Assembly (NCBI GenBank): GCA_032718475.1 | Contig: JAUCBJ010000045.1 | Span: forward strand, 1-64,000 | Direction of reading: 5' to 3' | Length of the DNA stretch: 64,000 nucleotides | From: Nemertoderma westbladi | Lineage: Eukaryota; Animalia; Xenacoelomorpha | Shown here: positions 1 through 64,000 of the stretch, piece after piece | Position numbering within the stretch: the first letter of the stretch is position 1 | Layout of the letters: each line of letters begins with the position of its first letter | Translations under genes and position numbers: made by a program | The notes under the pieces: generated by a model | What the model saw: only the letters and a program-made list of their open reading frames with translations | Database searches by the model: none | Told to the model about the DNA's origin: nothing

Positions 1-49
1 TATAAATTTCGGCAGGTTAAACTGCTGAAGGTCTATAAAAGCGCGTACA
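1..49 (+). mobile_element. 3' terminus of an LTR of the same family as elements A/B (rest lies outside the window)
   Basis: Reverse complement TGTACGCGCTTTTATAGACCTTCAGCAGTTTAACCTGCCGAAATTTATA matches the LTR ends at 32510 and 43340; ends in ACA. Confidence 0.8.
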
Positions 50-585
50 AGACTTATAAGAAGACTGAATGCTACCGGTAGTATGATTGCGATACACGGT
101 AAATATAAATATATGATATAATAATGAAATAGCAGAATAATGGAAAAGCATACGCTATAATCAGTATGAATAAGAATGAATGAATGCTGATTATACTATT
201 ATACTGACTAAAACTAATTGTAAGTTGCCAATTACTATAAGTCACTGTGAGAAAGATAAAACACGATGCGACCACCTAGACTCTAGACTGAAGATCGCAT
301 AACAAAATAGTTCAACTAACTAGCTAGGTCAACTGGCAATACATAATGAGTGAAGTCTGAATTGTGCTACCGGTAAAATGCTAAAGTGCTGAATTGAACA
401 ATTACTAATCAAATACTGAATATACAGCTCTGAATCAGGCATTTATATGACGGGACGGCGTTCTACATATTCTACCGGCTTATCCAATCAGAACTTAGTA
501 TGCTCGCTACCTATACTATATGACACAGCACATTTCCTATGATATTAGATAATAGAGGCGAACAAGCATAAGCTCAAAGGATGGT

Positions 586-1219
586 ATGCTTGAGCATGTG
601 GACGACTTCTGTTACCTGGGATCATGGATCCGGAAGTCAGGTGAGGACCTTCAAATACGTAAGGGAAAGGCATGGTCAGCCTTGAATAGGCTTTCCAGGA
701 TTTGGAAGTCACCGAGAATTAATCGGAAACTTAAGGTCCGATTATTTAGAGCAGCAGTAGTTCCAGTACTCCTCTATGGGAGTCCATGCTGGGCTCTAAC
801 TGCTGAGGACACCAAATCTCTGGATGGCACATTCACAAGAATGCTACGCCGGGTTCATTGTGTCAAGTACAATGCACACATCTCCAACCAGACACTATAT
901 AACATTGGAGGTGTCTCATTGGTTCCCCCAAGCTTGACACTAGAACAAAATCGCCTCCGCTTTGCAGGACATTGCTTTTGCCGTGAGGACCAGCCAGTGC
1001 ATAATCTTGTACTTTGGCAGCCTCATGGAGTGAATAAGCATGGTGGACAGCCCATGACTTTCTTGAGACGCATCTTAAAGGACACTGGTCTTGAAGATGC
1101 GGATGATCTAGCAAATTTCATGGGTGATAGGGAGTTGTGGCGGCGCAATTTTGTCGACAAGCCGGCACAACATTCTTAAAAATGCAGCTGCAATGCAGCA
1201 TGCCGATACTAGTAATAGT
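586..1219 (+). mobile_element. 5'-truncated non-LTR retrotransposon (RTE-like LINE): RT C-terminus plus 3' tail
   Basis: ORF 586-1179 has VDDFCYLGS, LFRAAVVPVLLYG..W, RLRFAGH and DRELWR, typical of RTE-clade ORF C-termini; short AGT-like tail after the stop. Confidence 0.85.
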
Positions 1220-2333
1220 TAGGCCTACTATATACAAATCTCCAGCGTATGTCAGTATGTTTATCAGTTTGTCTGTGTACTAAAGGTATCTCAGTATCTG
1301 TGGTCGTCTGTTCGCTTATCATGCGGGGTAAGCGGTAAGAATACACTGAGGGGGGTTAAATTTCACTAAAAAATATAAAATCACCCAGAGTACTTTTCAC
1401 CCCCGGTTAAAATACCCTACCGGTAGTGGCGGTAGCGAAGTTTAACAGGCTGTCAGGGGGTGAATTTTTAGGGAGGTGGAAATTCTCTGCTACACCGGCA
1501 GACCGGGACGGACAAAACTTAGCAACTAAAATGGTTGAGCCCATATTCAGTTTTCATTATACAGTTAGGCCTATAGGCCTCGCGCAGAGACAAATTTCTT
1601 GTACAAGTCAGCCAGTGCCAGTGTACCTTCTAGCAACCACAAAATGGAATAGGCCTAATACAGTAATAGCTGAATATTAGGCCTTACCAGCTTACCTTAG
1701 TACCAGAGTACGCCTTACCTTAGTACGCCTAAATTCTGACATTGCAGCATTGTACAATTGTCTGATAGTACGGGCAACGGTTACGGCAAAATTCCAACTA
1801 GCCGCCGGCTGCAGCAGTGCTGCAATGTACCAGTACGACATTCAGGACTTTACCGTACGGTTGTAACAAACCTGCATAAATCGTCGAGAACATCCTCTGG
1901 GATTACCGTGTTCGGTTTCGTCATAATTTTGTTTGAAGCTTCTTACTGTCTTAATTTTGTTTCTCGCTTGAAGGCAGGTGGGTGCTTACTCTGTCTGACT
2001 GTTCAGCTGTTGTACTGCTTCTGTGCTTGATGGCGCAACGGCGTATTCCAGTAATCAGGTAATCAGCTGACTGGCTGATGCTGTAATCAAGGCCTACTAA
2101 ACTGCTAAAAGACAGGCCTGGCAGCCGACTGCCTGACTCCTGACTCAAAATCTTATGGGCCGACTTTTTTACTGCTGCTGCTACAGTATAACAGTAGAAT
2201 GCAGATTACATGATTACTAACTGATAATGCGTAATGCAGTACTGCCGACTGCAGTAGGGCCTAATGGATATTCCAGTACTGGTGTTCTTTCTCTCACTAT
2301 TATATTTTGCTAGTTGATGGTTAATATCTGAAT

Positions 2334-2749
2334 ATGGGAAGAAAATGGTCTGGTGGATATTGCCGATCTGGATATCTTACTCAGAAGGCCGAAAGTTCAA
2401 CTTCCGAAGGCGAGCGAATAACTATCAGACTATCTACAGTTTCCCGAAGGATGAACTGCAGTTATGGCTTACCCGTTTGCCGAATGCAATACAGTAATAC
2501 TGTAATAAATCCGGCAAATATTACATGCAACATGGGTGATGCTGATGGGTGTATGGCAGAAGCATTACATTTTCCGGATGGCTGGATGGTGTGCGGATGA
2601 AACAGAGTGGTAATTGTTTTAAAGTTCCCGCTGAACCCCCTTCTTTGTTTCCAGGCGCACCTCCTGTCTATGTTCCAATTCCAACTCCACCACCGAAACC
2701 GCGAAGAACTTCACGATCGAAACACGCAATCCCGCGATTGATCAACTAG
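2334..2749 (+). pseudogene. Frameshifted THAP zinc-finger domain remnant
   Basis: Joining frames gives MGRKWSGGYCRSGY ... IYSFPKDELQLWLTRLPN ... ITCNMG ... LHFP ... PPSLFP, the order of THAP motifs (C-x-C, FP, W, C..HF, PSLF). The first Cys is mutated. Confidence 0.6.
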
Positions 2750-3214
2750 AAGATTTTATTAGTTCGGATATAATAAAATCAATTGACCTTAAAAGAACTC
2801 AACTTCCAGGCGTACTTGTTGTCATCTCTGACAGTCTGAGTCGCGACATCTGGGTTACCGGTTTAGGATAAAGAAAAGATAGACATCTTGAGTACCGAAC
2901 TCGAAACCCGAGTAGCTGCTTTGAGGGCAACGACAATTTCGAATGTATCTATGAGAAAAACCGCGCTCCTTTCCAAACGACAACGACCAGCGATAATAGA
3001 TTATAAAAACCATAGCTCCTCTAGAAACTATAACTGCTAGTAACAGTAACTATAACTGCTAGTAACAGTGTAAGCTACAGTATTAACTGTTTTAACTGTT
3101 CTAAATTATCAAGTTGTAAATTATTTATAAAAAGTTAATTATAACAACTTATACAAAATAGAAACAAATACACTTCTATCTTTTACTTTAGTCTGGTTGC
3201 TCGGTCTGCCTCTT

Positions 3215-3940
3215 AACACATTTTAAGCCTCGCTGCCCTCGTCCTGTTCATATAATCATCAATATATCTGTATATGTAGCCTACAGCATTCCACTAATAG
3301 TTCTGATGAAAATAATATATCATTCAAGTACTAGACCGGATTGTTTCGGGGAGTTAAACATTACTCGTATCCATTTTAAACCTCGCTGCGCTCGTCCTGT
3401 TCATATAATCATTAATATATGTAGGATGTAGCCCATAACATTCCACTAATAGTTCTGATGAAAATGATATATCACTCAAGTACTGAAGTACTAGACCGGA
3501 TTTTTTCGGAGAGTTAACATAATACTGGTTGAGGGCGGGGTAGCTCAGTTTGGTTGAGCGCCGGACCTGCAATCTATTGGTTGTAGGTTCAGCCCCGCCA
3601 GGGTCCACTCAGCCTTTCATCCACTGAGGTCGATAAAATGAGAGTACCAGTTAAATAACTGGGAGCAAATCTTGGGATAGGAGTAGCGCCCACCCCTACC
3701 CTCGGGTAGCAGCTATCGAAAGAGGAGCCTTCGGGTCGCCTCCAGCTTCGGCCGACTGTTTGCTTTTTTGCTTTGAACATATTACTCGTATCAATTTTAA
3801 GCCTCGCTGCGCTCGTCCTGTTCATATAATCATCAATATATGTACAGATGTAACCTACAAGATTCCACTAATAGTTCTGATGAAAATAATATATCACTCA
3901 AGTACTAGACGGGATCGTTTACGAGGAGATAAACACATTA
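3215..3940. repeat. About 145-bp tandem repeat (3 units), split by a SINE
   Basis: TTTTAAGCCTCGCTGC..GTCCTGTTCATATAATCATC..TTCCACTAATAGTTCTGATGAAAAT recurs at about 3220, 3373 and 3795. Confidence 0.85.
3531..3775 (+). mobile_element. tRNA-derived SINE with Nin/Deu-like central domain
   Basis: tRNA-like head with A box (GTAGCTCAGTTTGGT) and degenerate B box (GGTTCAGCCC); core CTCAGCCTTTCATCC..GAGGTCGATAAAATGAG; T-rich tail; imperfect direct repeat AACATA(A/T)TACT(G/C)GT on both sides. Confidence 0.8.
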
Positions 3941-4772
3941 CAGGTATACTTAAAAGTCGGCCCATAAGAATTTGAGTCACGCAGTCGGCTGCCAGGCCTG
4001 TCTTTTAATAGTGATGCCTGTCCTGTAATGCAGTAATGTGTTAAGTCTGGTTGTCTAGCTAGCAGTCTCCTGTCATATCTCTATTCTATGAATTTTTAGG
4101 GGGGTGGAAATTCTCTGCTACACCGGTAAGTGCAGATCGGTAAGTGCAGATTACAGGAGTAGGAGCAAATTTGTTCACCAGCGCTTAGATGTTGAAGTTA
4201 AAAGGGTTTGACTTTTCCGCGTATGTGTAGCCTACGCGTAGCCGATAGAATGCAGTTTCGAGTAGGTAATAAATGAATCGAACTAGAGCCTTTATAAAGA
4301 GAGGTAAATTCAAATATGCTCAATCTAACATAACAATATAAACGCAATAATTTTTATTGTCCGTATAAATCCTTTTTTTGTCCTTTTTTTTGACTTTTTA
4401 TGTCCTCCAGAAATCTACCGTTAGGTTCCATGCTACCGGTTTGTCTACTGCTGTTCTCTCAGGCTAGTACCGGTATTAGTTTTTTTTTTACTTTTTATGT
4501 CCTCAAGAAATTTACCGTTAGGTTCCATGCTACCGGTTTCTCTACTGTTGTTCTCTCAGGCTATCAGTACCGGTATTTAGTATATAGAGCACTATTTTGC
4601 AGTATTGCATGTGCAGAATCTGTACATGCAATACCTGCTTTATACCTTCATCTGATGTACAGTAGGTATAAAGCAGGTATTTTAGGTATTTTAGTACCGG
4701 CACCGGTACTGCTGTATGCCTACTGTGTAGCCAACCATTTAAATACGGTACTGGTAGGCCTACCGGCTGACC

Positions 4773-5430
4773 GGTTGTTTTGGTTAGAAAATCCCGCCTC
4801 TGTAACCTGCTCCTTTCCCTGATTTGGTAAAGTGACCGTTTATTGTTTTGGTTAAAAAGGCCCGCCTCTGTAACCTGCTCCTTTCCTTCATTTTGTAAAG
4901 TGACTGTTTATTGTTTTGGTTAGAAAATCCAGCCTCTGTAACCTGCCCCTTTCCCTCTATTAGTTAAGTGATCGTTTATTGTTTTGGTTCGGAAATCCCG
5001 CCTCTGTAACCTGCTCCTTTCTCTCAATTGGTAATGTTATCGTTTATTGTTTTGGTTAGAAAATCCCCTCTCTGTAACCTGCTCCTTTCCCTGATTTTGT
5101 AAAGTGCCTGTTTATTGTTTTGGTTAGAAAATCCCGCCTCTGTAACCTGCTCCTTTCTCTCAATTGGTAAAGTATGTTATCGTTTATTGTTTTGGTTAAA
5201 AAATCCCGTTTCTGTAACCTGTTCCTTTCCCTGATTTGGTAAAGTGACTGTTTATTGTTTTGGTTAGAAAATCCCGCCTCTGTAAGCCGCTCCTTTCCCT
5301 CAATTAGTTAAACGATCGTTTATTGTTTTGGTTAGAAAGGCCCGCCTCTGTAACCTGCTCCTTTCCTTCATTTGGTAAAGTGACTGTTTATTGTTTTGGT
5401 TAGAAAATTCGGCCTTAACCTGCTCCTTCC
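4773..5430. repeat. About 65-bp minisatellite, about 10 units
   Basis: Unit TTATTGTTTTGGTTAGAAAATCCCGCCTCTGTAACCTGCTCCTTTCCCTGATTTGGTAAAGTGACCGT. Confidence 0.95.
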
Positions 5431-5894
5431 CATCAATTTGTAATTGTTTTTGGCTATAAAATGAGTGTTTTGCTACGTCATGTGGTAATCGATTATCGAC
5501 AACAACCATAAACTATTAAATTGAGAGTCTTTTACCACAGGCGCATATATGGAAATCTATCTCATAGTCTATAAATCATGGAATCATGGAATGTTTTGGC
5601 ACAGGCATAGTGAAACCAACTGTCCGACAGACCGGAAATCAACAAATTTTGAATGTTTTGGCATAGGCATGTTTAAATCAACTGTCTGACAGTCCAGAAA
5701 TCAGCAGTCTGACAGTTTTAAGAAATACATACATAAAAAGTCATTAAAAGGACAACAAAGGTCATTAAAGGGACAACAAAAGTCATTATGCACAATTCGT
5801 AAAAAAACGAGGACAAAAAAGTCAAATAAAAAGACATAAAAAATCACTGCCCAATATAAATCGAATTATCTAACCTAACCTTGACCAAATAGAA

Positions 5895-6063
5895 TACAAA
5901 GCGGAGGCGGTTCCGTTCAAGTATCAAGCTAGGGTAGACTAATTGAACACCTCCGATGCTGTACAGTATAGAGTCTGATTGGAGATGTCTTCATTGTATT
6001 TGACACAATGAACCCGGCGCAGCATTCTTGTGAAAGTGCCATCCAGAGATTTGGTATCCTCTG
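5895..6063 (-). mobile_element. Second, more degraded fragment of the same RTE-like LINE
   Basis: Reverse complement aligns to about 800-965 (GGATGGCAC.TTCACAAGAATGCT.CGCCGGGTTCATTGTGTCAA.TACA). Confidence 0.85.
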
Positions 6064-6479
6064 CTTATCCTTTCTAATAATTTCTAAGGGACCTTAGAGA
6101 TCGATCTTTTGCAAACTCGTTCAAACGACATTACAAAACTCGGGGAAACAAATCTAATTGGCTGGAGTGGAGTGGTTTCTATATCAACTGACATCCAATC
6201 AAGTTTGTTATCCATCATTTAGAGCAGAATTTAGACTGAAGCTGCAGTCTCTTTGATAAACTTGTTTTATCGAATCGGTAGCCAATATTACACACACTGT
6301 TGCTACTCCCTTAATTATATCTCTATTGGTTTGGTATTATTCGTTCACACTAAAAGATATATAAAAGGAAATAGAAATAAAGACACCTGGTACCCTCCTG
6401 TCCTGTTCCCAAACCATGACAATCCACAGATGCCATTGGGTACAGTATAACTGATAACAATTGTACTTCTGTGCCAACT

Positions 6480-6895
6480 TGGTGGTACTGTACAGTAGAG
6501 TGGTTGCTCGCTTTGTTACTTGCTAGGAGGTCGCGGGTTCGAATCCATGCCGAGCCAGTTACAATTTCGTAACTCATGCGCCAACACAGCGATGTGGGTA
6601 CCTAGCTAATGTTGGGGGGGGAGTGAAGAAAAAGGGTTGGATGTTTACGGTATGGGAGTTATTTTGGCGCCCTCCCTGCCTTATAGGTTACAGCCAAGAC
6701 AGAGAGGAGTCCTTGGGTTGCGTTCGGTGTGGGGGAGTAACGAAAAAGGGTTGGATGTTTACGGTGTGTTCAAACTTGGGAGTTATTGTGGCGCCCTCCC
6801 TCCTGCCTTATAGGTTACAGCAAAGACAGATAGGAGTCTTTGGGTTGCGTTCGGTGTGGGGGAGTAAAGAAAAAGGGTTGGATGTTTACGGTGTA
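6480..6895 (+). repeat. Degenerate tRNA-SINE-like head followed by about 120-bp tandem units
   Basis: B box GGTTCGAATCC at about 6536; GGGGAGT..AAAAAGGGTTGGATGTTTACGGT three times (about 6615, 6730, 6858). Confidence 0.55.
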
Positions 6896-7631
6896 ATATA
6901 TAGCCTGTTTCTAGCCAGTGTTTCAAGCCGTTGTCATGGTAACTGCAAACAAGTGCATATTGTTCCTTAGACTTGATATATTGGTGGTAGACTATGATCC
7001 GATGACGCTACGACCACTGCAAATGTATTACACCCGTTTAAAGCCCGTTGCTAAGGACATTTGTAAATACTGCTATCTGCTAACTTTGAAGGTCGTTTTC
7101 ACTTGGTTGCTATGCTATTTTCAAAAAACTAAATATGCCATTAAATTCTACATATCCAAAATAGTAAACTTTCATAAATTTTAACTCGTCATATCTATTA
7201 TAGGAGCTGTTGCTATGGCAATTTTCTCCGTTGCTATTTTAAGACCCCCTAAAAAACTGAAAAAAAAAATAAAATAAAAAAACTGGTAACAGTAACGCCA
7301 AATCATACTGCCAGTTGCCTATATCATTACCATTAGGCCTACCGGTAGAGGAGTTAATTTACTCTGAAGAATTCATTTTATACCGGTCAGCCGGTAGTGT
7401 TTACAGGCTGACAGGTACCGGTACATGCACCGAAATGGGTACAGGCTGACAAGCTGACAGAGTAGGGGATCAGGACTCATTCAACTGTGAACTGATAACA
7501 AGCTTCTAATAATTATCCTTGCTGCTTGCTTAGTGCATAGTCTACCATAAGTCTGTACAGCTGTAAGGGCAGAAGGGTACCTACGGCAACTGTCCATTCC
7601 AGCATTCAGCGAGACCAAAGTCCAGCCTAGC

Positions 7632-8819
7632 ATGGATACAGATTCAAATTTGGGCGCAGATCTGACTGCTGAAGAGCAGGAATTACTGGCCGACATCCGT
7701 AAACGGAAAATCGAACTTCTTAAAGAAATCCAAGAAATTAAGAATGAAATCCAATCAGTAACGCTGCAGTTAGACCACTTAGAGCCGGTACCGGTAGACG
7801 CGAAAGCTACAACGCGATCCAAATCGATAGCAGTTGGTCGTCGGCGGTTTAATGTCGACTGCAATAAAGGAATCGAATACATGATAGCCAATAATCTTAT
7901 CGAGGACACCCCAGAAAGCAAGTCGGAATATTTGTTTAACGCAGACGGATTGAATAAAACCATGATAGGGGAATATCTAGGTGAGTTAGGGAACGTTCCT
8001 GTCCTGCATAAATTCGTCGAGCGTCATAACTTTACGGATCTGCTGTTAGTCGACGCTTTGCGTCAGTTTCTATGGACTTTCCGACTTCCGGGAGAAGCGC
8101 AGAAGATCGACCGTATGATGGAAACGTTCGCGCTCCGTTACTGTGAGTGCAACCCAGGTATGTTCAGCAACACGGATACTTGTTTCGTTCTTTCCTTCGC
8201 TATTATTATGCTGAATACGAGTTTACACAACCCGAATGTGAAGGATAAACCCTCGGTGGAGCGGTTCATCCTTATGAACCGCGGTATTAACGACGGCTCC
8301 GATCTCCCCGAGGAGTTACTCCGCAATCTCTACGCGAACATTCGCGCTGAGCCCTTCGCAATCCCAGATGACGATGGATCCGATCTTACTCACACATTCT
8401 TTAATCCCGATAAAGAGGGGTATCTATGGAAACAAGGAGGTCGTTACAAGTCGTGGAGACGCCGTTGGTTTATTTTAACTGAAAATTGTTTGTATTATTT
8501 TGAGAACATTCAGGATAAAGAGCCTAAAGGTATCATACCGTTAGAGAATGTTAGCATAAAGGAGGTAGAAGACTCCAAGAAACCCAACTGTTTCGAGATC
8601 TACAGTGTTTCAGGACAGTCTGACGGATATATAAAGGCATGTAAGGCTGACTCGGATGGGAAGATGGTAGAAGGGAAACACACAGCCTACCGAATGAGTG
8701 CCCAGTACAGTTCGGAAAAGGAGGAATGGATGAAAAGTATACGAGCCAGTATCAGCAGAGATCCCTTCTATGAGATACTGAGTAATAGGAAGAAGAACGC
8801 TACACAGCAGAAAATATAG
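7632..8819 (+). CDS. CYTH: Cytohesin/ARNO/Steppke-family ARF guanine-nucleotide exchange factor, 395 aa, single coding exon
   Basis: N-terminal coiled coil ([21 protein letters not shown]), Sec7 domain with catalytic [15 protein letters not shown] and [15 protein letters not shown] domain ([22 protein letters not shown]), basic C-terminus RKK. Full length with no disablements. Confidence 0.98.
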
Positions 8820-11392
8820 GGGGGAAGGATATATAGCAAAAAATATATGGGGAATGCTACGCAGTACCAGTAGAATATATAGAGGGGAAATGCTAAATAG
8901 CAGAAAATATAGGCTAAATGCTAAATAGCAGAAAATATAGGGGAAATGCTACACAGCAGAAAATATAGGGAGTAAACGATAAATAACAGAAAATATAGGT
9001 CTAGGGGAAATGCTAAATAGCAGAAAATATAGGGAAATGCTAAATAGCAGAAAATATTGGGGGGAAACGATATATAGCTGAAAATATATGGGGAAATACT
9101 ACACTGCAGAAAATATAGGGGGAAATGCTACACAGCTGAAAATATAGGGGGAAATGCTATGCAGGAGAAAATATAGGGGTGGAGGCTATGCAGCATAAAA
9201 TATAGGGTGAAATGCTAGGGCTAGGAAATGCTAGGACATAGTAGAAAATATTGGGGGGAAACGATATATATACTACTGTATGACATATACATACTATGAA
9301 AATAGGGGGGAGGGGGGGGGGGGCTACATGGAAGAAAATATGGGGGGAAAGCTGCATGGCAGAAAATATAGGGGTGGGGGGGGGGGGAAACGATATACCG
9401 CTGAAAATATAGGAGGAAAGGCTACACTGTAGAAATTATAGAAATGCTATGCAGCAGAAAATATAGAGAGGGTAATGAATGCTATATAGCAGAAAATATA
9501 GGGGGGAAACACTATAGCAGAAAATATATGGGGAGTGCTACACAAAAGAAAATATAGGGTGAAAAGCTACACAGCAGAAAATATAGGAGGAAATGGTACA
9601 CAGCAGAAAATAAAGGGAAATGCTACACAGCAGAAAATATAGAAGGAACAAATGGTACACAGGTAAATGGTATCCAACATAAAATATAGGGGGGAAACTA
9701 GGCCTATATCAGAAAATATGGGGAAACTCTACATAGTGAAAAATATTGGGGGAAACGCTACACATCAGAAAATATAGGGGGAAACGCTACACATCAGAAA
9801 ATATAGGGGGAAAACTCTACACAGTGGAAAATCTAGGGGGAAACGCTACACATCAGAAAATATAGGGGGGAAACTAGGCCTATATCAGAAAATATAGGGG
9901 GAACTCTACACAGTGTAAAATATAGGGGGAAACGCTACACATCAAAAAATATAGGGGGAAACGCTACACATCAGAAAATATAGGGGGAAACGCTACACAT
10001 CAGAAAATATAGGGGGGAAACTCTACACAGTGGAAAATATAGGGGGAAACACTAGACATCAAAAAATATAGGGGGAAACGCTATACATCAGAAAATGTAG
10101 GGGGGAAACTAGACCTATATCAGAAAATATGGGGAAACTCTACACAGTGGAAAATATAGGGGGAAATGCTACACATCAGAAAATATAGGGGGAAACGCTA
10201 CACATCAAAAAATATAGGGGGAGACACTATACATCAGAAAATTTAAGGGGGAAACTAGGCCTATATCAGAAAATATGGGGAAACTCTACACAGTGCAAAA
10301 TATAGGGGGAAATGCTACACATCAGAAAATATAGGGGGAAACGCTACACATCAAAAAATATAGGGGGAGACACTATACATCATAAAATATAGGTGGAAAA
10401 CTTGGCCTATATCATTATCAGAAACTTTGGGGAAACTCTACACATTGGAAAATATAGGGGGAAACGATGCACATCAGAAAATATAGAGAGAAATGCTACA
10501 CATCAGAAAATATAGGGGGAAACGCTACACATCAGAAAATATAGGGGGGAAACTAGGCCTATATCAGAAAATATGGGGAAACTCTACACAGTGGAAAATA
10601 TTGGGGGAAACGCTACACATCAGAAAATATAGGGGGAAACGCTACACATCAGAAAATATAGGGGGGAAACTAGGCCTATATCAGAAAATATGGGGAAACT
10701 CTACACAGTGGAAAATATAGGGGGAAACACTACACATCAAAAAATATTGGGGGAAACGCTACACATTTAAATTACATAATCACATACAAATTTACTTAGG
10801 AAATGCTATACAGCATAAAATATATGGGGAAACGCTATGCAGCATAAAATATAGGGGGAAACGCTATGCAGCATAAAATATAGGGGGAAAACTCCACATA
10901 GTGGAAAATATAGGGGGAAACGCAACATATCAATAAATTTAGTTAGGAAACGCTATACAACATAAAATATAGGGGGAAACGCTATGCAGCATAAAATATA
11001 TGGGGAAATGCTATGCACCATAAAATATAGGGGGAAACGCTATGCAGCATAAAATATAGGGGGAAATGCTATGCAGCATAAATATAGGGGGAAATGCTAT
11101 GCAGCATAAATATAGGGGGAAACGCTATGCAGCATAAAATATAGGGGGAAATGCTATGCAGCATAAAATATGGGGGGAAATGCTATGCAGCATAAAATAT
11201 ATTTTGAAACGCTATGCAGCATAAATATAGGGGGAAACGCTATGCAGCATAAATATAGGGGGAAATGCTATGCAGCATAAATATAGGGGGAAACGCTATG
11301 CACCATAAAATATGGGGGGAAATGCTATGCAGCATAAAATATAGGGAGGAAATACTAAACATCAGGAAATATAGAAAATCATCAGAAAATAT
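8796..11392. repeat. About 30-bp minisatellite, about 2.6 kb, with zones of variants and a higher-order repeat
   Basis: Unit GGGGGAAACGCTACACA(G/T)CAGAAAATATA. Zones: CAGCAG, then CATCAG with a recurring 4-unit block, then TATGCAGCATAAAAT. Confidence 0.97.
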
Positions 11393-13007
11393 AATATACT
11401 TAATTGTATTTCTAATAAATGGAGTGCACAAGAGATCGTATCATATTGTATTCAAATTGATTTTTGGTGCCATTTATTTTGTACTTATCGCATATTTGCG
11501 TTCTAGTTAACTATTATTTTATTTATTCCTGTTTCTTGTTTCGTATATAGATACGTAACGTTAGTTAATTTAATTATTTTTAATATAATTATACAATAAT
11601 GACCTTTTGGTCCACTTTTCATTCACCTAGTGGGATGATATTAATTATTAGATGATTTAATTATTAATTTATTAGCTGTAAAACAAACCGGCTTTTTTTT
11701 CCCGCTGACTCCGAGATGTAAATTCGCCGAGATAGCGAATAATTAAACATAAAATGGTCATAAAAAGGTAAAAAAAGCTATTTAAATAAAAATTAAAATA
11801 TACCGAACGCGTCTGTATGTGAAGAAAGGATTTATTATCATTATCGTTTGGGCATTTAAAATTAACGTACCTTGTTTTACTGATGAAAGGCACACTTGAC
11901 TATAAAATGTCTTATATTGGACTTTCGTCATAATGGATTAGATTTCACCACGTTAAACAATTTTTAATGTATATAATATTCACTGTTACTGTAGTGTTGT
12001 GTTGAAAAATCGAATTATTCTAGAACATTGTGTTGTGATTGCAGCGGTTTTCCGATGTTTTCCGCAAATTTGTTGAGATACAGTTATATAGTTTCCGAGA
12101 AAATCAATTGTTCAGTTTCTCAATGGAATTTTATAAAACATATATTGCGTTGTTTTTCGTATATAAATTATAGAAGTTTCATTTATATTGTATTAATATA
12201 TATTGTGCTTCAGCTGCACCACTTCACGTTAACACATTCAATGGTGAACTATTTATTGATCGAGGCATCTGTGCTTTGTGCAAACAATGTCAAATTTAAA
12301 TTTATAGTTATTATACCCCCCACCCTTTAATTAACTAAACCCAATAAAGGGTGTGTAAACTAATAACACCAAACATTAGTGAATTAGACAAAATAATTGT
12401 GATTTACCAGTTTAATACGGAAGGGGTAAGTGCAATTTACAAGTAACAATAGTTATTTTCCCCAACCAACACCCCTTCTGTCATTAGGCCGAACCGACAC
12501 ACCTTTTGGCTATGGGATAGTGTTAGCCAATGAGGTGAGCTTTTTTAAGGAACAGCCAATAAGAAGCCTAGAAATACTTCAATAGGCTGAAACGACACAC
12601 CAATTCAATCTTTGACATACCTCACTCCGCCTATATCAACGCGTTGGTTGGGGCTGCTCTCATCATAGGAACCCATGCAACCTATTATATAATCTTGATT
12701 GATGCGTCCGCGTTGGTAGGGGCTCACCCTTAATTCACAGGACGCTGATAAAACGACTTGTAACAAACTTTTTGGGAGTAGCTACAGTATCGATTTGAAG
12801 TATTTTATAACTATATTATACTTGTTTTTATTCAAACCCCCCAGGGGCGTACCGAGGCATTCGTGCGCCCGGGGGCTAGAGGGGATTTTTCGCCCCACCC
12901 CACGGAAAAAATTTTCAAACTGTTAAATTTTGCCTTGGTTTGAAGCTATAGGGGTTTTCAAGGCCGCTGATGACGATACAACTTTTGCTGCAAATGCTAA
13001 CTGTATG

Positions 13008-14293
13008 CAGAAATCTTATATTTTTATCAGATTATCATTCAATTTCAGTGCATCTAATATTTGTACTTCACGTGTATTAAATAGCCCATAAAGTTGTTTA
13101 TATGTTGCCTAACAACAGTTGTGGCATTACTGAACCCTCATTGGTAACTACCGAAGCCGGTGTTCTTGCGTCTTATTGGCTGTTCTATTTCACTGAGCAT
13201 TGTTTGTACCCTTATATCAGTGTCCACCCTGACACTATAGGCTTAACCTGATATCATCTTCAGGTACTTTACATCAATTTTATAGCCTGACAAGTCACGT
13301 TAGTTGTAACGGCTTGCAGTATTTTACCTAATCACTTGCACGTAACAACTTATCATTTGCAATTAATAGCTTATGTGTCGAGGCGTTTATGGGAGGCTAA
13401 CCCGAAGATGCCTAGTAAGCCGTTATGTAGTTCTTATGAGTGTTATCAATGCCTCGGGATACCTGCCGCATATAGCAGGAACACTCACGAAAGTGTGGGG
13501 GTATATATATATTATCTAATATATATCTTAACGAGATCTAGAATTAGTTACTGTAAGTATAAGGCCTCAGCACTTACAAACTGCTTCAAAGGGGTACGAC
13601 AGTTACGTGTATACCGTTCCGTTATATTGTGTTGTTGGCTAGTAAATGTACGTATGACTTACATATATCACAAGTAGGACGCTACTTTGCTTAGTGCGTG
13701 GTAAGCGCACGATTTACTCGAATCACTTGCATCGCTGGTAAATAATAGTTACTAGTTGGGAATAATATAACAATACTGTGGACTCACACATTCGCATTAA
13801 ATGAATTATTACTGACAGGGCGCACTTACGTTTATAGTGTGGAAATCAAGCTGGTATGATCTTAAGTCCAATATATTCATCAACAAGTAGTGCAAATATA
13901 ATAGATTGCAAATGATTAGTTGTTAATGCAAGCAATTAGTTGTTAATACAAGTGATTAGGTAAAATATCATAGGCCACTATAACTAACGTGACTTACTAG
14001 GCTATAAAATCGATGTAAATTACCTGAGATGTTATCAGGTTAAGCCCTGCCTTTGCGAGGCTAACAACAGTTATATATGAATACACAATGTTCAGTGAAG
14101 ATAGAACAGCCAATAAGACGCAAGAATACCGACTATATAGAATATTCGGTAGCTACCAATGAGAGTTCAGCAACACTACAACCGTTGTTAGGCAACAATA
14201 TAAACAACCTTATGGGCTATTCAATACGTTCGAAGTACAAATAGTATATGCACTGACACCGAATAATAACCCGATGAAAATATATGATTTCTG
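13008..14293. mobile_element. Foldback/MITE-like element with about 300-bp diverged inverted arms
   Basis: 13008-13306 is the reverse complement of about 13981-14293 (e.g. TGTTGCCTAACAAC/GTTGTTAGGCAACA and TTCTTGCGTCTTATTGGCTGTTCTAT/ATAGAACAGCCAATAAGACGCAAGAA); ends CAGAAATC...GATTTCTG. Confidence 0.8.
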
Positions 14294-16675
14294 AAGGTTA
14301 GAGTTTGCCTCCATAAGGGTAGAGTTCGCCTCCCTAAGGCTAGAGTTCGCCTCCCTAAGGGTAGAGTTCACCTCCCTAAGGTTAGAGTTTGCTTCCTTAA
14401 GGGTTGAGTTCGCTTCCCTAAGGGTAGAGTTCGCCCCCCTAAGGGTAGAGTTCGCCTCCCTAAGGGAAGAGTTCGCCTCCCTAAGGGTAGTGTACGCCTA
14501 GTTCGCCTCCCTAAGGGTAGAGTTCGCCTCCCTAAGGGTAGAGTTCACCTCCCTAAGGTTAGAGTTCGCCTAGTTCGCCTCCCTAAGGGTTGAGTTCGCC
14601 CCTTAAGGGTAGAGTTCGTCCCCCTGAGGGTAGAGTTCGCCTCCCTAAGGGTAGAGTTCACCTCCCTAAGGGTATAGTTCGCCAGGTTCGCCTCCTTAAG
14701 GGTAGAGGTCGCCTCCCTAAGGGTAGAGTTCGCCTCCCTGACGCCCCTGGTAGAGTTCGCCTCCCTAAGGGTAGAGTTCGCCATCCCCCCTAAGGGTATA
14801 GTTCGCCCCACGTTCGCCTTCCCCCCCTAAGGGTAGAGTTCGCCTCCCTAAGGGTAGAGTTCGCCTAGTTCACCTCCCTAAGGGAAGAGTTCGCCTAGTT
14901 CGCCTCCCTAAGGTTAGAGTTCGCCTAGTTTGCCTCCCTAAGGTTAGAGTTCGTCTAGTTCGCCTCCCTAAGGTTAGAGTTCGCCTAGTTTGCCTCCCTA
15001 AGGTTAGAGTTCGTCTAGTTCGCCTCCCTAAGGTTAGAGTTCGCCTAGTTCGCCTCCCTAAGGTTAGAGATCGCCTCCCTAATGGTAGAGTTCGCCTCCC
15101 TAAGGGTAGAGTTCGCCTCCCTAAGGGTAGAGTTCGCCTAGTTCGCCTCCCTAAGGGTAGTGTTCGCCTCCCTAAGGGTAGAGTTCGCCTCCCTAAGGGT
15201 AAAGTTCGCCTCTCTAAGCGTAGAGTTCGCCTCCCTAAGGGTAGAGTTCGTCTCCCTAATGGTAGAGTTCGCCTCCCTAATGGTAGAGTTCGCCTCCCTA
15301 AGGGTATAATTCGCCTCCCTAAGGGTAGAGTTCACCTCCCTAAGGGTAGAGTTCGCCTAGTTCGCCTCCCTAAGGTTAGAGTTTGCCTAGTTCGCCTCCC
15401 TAAGGTTAGAGTTCGCCTAGTTCGCCTCCCTAAGGGTAGAGTTCGCCTCCCTAAGGGTAGAGTTCGCCTCCCTAAGGGTAGAGTTCGCCTCCCTAAGGGT
15501 AGAGTTCGCCTAGTTCGACTCCCTAAGGATAGTGTTCGCCTCCATAAGGGTAGAGTTCGCCTCCCTAAGGGCAAATTTCACCTCCCTAAGCGTAGAGTTC
15601 GCCTCTCTAAGGGTAGAGTTCGCCTCCCTAAGGGTAGAGTTCGCCTCCCTAAGGGTAGAGTTCGCCTCCCTAAGGGTAGAGTTCGCCTAGTTCGCCTCCC
15701 TAATGGTAGAGTTCGCCTCCCTAAGGTTAGAGTTCACCACCCTAAGGGTAGAGTTCGCCTCCCTAAGGGTAGAGTTCGCCTCCCTAAGGGTAGAGTTCGC
15801 CTCCCTAAGTGTAGAGTTCGCCTTCCTAAGGTTAGAGTTCGCCTCCCTAAGGGTAGAGTTCCCCTCACTAAGGGTAGAGTTCGCCTCCCTAAGGGTAGAG
15901 TTCGCCTCCCTAAGTGTAGAGTTCGCCTCCCTAATGGTAGAGTTCGCCTCCCTAAGGGTAGAGTTCGCCACCCTAAGGGTAGAGTTCGCCTCCCTAAGGG
16001 TAGAGTTCGCCTCCCTAAGGGTAGAGTTCGACTCTCTAAGGGTAGAGTTCGCCTCCCTAAGGGTAGAGTTCGCCTCCCTAAGGGTAGAGTTCGCCTAGTT
16101 CGCCTCCCTAAGGGTAGAGTTCGCCTCCCTAAGGGTAGAGTTCGCCTCCCTAAGTGTAGAGTTCGCCTTCCTATGGTTAGAGTTCGTCACCCTAAGGGTA
16201 TAGTTCGCCACCCTAAGGGTAGAGTTAGAGTTCGCCTCCCTAAGGGTAGAGTTCGCCTCACTAAGGTTAGAGTTCGCCTCCCTAAGGGTAGAGTTCGCCT
16301 CACTAAGGGTAGAGTTCGCCTAGTTCGCCTCCCTAATGGTAGAGTTCGCCTCCCTAAGGGTAGAGTTCGCCTCCCTAAGTGTAGAGTTCGCCTTCCTAAG
16401 GTTAAAGTTCGTCTCCCTAAGGGTATAGTTCGCCACTCTAAGGGTAGAGTTAGAGTTCGCCTCCCTAAGGGTAAAGTTCGCCTCACTAAGGTTAGAGTTC
16501 GCCTCCGTAAGGGTAGAGTTCGCCTCCCTAAGGGTAGAGTTCGCCTCACTAAGGGTAGAGTTCGCATCCCTAAGGGTAGAGTTCGCCTCCCTAAGGGTAG
16601 AGTTCGCCTCCCTAAGGTTAGAGTTCGCCTCCCTAAGGGTAGAGTTCGCCTCCCGAAGGTTAGAGTTCGCCTCCT
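14294..16675. repeat. 21-bp minisatellite, more than 100 units
   Basis: Unit AGGGTAGAGTTCGCCTCCCTA with recurrent 9-bp internal duplications (AGTTCGCCT). Confidence 0.98.
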
Positions 16676-18737
16676 TCAGGCTACAGTAAATAGCACAATT
16701 AGTTTTTGAAAATATAATTATTAATTCTGGCATAATGAAACCCAATTTATTTTCCTTATTGATTACCATTTCGCATTGTTACGAAAGCGTTGTCCTACTT
16801 GATTATTGAGCAAATCCACACAGACTGATAATGACATTCTTAATGGGTGAAATTGGAATACATTATTTATTCTCACATCTCACCAAAATCATCACAAAAT
16901 GTGAGTTTAACTACTTCCATCACAGTTTCAGTTGTGCAGAAAGTACTTTAATATTTGAATTTTTATATTTATATAGAACAAGCGATTACTACCTAGTATA
17001 ATCTCATTCATTATATTACACAATCTAAATAAATTAATGTTTGATGTATATTAATTTGAAAAACCTGGATTATAAGGATATCGGGATGATACGGATATTC
17101 CTTATATAAACTTCTATTCGATCTGTACACCTGCCATGAAACTCAACCCTCACACAACCATATTTTATTGCCTGTAATGTCAATATCTGAAATATATCGA
17201 AATAACTCAATTAATTAATGATTTTTAAATTTTTTAAACATTACAAGTTTTAAACAAAATATAATGTAGCACGACTAAGAAAACGGCGGAACATAACAAT
17301 TAAAAGAAATTATTAATTCCCAAATAATGTAACACCAACTAGAATATAGACTAAAAACATTCATAAGATTAGTAGTCTACATGGAAGAAATAATCCTGTC
17401 TGCGTATCGGGTTGTCCGTCGATGTCGAAGTCCGACATACTGACTATCATCTGTAAGGATAACGCCCCCAGCCATTCCTCTGGGAAGCTGCACTCATCGT
17501 CTGATAGGATCTTAGTTGCGATGTCTCCAATGAGCCCAAGTTTTATCACTCTATTATCGAATGCAATGAGCTACAACAATGTGATTCCCGCGCTCATTCC
17601 GGTATATGCGATAAGCCGTTGATATTTCTTCTCCCATTCAGTATCTACCCACGTCCAAAAATAAACTGAGATGCGATGGAGGATGGATCATATTTTATAG
17701 TCGCATCGACAGTCGCGGTGACATTTGGGGTGGAAGTTATTACCGCAATGGACTCGGAGATCCCACTTTATCGGATTTCATAATATCTATTTTCTGACAC
17801 TCAACAAGAATTGTTTCCTAAATATCGACTTGGGAGAATCGAGGATAATCTACAGCAACTTTACTTCGGTGTCTCCTTTTAAGTTAAACGTACTACTGTA
17901 CGACCGGTTGCTGATGGAGCTTACAATCTCACTGTCCTGAATAACATGGAGTTTCACCGAAGTTATGGATGGCGGATTAGGTACAACTGTGTTTTGGGTA
18001 TATGTTTTATACTTGCTACTTTTTGTTACTTTTTATTTTGATTATTTTCTAGAACATGTTATCTATTCTATTATATAACATGATAGATATATTATTTTAT
18101 AATAAATCTATTTCATATAAATATATTTCATTCTAGAACATTTATATGAAAATAATTTTTCAGTTATGGTTTTTGTTAGCTTATATTTAAAAATATTCCA
18201 CAAAATATGTGAGCTTTATTATTTAAAAAGTAAATATGTAAAAATACATTTTTTTTAACTCGCTAGTAATAAAATACTTACATTCCATAAAAACAGGTCA
18301 ATAAGGTCAATAAGGTCAATAAGGTCAATAGGTCCTATTGGTAATTAAACAGAATCGGTTTAAAATGAAATCACCAAAATAAATATAACATTTTAAAAAA
18401 TGTTCTAGAACCAAAATATTTGTTTTACAACAAAGAGGAACAAAGTAACAAAATCTAGCGATTATAAAAAATTAGGAGGCGCGTTTGCCCACTACGACTG
18501 AACTGTAGGCCAAGTACAGATGGACTGGAAGAATTCACCAAAATGAATGGGAACCGAAATATGAAACATTAGAGATGAAACTGAAGTGCCTGCCGTATCA
18601 AAGATAACAGAAACAAACTGTACCGTAGCAGTAGTAGGTTACTTATTGTTATTATGTAACTAACAAATATAATTTACAACAAATAATGAGCAACAAAAAC
18701 AGAACTGGAATAGTTAATGGATTTCTGGAATATTTTA

Positions 18738-19546
18738 GGCACTACTACAGTATGTGTACCCATGACCGGGATTTATTTTGTAGTAGCTAGTTTTTGCTAC
18801 TTTATTTTTTTTTAATGTTCTATGTCATATTAGCTATAGTTTTGCAAAAAAAATGTTCTAGAACAAATCTTCCTTGTTCTAGAATATTTTTTTTAAAGTT
18901 TATAATTCCTAATAATACACCTTAATCTGTTGCCTTTAAATACTTCAAAATATTATTCTAGAATGTTTTTTAATGTTTACAGTAGTAGGTTCACTTTAAC
19001 TGTTTTCATTAAATAAAATGCCACGTCACGAAAACAAAAAGTGCTCTAAAGATCCAAATATTATTGAGATTTCCAAAGAATAGTTATAAAAGAAAAGTAT
19101 ATAATTTTGAAAAAAACATTTTTTTTTAATAATAGCTAACTTGGAAAATCACTAGCTCGTCTGATAATTTGTATTTCTTAAAAAAAATGTTAAATGTTTA
19201 TAGATAAATAAACTATTTATTACACATAATTAATAATTTTTAAGAATTTCTTTTTATTTAATTTTTTTTAAATAATAGCTAATTTGGAAAATCACTAGCT
19301 AGCATGATAATATGTATTTTTAATGTTTATAGATAAATAAACAATTTATTACACATAATAATAAATTTTTAATAAATTTTTTTTTATATATAAATGTTCT
19401 AGAACAAAAAATATTTGTTCTAGAACATAATTTTTTTACCTACCAATAGCTAACATGAAATAAAATAGTTCTAATAAAAAGTAGCAAAAACTAGCTATAG
19501 TAAAAAAAATATGGTCATGGGTACACATACTGTATGTAGTAGTGCC
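18738..19546. mobile_element. MITE with GG-initiated TIRs and 8-bp TSD (Merlin-like by end signature)
   Basis: GGCACTACTAC..AGTATGTGTACCCATGACC inverted at both ends; flanks ATATTTTA / ATATTTGA (7 of 8 match). Confidence 0.7.
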
Positions 19547-19731
19547 ATATTTGATTTATACCAACATATAAACAAGTTTCTAGAACTCCATGAAAAGTTA
19601 AACCAACATGTATTAATTTTCTCTGAGTTACAATAAACAAATGAATGGCACTTCCGTAGGTCGTGTCGCTTCCGTTGGGCGGGAACGTCGATTCCAGGAA
19701 CCGCGGTAGGAATCACATAAAGGATAGATGG

Positions 19732-19950
19732 AACCCGTAGACTCAAAGGGTAAACCATATGTAACAACCAACCCGTAGACCCAGCGGGTAACCCATGGGT
19801 TACATCCAACCCGTCAACCCAGCGGGTTAACAATGGGTTCTAACAAAACCCGCCAAGCCAACTGGTTACCCATGGGTTCCACCCAACCCGTGAATCCATC
19901 GGGTAACCCATGGGTTCCATTCAACCCGTCAACGCAGCGGATAACTCATG
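19732..19950. repeat. 38-bp minisatellite, about 6 units
   Basis: Unit AACCCGTAGACCCAGCGGGTAACCCATGGGTTACATCC containing the palindrome AACCCATGGGTT. Confidence 0.85.
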
Positions 19951-20134
19951 TATTCTCATGGTAATGACACATCTACTTTTGCGGCAATATCATCATTACA
20001 TTTTCTTTTGTGTAGAACAAGAGAGGTGTGAAGACTTGACCCACACTCAGAGTGTTTAATATTAAGATGCACTATTTACAGTAGACATATAATAACACAA
20101 CACAAATACCGTGTAATTATTAATTAACTGAGAA

Positions 20135-20805
20135 TTAATCTGTTATATATTGATCTTCTCTTCCTCGAGATGTTACTTCTGTGTAGATTTGATCCAGCTG
20201 TGTGGTCTCTAGGTAACTCTTGTAGTATCGAATGTGAGCCATCAATCCCAGAAAGTTCCTTTTTTGACCTATTAAACGTTTTCCAATGAGAAACTGATAC
20301 GATTGGTCCGATCTTTCGGCCGCAGTTATATGTTTCTCTTTAATCTTGTGTTCTCCGCTATCTATGCTACGGATGTACAAATACATCTTGTTGGATGTGT
20401 AAGTTCCACGCACTGCCGCTACGGCCATGTACCACTTGTCGACAGTAACACAATCAGGTAGTGTAATTTGGTTTGGTGACGATTCATAGGAAAGAGATGT
20501 TGAATTGGGATGTATCGCAACGTGCGATCCTTGACTTTGGTTGTTGACAAACCCCAGTAACGGAGCTCTGTCCGTTGCCGTTGTCTGCTTGATAAAGGCA
20601 ATCATAGTGAACGTCTCTGTCTGGAGCCTGTCGTCATGGGGGATGGAAACATAGCCGCTACTAAAATCCGCTGATTGGCCCACAAATCCTCGGGGTCCTT
20701 CTTTGTACTTCAGGTTGTCATGGACGACTCCATTGAGTCGCCCCAATTGGTCATTCCCTTTGTATTTTAAACCGAGTGGCCAATAAGCAACCAGTGTGGT
20801 GTCAG
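20135..20805 (-). CDS. Terminal coding exon encoding a concanavalin A-like lectin/LamG domain
   Basis: Acceptor TTTTTTCTTGATTCTGATTCAG then DTTLVAYWPLG..GPRG..ADFSSGYVSIP..FTMIAFIK..WYMAVA..IGKR..FLGLMAHIRYY..L, the LamG_3-type pattern; stop at 20135-20137. Confidence 0.8.
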
Positions 20806-22824
20806 CTGAATCAGAATCAAGAAAAAATATAAATGTATTGAAATGATTTAGTAATCTAATTTATACTGAGAGCGAGAGCATCCATGACCCATATACAAAC
20901 TACAGTAGACTAGCTTATTAATACCTATATATATAATACCTAAACATTTTATAAATAATGCCTTTGGAAACACTTGACCCGTCTTCTGTGAGCCAATCTT
21001 ACCTTCGCAAAGCGTTGACCCATCTTCTGTGAGCCAATATTACCTTCGCAAATCTGAGACTCGCCTTCTTTGAGCCAATATTACCTTCGCAAACCGTTGA
21101 CCATTCTTCTGTGAGCCAATATTACCTTCGCAAACCGTTGGCCATCTTCTGTGAGCCAATATTACTTTCGCAAACCTTTGACCCGTCTTCTGTGAGCCAA
21201 TATTACCTTCGCAAACCTTTGACCCGTCTTCTGTGAGCCAATATTACCTTCGCAAACCTTTGACCCGTCTTCTGTGAGCCAATATTACCTCCGCAAACCT
21301 TTGAACCGTCTTCTGTGAGCCAATATTACCTTCGCAAACCGTTGACCCTTCTTATGTGAGCCAATATTACCTTCGCAAATCTAAGACTCGCCTTCTTTAA
21401 GCCAATATTACCTTCGCAAACCGTCGACCCTTCTTCTGTGAGCCAAAATTACCTTCGCAAAGCGTTGACCCGTCTCTTCTGTGAGCCAATATTACCTTCG
21501 CAAACCGTTGACCCATCTTCTGTGAGCCAATATTACCTTCGCAAACCGTTGACCCGTCTTCTGTGAGCCAATATTACCTTCGCAAACCTTTGACCCGTCT
21601 TCTGTGAGCCAATCTTACCTTCGCGAACCTTTGACCCGTCTTCTGTGAGCCAATATTACATTCGCAAACCTTTGACCCGTCTTCTGTGAGCCAATCTTAC
21701 CTTCGCAAACCTTTGACCCGTCTTCTGTGAGCCAATATTACATTTGCAAACCTTTGACCCGTCTTCTGTGAGCCAATATAACCTTCGCAAATCTTAGACT
21801 CGCCTTCTGTGAGCCAATATTACCTTCGCAAACCGTTGACCCATCTTCTGTGAGCCAATCTTACCTTCGGAAATCGTTGACCCATCTTCTGTGAGCCAAT
21901 ATTACTTTCGCAAATCTTACACTCGCCTTCTGTGAGCCAATATTACCTTCGCAAATCTTAGACTCGCCTTCTGTGAGCCAATATTACCTTCGCAAACCGC
22001 TGATCCATCTTCTCTGAGCCAATATTACCTTCGTAAATCTTAGACTCGCCTTCTGTGAGCCAATATTACCTTCGCAAATCTTAGACTCACATTCTGTGAG
22101 CCAATGTTACCTTCGCAAACCGTTGACCCACTTCAGTGAGCTAATATTACATTGGCAAACCGTTGACCCGCCTCCTGTGAGCCAATCTTACCTTCGCAAA
22201 CAGTTGACCCATCTTCTGTGAGCCAATATTACCTTCGCAAACCGTTGACCCACTTCAGTGAGCTAATATTACCTTCACAAACCTTTGACCCATCTTCTGT
22301 GAGCCAATCTTACCTTCGCAAACCTTTGACCAATCTTCTGTGAGCCAATCTTACCTTCGCAAACCGTTGACCCATCTTCTGTGAGCCAATATTACCTTCG
22401 CAAACCGTTGACCCGCCTTCAGTGAGCCAATATTACCTTCGCAATCCGTTGACCCGCCTTCTGTGAGTCAATATTACTTTCGCAAATCTTAGACCCGCCT
22501 TCTGTGAGCCAATCTTACCTTCACAAACCGTTGACCCGCCTTCTGTGAGCCAATCTTACCTTCGCAAACCGTTGACCCGTCTTCTGTGAGCCAATATTAC
22601 CTTCTCAAACCGTTGACCCGCCTTCTGTAAGCCAATCTTACCATCGCAAACCGTTGACCCATCTTCTGTGAGCCAATATTACCTTCGCAAACCGTTAACC
22701 CGTCTTCTTTGAGCCAATCTTTCCTTCGCAAACCGTTGACCCGCCTTCTGTGAGCCAATCTTACCTTCGCAAACCGTTGACCCACTTCAGTGAGCTAATA
22801 TTACCTTCGCAAACCGTTGACCCG

Positions 22825-25474
22825 CACAGTGGGGCTTAACTTGGTTTTTGGCAAAGGTTGGACCCCGTTCATGAAAATAAGTTTTTTGAGCTTAGTTGGT
22901 CCCCTAATGTAAAAATTGACAAAAATTAAAATATTTCATGGGTGGCTTTTTAAATTAATACTATTTAAGTAATTATTTAATACTAATCATATTACTAAAT
23001 TTCAACACTTACTCCCCCAAACAAATTGACAGATTTATTTTGCTCCATTGGTGTCACATTGTACACAAAATAAAAAAATTTAAAATTTCATGGGTGGCTT
23101 TTAATATAATGCTATTTAATTATTTATTTAATACTAAATATTATTACCTTTAACAAAGGATGTTACCCCATTCCTGAAAACAAGTTATTTTGCTCTAATC
23201 ATGTCTCGATGAATAAAATATAAAAAATTAGAAAGTTTCATGGGTGGCTTTTAATATAAATTATATTTAATTATTTATTTAATACTAAATATTATTACCT
23301 TTAACAAAGGATGTTTGGTACCCTATCCCATTCATGAAAACAAGTTTTTTTTGGCTCCAAGCATATCTTGATGATTATAATACAAAAAATTAGAAAGTTT
23401 CATTGGTAATTTTTAATAATACAACTATTTATTTATCCAGTTAATACTAAATATATGTAATTATTTTGATATACTGTACAGTATACTCCATTAAAAACCA
23501 AAAATAGTTCATACATGTTTCGAATTATATTCCTTAACTGCTTGGAGTAGCTAATTTGCGTATCTTGGATGACTTTCTAAAACTTTATACTTCGACCATG
23601 TTTTTCAAGAAAATGTTGCTTGTTCAGAAAATTAACCCAATCTTAGAATGATGTGGCATTTTTCAGGAACGAAATAAACATTTCAGTCCACTAACAACAT
23701 TAGACTATATACATGTATACATTAAGGTATATCAGATAATGGCGCACCATTATCTGCAGTGTGTAAGATTAAGTAAGAAATAAAATTAAATAGTTTATGA
23801 TGTTTTATAAATTTATAATAAGATCGATGTTCTTAAATGTATTTTATATTTAACTTAAGAACCACTTAAAAATGAATGAATGAAAAATATGCCTTAAACT
23901 GAAGCATACTGTATATCTATACCCAAGACTAAGAACAATCATGAACTAATGTAGAATGTAGCTGTTATTTTATATTATAATGTAGTGTAGGTGTGTGCAT
24001 CCATGCATGAATAATGTGAAAGATTATACCTACTGATGTTCTACTAATATATGGTTGGTTCGGTTGGTTTGATTGGTAAGATAAATAAACAATTATATAG
24101 AGAGAGTACACATTGTGTCTTATTACCTACAACAACTCAGTACAGTTGTAGGTAAGACACAATGATTATTGATACAATGTTGCTGACCACCAGTTGAGGA
24201 ATTATATTAATAAAAAAGTAAATAAATACATAGATTATAGATAAAATGTTTGAAAATATGGGATTTTTTATGAAGATTGTGGACTGGTCCATATCTTCCA
24301 ACTGCTGATCTACGCTAGTCCTTCATTGTATAAACAATGAGCTTATATACTATATATATATATATATAAGTAATCATATTTAGTATTAATTGAATAATAA
24401 AATAATTGTAATATTAAACGCCACCCAGGAAACTTTCAAATTTTTTATATTTTATTCATCAAGGCCTGCTTGAAGTCAAAAAACTAGTTTTAATGTATGG
24501 GAAAGAGTACCAATCATCCTTTGTTAAATGTAATAATATTTAGCATTAAATAAATAATTAAATAGCATTTATATTAAAAGCCACCCATGAAACTTTCTAA
24601 TGTTTTATATTTTATTCACCAAGACATGCTTGGAGCCAAACAAACTTTTTTCATGTATGGGATGGGGTAACAAACATCCTTAGTTAAAGGTAATAATATT
24701 TAGTATTAAATAAATAATTAAATAGCATTTATATTAAAAGCCACCCATGAAACTTTCTAATTTTTTATATTTTATTCATCGAGACATGATTAGAGCCAAA
24801 AAACGTGTTTTCAGGAATGGGGTAACATCCTTTGTTAAAGGTAATAATATTTAGCATTAAATAAATAATTAAATAGCATTTATATTAAAAGCCACCCATG
24901 AAACTTTCTAATGTTTTATATTTTATTCACCAAGACATGCTTGGAGCCAAACAAACTTTTTTCATGTATGGGATGGGGTAACAAACATCCTTAGTTAAAG
25001 GTAATAATATTTAGTATTAAATAAATAATTAAATAGCATTTATATTAAAAGCCACCCATGAAACTTTCTAATTTTTTATATTTTATTCATCGAGACATGA
25101 TTAGAGCCAAAAAACGTGTTTTCAGGAATGGGGTAACATCCTTTGTTAAAGGTAATAATATTTAGTATTAAATAAATAATTAAATAGCATTATATTAAAA
25201 GCCACCCATGAAATTTAAAATTTTTTTATTTTTTGTACAATGTGACACCAATGGAGCAAAATAAACCTGTCAATATGTTTGGGGGAGTAAGTGATGAAAT
25301 TTAGTAATATGATTAGTATTAAATAATTACTTAAATAGTATTAATATAAAAAGCCACCCATGAAATATTTTAATTTTTGTGAATTTTTACATTAGGGGAC
25401 CAACTAAGCTCAAAAAACTTATTTTCATGAACGGGGTCCAACCTTTGCCAAAAACCAAGTTAAGCCCCACTGTG
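22825..25474 (-). mobile_element. Non-autonomous Chapaev-like (CMC/Transib-related) DNA transposon with long TIRs
   Basis: Ends CACAGTGGGGCTTAACTTGG... / ...CCAAGTTAAGCCCCACTGTG; near-perfect TIRs of several hundred bp with about 150-bp subterminal repeats; 4-bp TSD CCCG. Confidence 0.85.
23509..23665 (-). pseudogene. Transposase C-terminal relic inside the Chapaev-like element
   Basis: Minus strand reads LG*FSEQAT and KTWSKYKVLESHPRYAN*LLQAVKEYNSKHV*, resembling the catalytic-Glu region and C-terminus of Chapaev-type transposases as I recall them. Confidence 0.6.
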
Positions 25475-26066
25475 CCCGCCTCCTGTGAGCCAATCTTACC
25501 TTCGCAAACAGTTGAACCATCTTCTGTGAGCCAATATTACCTTCGCAAACCGTTGACCCACTTCAGTGAGCCAATATTACCTTCACAAACCTTTGACCCA
25601 TCTTCTGTAAGCCAATCTTACACCTTCGCAAACCTTTGACCCAACTTCTGTGAGCCAATATTACCCTCGCAAACCTTTGACCCATCTTCTATGAGCCAAT
25701 CTTACCTTCGCAAACAATTGACCCATCTTCTGTCAGCCAATGTTACCTTCGCAAACCGTTGACCATCTTCTGTGAGCCAATCTTACCTTCGCAAACCTTT
25801 GACCCATCTTCTGTGAGCCAATCTTACCTTCGTAAACCTTTGACCCATCTTCTGTGAGCCAATATTACCTTCGTAAATCTTAGACTCGCCTTCTGTGAGC
25901 CAATCTTACCTTCGCAAACCGTTGACCCATCTTCTGTGAGCCAATATTACCTTCGCAAACCGTTGATCCGCCTTCTGTGAGCCAATCTTACCTTCGCAAA
26001 CCGTTGACCCGCCTTCTGTGAGCCAATATTACCTTCGCAAACCGTTGACCCGCCTTCATTCGATTC

Positions 26067-29000
26067 TAGGTTTCTTTCACTGGTAAATCCGTATAAATGT
26101 TGAAGTAATAAAATTTAATTTCAGAACCATAGTTCGAAGATCAGCTTTATTCATACCACTCATTGCTTAGAAATTTTACAGGATAATATTGTTAATCTGA
26201 CTTAAGTTGTTTAGGTTGAACAAAGTCTACATAGTAAACAACAGTTCCTCCAAAGAATGTGCCTTTGGTATATTATATTAAGAAGGGGGAAGTTAGAATC
26301 ACAGCATAAATGCAGTTTATCTAACTTCCCCCAAATATCCACTGTTGAATAAAATTGAAGCGATAAGTCCGAAAAGGTGCGAGTTTTTTTAATAAATTGT
26401 GTGGTCCATTTGTTATCTGATCTCTATTTATTGATTAAAATTCATTTAAGATCACACTGTTTTTTTAGAATATTACAACCTTATATTTTATTAATTTACC
26501 CAATCGAACCATTATAAGGACCGGTTATTTGTACATATGTCCCTAATGCGCTCAGTAAGGTCCAAACAACATATTAATATGAAAATAAACTATCTGCAAC
26601 GAAAAGAACCCAATAATACACAATTTGACCTTATTAAAAAAAATTGCACATTTGCACACATATTTGCACAAGTGCACTTTAGCGGATCCTAAAGGTGGTT
26701 CCTATTTAACACATTTATGTCTATCCTCTACCGATCTACGATGGTGCATGATCAAGTGTCAGTCGCTAAAAGTGTAAAAAATCCAATTTAATAAATCGCG
26801 ACATTTGCGATTTTGGACCATATTCATGGACATTTTAAGTCACTTTATAGACATAAAAAGATAAACAAATGTTACGATTATAGTTAGAAATCACTCCAAA
26901 CTACATTTTAACCCAAAAACTAACATTCTAGGATGTATAGAACTTGAAATAATACTGTTTGAATTATCGAAAAAATGTGCACTATTTAAGTGCATTTTGC
27001 ACTAAGTGCATATGCGTCTTTTCCCAAGTTGTATCCTATTTCACACACTACAATCTATCTTCTATCCAATGAAAAAAGTTTCAGATCAAACGGTCCAGTA
27101 GAACCGAAGTTATTGATGTTTTAAAATAGTCACTCGAAAATTTCAAATTCACTTGGTCACATAGTGTAGTGGATATCAATCACGTTAATGAAACCTAAGT
27201 TCGCGGGTACGAAATCCAATATTGACCATTCTTAATTTTTTGTAAAAAAATTATTTTTATTTTTTCACTAAAATCGCTCGAACTTCGGTTCTGGTGGTCC
27301 AAATTCAATAAAATTGGTATATTCTTTGCCGTAATTTTTTTTCTATCTTTTGAGAGGGGGTCATTTTTGGCCCCAAAAAAAAAAATGAAAAAAAGGGCCA
27401 AAATTACGCGATATTTTTCGACCTTTAAAATTCATAATTTTAATTATAAATGTTAAGAAAAAAGATAGCGGAGGTAATTCACTACATTTTAAATGTACTT
27501 TTGGCGCAATACGCTAAATTATAATAGAGTAGCGATTTATTAAAAAAAAAAAAAATTTCGTCCCTTTTTATAAATATTTTATTTCACACGATCGTCTGCG
27601 GCACCAGTTGTATAATAGCTACGGCGTTGTAACTAACGCTGAAAGATAGATAATTTAACGCTCTATAAGAATGTTTAAATACGTCTCCCAGACGTTGAGT
27701 AGTTTTCGAGCTAGACGTGTTTCCGCGCAGTGAGTTTGAAACGCGAAATTTTAATATTGGCCCTTATTTTTTCAATATCGTTTGCGCAGCAAAACCAATC
27801 GAATATTTGGATTCCCCGTATCGATATTAACCGTATAAAATGTACCTTAACTATGTAGAGTCAAAAATAAAAAAGTTATTAGTTATAAACATTTTATCAT
27901 TTTCCGGCCCTTTTTGGACCCTTTTGCCAACATATTGTTTGTACCCCCATTCGATAGGATCGTAGCCCCTGTGGTGTTTTATGCATTCCGAAAAAGAATT
28001 GGCGGATTCCTACTAGCGTTGTCGAATTAAAAATTTCGGAAATATAAAATATATAAAAAAGATGAGAAAAAACGGACAAAGTTACGGCCCCTTTTTCCAC
28101 CCGAAATTTTAATAAACATCTTACCCCCATTCGATACGAAGATAGCGCCACTCTTCCCCTTTTAAACTGCGTTACTTTCGTCCCCGTACGATTAATATTA
28201 GCCGAGTTGTAGTGGATCCAGCAAAGTCATTTTGTCCGTTATTCTAACTTTGACGGACAATAGACGGAAAAGTAACTCGGGGACCCCCTATTTTTAAAGC
28301 TGTAAAAATCTAATTTTGAGTCCCTCTTTACGTTTCAACGATAAAAAAAAGTACTTTTGCCCGTGGTTTTTGTAGTTAACATAGAACCTAATGTTAAAAT
28401 CGACAAAAATTGGAACGAAAATTGTCCGTCATGTCCGTCAAACAGATAGAATGAAAAAAGGGCCAAGCTAAGAATCTTAGAATAAGCCCGCCCGTCTCCA
28501 GTTCGAAAATAAAGAAATAATAGTTGCTAGTTTAGGAGTTACCATGGGAAACACTCGTTTTCGGGATAACGTTATAGATCCTCCGGTATTAGGAGCGGCC
28601 GTATTAACCTCACTCACACGGCCGCGATTGTATAAAAGTGAAAATGGTTTCTTCCCACCAAGGCGGACCCATAATGAAGATATACTTTATGAAAGACCAC
28701 GAGGTAAAGGGAAAAGTGATGGAGGGAAGAGGAAAGATATGGGGTATGGGTCGAAAGACATGATGAGGGAAGAAAAGCTGATCTCGTTAATTTTATATTA
28801 CTTGTTATTTTATGTAATATATTTTTGCTCCGACTGAATGCTTGCTCTATAGTCTATATACTGGTTACCCATGAATATTAATATATACTACATTATCGTT
28901 TGTACATAATACGAAGTCTGTAAGTTATAGTTACTGAAACATTTCAGCTCTGAAATTATAATATATGAATCAAGGCTGTCTTTGTTACGATCTACATAGA

Positions 29001-30602
29001 ATAGATATGGTTATTGAAACCGTTATATTATGACGATGGATCATAGGATTCTTTCACTGGTAAATCCCTATAGATGTTGAAGTAATAAAACTTAATTCCA
29101 GAACCATAGTTCGAAGGTCTGCATTTTATACCACTCATAGCTTAGAAATGGTACAATGTATTGTCAATCTGAGTGAAGTCGTATAGGTTCAACGAACCCT
29201 GCGTAGTAAACAAAAGGTCCTCCAAAGCGAGTGCCTTTGGTAAATTATATCTTGAAGGGGGAAGTTAGATTCACTGCATAAATGCAGTTCATCTAACTTC
29301 CCCCAAATATCCACTATTGAATAAATTTGAAAGGATATTATTAAGTCCAAAATTGTGAGAGGTTTTAATTGTGTGGTCCAATTGTTATTTGATCTCTATT
29401 TATTGTTTAAAGTGCATTTAATATCATACTGGTTTTTTTAGAATATTATAACCTTATATTTTATTAATTTACCCAATCGAACCCTTATATGGACCAGTTA
29501 TTCGTACACATGTCCCTAATGCGCTCAGTAAGGTCCAAACAACATATTAATATGAAAATAAAGTATCTGCAACGAAAAGAACCCAGTACTATACTATTTG
29601 ATCTCATTAAAAATTTGCACTTTTGCACACTTATTTGCACAAGTGCACTTTAGCAGATCCTAATGGTGGATCTTATTTAACAAACTTATGTTTATCCTCT
29701 ACCGATCTACGATAGTGTATGATCAAGTGTCTGTTGCTAAAAGTGTAAAAAATCCAATTTAAAAAATCTCAACATTAGCGATTTTGGACCATATTCATGG
29801 ACGTTTTATGTCACTTTATAGACATAAAAAGTTAAACAAATGTTACGATTATAGTTAGAAATCACTCCAAACTACATTTTAACCCAAAAACTAACATTCT
29901 AGGATGTATAGAACTTGAAATAATACTGTTTGAATTATCGAAAAAATGTGCACTATTTAAGTGCATTTTGCACTAAGTGCATATGCGTCTTTTCCCAAGT
30001 TGTATCCTATTTCACACACTACAATCTATCTTCTATCCAATGAAAAAAGTTTCAGATCAAACGGTCCAGTAGAACCGAAGTTATTGATGTTTTAAAATAG
30101 TCACTCGAAAATTTCAAATTCACTTGGTCACATAGTGTAGTGGATATCAATCACGTTAATGAAACCTAAGTTCGCGGGTACGAAATCCAATATTGACCAT
30201 TCTTAATTTTTTGTAAAAAAATTATTTTTATTTTTTCACTAAAATCGCTCTAACTTCGGTTCTGGTGGTCCAAATTCAATAAAATTGGTATATTCTTTGC
30301 CGTAATTTTTTTTCTATCTTTTGAGAGGGGGTCATTTTTGGCCCCAAAAAAAAAATGAAAAAAAGGGCCAAAATTACGCGATATTTTTCGACCTTTAAAA
30401 TTCATAATTTTAATTATAAATGTTAAGAAAAAAGATAGCGGAGGTAATTCACTACATTTTAAATGTACTTTTGGCGCAATACGCTAAATTATAATAGAGT
30501 AGCGATTTATTAAAAAAAAAAAATTTTCGTCCCTTTTTATAAATATTTTATTTCACACGATCGTCTGCGGCACCAGTTGTATAATAGCTACGGCGTTGTA
30601 AC
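26067..30602. repeat. Direct duplication of about 1.56 kb (26067-27633 and 29044-30602), probably TE-derived
   Basis: The two segments are colinear; the second copy is cut by element A after GTTGTAAC. Confidence 0.9.
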
Positions 30603-31785
30603 TGTTTTTAAAGACTTTTAAAGCTTTTAAAGACCTTTGACAGTTTAACCTGCCAAAATTAGAATGTCCTTTGGATGATAGATAGTCTTTAGCCTATGAC
30701 GAGTATTTGATACACTACATTAGCCGAAGCCAGTCTATGCGCAATCATTCACCCGTTGGATATACCCGGGAGACTGAGTTCGGGGCTTAATGATTGATGG
30801 TGTAAGCCTACTGTATTATTCGACTGATCGTAATATATAATCTCTGACAAATATTATTCACTTTCGGGAAATATTAACAGTTCCTTTAGGACGTGGCGCT
30901 CTAAATATATAAACAGAGTTATGACTTAAACCAGACACAACGAAAAGGCTATAGATTCACGTATATGGCGCATTCTTTAGGAGATGCTTTGTTATCAGTT
31001 ACACTCATACACAATGCTGCACAATACTGCACACTAATCTGCCGACCTTCACTAAATTTGGTCACGTATAAAGAGAGCAACAGACAATTTATGTTGGGCA
31101 TATGAAATAGCATTAGATTCACTTCAAACCACTCAACATACATAGGTCGCAATCGTTTATCTGTAACCGGTCTCTCTAACCTTTAGTATATCAAGAAGGT
31201 GGGGTGTCTGACTATTGATCAGTATTCCGATATAATAATTCATCAACAATATAATGAATAACCGACAGTAAAAGCAGTAATATTAATGTATAAATGATTA
31301 TTAAGTGAATGAGTTAACTTGTGTAACTCGTGATAACAGATATACGTTCTATAATTGAGCCTACTAATGTAAGACTAAAGACTGAAAACACGGAGGTGCC
31401 AAAAGCCGGTTCTTAGGCTCTGGGCAAAAACATAACACTGAACTACTGAGTTTCTGTATACACCTCCAACACAGAGACAAAAAACGCTCTGATTGGTCAA
31501 CCGAACAACGAGAGAACAAAGAAACAAAGAAACGTCGACGTGGCAATATCAGCTGTTAGCCGTCGTCATGGTAGCGACACTGTTTTCAAGAGTATCTAGC
31601 TTATCGCGTCACGAGATTGCGGATTATGTCCTCTAAAGTATAAATACAGTACAAATACATAAGAAATGACTTTTATGTCCTCTAAAACACCAGTACAGCA
31701 AGGACACGGCCTTTTTATGCCTGGCAAACCAACTACAGAGTACTTTAAGGGAAAATAACCGGTTAATGACGCAAAAGCTTTTACA
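30603..31785 (-). repeat. Element A 3' LTR (about 1183 bp)
   Basis: TG...CA ends, adjacent PPT, near-identical to 57627-58231. Confidence 0.92.
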
Positions 31786-31863
31786 CCGCTCCCAGAAAAT
31801 GGGATTTAAGTCTATAAAATATAACAAATCATAGTTTCTAAAATATAAAAATACTCTAAACAG

Positions 31864-32504
31864 TTAGTCTTTCTTACGCAGACGGCGTTTACGCAGTTTT
31901 TTGAGGCTAGCAAGAGTCCTTTTCTCTTTGGGGCGAGCCACTTTACTAGGAGGGCTATAAATCCTGAGTGAAGGGTGCAATATGATTGCATCAGAAGGTG
32001 TAGGATTATGGTCGGGGTATCCGCCGTTTCGATATGCTTCTCCTCGAGCTGATTTTCCTCCGCTCGTAGCTGGATACATTCATCCAAAAACTCTCGCAGA
32101 GAATGGGGTTGTCTAAGTTCGATATCTTCTTAGAGATTCTGGATTTCACAATCGAACTGAGATAAAGACAATTCGTTTATCGCTTGGACTTGCTGTTACA
32201 ACTTACGTTTATCTGAACAAACGCAGGTTTCCTTTCTGATCTTTGTAGAATAGCGTTTAACTCGTTTGGTACAACGTTCTCCGCCACTTTGGTGACAGGT
32301 TATATCGTGTTAAGCCGGGACGATGGTAAGGGTTAAACGGCGATATTAAATGTCCGCGTCCCAATCCGGCTAGGTAGAATGGGCTAGTATCTAGGAAGCC
32401 CACAACTGGGGTGCCACCGACTAATTGTTCAGGTAACACTAGATCTTTGAGCAGTGAGTACAGCTCGGGAGGATCCGTCATACTAATAGGATCAAGAATC
32501 TGAA
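31864..32504 (-). pseudogene. 3' part of the element A accessory gene (degraded)
   Basis: Removing B and one TSD joins 44577-45030 in frame to 32257-32481 (..HSLVR|LQILDPISMTDPPE). ORF 31864-32079 ends in the same basic peptide as the B accessory ORF. Confidence 0.8.
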
Positions 32505-32509
32505 GTCTC

Positions 32510-33746
32510 TGTTCGCGCTTTCGAAGACCTTTAGCAGTTTAACCTGCCAAAATTTATATGTCTTTTCGTTAATTAAAACCACTTTAGCATACGACAATAA
32601 TTTATGCTAATACGCAAAACATTAGCCGAAGTCAGCCCATGCGCGATCATTCACCCGATGGATCTACACCCGGGAGACTGAATTCGGATGCTTGAATTGT
32701 ATTATTACAGTGTAAGGTTGCAGTGTATACCTAATGTATTATTCGATAGATCGTTAATAATTAATCTCTGACAGATATTATTGGCTTTCGGGAAATATTA
32801 ACAGTTCCTTTAGGACGTGGCGCTTTATCTATTTAAACAGAACTAAGACTTATACTAAACGCAACGATACTGCTTATGATTAAAGTATAAAACGTATTCT
32901 TTAGGAAATACTTTGTTACCAATCACAATCATACACACTCTTCTGCCGACAGTCAGTATATTTGATCACACATAAAGAGAGCAGTAATTGACTCACGTAG
33001 GGTCTGCTAAATAACATTGGATTCAATACACACCACATTAATATAAATCGCAATTGTTATTTATAGCCGGTCTCTCTAACCTGTAGTGTTATCAAGAAAA
33101 TTGGGAATTGGGTGATTTATCCGTATTATCCAAATAGCGATATTTCCATCAACAAATATTTACAATTAATAACTGACGGTAAAATAACAGTACAAACAAT
33201 ATGATTAATGAATTAGTGAGTGATTTAAGTCAGGATTGATGAGGTAACAGTTTATACTTTCGATAATTCAAGCAGTTTACGGTACAGCAGTATTGGTTAC
33301 AAAATGCCGGTGTTTCTGGCTTAGACAGCAATAACAACAAAAGTAACAACTCTCTCTCTCAGTAAGACAGAACACTCTCCTTATGATCGGCAGGAAAGCT
33401 ACACGTCGACAGGAAAAACCGCCCTGATTGGCCCAAGCCAAACAAAGAACCACGCGGCCAATGGCTGTTTCCATGTCAACAACCAGCTGCTAGATGTCGT
33501 AATATGAATCATCACGGCTAAGCTGTGAAAGGTGGTTTGTGCATTACAAGTTTTTGTCTTACCATGTCCGCTAAAACACGTATATAGCAGAATGATTTTT
33601 ATGTCCGTTAAAACACCTGTAAAGGTACCTTGCGGGCGAGGGGAATATATATACAGTTAGAAAACCTTTTTTAGAGTATTCCAGCGCCGGGGGGGGAACT
33701 GGCCAGCAAAGGCAAACGTATCAGTTATCCCACAAAAGCTTTTACA
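32510..33746 (-). repeat. Element B 3' LTR
   Basis: Direct repeat of 43340-44576. Confidence 0.97.
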
Positions 33747-33824
33747 CCGCTCCCAGAAAATGGGATTTAAGTCTATAAAATATACAAAATCACAGTTTCT
33801 AAAATACAAAAATACTCTAAACAG

Positions 33825-35273
33825 TTAGTCTTTCTTGCGCGGACGGCGTTTACGCAGTTTTTTGAAGCTAGCAAGAGTCCTTTTCTCTTTGGGGCGAGCC
33901 ACTTTACTAGGAGGGCTATAACTCCGGGGTGAAGGGTGCAATATGATTGCATCAGAAAGTATGGGATTGCGATCGGTATATCCGCCGGTCGAAGTACCGG
34001 GTTGATGGACATCAACGTCCGGGGAGAGGGGTCTAACGGCTCTGAGAGCTCGTTTCAAGACAGCCGCTCTTACGGGTCCTTTACGAGTGGTCTGAACGAG
34101 GGCCGTGGGTGGACCATAGGCCGTTAGAAACTTCCTTGGTTTAATGGTTCTTTCTAACTCGCGTTCGCGGGCTCGATACTCGTAAGGCCGTCGATATACT
34201 TCTTGTAACTCAGGGTGTGAGTTGACAAATAAGTCTCCATAGGCAGGGTCTTGACGGATAAAGTGTATTAAGTTGTAAGACTGGATGTCACTCGGATTAA
34301 TGCTCCTGAGGAATTTGCGTACATATTTGGTTGAAATACATTCTCCAACGCGTTTCAATAGTTCATAACTTGATAGGCGCGATTTCTGCTCGACGGAGGC
34401 AAACAAATATGGATGGAACGCATAAACTCCTTCATAGGCGCGTCCGGGATAATAGCGATGGCGTGAGTCACAATGTAAATCAGCGTTCGCTTCCCAAGCT
34501 CTTATATAACGTAGTACAATCATTTCATCTACGCTCTCTAAATCATGGTTAAAGGGACAATCAAAGCTGGCGTGTCCTTTTAGTTGACAATGATGGCATT
34601 GAGTCATAAATTGGGGGCAGACGGCAAAAATGTGCAAATTATTAAGCCGACAATATGCACAATAGATTTCCATCGACGGTTGCTCGTGGAAATAGGAACA
34701 AAGATCATTGGTGTCCATAGACGTAATATGGTCTCTCGATGCACACAGCCGACAACGTTGTCGAGAAACATAATTGGCATGGCGATAATCATACGCAGTA
34801 AGACACTGTGGACCTTGATACCATTCTAGGATGTAATCGTTGTCGTTGTTCCGAGCGCGATAGGCTGAATCTCTTCAGATTCCAGACATATTGGTTCGTC
34901 TTCCCAGTCTGTTACGAATAGAATTTTCGTGATCTATTCTCGGTTTATCGTTACGACGCCGCTGGGTATGATATTTAAATAGAACCATTTCCCTTTCGGT
35001 GTCTACATCGTCCGTATCATGTAAATCGATAGGATGGCCGGTAGTTAAGAAGTCCATATACGTACCATTACGATGCGTATAGCGAGCGGTTAATTTTCGA
35101 TAGTCCAATTCACACGTAAGTTGCTCTTGGGACATCGGCGGTTCGATATAACGACCATCGTCCTCCGTAATAGTCGGATCGGCTTCACCGCGTATCAAGC
35201 TATCCACAAACGCTTGTAAAGGTAGAGTATATCGCTCTCTAATACCAAGGTCATCTTCTATCAATTCCGTCAT
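33825..35273 (-). CDS. Element B accessory gene: 132-aa ORF, in-frame TGA, then 52 + 297 aa; CCHC-type zinc knuckles and basic tail
   Basis: 34719-34874 translates without stops in the same frame. Motifs CRLCASRDH, CAYCRLNNLHIFAVC, CHHCQLKGHASFDC; C-terminus KKLRKRRPRKKD. Confidence 0.7.
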
Positions 35274-35326
35274 ATCTGTTATCTGAGTTTATTAATATCA
35301 ATATAAGTTAATTCTAGCCAATATTT

Positions 35327-35481
35327 TAGGCAAGCGGGCGTCACTGCCTACTAGGCCTTTTGCCCCCGGACAGTGGGTTTCTCAGCGCCGATGTACCGCT
35401 GTCGCAGTGTTTACGCCAACATGTAGCAACAGCACGACAACGATAACCGACACAAGTCCCACCACTGTCCGTCCCAAAGGC
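35327..35481 (-). other. Candidate structured RNA upstream of the accessory gene (homolog at 45500-45656)
   Basis: Nested stems CGGACAGUGG/CCACUGUCCG and GUGUCGGU/AUCGGCGC plus hairpin UAGGC..GCCUA; pairing is kept in A through compensatory and wobble changes. Confidence 0.55.
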
Positions 35482-36908
35482 TTGAATCCACTTGAGGTTA
35501 TCTCAGTAGAGTTAGGGCTATTTTACAATTGCGATTAGCTACTGTAAACACACTTTAGTAGTAACATTCACCTATAAACGCACAAATTCCATACAATCAT
35601 TACTTACTGCACACATGCATGCCATTTGTCCGTTAGTCAGTGTCTTCCAGAATGTCACGTTATTACTATGTATCCTTGGATACTAATAGTGCGCTATATA
35701 TACTCTTATGTTACGCAATGGGACAAGCTTTTATTGTTCCTTTAACTTGCTTCTAATTCTAGCGTGGGTGTTGCCATGGTGACATTATGGAAAACTAGCG
35801 GTAGAATTAGGGCAATCCTCATGCATACAGATCTGGGATGTTATTTAATAGTAATTCTTTAATTGTCAATATCCTCTTTATGCATGATTTTATAAATTTT
35901 ATCGGCTATTGACTATATATTGGAGATTCTCGCACTCTAGTACACTCAATATAAATCTCCGCTCCCATGATCTATTAATTACTGGAAATTTGGGAATGTT
36001 ATAAATTGCACAAATGACAATTTATGAAATTCATTCGAATATGAATTTAAATTTATTCCCGTGAATTTTATTATTTGATGTTAAATTGATACAATTTGAT
36101 TCCAGAGCAGGTCTGGGGACATAGGATCCTTAATTCTATGAAATTTGTCTTTTAAGAGTATCGGTAAGTGCTACGATATCTTAATCGACTAGAATTGTTA
36201 ACGGATCTGAATTTTACAGATTTTAATAAATATTAAATTAATATTTAGGATGGGCACCGATTTATTCCAGAACTTGTCTGGGGACGTTAACCACTGATTC
36301 TAGAATTTGTCTTTCAAGTATATCGGTGGGTGCCACGATATCTTAATCGACTAGAATTACAGATGGTCAAAAGTTTAACAGATTTATTTGCGATTTACGC
36401 TACTGTTAGAGGGACATCACGCTACTATATGTATTATTTGTTATAAGGTAGAAGAGCAATATCGCACGAAGCAATGTCAGTGTGAAGAGGCAAGTCGTTT
36501 CCAAGGTCTACCCAGAGCTTGGTTTAGCCGAGACACAAGGATCTGAACTTTGCATTCCTAATACTCTGCCTACCAATAATACTTAAATATAGTAGTGGCT
36601 TTATTGTACTTTAAGAAGTACTGACATGTCATCTTACTATAGTCTCGCATTTATAATATAATACGGACAGTAAGGAAAGAGAAAAATAATTATTTCTTGC
36701 CGTCGCACTAAATATATTGTAAGTAATTAAATACGTAATAAACACTAATATATTGCACTAATTTACTAAATATTCTAAAATAACATTCTACTAAATAAAA
36801 TTAAAGAAAACGATTATAATAAAATTACATAATAATACATACCTAAATATAAAATAATAATAAAAAAAAATATAAAATAATATAGTCACACACCCACTCC
36901 ATATATAA

Positions 36909-39900
36909 TTACGTTATGGAGTCCCTAGATCTTTGTCGAATTAGGGAAGTGGTCGTAGGAAGAGTATCCTGCCTTCCATGGTTTCCGGACAGTTTTTGGT
37001 CTCTTTCCAGTAAACATAAACGACCAGCTGGGTGATTGGGTTGTCGTGTTACTTTCTCCGCTCCCTTGGCCTGTCTACTCTCCGCCGTGGTAAGATGAGG
37101 AGGCCATTCATCTTCTTCTTTACTTAGGGAGTCGGGTCCACCTAACCAGCCGGGAGTATCTATCCGTTCTTGAGGAGTCGCTCCTCTGGAAGCGATGTAG
37201 GCTAGATTAATCATCTCGGGGCGATGTCTCCATTGATCTTCATTGGAGTTAATATCGTCATTATCTGAGGAGTATGGTGTTCCCTCAGTTAGTTCGTCCA
37301 CTTCACTGCTCTCCACTTCCAAACCATTTATCTGGTATAGTCTTTCTGATGGTAGTCTCTCTTCGAGAGTTCTGCGGGAAGGGCCAGTAAAGTACCAACC
37401 TACTCTAGTTCTTACCGCATAGGTTTGTAGTGGCTGCGGTTGAGCAGGTCGTTTTTCCAATGTCTCGAGCGCCTCGTGCGCGTTTTGGCCGATAAGTATT
37501 TGCACTCCAGGATAATCCGTCTGGAATCGAGGTATCTTAAGATGTTGGATGCTCTCATCCTCGTCCCAATTATAAAGGTCTGCTTGGGTAGTAGCGAAGT
37601 TCTTTATAGCCACCATTTTTACTGACCTTATACTTTGTGCTCCTAATTTATCCTGGGGGGTGGACAACGCACCTATATAGTAATCTGCCGTTATGGTAGA
37701 TTTCCAAACCTGCATAATTCCGGACATATTCAACTTAGTTTGGAATTTGGGTTGTCCAGCAAAGATATCTTCGGCTAGTTCTTGATCGATGAATGTTCCT
37801 GTGCTGCCGGAGTCAAGGAGTGCGTTCACTATGTAACTTTTGTTGGGACCGTGAACTCTTACCTGCACTACAGGAAATTCTCTGATTCCTACATTGGAAG
37901 TTGGAGTTTTCCAAGATGGTGGTTTGTCAAAAGTAGTTGGGGGAAACTCATTGGTGGTGTCTTTTTCGTAAGTAAGTGCTCGATACACTGCGGTATTTAT
38001 TAGGTAACAGGATTCGTTGGCGTCGGAGAATTCGTCCGTATAGAATCCTTCCCACTCAGAACTTTGGTCAGTGTCGTTCACATCACTGAATTGGACATGT
38101 GATTTGGGCTCACTTACCTGACTCGGGCTGTTTCGTTCGACTTCCGTGTGCAACAAGCTATGATGTTTCGCGCCGCACTTAGCACACCTTGCGTCAGAGT
38201 AACAGGTTCGCCGCTGGTGTCCGCGTCTGAGACAGTTATAACATAACCGCTTATCCCACAGGACTCCACGTCTATCTGCCATGGATTTCTTTAGGAATTC
38301 TGCACACGCACTCAAACGGTGGGGCCCGTCGCACAGCGCACATTTTGGTTTGATGTTACTCACCTTAACTTGGTTAACGTTCTGCACTCTCGTTCTTTCT
38401 TCGGGCTTTCTTCCGTGAATTCTCTTAGGAGACGTAGGAGGAGTTGTTGTTACCTGTTCTCTCCTGTCACTGATTCGAGACTTGTATTTACTTACGTCTT
38501 TATAGGTCTTGTTGTCATAGTAAGATTTTGCTGTGTCTTTCCCGCTGTCCTCTTCTTGAGAAGCTTGGCTTTCGCCGTCGTCAGTATAACACACTGGTAT
38601 TATCCTTCTCCTAGAAACGGGTTTCTCACTTACCTTATTTTCCGATGTTTTCTCTCTGGACTGCCTTATGAGTTGTAATTTTACTTCACTATCTAAGAAA
38701 GACATGAGATCAGCCATGGTAGGACTTCGTCGTTGTTGTTCATTCATGTTCAACACTTTCTTGTCCCAGCGTGTACATACTCCACCCTTTGGTAAAGTAG
38801 AGACTACGGCTCCAATAACCATGGAACTCTGATATTCATGCGACTTACCTAACCAGTCCAGTTGTCTACAGATCTCTTGAATTTCATCGGAAAACTCTAT
38901 AATCTCGCTACTAAGGAAGTGTCGGGGGGCTACTAATTTTGCATACAAATACTTAGCTATGTTATCCTTGTTACCATACCTGATGTTTAGTGTATCCCAA
39001 ACTTGTCTTAATCCATTTGGATGTCCAATAAACTTTAACGCCATTAACTTGGGAGGTCCTTCCAAGCACTTGATGAGGAATCTAAGTTTCTCTCCGTTAG
39101 ATAGTACAGAGTTCTGTATGCTATCTTTGTAATATTCGTTGAAAGGTAACCATTTCATCTCATCTCCATTGAATTTGACGATCTCTCCCACTTTGACCGC
39201 TTGGCGGGCTTCTGTTCTAGCCATCTGACGCGTAAAGCTTTCTTGGGCCATCGTGTTATTTAATATCGAATTATCGGTATATAAATTTCTCGGATCATTA
39301 TCAGGTCTATAGGGAATATCATTAATAACAGGTCTATAATCACCCTTAATAGGGTTTGCTATAGGAGTTTCAACTTCACTAGCAGTATAGATGCGTGTAG
39401 GCTCCACACCTTGCGCATGTAATACTTCAGACCTAACGGGTTGACACAATGTTACAGGGGGCATTGGTATGCCTTTTTGTATATTGACTAATTTGTCGCG
39501 TTCTAGCGCGATACTTTGCTGCACTTCTTGCAACTCTGCTCTACCTTCCCTCACTGTTCCCTTAAGTTGGTGGACAGTCTCCTGCATCTCTCCTAGCAGA
39601 AGATTCATCCCCCGCCGTCCCTCTTCCACCCACTCAACCGCCGAAGCGGGAGTCGCCAACATAGTAGCGGGCTGACGCGGGACGACGGGAGACAAATTAT
39701 TGATTTCTCTCTCTGCTATCTGGACAGGGGTATTTGAATGGACTGTTCCACCGGGTACAGGCAGTGTAGTGCTATGTAAAGGGAATTTAGAGTTAAGCTC
39801 TGGAAGTGTAGGGGTCTCTAGCACAGAAGTGACTTTGGGAACTACAGGCCTAATTATTTCAGGTTCATCGACTATAGTAAGGAGTCTTTTGACCTGGATA

Positions 39901-41060
39901 AATTGTTCTATAGGTTCTGCACTACCTAAATCTGTGCTAGTTAGCTGTCTTTTAACAGCTGGGGGCAAATCAGGCAATTTACGACGGTAATATGTTTTTC
40001 TACGCCTACTTAGATGAGATCTATCTCCTCCGCCTTCAGGGTCGGTAGTATCGCCTTCCTCCGATGATGTGTACCCCTGGCGCTTGGGAGTAGATTTTCT
40101 CATCATCTGCATTTGATTAGCAGTAAACTGTTTATTTATACTGTCTTGTGTCTCTTGCAGATTCTCCAACTCCAGTTGGGTAGTCTGCTCAGATGCTCTC
40201 CTTTCTGCTTCTCTCACTGCCTTTGCCACCTTTCTTTCTGCTTCTACTTCTGCCGCTGCTGTCTTTCTTTCTGCTGCTGCTTCTGCCGCCACTGCCTTTC
40301 TTTCGGCTTCTGCTTCTGCCGTAGCCGCCGCCATAGCCGCCGCCTTTTGTTCCTCTATCCTTCTTTTCTTTATTTGTTCTTCTTGGACTCTAACGAGGCG
40401 GAGTTTTTCATCACATTCAGCTTGGTTTGCAGCTAACATTTCAGCATCGAGTGCGTCCAACACAAGCTTGGTTCCTTCACTATTAGGGCGAAGTCCAGAC
40501 AGTCGTCTCCTCAACTCTTCGTCTCCTATGAATCGCTGATAGTCTGACAGATAGATGTCAATGGCATCTCTAGTTCGCGGCTTCTCTGCTGCTGTTAATT
40601 CGCTTTCCACTTCGCTTTCCACTTCGCTTTCCACTTCGCTTTCCACTTGAGGAGAAGCAGCGTCGGTTGATTCTTCAAAGGTTGGTCGCTCATCATAAAC
40701 CGTATCCGCCATCTTCGCTCCGCGTTCGGGTCTCCGCTCAGCAGTATCCGAACAACTGGAGCCATCGGGCCGCTGAGAACTAGGTTCTGGGCTAGGAGGT
40801 TGCTGCTGTTTGATAGCTGCTTCTTGATCCCGCTTGACTTGGGCCCGAGTGCCGATGATAGACCTACGGTGTTCTACTAGTCTAGGGTCTGACACTACTA
40901 CGGTAGGGATGGCCTTTCTTACAGCAGGAGGTGACTTAGACTTGGATCTAGGATGTTCTATACTGGGATCTGGGTCACTGATCTTTTTAAGACACTGTCT
41001 AACAGTCATTCTAACACTTTCCAAAAGACTATCCGACAGTGATTGGGTTGTGTCCGACAT
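36909..41060 (-). CDS. Element B Gag-protease polyprotein, 1383 aa, lacking RT and integrase
   Basis: DUF1759-like capsid region (KFNGD..W..F, KLRFL..CLEG, LNIRYG); three BEL-type knuckles (CALCDGPHRLSAC, CYNCLRRGHQRRTC, CAKCGAKHHSLLH); protease ALLDSGS; then only an RNase H tail remnant (IASRG..WLGGP..EWP). Confidence 0.93.
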   Translation of the reverse strand: MSDTTQSLSDSLLESVRMTVRQCLKKISDPDPSIEHPRSKSKSPPAVRKAIPTVVVSDPRLVEHRRSIIGTRAQVKRDQEAAIKQQQPPSPEPSSQRPDGSSCSDTAERRPERGAKMADTVYDERPTFEESTDAASPQVESEVESEVESEVESELTAAEKPRTRDAIDIYLSDYQRFIGDEELRRRLSGLRPNSEGTKLVLDALDAEMLAANQAECDEKLRLVRVQEEQIKKRRIEEQKAAAMAAATAEAEAERKAVAAEAAAERKTAAAEVEAERKVAKAVREAERRASEQTTQLELENLQETQDSINKQFTANQMQMMRKSTPKRQGYTSSEEGDTTDPEGGGDRSHLSRRRKTYYRRKLPDLPPAVKRQLTSTDLGSAEPIEQFIQVKRLLTIVDEPEIIRPVVPKVTSVLETPTLPELNSKFPLHSTTLPVPGGTVHSNTPVQIAEREINNLSPVVPRQPATMLATPASAVEWVEEGRRGMNLLLGEMQETVHQLKGTVREGRAELQEVQQSIALERDKLVNIQKGIPMPPVTLCQPVRSEVLHAQGVEPTRIYTASEVETPIANPIKGDYRPVINDIPYRPDNDPRNLYTDNSILNNTMAQESFTRQMARTEARQAVKVGEIVKFNGDEMKWLPFNEYYKDSIQNSVLSNGEKLRFLIKCLEGPPKLMALKFIGHPNGLRQVWDTLNIRYGNKDNIAKYLYAKLVAPRHFLSSEIIEFSDEIQEICRQLDWLGKSHEYQSSMVIGAVVSTLPKGGVCTRWDKKVLNMNEQQRRSPTMADLMSFLDSEVKLQLIRQSREKTSENKVSEKPVSRRRIIPVCYTDDGESQASQEEDSGKDTAKSYYDNKTYKDVSKYKSRISDRREQVTTTPPTSPKRIHGRKPEERTRVQNVNQVKVSNIKPKCALCDGPHRLSACAEFLKKSMADRRGVLWDKRLCYNCLRRGHQRRTCYSDARCAKCGAKHHSLLHTEVERNSPSQVSEPKSHVQFSDVNDTDQSSEWEGFYTDEFSDANESCYLINTAVYRALTYEKDTTNEFPPTTFDKPPSWKTPTSNVGIREFPVVQVRVHGPNKSYIVNALLDSGSTGTFIDQELAEDIFAGQPKFQTKLNMSGIMQVWKSTITADYYIGALSTPQDKLGAQSIRSVKMVAIKNFATTQADLYNWDEDESIQHLKIPRFQTDYPGVQILIGQNAHEALETLEKRPAQPQPLQTYAVRTRVGWYFTGPSRRTLEERLPSERLYQINGLEVESSEVDELTEGTPYSSDNDDINSNEDQWRHRPEMINLAYIASRGATPQERIDTPGWLGGPDSLSKEEDEWPPHLTTAESRQAKGAEKVTRQPNHPAGRLCLLERDQKLSGNHGRQDTLPTTTSLIRQRSRDSIT

Positions 41061-43326
41061 ATTTGTTTACACAGTCGAATGCCTACAGCTATAAATACAG
41101 TTAAAGCAAGTCTAGTAATTCAGTATCACTGCTAGCCTAATAATTAATTACCGATACTGCTACTTAATATAGCGGGATATATATATATTATATCAGAATA
41201 CCGGTATGCTTATAGTATATATAAGTATTATTACAGACTAGATTTGCCACAGAGTACCGGTGTATAAATTTAGCACAAATATATATATAAATATATAAAT
41301 ATATAATAGGCCTATCGTGGATACCGGTATACAGCTTACACTTATAATATATATAAAGTATAACTATGAACTAAAATTAATTACAGAATACCGGTATGAT
41401 TTCAGCTCAAATTTATAGAAATAAATATAATAAGCCTATGGTAAATACCGGTATGTCAATTATTTTAGAATAATTGAATTTCTGAATATTTAGGGTTACT
41501 TGGTTACTTTAACTTACTTTGTTACCGTTATTTAAGCAGTAGTCCAACTGATTTTGAGACCTAGTTGTTGTATGGCAGGCCTACTACTTATAAATCGTTT
41601 GAGTTGATTTATAATAGATATATACCCGTTTAAATGGGTTTTTTGTCAATATGTGAAATAAATGTTATTATTTCTGGGGGAATCACTACACAGAAGCTGT
41701 GCGCTGTCAGTGAAGTGTTACTTATTGAGACACTAAAACAGATTATTCTAATTTACCTAAGTTACTTATCTACGAATTACTTACGATATGGGTGAGATTA
41801 ATTCTCTAATTAAACACAACAAAATATTACGTACGAATTTTTAGGGTAATTTTACAGGAAGTCTACAAACCAGTCCAACAAAGGGTTAGATTTCTGGTTA
41901 TTACCAAGGACAGGGTACTAAGGGATTTAAATAATAAGTAGTAGTAAATATATTGTACTGTCCAGATAGGAAAATACCACCGCCTGACGACCTATAACCG
42001 TATCGCTATAGGTACTACGTTATGTATCACGGATTGTTCCTACCCAGAAGCTAATAGAGCTAACGAATGTGCCTATCAACCACTTTACAACACAAATATA
42101 CTGCCTACACTAATTACTTAGGAAAGCACTGTACACTAAACCCTAAATTAGGTACAAGTACCGGTATAACAAATAATCAGTAGTTAAATATACTTGAACA
42201 GTTAAAAGAACCACGGCATCTGCTGGAGTGACCGAAGCACAAAGTCGTCAGTCTTTACCTACGCCAAGCAGCCCTGATGTAGTACCGGGGTTAGTTTAAC
42301 TATAACGGTATGTGTAACAAGCACAATTACTGTAGGAATAAACTTGGGGACATGAATGTTGCGAATAATCGCATAAACTCTGAATAATAAATATTACGCT
42401 ACCCGTACAGAATACTCAAACAAAATACAAACCAAACGCTGGCAAACTACTATCAAGCCTAAACAAACTACAGTATGTGCAGATTCTGAAACTGTTAGTT
42501 AGTATGCGTGCTAACACGGTAGTACGACTTACTCTTTAAGAGGGGATTGTCCTTACAGCATATGGCTGCCCCAACTTACTAACGGCACTTGATCAGACCA
42601 ACTCTACACACGCAGCAATCCCTTCAGACCTAAAAATAGCTAGACAACAATCCAGCCTACAAATATTTGAGTAATAACTATTACGGTACCTGAACAGACC
42701 ACACGACAAACAAACACAGGCTAAAACACTGACAGACTACGATCAAGCCTAAATAAACTACAGTATATGCAGACTCTGAAACTGTTAGTTAGTATGCGTT
42801 CTAACACGGTAGTACGACTTATTCTTTAAGAGGGGATTGACCTTCAGCATATGGCTGCCCCAACTTACTAACGGCACTTTATCAGACAAACTCTACACAC
42901 GCCGTAATCTCTCCAAACTCAACAACAGTCAGACAGCAGCCCAGCCTACAATTATCTGAACAATCTGAGCAGGGTCACACGCCTTCTGCTCAATATTAGC
43001 CTACTAGTAAATAAAACTGACAGAAATAGACCTAAGTAAAATCCCAATAAAAACCAGGCGTCCCCGATTTAATATCGAGACCTACCGGTATACAATAATC
43101 AAAATCGAATAATACTAAATGTACTTGTACAGCAGTACCGGTACCGGTGATGACAGTTAGGCCTACTGACCTACAGAAGCACCGGTTCAGTTTTACCAGT
43201 CACTACGGTATTTTGCAACCTTATTGCCTACTGCAATAAGATTATAAACTGTTACTGTTCACCAGAACAGTATTAAACTGTATTTAATGCCTACACTTGC
43301 AACCTTATTGCCTACTGCAATAAGAT

Positions 43327-43339
43327 TATAAACTGTTAC
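43327..43339 (-). promoter_or_regulatory. Element B non-tRNA primer-binding site GTAACAGTTTATA
   Basis: Flush with the 5' LTR end, no TGG; 13/13 complementary to LTR positions 44074-44086. Confidence 0.75.
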
Positions 43340-44576
43340 TGTTCGCGCTTTCGAAGACCTTTAGCAGTTTAACCTGCCAAAATTTATATGTCTTTTCGTT
43401 AATTAAAACCACTTTAGCATACGACAATAATTTATGCTAATACGCAAAACATTAGCCGAAGTCAGCCCATGCGCGATCATTCACCCGATGGATCTACACC
43501 CGGGAGACTGAATTCGGATGCTTGAATTGTATTATTACAGTGTAAGGTTGCAGTGTATACCTAATGTATTATTCGATAGATCGTTAATAATTAATCTCTG
43601 ACAGATATTATTGGCTTTCGGGAAATATTAACAGTTCCTTTAGGACGTGGCGCTTTATCTATTTAAACAGAACTAAGACTTATACTAAACGCAACGATAC
43701 TGCTTATGATTAAAGTATAAAACGTATTCTTTAGGAAATACTTTGTTACCAATCACAATCATACACACTCTTCTGCCGACAGTCAGTATATTTGATCACA
43801 CATAAAGAGAGCAGTAATTGACTCACGTAGGGTCTGCTAAATAACATTGGATTCAATACACACCACATTAATATAAATCGCAATTGTTATTTATAGCCGG
43901 TCTCTCTAACCTGTAGTGTTATCAAGAAAATTGGGAATTGGGTGATTTATCCGTATTATCCAAATAGCGATATTTCCATCAACAAATATTTACAATTAAT
44001 AACTGACGGTAAAATAACAGTACAAACAATATGATTAATGAATTAGTGAGTGATTTAAGTCAGGATTGATGAGGTAACAGTTTATACTTTCGATAATTCA
44101 AGCAGTTTACGGTACAGCAGTATTGGTTACAAAATGCCGGTGTTTCTGGCTTAGACAGCAATAACAACAAAAGTAACAACTCTCTCTCTCAGTAAGACAG
44201 AACACTCTCCTTATGATCGGCAGGAAAGCTACACGTCGACAGGAAAAACCGCCCTGATTGGCCCAAGCCAAACAAAGAACCACGCGGCCAATGGCTGTTT
44301 CCATGTCAACAACCAGCTGCTAGATGTCGTAATATGAATCATCACGGCTAAGCTGTGAAAGGTGGTTTGTGCATTACAAGTTTTTGTCTTACCATGTCCG
44401 CTAAAACACGTATATAGCAGAATGATTTTTATGTCCGTTAAAACACCTGTAAAGGTACCTTGCGGGCGAGGGGAATATATATACAGTTAGAAAACCTTTT
44501 TTAGAGTATTCCAGCGCCGGGGGGGGAACTGGCCAGCAAAGGCAAACGTATCAGTTATCCCACAAAAGCTTTTACA
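43340..44576 (-). repeat. Element B 5' LTR
   Basis: Direct repeat of 32510-33746. Confidence 0.97.
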
Positions 44577-45458
44577 GTCTCACTAGGGAATGAGGAGTTC
44601 TGATCGAGTATTCCGAAACTCTGATCATAGGTTTATTTAAGGATCGTCTGAGTCGAACGAGCGTAGGGGATACATCAAACAAGTTTCGCTCGAAACTCCC
44701 ATAAGTATAGCGAGTAAAACCGTGTTTAAAGCAACGTCTCCGCGGATGTTTATGTCTTTCCGTTTGTTGGTTGGGTCTTGGGCATTCATCGCAATAATAC
44801 CCAAAAACGTACGTCTTGTAGGGGAAACGCGAGTGATCTTTCTCCAGCTTACAATATTCCTCCATCCGTTCGAAGCTATTCGGTACAACAGGTAGCGGTC
44901 GATCGGCGGTAAGATACATCATAGTGGAATAGAGCCGTTTGAGTCCTACCATGTGGTCATGATGTATACCTTGAGGATATCGAGTTTCTAGATTCTGTTG
45001 ACTGGTAATATCGAGATAGGTTTCTCTCAAGAATTCCAGGTATTTGCTGAAGTCGCTGCGTTTATCCGGCTCTTCAACATCTGCACTTTCGAGTCGGTTT
45101 CGAATAGAATTTTCGTGTTCGAGTCTCAGTTTATCGTTCCGCTTCCGCTGGGTATGATATTTAAATAAACCATTTCCCTTTGGTGTCTATATCATTCGTA
45201 TCGTGTAGGTTGATAGGATGACCAGTAGTTAAGAAGTCCACATACGTACCATTACGATGCGTATAGCGAGCGGTGAATTTTCTATAGTCCAACTCACGCG
45301 CAAGTTGCTCCCGGGACATTGGCGGTTAGATATAACGACCATCGTCCTCCGTAGTAGTTGGACCAGCGTCGCCGCGTATCAAGATATCGACAAACGCTTG
45401 TAAAGGTAGAGTATATCGCTCCCTGATACCAAGATCATCTTCTATCAACTCAATCATA
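44577..45458 (-). pseudogene. 5' part of the element A accessory gene
   Basis: MIELIEDDLGIRERYTLPLQAFVD.. is homologous to B 34875-35273 but has a TAA and two 1-nt deletions; EHENSIRNRL runs in frame into ORF 44572-45030. Confidence 0.8.
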
Positions 45459-47105
45459 TCTGCTATATAAGTTTATCCATATTATAATGAGTTTATATTT
45501 AGGCGAGCGGGCGTCGCTGCCTACCCCTCTCTGCCCCCGGACAGTGCGAGATCCTCAGCGCTGGTGTACTTTCGCCGATGTGCCTATCGCCAACGTCGTA
45601 GCTGCACAACGACTACAACAACCAGCACGAGCCACTCCACCGTCCATCCCAAAGGCTTAGATATACTTCAGGTTCTTACTGGAGAGTTAGGGTTACTTTC
45701 ACAATTGCGACTCGCTACTGTAAACACACCTTAGTAGTAACATTCACCTACAAACGCACAAATTCCACGTAACAGTCACAAATGGTACACATTCTATCAC
45801 ACATTCGGGTCATTTGTCCGTTAGTCAAGTGCCTTCCAGAATGTCACGTTGTTATTATGTATCCTTGGATACTAGCGGTGTGCTATTTATTCCGTATGTT
45901 ATTCAATACGCAAGCCCTTTATTGTTCTTTTAACTCACTTCTAATTCTAGCGTGGTTGTTGCCATGGTGACATTATGGAAAGCTAGCGGTAGAATTAGGG
46001 TAATTCTCATGCATACAGATCTGGGATGCTATTTAATAGTAATTCTTTAATGGTCAATATCCCCTTTATACATGATTCTATGAATTTTATCGGCTATTGA
46101 CTATACATTGGAGATTCTCGCACACAAATACACTTAATAGAGTGAATCTCCGCTCCCATGATCTATTAATTAATGGAATTTTGGGAATGTTATAAATTGT
46201 ATAAAATTGCAATTTATTAAATTCATTAAAATATATGAATTTAAATTTATTCCCGTAAATTTTATTATTTAATGTTAAATTGACACAATTTGATTCCAGA
46301 GCAGGTCTGGGGACATAGGATCCTTAATTCTAGGAATTTTGTCCTTTTAAGAGTATCGGTAAGTGCTACGATATCTTAATCGACTAGAATTTTAAAGGAT
46401 CTGATATTTGACAGATTTTTGTAAATATTAATAATTAATATTTAGGATGGGCACCAGTTTATTCCAGAACTTGTCTGGGGACGTTAACCACTGATTCTAG
46501 AATTTTGTCTTTCAAGTATATCGGTGGGTGCCGCGATATCTTAATCGACTAGAATTACAGATGGTCAAAGGGTTTAACAGATTTATTTTGCGTTATACGC
46601 TACTGTTAAAGGGACATCACGCTACTATATGTATTATTTAATATACGGTATGAGAGCAATATCGCACGAAGCAATGTCAGTGTGAAGAGGCAAGTCGTTT
46701 CCAAGGTCTACCCAGAGCTTGGTTTAGCCGAGACACGAGGATCTGAACTTTGCATTCCTAATACTCTGCCTACCAATAATACTTGAATATAGTAGTGGCT
46801 TTATTGTACTTTAATAAGTACGGATATTTCATCTTACTGTAGTCACGTATTTATAATATGATACGGGCAGTAAGGAAAGAGAAAAATAATTATTTCTCGC
46901 CGTCGCACTAAATATATAATATACGTAATTAAGTAATAAACGCGAATATATATTGCACTAATCTACTAAATAATCACTAAAATAACCATACTACTAAATA
47001 AAATTAAATAAAACGATTAAAATAAAATTACATAATAATACATACATAAATATAAAAATAAAACAAATACAAAATAATAGAGTCACACACCCACTCCATA
47101 TGTTG

Positions 47106-50100
47106 TTACGTTATGGAGTCCCTAGATGTTTGAAGGATTAGGGAGGTGGTCGTGGGAAGAGAATCTTGCCTTCCACAGTTTCCGGAGAGTCCTCCATTCC
47201 CTTCCGGTAAACACAAACGACCGACTGGGTGATTGAGTCGCTGCATCCCGAATACAATTCCAGGTTTCCTCTTCGTCCTGGAATAGTGACGATAGAAACA
47301 TCGCTCTAGGTACACGACGGCCTTACAAAGCCGATTCCAGGAGCTATAGTGGTCCGTCGCTCCCTGCAGGAGAGGTGAGAGTCCCTGCGAGACGTCTGAT
47401 GTTCCAGAGCTCCAATCGCTCTCTCTGATCTTCATGAAGGATCCACTCGCGGTGGGGAGGTCCAGATCCACGGCGTCGTCCCTGGCAATATGTAATACCG
47501 ACAGATCTATCCCGGGTTCAAATAACTCCGATCCACCCGTCCGGGTTTTAGGTTTGACTTTCTCCGCTCCCTTGGCTGGTCTAATCTCAGTCGGAGTAAG
47601 ATGGGGAGGCCATTCATCCTCCTTACTCAGGAAGTCGGGTTCACCTAACCGGTCTGTAGTATCTGTCAGTTCTTGAGGAGTTGCTCCTCTGGAAGCGATG
47701 TCAGTTGGATTAAACTTCTTGGGGCAATATCTCCATTGATCTACATTGGAGCTAATATCGTCATTATCTGAGGAGTATGGTGTTCCCTCAGTTGGGTCGT
47801 CTCCCTCACTAGTATCATCTTCCCATTCACTCACCTGGCAGACGCGATCTTGAAGCAGTCTTTCTCTGAGCGTTCTTCGGGAAGGTCCAGTAAGGTACCA
47901 ACCTACTCTAGTTCTTACCGCATAGGTCTGAAGTGGTTGCGGTTGAGCAGGTCGTTTCTCCAATGTCTCCAGCGCCTCATGCGCGTTTTGACCGATTAAT
48001 ATTTGTACTCCAGGATAATCGGTGTCGAATCTAGGAATGTTAAGTTGTTGGGCATGATCATCTTCGTCCCAATTATAAGGTTCCACTTGGGTGGTAGCGA
48101 AGTTCTTTATTGCCACCATTTTGACTGACCTTATACTGTATTCTCCTAGTTTATCCTGTGGAGTGGACAACTCACCTATATAATAGTCGGCAGCCACAGC
48201 AGATTTCCAAACCTGCATGATCCCTGACATGTTTAGCTTGGTTCGGAACTTGGGTTGTCCAGCAAAGATGTCTTCGGCTAGTTCTTTATCGATGAATGTT
48301 CCTGTGCTGCCGGAGTCCAGGAGGGCGTTCACTATATAGCTCTTCTGAGGTCCGTGGACCCGTAACTGGACTACAGGAAATTCTCGGATTCCTACATTTG
48401 AAGTTGGCGCTTTCCAAGATTGTTGTTGATCTGAAGTAGTTAGGGTGAGGTCGCTGTCTGTATCTTTTTCATGAGTGAGTGCTCGATACACTGCGGTATT
48501 TATCATGTAACAGGATTCGTTTTCGTCGGAGAACTCGTCCGTATAGAATCCTTCCATCTCAGATTGATCAGTGTCGTTCACATCACTGAATTGGACATGT
48601 AGTTCGGAATCACTCACCTGACTCGGACTATTTCGCTCGAATTCAGTGTGCAACAAGATATGATGTTTCGCACCGCACTTTGCACACCTTGCGTCGGAGT
48701 AACAGGTTCGCCGTTGGTGTCCTCGTCTGAGGCAATTATAACACAACCGCTTATCCCACATGACTTCACGTCTGTCCTTTAGAGATTTCCTCAGGAATTC
48801 ATCACACGCACTTAAACGGTGGGGCCCATCGCACAGCACACATTTGGGCTTGATGTTACTTACTTTAACATGTGCTGTGTGGTGCACGTTCGTTCTTTCC
48901 TCGGGCTTTCTCACCTGAATTCTCTTGGGAGACGTAGGAGGAGTTTTTCTTACCTGTTCTCTCCTGTCATTGGTTCGAGACTTGAATTTACTTACCTGGT
49001 CTTTAGGCGTTTTGTTGTCATAGTAAGATCTTTCAGTGTCTTTCCCGCTATCCTCTCCTTGAGAAGTCTGGCTTTTGCTGTCGTCTGTATAACACACTGG
49101 TATTACCCTTCTCCTAGAAACGGGTTTCTCACTTACCTTGTTTTCCAGTGTCTTCTCTCTGGACTGCCTTAGGAGCTGTAATTTCACTTCTCCATCTAGG
49201 AATGACATGAGATCAGCCATGGTAGGGTCTCGTCGTTGTTGTTCCATCATATATAACACTTTCTTATCCCAGCGTGTACCTACTCCACCCTTCGGTAAAG
49301 TAGAAGCCACTGCTCTAATAACCATAGCACTCTGATACTCATGAGACTTACCTAGCCAATCTAATTGTCTGCAGATCTCCTGAATCTCATCGGAAAACTC
49401 TATAATTCCGCTGCTAATAAACTTTCGGGGCGCTACCAACTTTGCATACAAATACCCAGCTATGTTATTCCTATTACCATACCTGATGTTTAGTGTATCC
49501 CAAACTTGTCTTAATCCGTCTGGATGTCCAATAAACTTTAACGCCATTAACTTGGGAGATCCTTCCAAGCACTCTATGAGGAATCTAAGTTTCTCTCCAT
49601 TAGATAGCACAGAGTTCTGTATGTTATCTTTGTAATATTCATTAAAAGGTAACCATTTCATCTCATCTCCATTGAACTTGACGATCTCTCCCACCTTTAC
49701 CGCTTGCCGGGCTTCGGTTCTAGCCATTTGACGCGTAAAACTTTCTTGGGCCATCGTGTTATTTAATATCGAGTTATCGGTATATAAATTTCTCGGATTA
49801 TGATCCGGTCTATAGGGAATATCATTATCAACAGGTCTATAATTACCCTTAATAGGGTTCACTATAGGAGTTTCTACTTCGCTAGCAGTATATATGCGTG
49901 TAGGCTTCACACCTTGCGCATGAGATACTTCAGACCTAACAGGTTGACACATTGTTACCGAGGGTGGTGGTATACCCCTTTGAGTATTTACTAATTTATC
50001 GCGTTCTAGCGCGATACTTTGCTGCACTTCTTGCAACTCTAGCCTACTTTCCCTTACTGTGCCCTTGAATTGCTGGACAGTCTCCTGCATCTGCCCGAGC

Positions 50101-50111
50101 AGGAGATCCAT
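47106..50111 (-). pseudogene. Element A Gag-protease, C-terminal part (separated from its N-terminal part by insertion C)
   Basis: Highly similar to the B polyprotein from MDLLLGQMQE onward; has ALLDSGS, NPTDIASRG and YSSWNRL remnants; no RT or integrase core. Confidence 0.9.
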
Positions 50112-50642
50112 GTGGCAGTTCAAGTATATAAAACACTGGTTCGGTAATTTTCTACAATCCAAAAATGTCTATAATCAAAAACTAAGTAACATATATCAAT
50201 AATTCTTATACACTCCTAATACTAATACTCATCCTAATACCAATATACTTCACCAATATTAAGGCACTAACTCAAAAATGTATATAACCAGCTGTTTGCC
50301 TTAACCAACCAATATACATTACATATTACACAATGTAGTCCTTCAATTAACGTACAGTATACTATGGGGATTGTCACACTCCCCGACAAAATATGCAAAT
50401 AGTCTTTCAATTAACGTACAGTATACTATGGGATTGTCACACTCCCCGACAAAATATGCAATTACGACAACTTATACCATTCCACCAATAACTGCAATAT
50501 AGTTACAATAATGACAAAACATAAATGTGACAATGCTGTACAATACAAATCTGTATCAATAATTATATGCAAAAATATCTCACTTATAGTTACACAGTCA
50601 CAGTTACTTATTTGATGCACGACACCAACCCTACAGTTAGGT

Positions 50643-52302
50643 CTAGTTGTCAATTTCTAATGGGATAAGTCCTTGTACAGGTCGAGTGATAATTATACTG
50701 CTGATTTTTTTGCCTATTTTTGCAATTTTTACTTTTACAGATCTGATACTATTATCACGACCATGTAAGAGCTCTACTATAATCCCTAGCTTCCATAATT
50801 GGCGCGGTTTCTTGATCTTAGAAGTAGTTTCATCCAGTAACACCACCTCACCAACCCTCGGCTGACGTGTCTGATATCGGCGAATAGAGTAATGCTGTCT
50901 AAGAGTTGTCAGATACTCGCGAGCCCAAATGTTCCAGAATTTATCTATCAATTGGTCTTTGTATTTGGTGCGTCGGGTCACATTCTCAGCATTCAATTCG
51001 TCATTAATATTATTACTGCTGATATTATCTGTTTCAGGTCTTTCAGTGAGTCGCTTTCCGATTAATAAATGTGACGGAGTTAGAGGTTCCAAAATCTCGT
51101 CTGAATACACGTAAGTTAGTGGGCGACTGTTAATTACACTCTCAACTTTTATCAATAAGGTATGTAACTCGTCGCTATTCAATAATGCGTTTCCTATCGA
51201 CTTCCTCAATGCTCTCTTCACACTTTGCACTAGTCGTTCCCAGTACCCTCCCCACCAAGGGGCATGTTCACATATAAAGTTCCATTTGATATTTAAATTT
51301 GCTATATGGGTTTGTGTTTTCTTGGCTGTGAAATTACTTCCATTATCTGAAGTTATTGTTGCTGGATATCCCCTGCGACCAAAGAATCTATCTAAACCAC
51401 GGATAGTAAACTCCGCATCTATACTTTCTTGTAATTCAAAATGTACCGCTCTAGACGAATTACATGTAATCAGAAGAATATGGCATTTTTCAATCAGTTC
51501 ATTATTTCGAACATACATTGGCCCCGCTATATCCACACCGACATCATTAAATGCTAGACTTCCACTCACCCTATCCAGGGGTAAACAAGGTGTATCTGGG
51601 GGTGTGAATGCTTTTGCTTGTTGTTTGCGACATATAACACATTCATTTAATTGTTTCTTAATAATTTGTCTGGCCTGGGGTATATAAAACTTGTTTCTCA
51701 GTTGCACAAATGTATCACGAACTCCAGCATGTAATACTTCTGTTTCGTGACATTGTCTAATGATTAACGTCGTCAGATAAAGTTTTTTCGGTAGCAGTAT
51801 TGGATCTTTCGCTGTTGTGGGCACCTGATATGCCATATCAATGCGGCCTTTGCATCTTATCAAGCCCTCAGCATCTAGGTATAAGTGAAGTTGATTGATT
51901 AAGTTTCTCACATAAGGCTCTTTGTCGCATTTTGTCGTCAATTGTGAAACAACTTCAGGATACATTTCTGCTTGAACTTCCTTTAAGCATAAAGTGCTTG
52001 CTTTGCTTCTTTCCAGAATAGTTAAAACACCTAATTGTTTGGGGGTATCCTTCCCTATCCTTGCCTTCAGATTATTGACAAAACGGTACATCCATGCCAC
52101 TACTTGAATCAGCTTATTGTAGCTGCTATAACGAAGTATTATTGAATCATGCACTTCGTTTGAGATAAGTAAGACTGACGGCATTTCTATTGGGTTCTTC
52201 AACTCTTTAAAAGCCTCTTCCTCAATATCTCTTGTCTCTATGGTTTTCGAAGGATAATCTATCACATTTGACACCCATTCCGGACCACACCACCAGATAT
52301 TT
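50643..52302 (-). CDS. Element C BEL/Pao integrase region (5'-truncated, still open)
   Basis: WWCGPEW RNase H tail, H..HAG..CVIC zinc finger, DIAGP / SDNG / WERLV catalytic DDE triad, DUF5641-like C-terminus (FWNIWAREYL, WKLG, RPVQGLIPLE). Confidence 0.92.
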
Positions 52303-52326
52303 CTGGCTGGGGAAGGTTGAATAAGA

Positions 52327-53120
52327 CAATGAGGCCATTGACATTTTACAATCAAGGTTTGGACATAAACAGCTACGTATTAACGCCCATATGAAGAGAA
52401 TAATAAATCTACAGGTAGCCTGTATGAAAGTGGACGATTTAAGAAAATTGTATGATGAAGTCAATATTCAGATTAGAGGACTCTTGACACTTGGTCTATC
52501 AAGTGATACATATGGGGCCCTGCTTGTTGCCATCTTAGTGTCAAAATTGCCGGAAGAAATTATTTTAGAAATTTCGCGTGTTGAGAAGGGCGAAATTTGG
52601 GATATAAACGTTGTATTAAAAACATTAAGGGAAGAAGTTGAGGCAAGAGAGATTGCAGCACAACAACAGGAAAAAACAGATGTAAAACAGGCAGCCTGGA
52701 AAAGCTTCAATGGTGAAATTGGTACAGCATCGGCATTGTTAGAAAATAGCAATTCAAGATTTAAACCCGCTGTTGCTAGATATACACGTAGGCCGGATAA
52801 TTGTGTGTATTGCGACAAAGCACATCGCAGTACTGATTGCGAACAATTCTATAATATGCAAAGCCGAATTGTGCGGTTGCAGCAATTAAATAAATGTTTT
52901 TCTTGTTTGGGGGAGGGACACATTGCTAAGGAATGTGCAAGGAAAATTAGTTGCATCATCTGCTCAAGGCCACACCATATTTCTCTGTGCAGTAGAGTTT
53001 CTGCGCCATTTTATGGAAAAGCCGATGTAAAATATAGAACAAATTATGAGCGTCAAGGTCCAGGATATAATGTTGGGTTTGTTGAAAACTATCCAATTCC
53101 AACGCCACCTAGAGGGGAGA
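52327..53120 (+). pseudogene. Inverted BEL gag fragment within C
   Basis: EAIDILQSRFG, SKLPEEI, knuckles CVYCDKAH..C, CFSCLGEGH..C, CIICSRPHHISLC. Confidence 0.88.
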
Positions 53121-53136
53121 TCAAGAATGGTATATA

Positions 53137-53330
53137 TCAAGCCTGGTATTGTTCTAGTAGTTTGGGTTGTTTTTGCATCTTCTTTAATAGAGTTTCGTAC
53201 CTACGCTCAGCTAGGTAATAATTATTAGGCAAATTAGCCTTTTGCGATGAAATCCATGGTAATTTAATTTCGTATCTTCCATTGATCATCTCTGGTTGTT
53301 CAATAAAATCTAAGTTAAAATGTGAATCCG
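53137..53330 (-). pseudogene. Short BEL pre-RT fragment within C
   Basis: GRYEIKLPW..LPNNYYLAERR..L..Y motif that precedes the RT domain in BEL/Pao polyproteins. Confidence 0.8.
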
Positions 53331-53548
53331 GATTGAAAAATGCCATATTCTTCTGATTACATGTAATTCGTCTAGAGCGGTACATTTTGAATTACAAGAA
53401 AGTATAGATGCGGAGTTTACTATCCGTGGTTTAGATAGATTCTTTGGTCGCAGGGGATATCCAGCAACAATTACTTCCATTATCTGAAGTTATTGTTGCT
53501 GGATATCCCCTGCGACCAATGAGGCCATTGACATTTTACAATCAAGGC

Positions 53549-55456
53549 CCCCCGCCGTCTCTCGTCCACCCATTCGACCGCCGAAGCAGGAGTCGCCAAC
53601 GTTGTAGCGGGCGGACGAGGGACAACGGGCGACAAATCATGAATATTTCGCTCGGGGTCCAGGACCTGAACTGTCTCCTGGGCAGTTCTACTGGGCATAG
53701 GTAGCTTAGTGCTGTGCAAAGGGAATTGAGAAGTAGGTTCAGGGAGTACAGGTGTCTCTACGACCGAAAGGGTTGCTTCGGGAACAGGCCTAATTATTTC
53801 AGGCTCATCTACTATAGTAGGGAGTCTTTCTATTGTAATTATTTGGTCTGTGGGTTCTGTACTACCTAAGTTGGTGTTATTTAGTTGCCTTCTAACAGCT
53901 GGAGGCAAATCAGGCAATTTCTGACGGTGGAATGTTCTTTTACGTCTGCTTAGGTGAGATCTATTTCCCTTGCCTTCAGTATCGGTGGTATCGCCTTCCT
54001 CAGATGATGTATATCCCTGTCTTTTGGGAGTAGATCGATTCATCATCTGCATATTACTAGCTGTTAACTGTTTATTAACGTTGTCTTGTCTCTCTTGAAG
54101 ATTTTCCAACTCTAGTTGGGTTGTCTCTTCAGATGCCCTCCGTTCTGCTTCTGCCACTGCTATTTTTCTTTCCGCTTCGGCCGCCTTTCTTTCGGCTTCT
54201 ACTGCTGCAGCTGCCGCTTTTGCCTCTGCCGCTGCCGCTTTTGCCTCTGCCGCTGCCTCTGCCGCTTTCTTTCTATCTTCTATACGTTTTTTCTTTACTT
54301 GTTCTTCTTGAACCTTAACGATGCGGAGTTGTTCATCGAATTTAGCTTGATTAGCCGCTAACCTATCCACGTCGATGGCGTCAAGCACACGCTGTGCTCC
54401 TTCACTATTAGGGCTAAGTCCCTCTAGTCTTCTCCGCAACTCTTCATCACCTACAAAACGTTGATAGTCTGACAGATAGATGTCAATGGCATCCCTCTTA
54501 TGCGGTTTCTCTGCCATCGCTTCACTTTCCACTTGGGAAAAAGTAGCGTCTGTTGATTCTCCATGGGTTGAGCGCTCCTCCAGTTGATCTTTCCACTGAG
54601 CTGTTCCTTGAACCTGGCGACTCACCCGTTGAAACCAAGTCTTTACGGCAACTTGCAACGACGTGTCTTGTCTTCTTTTAGAAGCCTCTTCAAAGGCTGA
54701 TAATATTAGCCTGATTCGCAGAATTCTTTCTCTAACTTGATAAAGCAGTTGTCCCTGCTCTTGAGGTCCTAGAGGTTGTTGTAACAGTTGTTTTTCTACT
54801 CGCTCCATAGAGCTGAAGAATCCCTGTGCGTATCCGGCTGCGGACCTCTTCCACACAGCTGGATCGATGGTTTCCTTGGCTACTCCCATCCGGTGTATGT
54901 CTTCCCAGGCAGCTTCTGATAAATCAAACGGGAGTCCGGGTCCGGGGAAGTTCCATTGCGACTCGACCATAGATTTCAGTTCTTCCTTTGTGTATCCTGC
55001 ATAACTATCTTTAGTTGAGCGCTTACTTCGCGCCCAATCGATCTGGTGTTCTTCCACCGCGATCAATAACTTGGTGAGTACGGCTGCAGGAAGGATGAGA
55101 AGTGGATCCGAATAAACCGCATCCGTCATCCTTGCTCCGCGCTCGGGTGTCAGTTCTACAGTATCTTCACTACTGGAGCTGTCGGGCCGCTGAGAAATAA
55201 GTTCTTGGCTCACGGGTTGTTGCTGTTCCGCTGCTTCTTGGTCCCGCTTGACCTGGGCTCGAGTGCCTATGATAGACCTACGATGTTGGACCAGCCTAGG
55301 TTCTGTTATTACTACTGGAGGGATGACTTTCCTCACAGTGGGAGGTGAACTGAACTTAGGACTAGACGGTTCTACACCCTTATCTGAGTCGCAGATAGTT
55401 ACATCTAATACACTGTCTGACAGGTTCTGCTTAGTATCAGACATGTTTGTTTGCAC
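53549..55456 (-). pseudogene. Element A Gag, N-terminal part
   Basis: Homologous to the B N-terminus up to VEWVDERRRG, where C interrupts it. Confidence 0.9.
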
Positions 55457-57615
55457 AGTTGAATGCCTACTGCTATATTACAGTTTAAGCAAGTCTAGTA
55501 ATTCAGTATTAACTGCTAGCCTAGTAATTAATTACCGATACTGCTACTCAGTGTAGCGTGATATATAATATATTAGTATACCGGTATGCTTATAGTATAT
55601 ATAAGTATTATTACAGACTAGTTTTTTCACAGAAACCGGTATATAATTTTAGCACAAATATATATAAATATATAATAGGCCTATCGTGGATACCGGTATG
55701 CAGTTTACACTTATAGTATATATAAGTATAATTACAGACTAGAATTAATTACAGAATACCGGTATGATTTCAGCACAAGTATATAAATATATAATAGGCC
55801 TATCGTAAATACCGGTATATCAATTATTTTAAATAATTGAATTTCTGAATTTTAAGGGTTACTTGGTTACTTTAACTTACTTTATTACCGTTATTTAAGC
55901 AGTAGTCCAACTGATATTGAGACCTAATTATTGTATGGCAGGCCTACTATTTATAAATCGTTTGAGTTGATTTATAATATATATACCCGTTTAATGGGTT
56001 TTGTCAATGTTGAAATAAATGTTATTATTTCTGGGGGAGTCACTACACATAAGCTGTGAGCTCTCAGTGGAGTGCTACTTGTTAGACACTAAAACAAATA
56101 ATTCTAATTTACCTAAGTTACTTAATACTACAAATTACGTACAATTCGGGTTGAGATTACAATCTCTAAATAAACACAAAAATTTACAAAAACACAAAAT
56201 ACGAATTTTCAGGGTAATTTTACAAGAAGTCTACAAACCAGCCTAACAAAGGGTTAGAATTCTGGTTATTACAACGGACAGGGTACTGCGGTATTTGAAA
56301 ATAATAAGTAGTAGTAAATATACTGCGTTGTCCAGATAGGAAAATACCACCGCCTGACGACCTATAGCCGTATCGCTATAGGTACTACGTTATGTATCAC
56401 GGAGTGTTCCTACCTAGAAGTTAATAGAGCTAATCGAACGTGCCTATCAACCACTTTACAACACAAATATAATGCCTACACTAATTACTTTCGGAAAGCA
56501 CTGTACACTAAACCCTAAATTAGGTACGAGTACTTGTACAACATATAATCAGTAGTTAAATATACTTGAACAGCTAAAAGAACCACGGCATCTGCTGGAG
56601 TGACCGGTGCACAAAATCACCAGTCTTTACCTACGCCAAGCAGCCCGTGTAGTACCGGGGTTAATTTAACTATAGCGTGTATTTACTGTATGTATAACAA
56701 ACACAATTATTGTAGGAACAAACTTGGGGAATGAATGTTGCGAATAATCGCATAAACTCTGAATAATAAATATTACGCTACGCGTACAAACCACTCAAAC
56801 AAAATGCAGACCAAATACTGACAGACTACTATCAAGCCTAAACAAACTACGGTATATGCAGACTCCGAAATGATTAAGTAGTATGCGTTCTAACCCAGTA
56901 GTACGACTTATTCTTTAGATGGGGGTTTACCTTACAGCGATGGCTGCCCCTACTTCCTAACCGTTCTTTATCGGACAGATGCTTTGCACACACCGAAATT
57001 TCCTCAAACCCAACAACAGCCAGACAACTATCCAGCCTACAAATTATCTAAATAAAATTATACGCTACCCGTACAGACTACACAAACAAAGTACAGACCA
57101 AACGCTAGTCAACTACTATCAAGCCTAAATAAACCACAGGACATGCAGACTCCGAAATAGTTAAGTAGTATGCGTTCTAACCCAGTCAGCCAGTAGTACG
57201 ACTTATTCTTTAGCTGGGGGTTTACCTTACAGCAATGGCTGCCCCTACTTCCTAACCGTTCTTTATCGGACATACACTCTACATGTACTGTAATCCGTTC
57301 AGACCTAATCAACAGTTAGCCAACAATCAAGCCTAGAAATTATCTGTACAATCTGAGCAGGGTTACACACCTTCTGCTCAATATCAACCTACTAGTAAAT
57401 AAAACTGGCAGAAATAAGTAAACTATACAAAAGAATGAGGGGTGATCAATCCCTATTCCCCTGGCAGCCTACAGTATACAATAGATCACAATCGAATAAT
57501 ACTGCTGTACCTGTACTGTTGTAGGTACCGGTCCGGATGATCAGGCAGTCAGGCCTACTGGTTACCGGTCGACCGGTACTTTCGACTAGATTGCTTACAC
57601 CGCAATCCAGAAGCA

Positions 57616-57626
57616 ATATCTGTTAT
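57616..57626 (-). promoter_or_regulatory. Element A non-tRNA primer-binding site ATAACAGATAT
   Basis: Flush with the 5' LTR end; 11/11 complementary to the A LTR segment seen at 31333-31343. Confidence 0.7.
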
Positions 57627-58231
57627 TGTTTGCGCTTTTAAAGACCTTTGACAGTTTAACCTGCCAAAATTAGAATGTCCTTTGGATGATAGATAGTCTT
57701 TAGCCTATGACGAGTATTTGATACACTACATTAGCCGAAGCCAGTCTATGCGCAATCATTCACCCGTTGGATATACCCGGGAGACTGAGTTCGGGGCTTA
57801 ATGATTGATGGTGTAAGCCTACTGTATTATTCGACTGATCGTAATATATAATCTCTGACAAATATTATTCACTTTCGGGAAATATTAACAGTTCCTTTAG
57901 GACGTGGCGCTCTAAATATATAAACAGAGTTATGACTTAAACCAGACACAACGAAAAGGCTATAGATTCACATATATGGCGCATTCTTTAGGAGATGCTT
58001 TGTTATCAGTTACACTCATACACAATGCTGCACAATACTGCACACTAATCTGCCAACCTTCACTAAATTTGGTCACGTATAAAGAGAGCAACAGACAATT
58101 TATGTTGGGCATATGAAATAGCATTAGATTCACTTCAAACCACTCAACATACATAGGTCGCAATCGTTTATCTGTAACCGGTCTCTCTAACCTTTAGTAT
58201 ATCAAGAAGGTGGGGTGTCTGACTATTGATC
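57627..58231 (-). repeat. Element A 5' LTR (part), interrupted by element D
   Basis: Matches about 30620-31220 until GACTATTGATC, then switches to TGTTAGC. Confidence 0.93.
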
Positions 58232-58770
58232 TGTTAGCTTATTCAATCCCGCCAACACCCCATAAAGTTATAAGCCGATAAGCAATATTGGGAGCCACGA
58301 GATTGGGCAATTAACCAACTCGTGCCATCCCAATAAGAGTGGGAAGGAAGCACACAATAGAGGTTCAGGGGCCAAACCCCTAACCCAGAGAGAACAGGTG
58401 GAGTGAACGGGAATACTCCACGGGGCGCCAACAAGGGTAACAACCAATCAGAGGGGGGCAAGGCATCGATTAGGTAGTAATTAGGCCAACCGTGCAGTAT
58501 AGCCACTTGGCAGTAATATTACCTATTCAGTCATCTCAGTGCAGCAGTGCTAGCGTAGGATAATAGTTAATTAGTTTAGTTAGGGGAGCACGGGACTTTA
58601 GTTACCGTATCCCGCCTACCGTATAATTCACAATATATCTATATCCTATAACCTATTATTATACACCGAACTTCAGAACTCATTTAACTTCATTCACTCT
58701 TTATACACGGCGGGGACGCGTAAACTGAATACCAACCGGATAAATCGGGATCCTCCTGGATCCCGTCACA

Positions 58771-58779
58771 GTAACTAAA
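58771..58779 (+). promoter_or_regulatory. Element D putative non-tRNA primer-binding site GTAACTAAA
   Basis: Follows CCCGTCACA; 9/9 complementary to TTTAGTTAC at 58597-58605, extendable by 3 bp across a bulge. Confidence 0.55.
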
Positions 58780-58850
58780 TCCGAGCTGCCGCCCCAGTTA
58801 AACTCTAAGAACTACACTGCCAGCTAGCCGAACTCCACCGACCAGACGAG

Positions 58851-61800
58851 ATGAGTGAATCGGGCGAGACACCGACGCGGACCCCGGACGAAGATCAAAC
58901 GATCCGCGAGGCCGCGACCAAACGATACAGGCCCACGACGCCGGAGCCATCGATAACGGGCGAACCGGAAGCACAGGACGAGGAGGGCCTGGAACCCGAA
59001 GTCGAGCCAAGAGGAAGAGAGAGGGAAACGAAGAGAGACGGAGATGAGTCGACACAGGACGGAGATCGGCGCACTGATGTCGCCGGCCAGCTACAGGCCG
59101 AGGGCGACGAGCGGCCCACCGAAACGGCGACGGTGGGGCCGACGGTGCAACGCCGGACGCAAAGAGACGGAGGAGAGATCGGTACCGATGTCGCCAGCCA
59201 GCTACAGGCCGAGGGCGACGGACGGCCCACCGGAACGGCAACGGTGGAGCCGCCGGTACGATGTCGAACCCGGAGGGACGGAGGAGAGGTCGGCGACGAA
59301 GACGTCGGGGTTTCTGAGCGACTTCGACGGGCCTACAACGCGACCCGGAAGCTGATAAACGACGCCAAGAAGGAAGGGGCGAAGGTAGACGAGGTGAGAC
59401 TGAGAAAGCGACTAGGTGAGTCGGATAGACACTTAAATTACCTAATACGTTTTGGGCAGAGAGAACTAGCCGGGGAGAGAGCAAAAGGGATTGCCGGCGA
59501 ACTGTCTGAACTATGGGAGTGTGGGAGTATGGAACCTAGCGTAGCGCCAGTGTACATAGGGCCATACTTGGTCGATGCCCGGGGAGTAAAATTAGTGGGT
59601 TGGAGGGGACCTGAGGGGGGCGAATCCGAGGTTAACCCCGAGGATTCGGCCTCGTCGGTCGGAGAAAGTTCCGGGAAGCGGGGGAAAGTTAGTAGGTCGG
59701 GAAGGCGGAGGGGGTCCGTCGCAACCGATAAGTCTGCTACATCCTCCGCGAAAGGAAGAGTGGTGAGAGAGATAGGTGCTGCATACCGTCTCGACGTGGC
59801 AGAGCAAGGTCAGAAGGAAATGGAGGAACGGCTAGAGGAGGGGAGAGCGCGGTTAGCGAGGGAAGCGGCATTGATTAAAGAGGCCGGAGAGAGGGTCGAA
59901 AGGGCTTTGAGGAGCCTTAGGGAGAGTGACGAAATAGAGGAAAATGAGTGTAGAGAGCGTGAGGCAAGGGAGGAAAGGGAACGCAGAGAGCGTGAGGCGA
60001 GGGAGGACGAGGAACGCAGAGAGCGTGAGGTGAGAAGGGAAAAGGAACGCAAGGAATATGAGGCGAGAAGGGAAAAGGAACGCAAAGAGCGTGAGGCGAG
60101 ACGAAGGGAGAGCGCTAGGAGTGTAGTAGAGTCGGCCAGACGGGACAGCCAGGAGAGTGAGAAGAGAGGGGCAAAGGCTGAGCGAGAGCTAAGGGAATTA
60201 GAGAAACGCCAAGGTGAATGGGCAAAAAATAAGATTAGACGGGCGCACGAGCTGGAACTGGTCCGAGTGTTGCCGTCTGAAAGCGGGGCCGGCTCGAGTA
60301 TTTTTGAGGAGCCAGGGGCCGTAGACACGTTCATTAATACCCCACTGACAGGGACCGCACGACAGACCCAAAACTGGTGTGACCGTACGGGCGGGGGGGG
60401 GTAATAATAATGATGGTACAGTAGACGTTGTTAATATTGATAATACCGTATGGGACAACACTAATCAAACCTTTATTACAGGAAATGCTTTGCCTAGTGG
60501 TAGTAATTTAAATTTAAATCAGGATAATCCCAATATTAATGTAGGAAATAATTCTAATATTGATGTAGTTACGCAAATTAATTCAAATAATCAAAATAAT
60601 AACCCAAATTCAAACCTACAAAATAATTTAAATAACGCAGTTACGCAAAATAATTCGAATAATTTAAATAATGACCTATGCCCGAATTTACAAAATAATT
60701 CAGATAACGTAGTCGCGCAGAATAATACAAATGACTTTGTTCCAAACGAGCAAATTAATTCCGTTTCCAATATGGGTGCTATTAATGTAAACACGTCGGG
60801 CCTACATAACCGAGCGGAAGAGGGCCTGGTAGGTCACATAGTCGGTAGCCAGACGGATGAGGGCCTGGTAGGCCACGTAGTTAGTAGACAGGGAGCAGAG
60901 GGCCTGGTAGGCCACGTAGTTAGTAGACAGGGAGCAGAGGGCCTGGTAGGCCACGCAATAGCAGAGGGAGAGGCGGGGGTGAATGGACCCGACCGCAGTA
61001 GGGTTGATGTGTCGACTAGAGAGGTATATAATAGCGGGGAGAGAGGTAGCGAAGTTAGATGTAGAGAGTGGGGGGGGGGGGCTACGAGGACCCCACAACA
61101 GAGAGTTAGCGGCGAGAGGGGGGGGCAGGGAGTGTCCCACAGCCGTCAGCGGATAATGCGAGGGCCAAAATAGGTAAACCGCAACAACCGGCAACGGAAA
61201 GTAACAGGGGGATTGCGGGTATCCCCAGCGGCGTGCGACCGAGCAGAGAGAGACAGGTTGACGTCACGAGAGGGCGGACGAAGCGTCGAGCCCGATCAGA
61301 AGAGGGAAGAAGAACAGTGGGGTTTAACCGGGAGGTCGACGAGAGATCTCGCGAGCGGGAATATTCCACTGATAGGAGAAGAAAGGAAGACAGTAGTAGA
61401 AGTATCGCCGCGAACGATAGAAGAGCGAGGACGGATAGCGAGCCGTCGATAGTCGAGATGAGAACGGAGAGTCAGTGGGGTCGGACTCCGGGAGATTGCC
61501 GTCGCCCCGGAGGGATGCGACCCGGTGAGATGCATTACACGCCGATGGAGGGGTACGCGATGTACCGGTGCGAAGATGAGAACAGTAGAGGGGGGGGTCG
61601 AAGAGAAACTTTCCGACGGAATACACCTATTGATCGAGAGTACGGTAGCCGCGGGGAGGATTATTCGAGAAGAATAAACTTCGATCCCGAGGGACACATG
61701 CAGACTGTAGGACATACTGTAGGCCTTACTGCACATACCGTAGGCCATACTGAGAGAGGCAATGTAGGCGATAGGATAGCGTGGACAACGGGATTAAACC

Positions 61801-64000
61801 CGGAAGTCGCGGAATACATACCGGCGAGTAGGCCAGAAGCTGATAGGCCTATACCGGTACCAACACAGCAGTATGACTACAGCATGCAGGGACATAACAT
61901 ATACCCAGGGGAGGGGGGAATTATTGCGGATAGGTGCATGGGCCCCAACATATTAACATCAACCCCATTACCAAACATACCGGTGGGGGGGGGACAGGGT
62001 GACATTCCCCCATCACAATATCAACAATATACCCCGATGGTAGCAAGAACAACGAGACCCCTGGACGAAAACAGATCGTGTGACACAGATATATGGAGGG
62101 GGCCGCTACCCCCAATGACATACCCAAGCCAGAGAAGGTCAAGAAGTAGGACAGACGGAACGCACCAGACAGGGGAAACTATACAGCACCCGTCGAATCC
62201 ATTAGAAGCGCAGGCGATAGGGATGGCCACGTTGATCGATGCTTTGAAAACGAGGATCGAGTTACCACCCGTGGAACCATTCAAGTTCGACGGGAGTAGG
62301 CCGGAAGAATATTTACAATTTCGGCGAATGTATAGTAACGAAATACTAACAAAAAACTTGACGCAGGCGGAGTGCCTAAAGTATCTACAAGTGTACACGG
62401 GAGGCCCAGCATACGATATCGTGAGGCAATATCAGGGAATAGAGGGCGGCTTCACGACAGCATGGCGGGCACTGGATAGGGAATACGGGCACCCGGCCAA
62501 GATCATCAGGCAGACGCTGAGAGGCATAACATCGGGTGGCCTACAGGACAACCCCATTAGCATTAAGACGTTTGCTAACAAAGTCGAAAAGGCGCTAATC
62601 GTACTGAAGACGCTAGACGCGCCGTACGAGCTCAATGCGTCCAACAACATCACCACGATAGCACAGGCACTACCGAACTGGCTGCGCAACAAGTGGAGGA
62701 AGATCGCTTTCTCCACTCGAGACAAGAAGGGTGCGGAACCAGGTTTAGAAGAAATGTCAAACTTCTTAAATTACGAGGCTGAACTAATAACGGACCCAGT
62801 CTATAGTGAAGATAGCCTGGGAAAGGGACCAAAGACAGATCACTACAGGCCGAAACCAGAGCACAATACATCAAACGCATTGCCGAGGCTCAGACAATCA
62901 TTGCCATACGCAGCGACGCAGGGGACTGCAAGTCCACAGGCAAACGAAGATAAGACAACATCATGGAACGGACAGGGGAACAATAACAACATGAATAAAC
63001 ATAACCCCAGTACGTCCAGTAGGCCAAATCCAGTCAATAAGAATAGTAGGGACTTTGGTACGAATATAACTGCGATACGCAATGCATTGTATAAAGAGGG
63101 CTACGACCCAAAGAGCAAATGCCAGTTACACGCAAATGCGCTTCATAAAACCATGAACTGCAGGTACTGGCAGGCGCTACCGAGGCAAGACCAGATAGAT
63201 TACGCGTCGAGCAATAAAATCTGCTCGCGATGTGTGAAGAGTGGACACAAGGCCAGGGAGTGCCAAGAGAAGCCGGTCAAGTTTGGCCAAAGGAGAGGCC
63301 AAACGATGGCAACGAGCACGGTAGGGGCGAAGAAGAAAGGCACGGTGTTACTTGGAGTAGTACCGGTGCGAGTGATCGGGGAAGGCAATCGATCAGTAAC
63401 AACACTAATGCTGGTTGACAGTGGAGCTGCCTTCACATTAGTCGAGGAATGGGTAGCCGAAGAAATAGGATTGAGAACAAGGCCAAGCAGGATGGCGGTA
63501 ACAACCATCTCTAGCAAAGATGAGATCCTAGAGATGAGGACAGGACGGTGCGCAATTGCAGCAGTGGCACCAGGATGCGATTATGGGGCAACCATCGACC
63601 CCATCCAAGTAATAGAGTCAATTAACATCAATGCCAGGCGGCCAACCAACATCGAGGTTGAGCAGTACAAATTCCTGGACAACATTGACTTCTCAATCCC
63701 AGACGTGGACGTTAGGAAGGTATCCATCATAGTAGGTATGGACTGCCCAACAGCCCACGAAAGAATGCAAACGGTCTTCGGCGAAGACAAGCAGAGCGAC
63801 CCGGTGGCCATATTAACACCATTCGGGTGGACACTGACAGGCCCAATTAAGAGTAATATACCATTCCATGTGTCCGAGAGTTCAGGATGCATGGTGCCAG
63901 CAACTGACGAGATAGAGGAGAGGCCAGAAATGGGCAATAGTGGTAGACAGCTAGAAGTAGAAGCAACACCAAGAGAGTGGGCGGAGGAGAATGGTATGAA
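58851..64000 (+). CDS. Element D Gag-protease(-Pol) polyprotein, with frameshifts at G homopolymers
   Basis: 58851-60400, shift at the G run near 60395, Asn-rich segment, shift(s) at G runs near 61075/61120, then a frame open from about 61110 to the window end with KFDGS, AWRALDREYG, DPVY, CSRCVKSGHKAREC, MLVDSGA and TPFGWTLTGP. Confidence 0.85.

Follow-up and report, generated by a model that had tools for sequence, protein, structure and literature searches.

Nested LTR elements in the window

The window, meaning the whole 64-kb stretch of animal DNA analysed here, was characterized by self-comparison and direct reading, and carries nested LTR elements from about 30.6 kb to its end. Element A has minus-strand orientation; its 3′ LTR occupies 30623-31785, and its 5′ LTR is interrupted at 58231. 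Element B sits within A (32510-44576, minus strand), and element D, on the plus strand, is inserted into the 5′ LTR of A, its own 5′ LTR being located at 58232-58770. Contigs from four sequencing runs indicate that the family is very high-copy, and 10 contigs of run X1 read as an A-type PBS adjoining a B-type LTR end. No tRNA gene was found within the 64-kb window by ARAGORN, and there is no Rfam match across 30000-64000. The features of the three elements, and of a fragment (C) lodged in A, are listed below.

43340..44576, minus: 5′ LTR of B, 1237 bp, TG..CA, identical with the 3′ LTR (1237/1237 bases)
32510..33746, minus: 3′ LTR of B, primer copy at 33244-33256, short purine tract just before the LTR
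32505-32509 and 44577-44581: target duplication of B, GTCTC
43339->43327, minus: PBS of B, GTAACAGTTTATA, its first base directly after the LTR, 13/13 complementary to the primer motif
44074..44086, minus: predicted self-primer of B, LTR positions 491-503
43213..43260, minus: 48-bp duplicate in B of the LTR end, PBS and downstream hairpin, with the original at 43297-43344
43471-43476 with 43343-43348 (span 43343..43476), minus: predicted 6-bp helix of B adjacent to the PBS, enclosing a U5 hairpin
44254..44261, minus: CCAATCAG box of B, 175 nt upstream of the B primer
36909..41066, minus: gag-protease ORF of B (DUF1759), RT and most of RNase H deleted in frame, without integrase
57626->57616, minus: PBS of A, ATAACAGATAT, 11/11 complementary to the A LTR at 31333-31343
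57627..58231, minus: downstream part of the 5′ LTR of A, severed by the insertion of D
30623..31785, minus: 3′ LTR of A, last few bases damaged, primer copy at 31333-31343
47106..55477, minus: gag-protease of A in two pieces, split by fragment C, with the same RT deletion as B
58232..58770, plus: 5′ LTR of D, 539 bp, TG..CA
58597..58605, plus: predicted self-primer of D, 9 nt
58771-58779, plus: PBS of D, GTAACTAAA, 9/9 complementary to 58597-58605
61110..63998, plus: gag-protease ORF of D (DUF1759, aspartyl protease), continuing past the window end
~50111-53540: fragment C, rearranged BEL/Pao pieces lodged in the gag of A

The Pfam domain DUF1759, which we take to be a marker of BEL/Pao gag, is matched in A, B and D with E-values from 1e-10 to 5e-12. 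The aspartyl protease match is clear in D (2.7e-5) and weak in B (0.016), and zinc knuckles are matched only weakly. Most of the best gag relatives of at least 1100 aa contain a YVDD-type RT motif. The set of TG..CA LTRs, target duplication and purine tract is complete in B; the ends of A are damaged, and only the 5′ LTR of D falls in the window. On this protein evidence A, B and D are filed as BEL/Pao, and their PBS, as read from the sequence, would be a departure from the ICTV profile.

A and B are sister families, with 87% gag-protease identity over 556 columns. In both, the profile alignment jumps from ~645 to 1189, the two sharing an in-frame deletion that removes RT and most of RNase H. 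Neither has integrase, and the pol of D lies beyond the window. A and B are non-autonomous, a point overlooked in the earlier sequence-only reading of this DNA. The gag of D shares merely 22-27% identity with that of B, in two segments. In fragment C, the minus strand has an RNase H end and integrase and the plus strand has gag; the fragment also carries a 164-bp inverted repeat, and no PBS is visible in it.

Several other features were seen. B has an extra 349-aa frame ahead of its 3′ LTR (33825-34874, minus) with only a weak zinc-knuckle match, and this region has a counterpart in A near 31772-32129. Between the PBS and gag of D there are two long frames (531 and 274 aa; 58809-61173, plus) that have no Pfam matches. 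Outside the elements, an intronless cytohesin frame (Sec7 and PH, ~395 aa) lies at 7551-8819 (plus) amid tandem repeats and may be a single-exon gene or a retrocopy. A 207-aa frame at 556-1179 (plus) has a weak DUF6451 match, under the curated cut-off. Tandem arrays with units of 68, 29, 21/30, 38, 41 and ~155 bp occur within 4700-25500, a 527-bp inverted repeat pair occupies 22824-23350 and 24949-25475, and a 1.57-kb direct repeat of 93% identity is found at 26067-27634 and 29044-30603, its second copy stopping ~20 bp from the damaged end of the A 3′ LTR.

Pairing of each PBS with its own LTR

None of A, B and D has a TGG-type PBS. By direct reading, the PBS begins with RTAAC right after the 5′ LTR in each element, as had been noticed from the sequence alone. 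The complementarity reported at that time between each PBS and its own LTR was re-derived from the coordinates, and is exact: 13/13 in B (43327-43339 against 44074-44086 and 33244-33256), 11/11 in A (57616-57626 against 31333-31343) and 9/9 in D (58771-58779 against 58597-58605). The pairing of A is visible only in its 3′ LTR because D cuts the 5′ LTR at 58232. In all three elements the pairing stops at the LTR terminal base, since the next LTR-side pair would be C against the terminal A. The distance from the motif to the LTR end is 734 nt in B, ~715 nt in A and 165 nt in D, in agreement with the earlier ~730 and ~165 nt. The earlier count of three different elements stands insofar as all three pair, but A and B are sisters, so the independent lineages are two, not three.

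The partners in A and B have changed together. Their primers differ at 4 of 11 positions (1, 8, 10 and 11 counted from the 3′ end), each matched in the PBS; in a gapped alignment the differences amount to two substitutions and one indel. When PBSs and LTRs were swapped among A, B and D, the pairing fell to 5-7 nt. The naive chance of ~2e-5 first given for B was too strong, since dinucleotide shuffles give ~1.5e-4. Among 20,000 such shuffles of the LTR, the observed pairing was equalled 3 times for B, 20 times for A and 67 times for D. In D the duplex is short, at -7.3 kcal/mol, and the leader has 9-nt matches at 3 of 2200 positions, the PBS among them.

B holds a second full PBS copy (43243-43255), 84 nt downstream of the first, which had been overlooked before. 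This copy likewise has GAACA in front, and one contig of run X6 skips the duplicated-PBS stretch. The identity of its two LTRs marks B as young, and it retains the primer:PBS pairing despite the loss of RT.

An extended second helix upstream of the core was sought and is not significant in A and B (p 0.17-0.33) or in the pool of 17 elements (p 0.07-0.12); in D it is borderline, with 97/2000 shuffles as good at 40 nt and 782/2000 at 20 nt. A primer formed across a splice junction was also tried for A, B and D and rejected. In B, A and D, respectively, the best spliced pairings at donor-like sites are 7, 5 and 0 nt, compared with 13, 11 and 9 nt for contiguous ones; when every GT or GC is allowed as donor, the pairing lengthens by no more than 2 nt in B and not at all in A or D.

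Relatives in other hosts

Relatives were collected with a single RT-based query, an alignment of 7 gag-pol relatives, and the best 80 of 549 metagenome loci were fetched together with 8 loci from prokaryote bins. Nineteen loci were chosen for an LTR repeat seeming to reach the 5′ LTR end, and 15 were kept; L056 and L087 were dropped for damaged ends, and L030 and L060 as members of the same families as L028 and L063. In this sample (best 80 of 549, plus 8), the search for a reverse complement in the own LTR against shuffles, carried into other hosts, bore out the signature: 14 of the 15 relatives pair with their cognate LTR over 10-15 nt. Thirteen of the 15, again from the best 80 of 549 plus 8 loci, do so across a GT-AG junction inside the LTR, as listed here.

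Spliced-type relatives, 10-15 nt of pairing: L012, L020, L028, L031, L035, L063, L066, L073, L076, L079, L080, L082, L083

Within the same 15 (best 80 of 549 plus 8 loci), L059 is the sole contiguous case, with 10 nt, and 12 of the 13 spliced-type relatives have GT(A/G)AG donors, the donor of L035 having entered the pattern list only after it had been seen. The fifteenth relative, L061, pairs over only 6 nt with its 3′ LTR, whose one-base change is absent from the 5′ LTR. For each of the 14 pairing relatives, 0 of 200 PBS shuffles matched the observed value, and only 14 of 306 non-cognate PBS/LTR pairings reached 10 nt. The PBS starts 0-4 nt past the LTR in the relatives and at 0 in A, B and D, and the upstream exon of the relatives supplies only 3-9 nt of pairing.

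A blind scan over the best 80 of 549 plus 8 loci matched 25 of 69 upstream regions, compared with 5 of 67 ORF-internal controls. It added the contiguous cases L062 and L077, and further candidates for spliced pairing, including L002, L003, L013, L018, L023, L048, L065 and L068. In L073, the 5′ LTR lacks exactly the 117-nt intron of its 3′ LTR (1-214 against 6769-7265), which leaves a 14-nt contiguous primer; the contig may be a chimera or RNA-derived. The 15 relatives represent roughly nine lineages, all from one query, so the signature is common in this branch, a result that does not extend to all BEL/Pao.

In a quick gag-protease tree of 31 rows (L048 and L076 excluded), contiguous elements stand beside spliced sisters at two starred nodes, namely L059 with L065, and L062/L077 with L063/L073/L080. 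The branches of A/B and of D in this tree are long, and because they meet, the placement of these elements is unsure. A, B and D are the intron-free form, possibly by intron loss. A word-indexed protein search with the gag of D gave nothing at E<=0.001, and two scans of viral contigs gave no relatives. The loci L081-L088 are BEL/Pao elements within bacterial genome bins of the GTDB collection, and most likely represent contamination from animal hosts.

Position of the motif in the transcript and predicted folding

In 13 of the 15 relatives an A(A/T)TAAA follows the primer at a distance of 1-129 nt, and in none of the 15 is AATAAA found upstream of it (best 80 of 549 plus 8 loci), so the motif precedes the likely poly(A) site. 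Neither AATAAA nor ATTAAA is present in A, B and D. The identity between the A and B LTRs rises from 57% of aligned columns upstream of the motif to 73% downstream, and the 8-mer CCAATCAG recurs upstream of the primer, 153 nt away in both A and D as against 175 nt in B. This step in identity and the spacing of the 8-mer are consistent with a U3/R boundary near the motif. A matrix scan for TATA-like sites gave no match at 15-45 nt ahead of the motif in any of A, B and D.

In folding predictions, the B primer:PBS helix reaches a probability of 0.93-0.99 if the RNA begins at the motif, the second PBS copy being the partner when it is included. On the first copy, the predicted values are 0.95 and 0.37 with 40- and 73-nt leaders, respectively. 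The B motif is predicted to prefer the second copy. The predicted helix of B fades once 30-100 nt of upstream sequence is added. For D, the predicted helix probability is ~0.01 if upstream sequence is left out and climbs to as much as 0.68 once it is included. The folding does not agree between the two elements, since B is better served by an RNA that begins at the motif and D by one that begins further upstream. The 6-bp helix adjacent to the PBS has one compensatory change between A and B, which is weak given only two sequences. Flanking duplexes like those of the Tf1 'pretzel' are not significant, 76 to 286 of 300 shuffles being as good, and no second 'pretzel' arm was found.

A probable self-derived primer and its alternatives

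How, then, would minus-strand DNA synthesis start in these elements? The best reading of the sequences is a self-derived RNA primer, functionally like that of yeast Tf1. More precisely, we put at roughly 70% the likelihood of a mechanism in which a motif close to the beginning of R pairs with the PBS, the RNA is cut behind the last motif base and the motif primes minus-strand DNA with no host tRNA. By analogy with Tf1, the motif would be placed in the 5′ LTR where R begins, or close to it, and fold back onto the PBS, and the RNA would be cut right after the last motif base, probably by RNase H. The cut would free a 3′-OH opposite the first base after the LTR, from which RT would copy U5 and R and then jump to the 3′ R. 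Plus-strand synthesis would copy the primer back into the PBS. Since such copying would rewrite the PBS, a perfect Watson-Crick and sharp-edged pairing that follows every LTR change is what it predicts. Cleavage, priming and PBS rewriting are here inferred from Tf1. A and B would depend on an autonomous partner for RT, RNase H and integrase, only the structure being needed in cis, and most relatives would obtain their primer by splicing out an intron inside the LTR. The self-derived primer that the sequence-only reading had proposed came through the significance estimates, the A/B covariation, the specificity for the cognate LTR and the 14 of 15 relatives (best 80 of 549 plus 8 loci), which together argue for it. 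Its caution that the mechanism may differ from that of Tf1 was reasonable, because most relatives need a predicted splice junction and there is no TATA-like box at 15-45 nt. Further points for the self-derived primer are the blind scan, the place of the motif ahead of the likely poly(A) site, the step in A/B LTR identity, the predicted B helix and the pairing kept by B despite its loss of RT; the disagreement in folding between B and D, the missing TATA-like site and poly(A) hexamers of A, B and D, the short D duplex and the non-significant 'pretzel' duplexes count against it.

An alternative interpretation is that the elements are self-primed by an RNA whose primer is not at the 5′ end, through an internal cut, the 3′ LTR copy or a second RNA in trans. 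We regard this as unlikely. In its favour, a core promoter is missing at the expected distance from the motif, the predicted D helix requires upstream sequence, the intron-free 5′ LTR of L073 keeps at least 79 nt upstream of the pairing, and the upstream exons contribute so few of the paired bases. Against it, the pairing has a sharp end after 9-15 nt in each of the 17 elements where it is seen, which is expected if a short primer is copied, the second upstream helix is not significant, and cleavage of the 3′ copy would presumably remove the R needed in the first jump. Slightly less probable again is a regulatory or packaging structure that hides the PBS, with priming by another RNA or mechanism. 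The long, conserved R-U5 of A and B, which folds into helices, and the competing local folds of B and D would suit such a structure. The core pairs, however, are all Watson-Crick without G-U or bulges, whereas the U5 helices tolerate G-U; without exception the pairing begins within 0-4 nt of the LTR end, the position required of a primer, and the PBS sequences vary freely between families, so that no single outside primer fits.

A further alternative takes a host tRNA fragment or other small RNA as the primer, with the LTR motif as a mimic only. Half-tRNA priming occurs in several copia lineages according to the available part of PMC6317226, and tRNA priming is the ICTV entry for Belpaoviridae (PMC8742986). 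We nevertheless consider such a primer improbable. At 4 of 11 positions the two sister families have diverged, A and B each following its own LTR, and 14 relatives from the best 80 of 549 plus 8 loci have varied PBSs, every one of which matches its cognate LTR or the splice junction within it. Chance complementarity in AT-rich sequence could be entertained for D alone (p ~0.003, with the scattered 9-nt matches in its leader). For A and B chance is already largely refuted by the values at a fixed position (1e-3 and 1.5e-4) and by the covariation, and with the replication of the signature in the relatives we give it next to no weight overall.

A wider scenario, for which we would give about even odds, places the self-derived primer in the history of the group. 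In an animal BEL/Pao branch, tRNA priming would have been replaced by a self-primer spliced from an LTR intron; lineages like A/B/D would have lost the intron, the old exon joint becoming a contiguous primer; the origin would be separate from that of Tf1; and non-autonomous elements would use the structure in cis. If this is true, splicing would be tied to primer formation, assembly by splicing would single out the copy in the 5′ LTR as primer and leave the one in the 3′ LTR untouched, and a former exon joint, as much as 730 nt away from the PBS, would serve as a contiguous primer. The self-priming reading makes a base-exact prediction, namely an RNA 3′ end at the last motif base, joined to strong-stop DNA.

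Comparison with known systems

The ICTV profile gives Belpaoviridae an 18-nt PBS for tRNA-Arg or tRNA-Gly and tRNA priming, and calls the replication of BEL/Pao poorly understood (PMC8742986). A, B and D resemble the family (ICTV 2021) in LTR structure and gag-protease domains, and their relatives have one gag-pol frame and an FYVDD RT motif; unlike the profile, A, B and D lack the 18-nt tRNA-Arg/tRNA-Gly PBS (PMC8742986). In the openly readable papers searched, no description of self-priming in BEL/Pao was found. The main text of the Sinbad paper (PMC554778) mentions neither PBS nor tRNA, that of a BEL/Pao survey (PMC3118150) mentions no primer, PBS, tRNA or intron, and the accessible parts of PMC3601003, PMC2864245, PMC5445492 and PMC8220671 contain no BEL/Pao case. 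At the level of sequence, what is present in this BEL/Pao branch is a real, significant and replicated signature of putative tRNA-independent self-priming, which conflicts with the ICTV profile. If self-priming is true, BEL/Pao would be the third LTR superfamily with the signature, and this would explain why tRNA-based PBS filters miss such elements.

The closest systems compared are Tf1/Tf2 of Schizosaccharomyces pombe, Tj1, Tosmo1-3, and the Tf1/sushi and Tcn1 chromoviruses (Ty3/gypsy). In Tf1, the first 11 bases pair with the PBS and RNase H cuts (available text of PMC7175516), and a three-duplex structure is required, as given in the accessible part of 10.1101/2022.12.06.519325. For Tj1, Tf2, Tcn1 and the copia TAR lineage, self-priming has been proposed or shown, according to the portions available of PMC4600332, PMC5341516 and PMC6317226. 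In A, B and D, as in Tf1-type elements, the PBS lies against the LTR end and is complementary to the element's own LTR, and the PBS-adjacent 6-bp helix of A/B resembles one arm of the Tf1 'pretzel', a resemblance from two sequences and not significant against shuffles. They differ from Tf1/sushi in having a BEL/Pao-type gag, belong to another superfamily and are not members of that group. Their primer-PBS loop of up to ~730 nt is also unlike Tf1-type elements, and the primer of most relatives spans a predicted splice junction, which the available sources do not describe for Tf1-type elements. A, B and D would work like Tf1, a 5′-terminal primer and RNase H cleavage being putative features in them.

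Two copia groups offer further comparisons. The fungal GalEa elements, with their 'conserved hairpin site', likewise have no tRNA PBS and carry a conserved pairing element at the PBS position, but its partner is a leader sequence 12-41 bp further downstream, and no complement in the LTR was found by the authors, as far as the accessible part of PMC5445492 goes. The TAR lineage (Houba, Osr-1) of plant Ty1/copia differs from the BEL/Pao elements in superfamily and host kingdom, and is like them in that its self-priming is predicted from sequence, for 89% of 203 elements (available part of PMC6317226).
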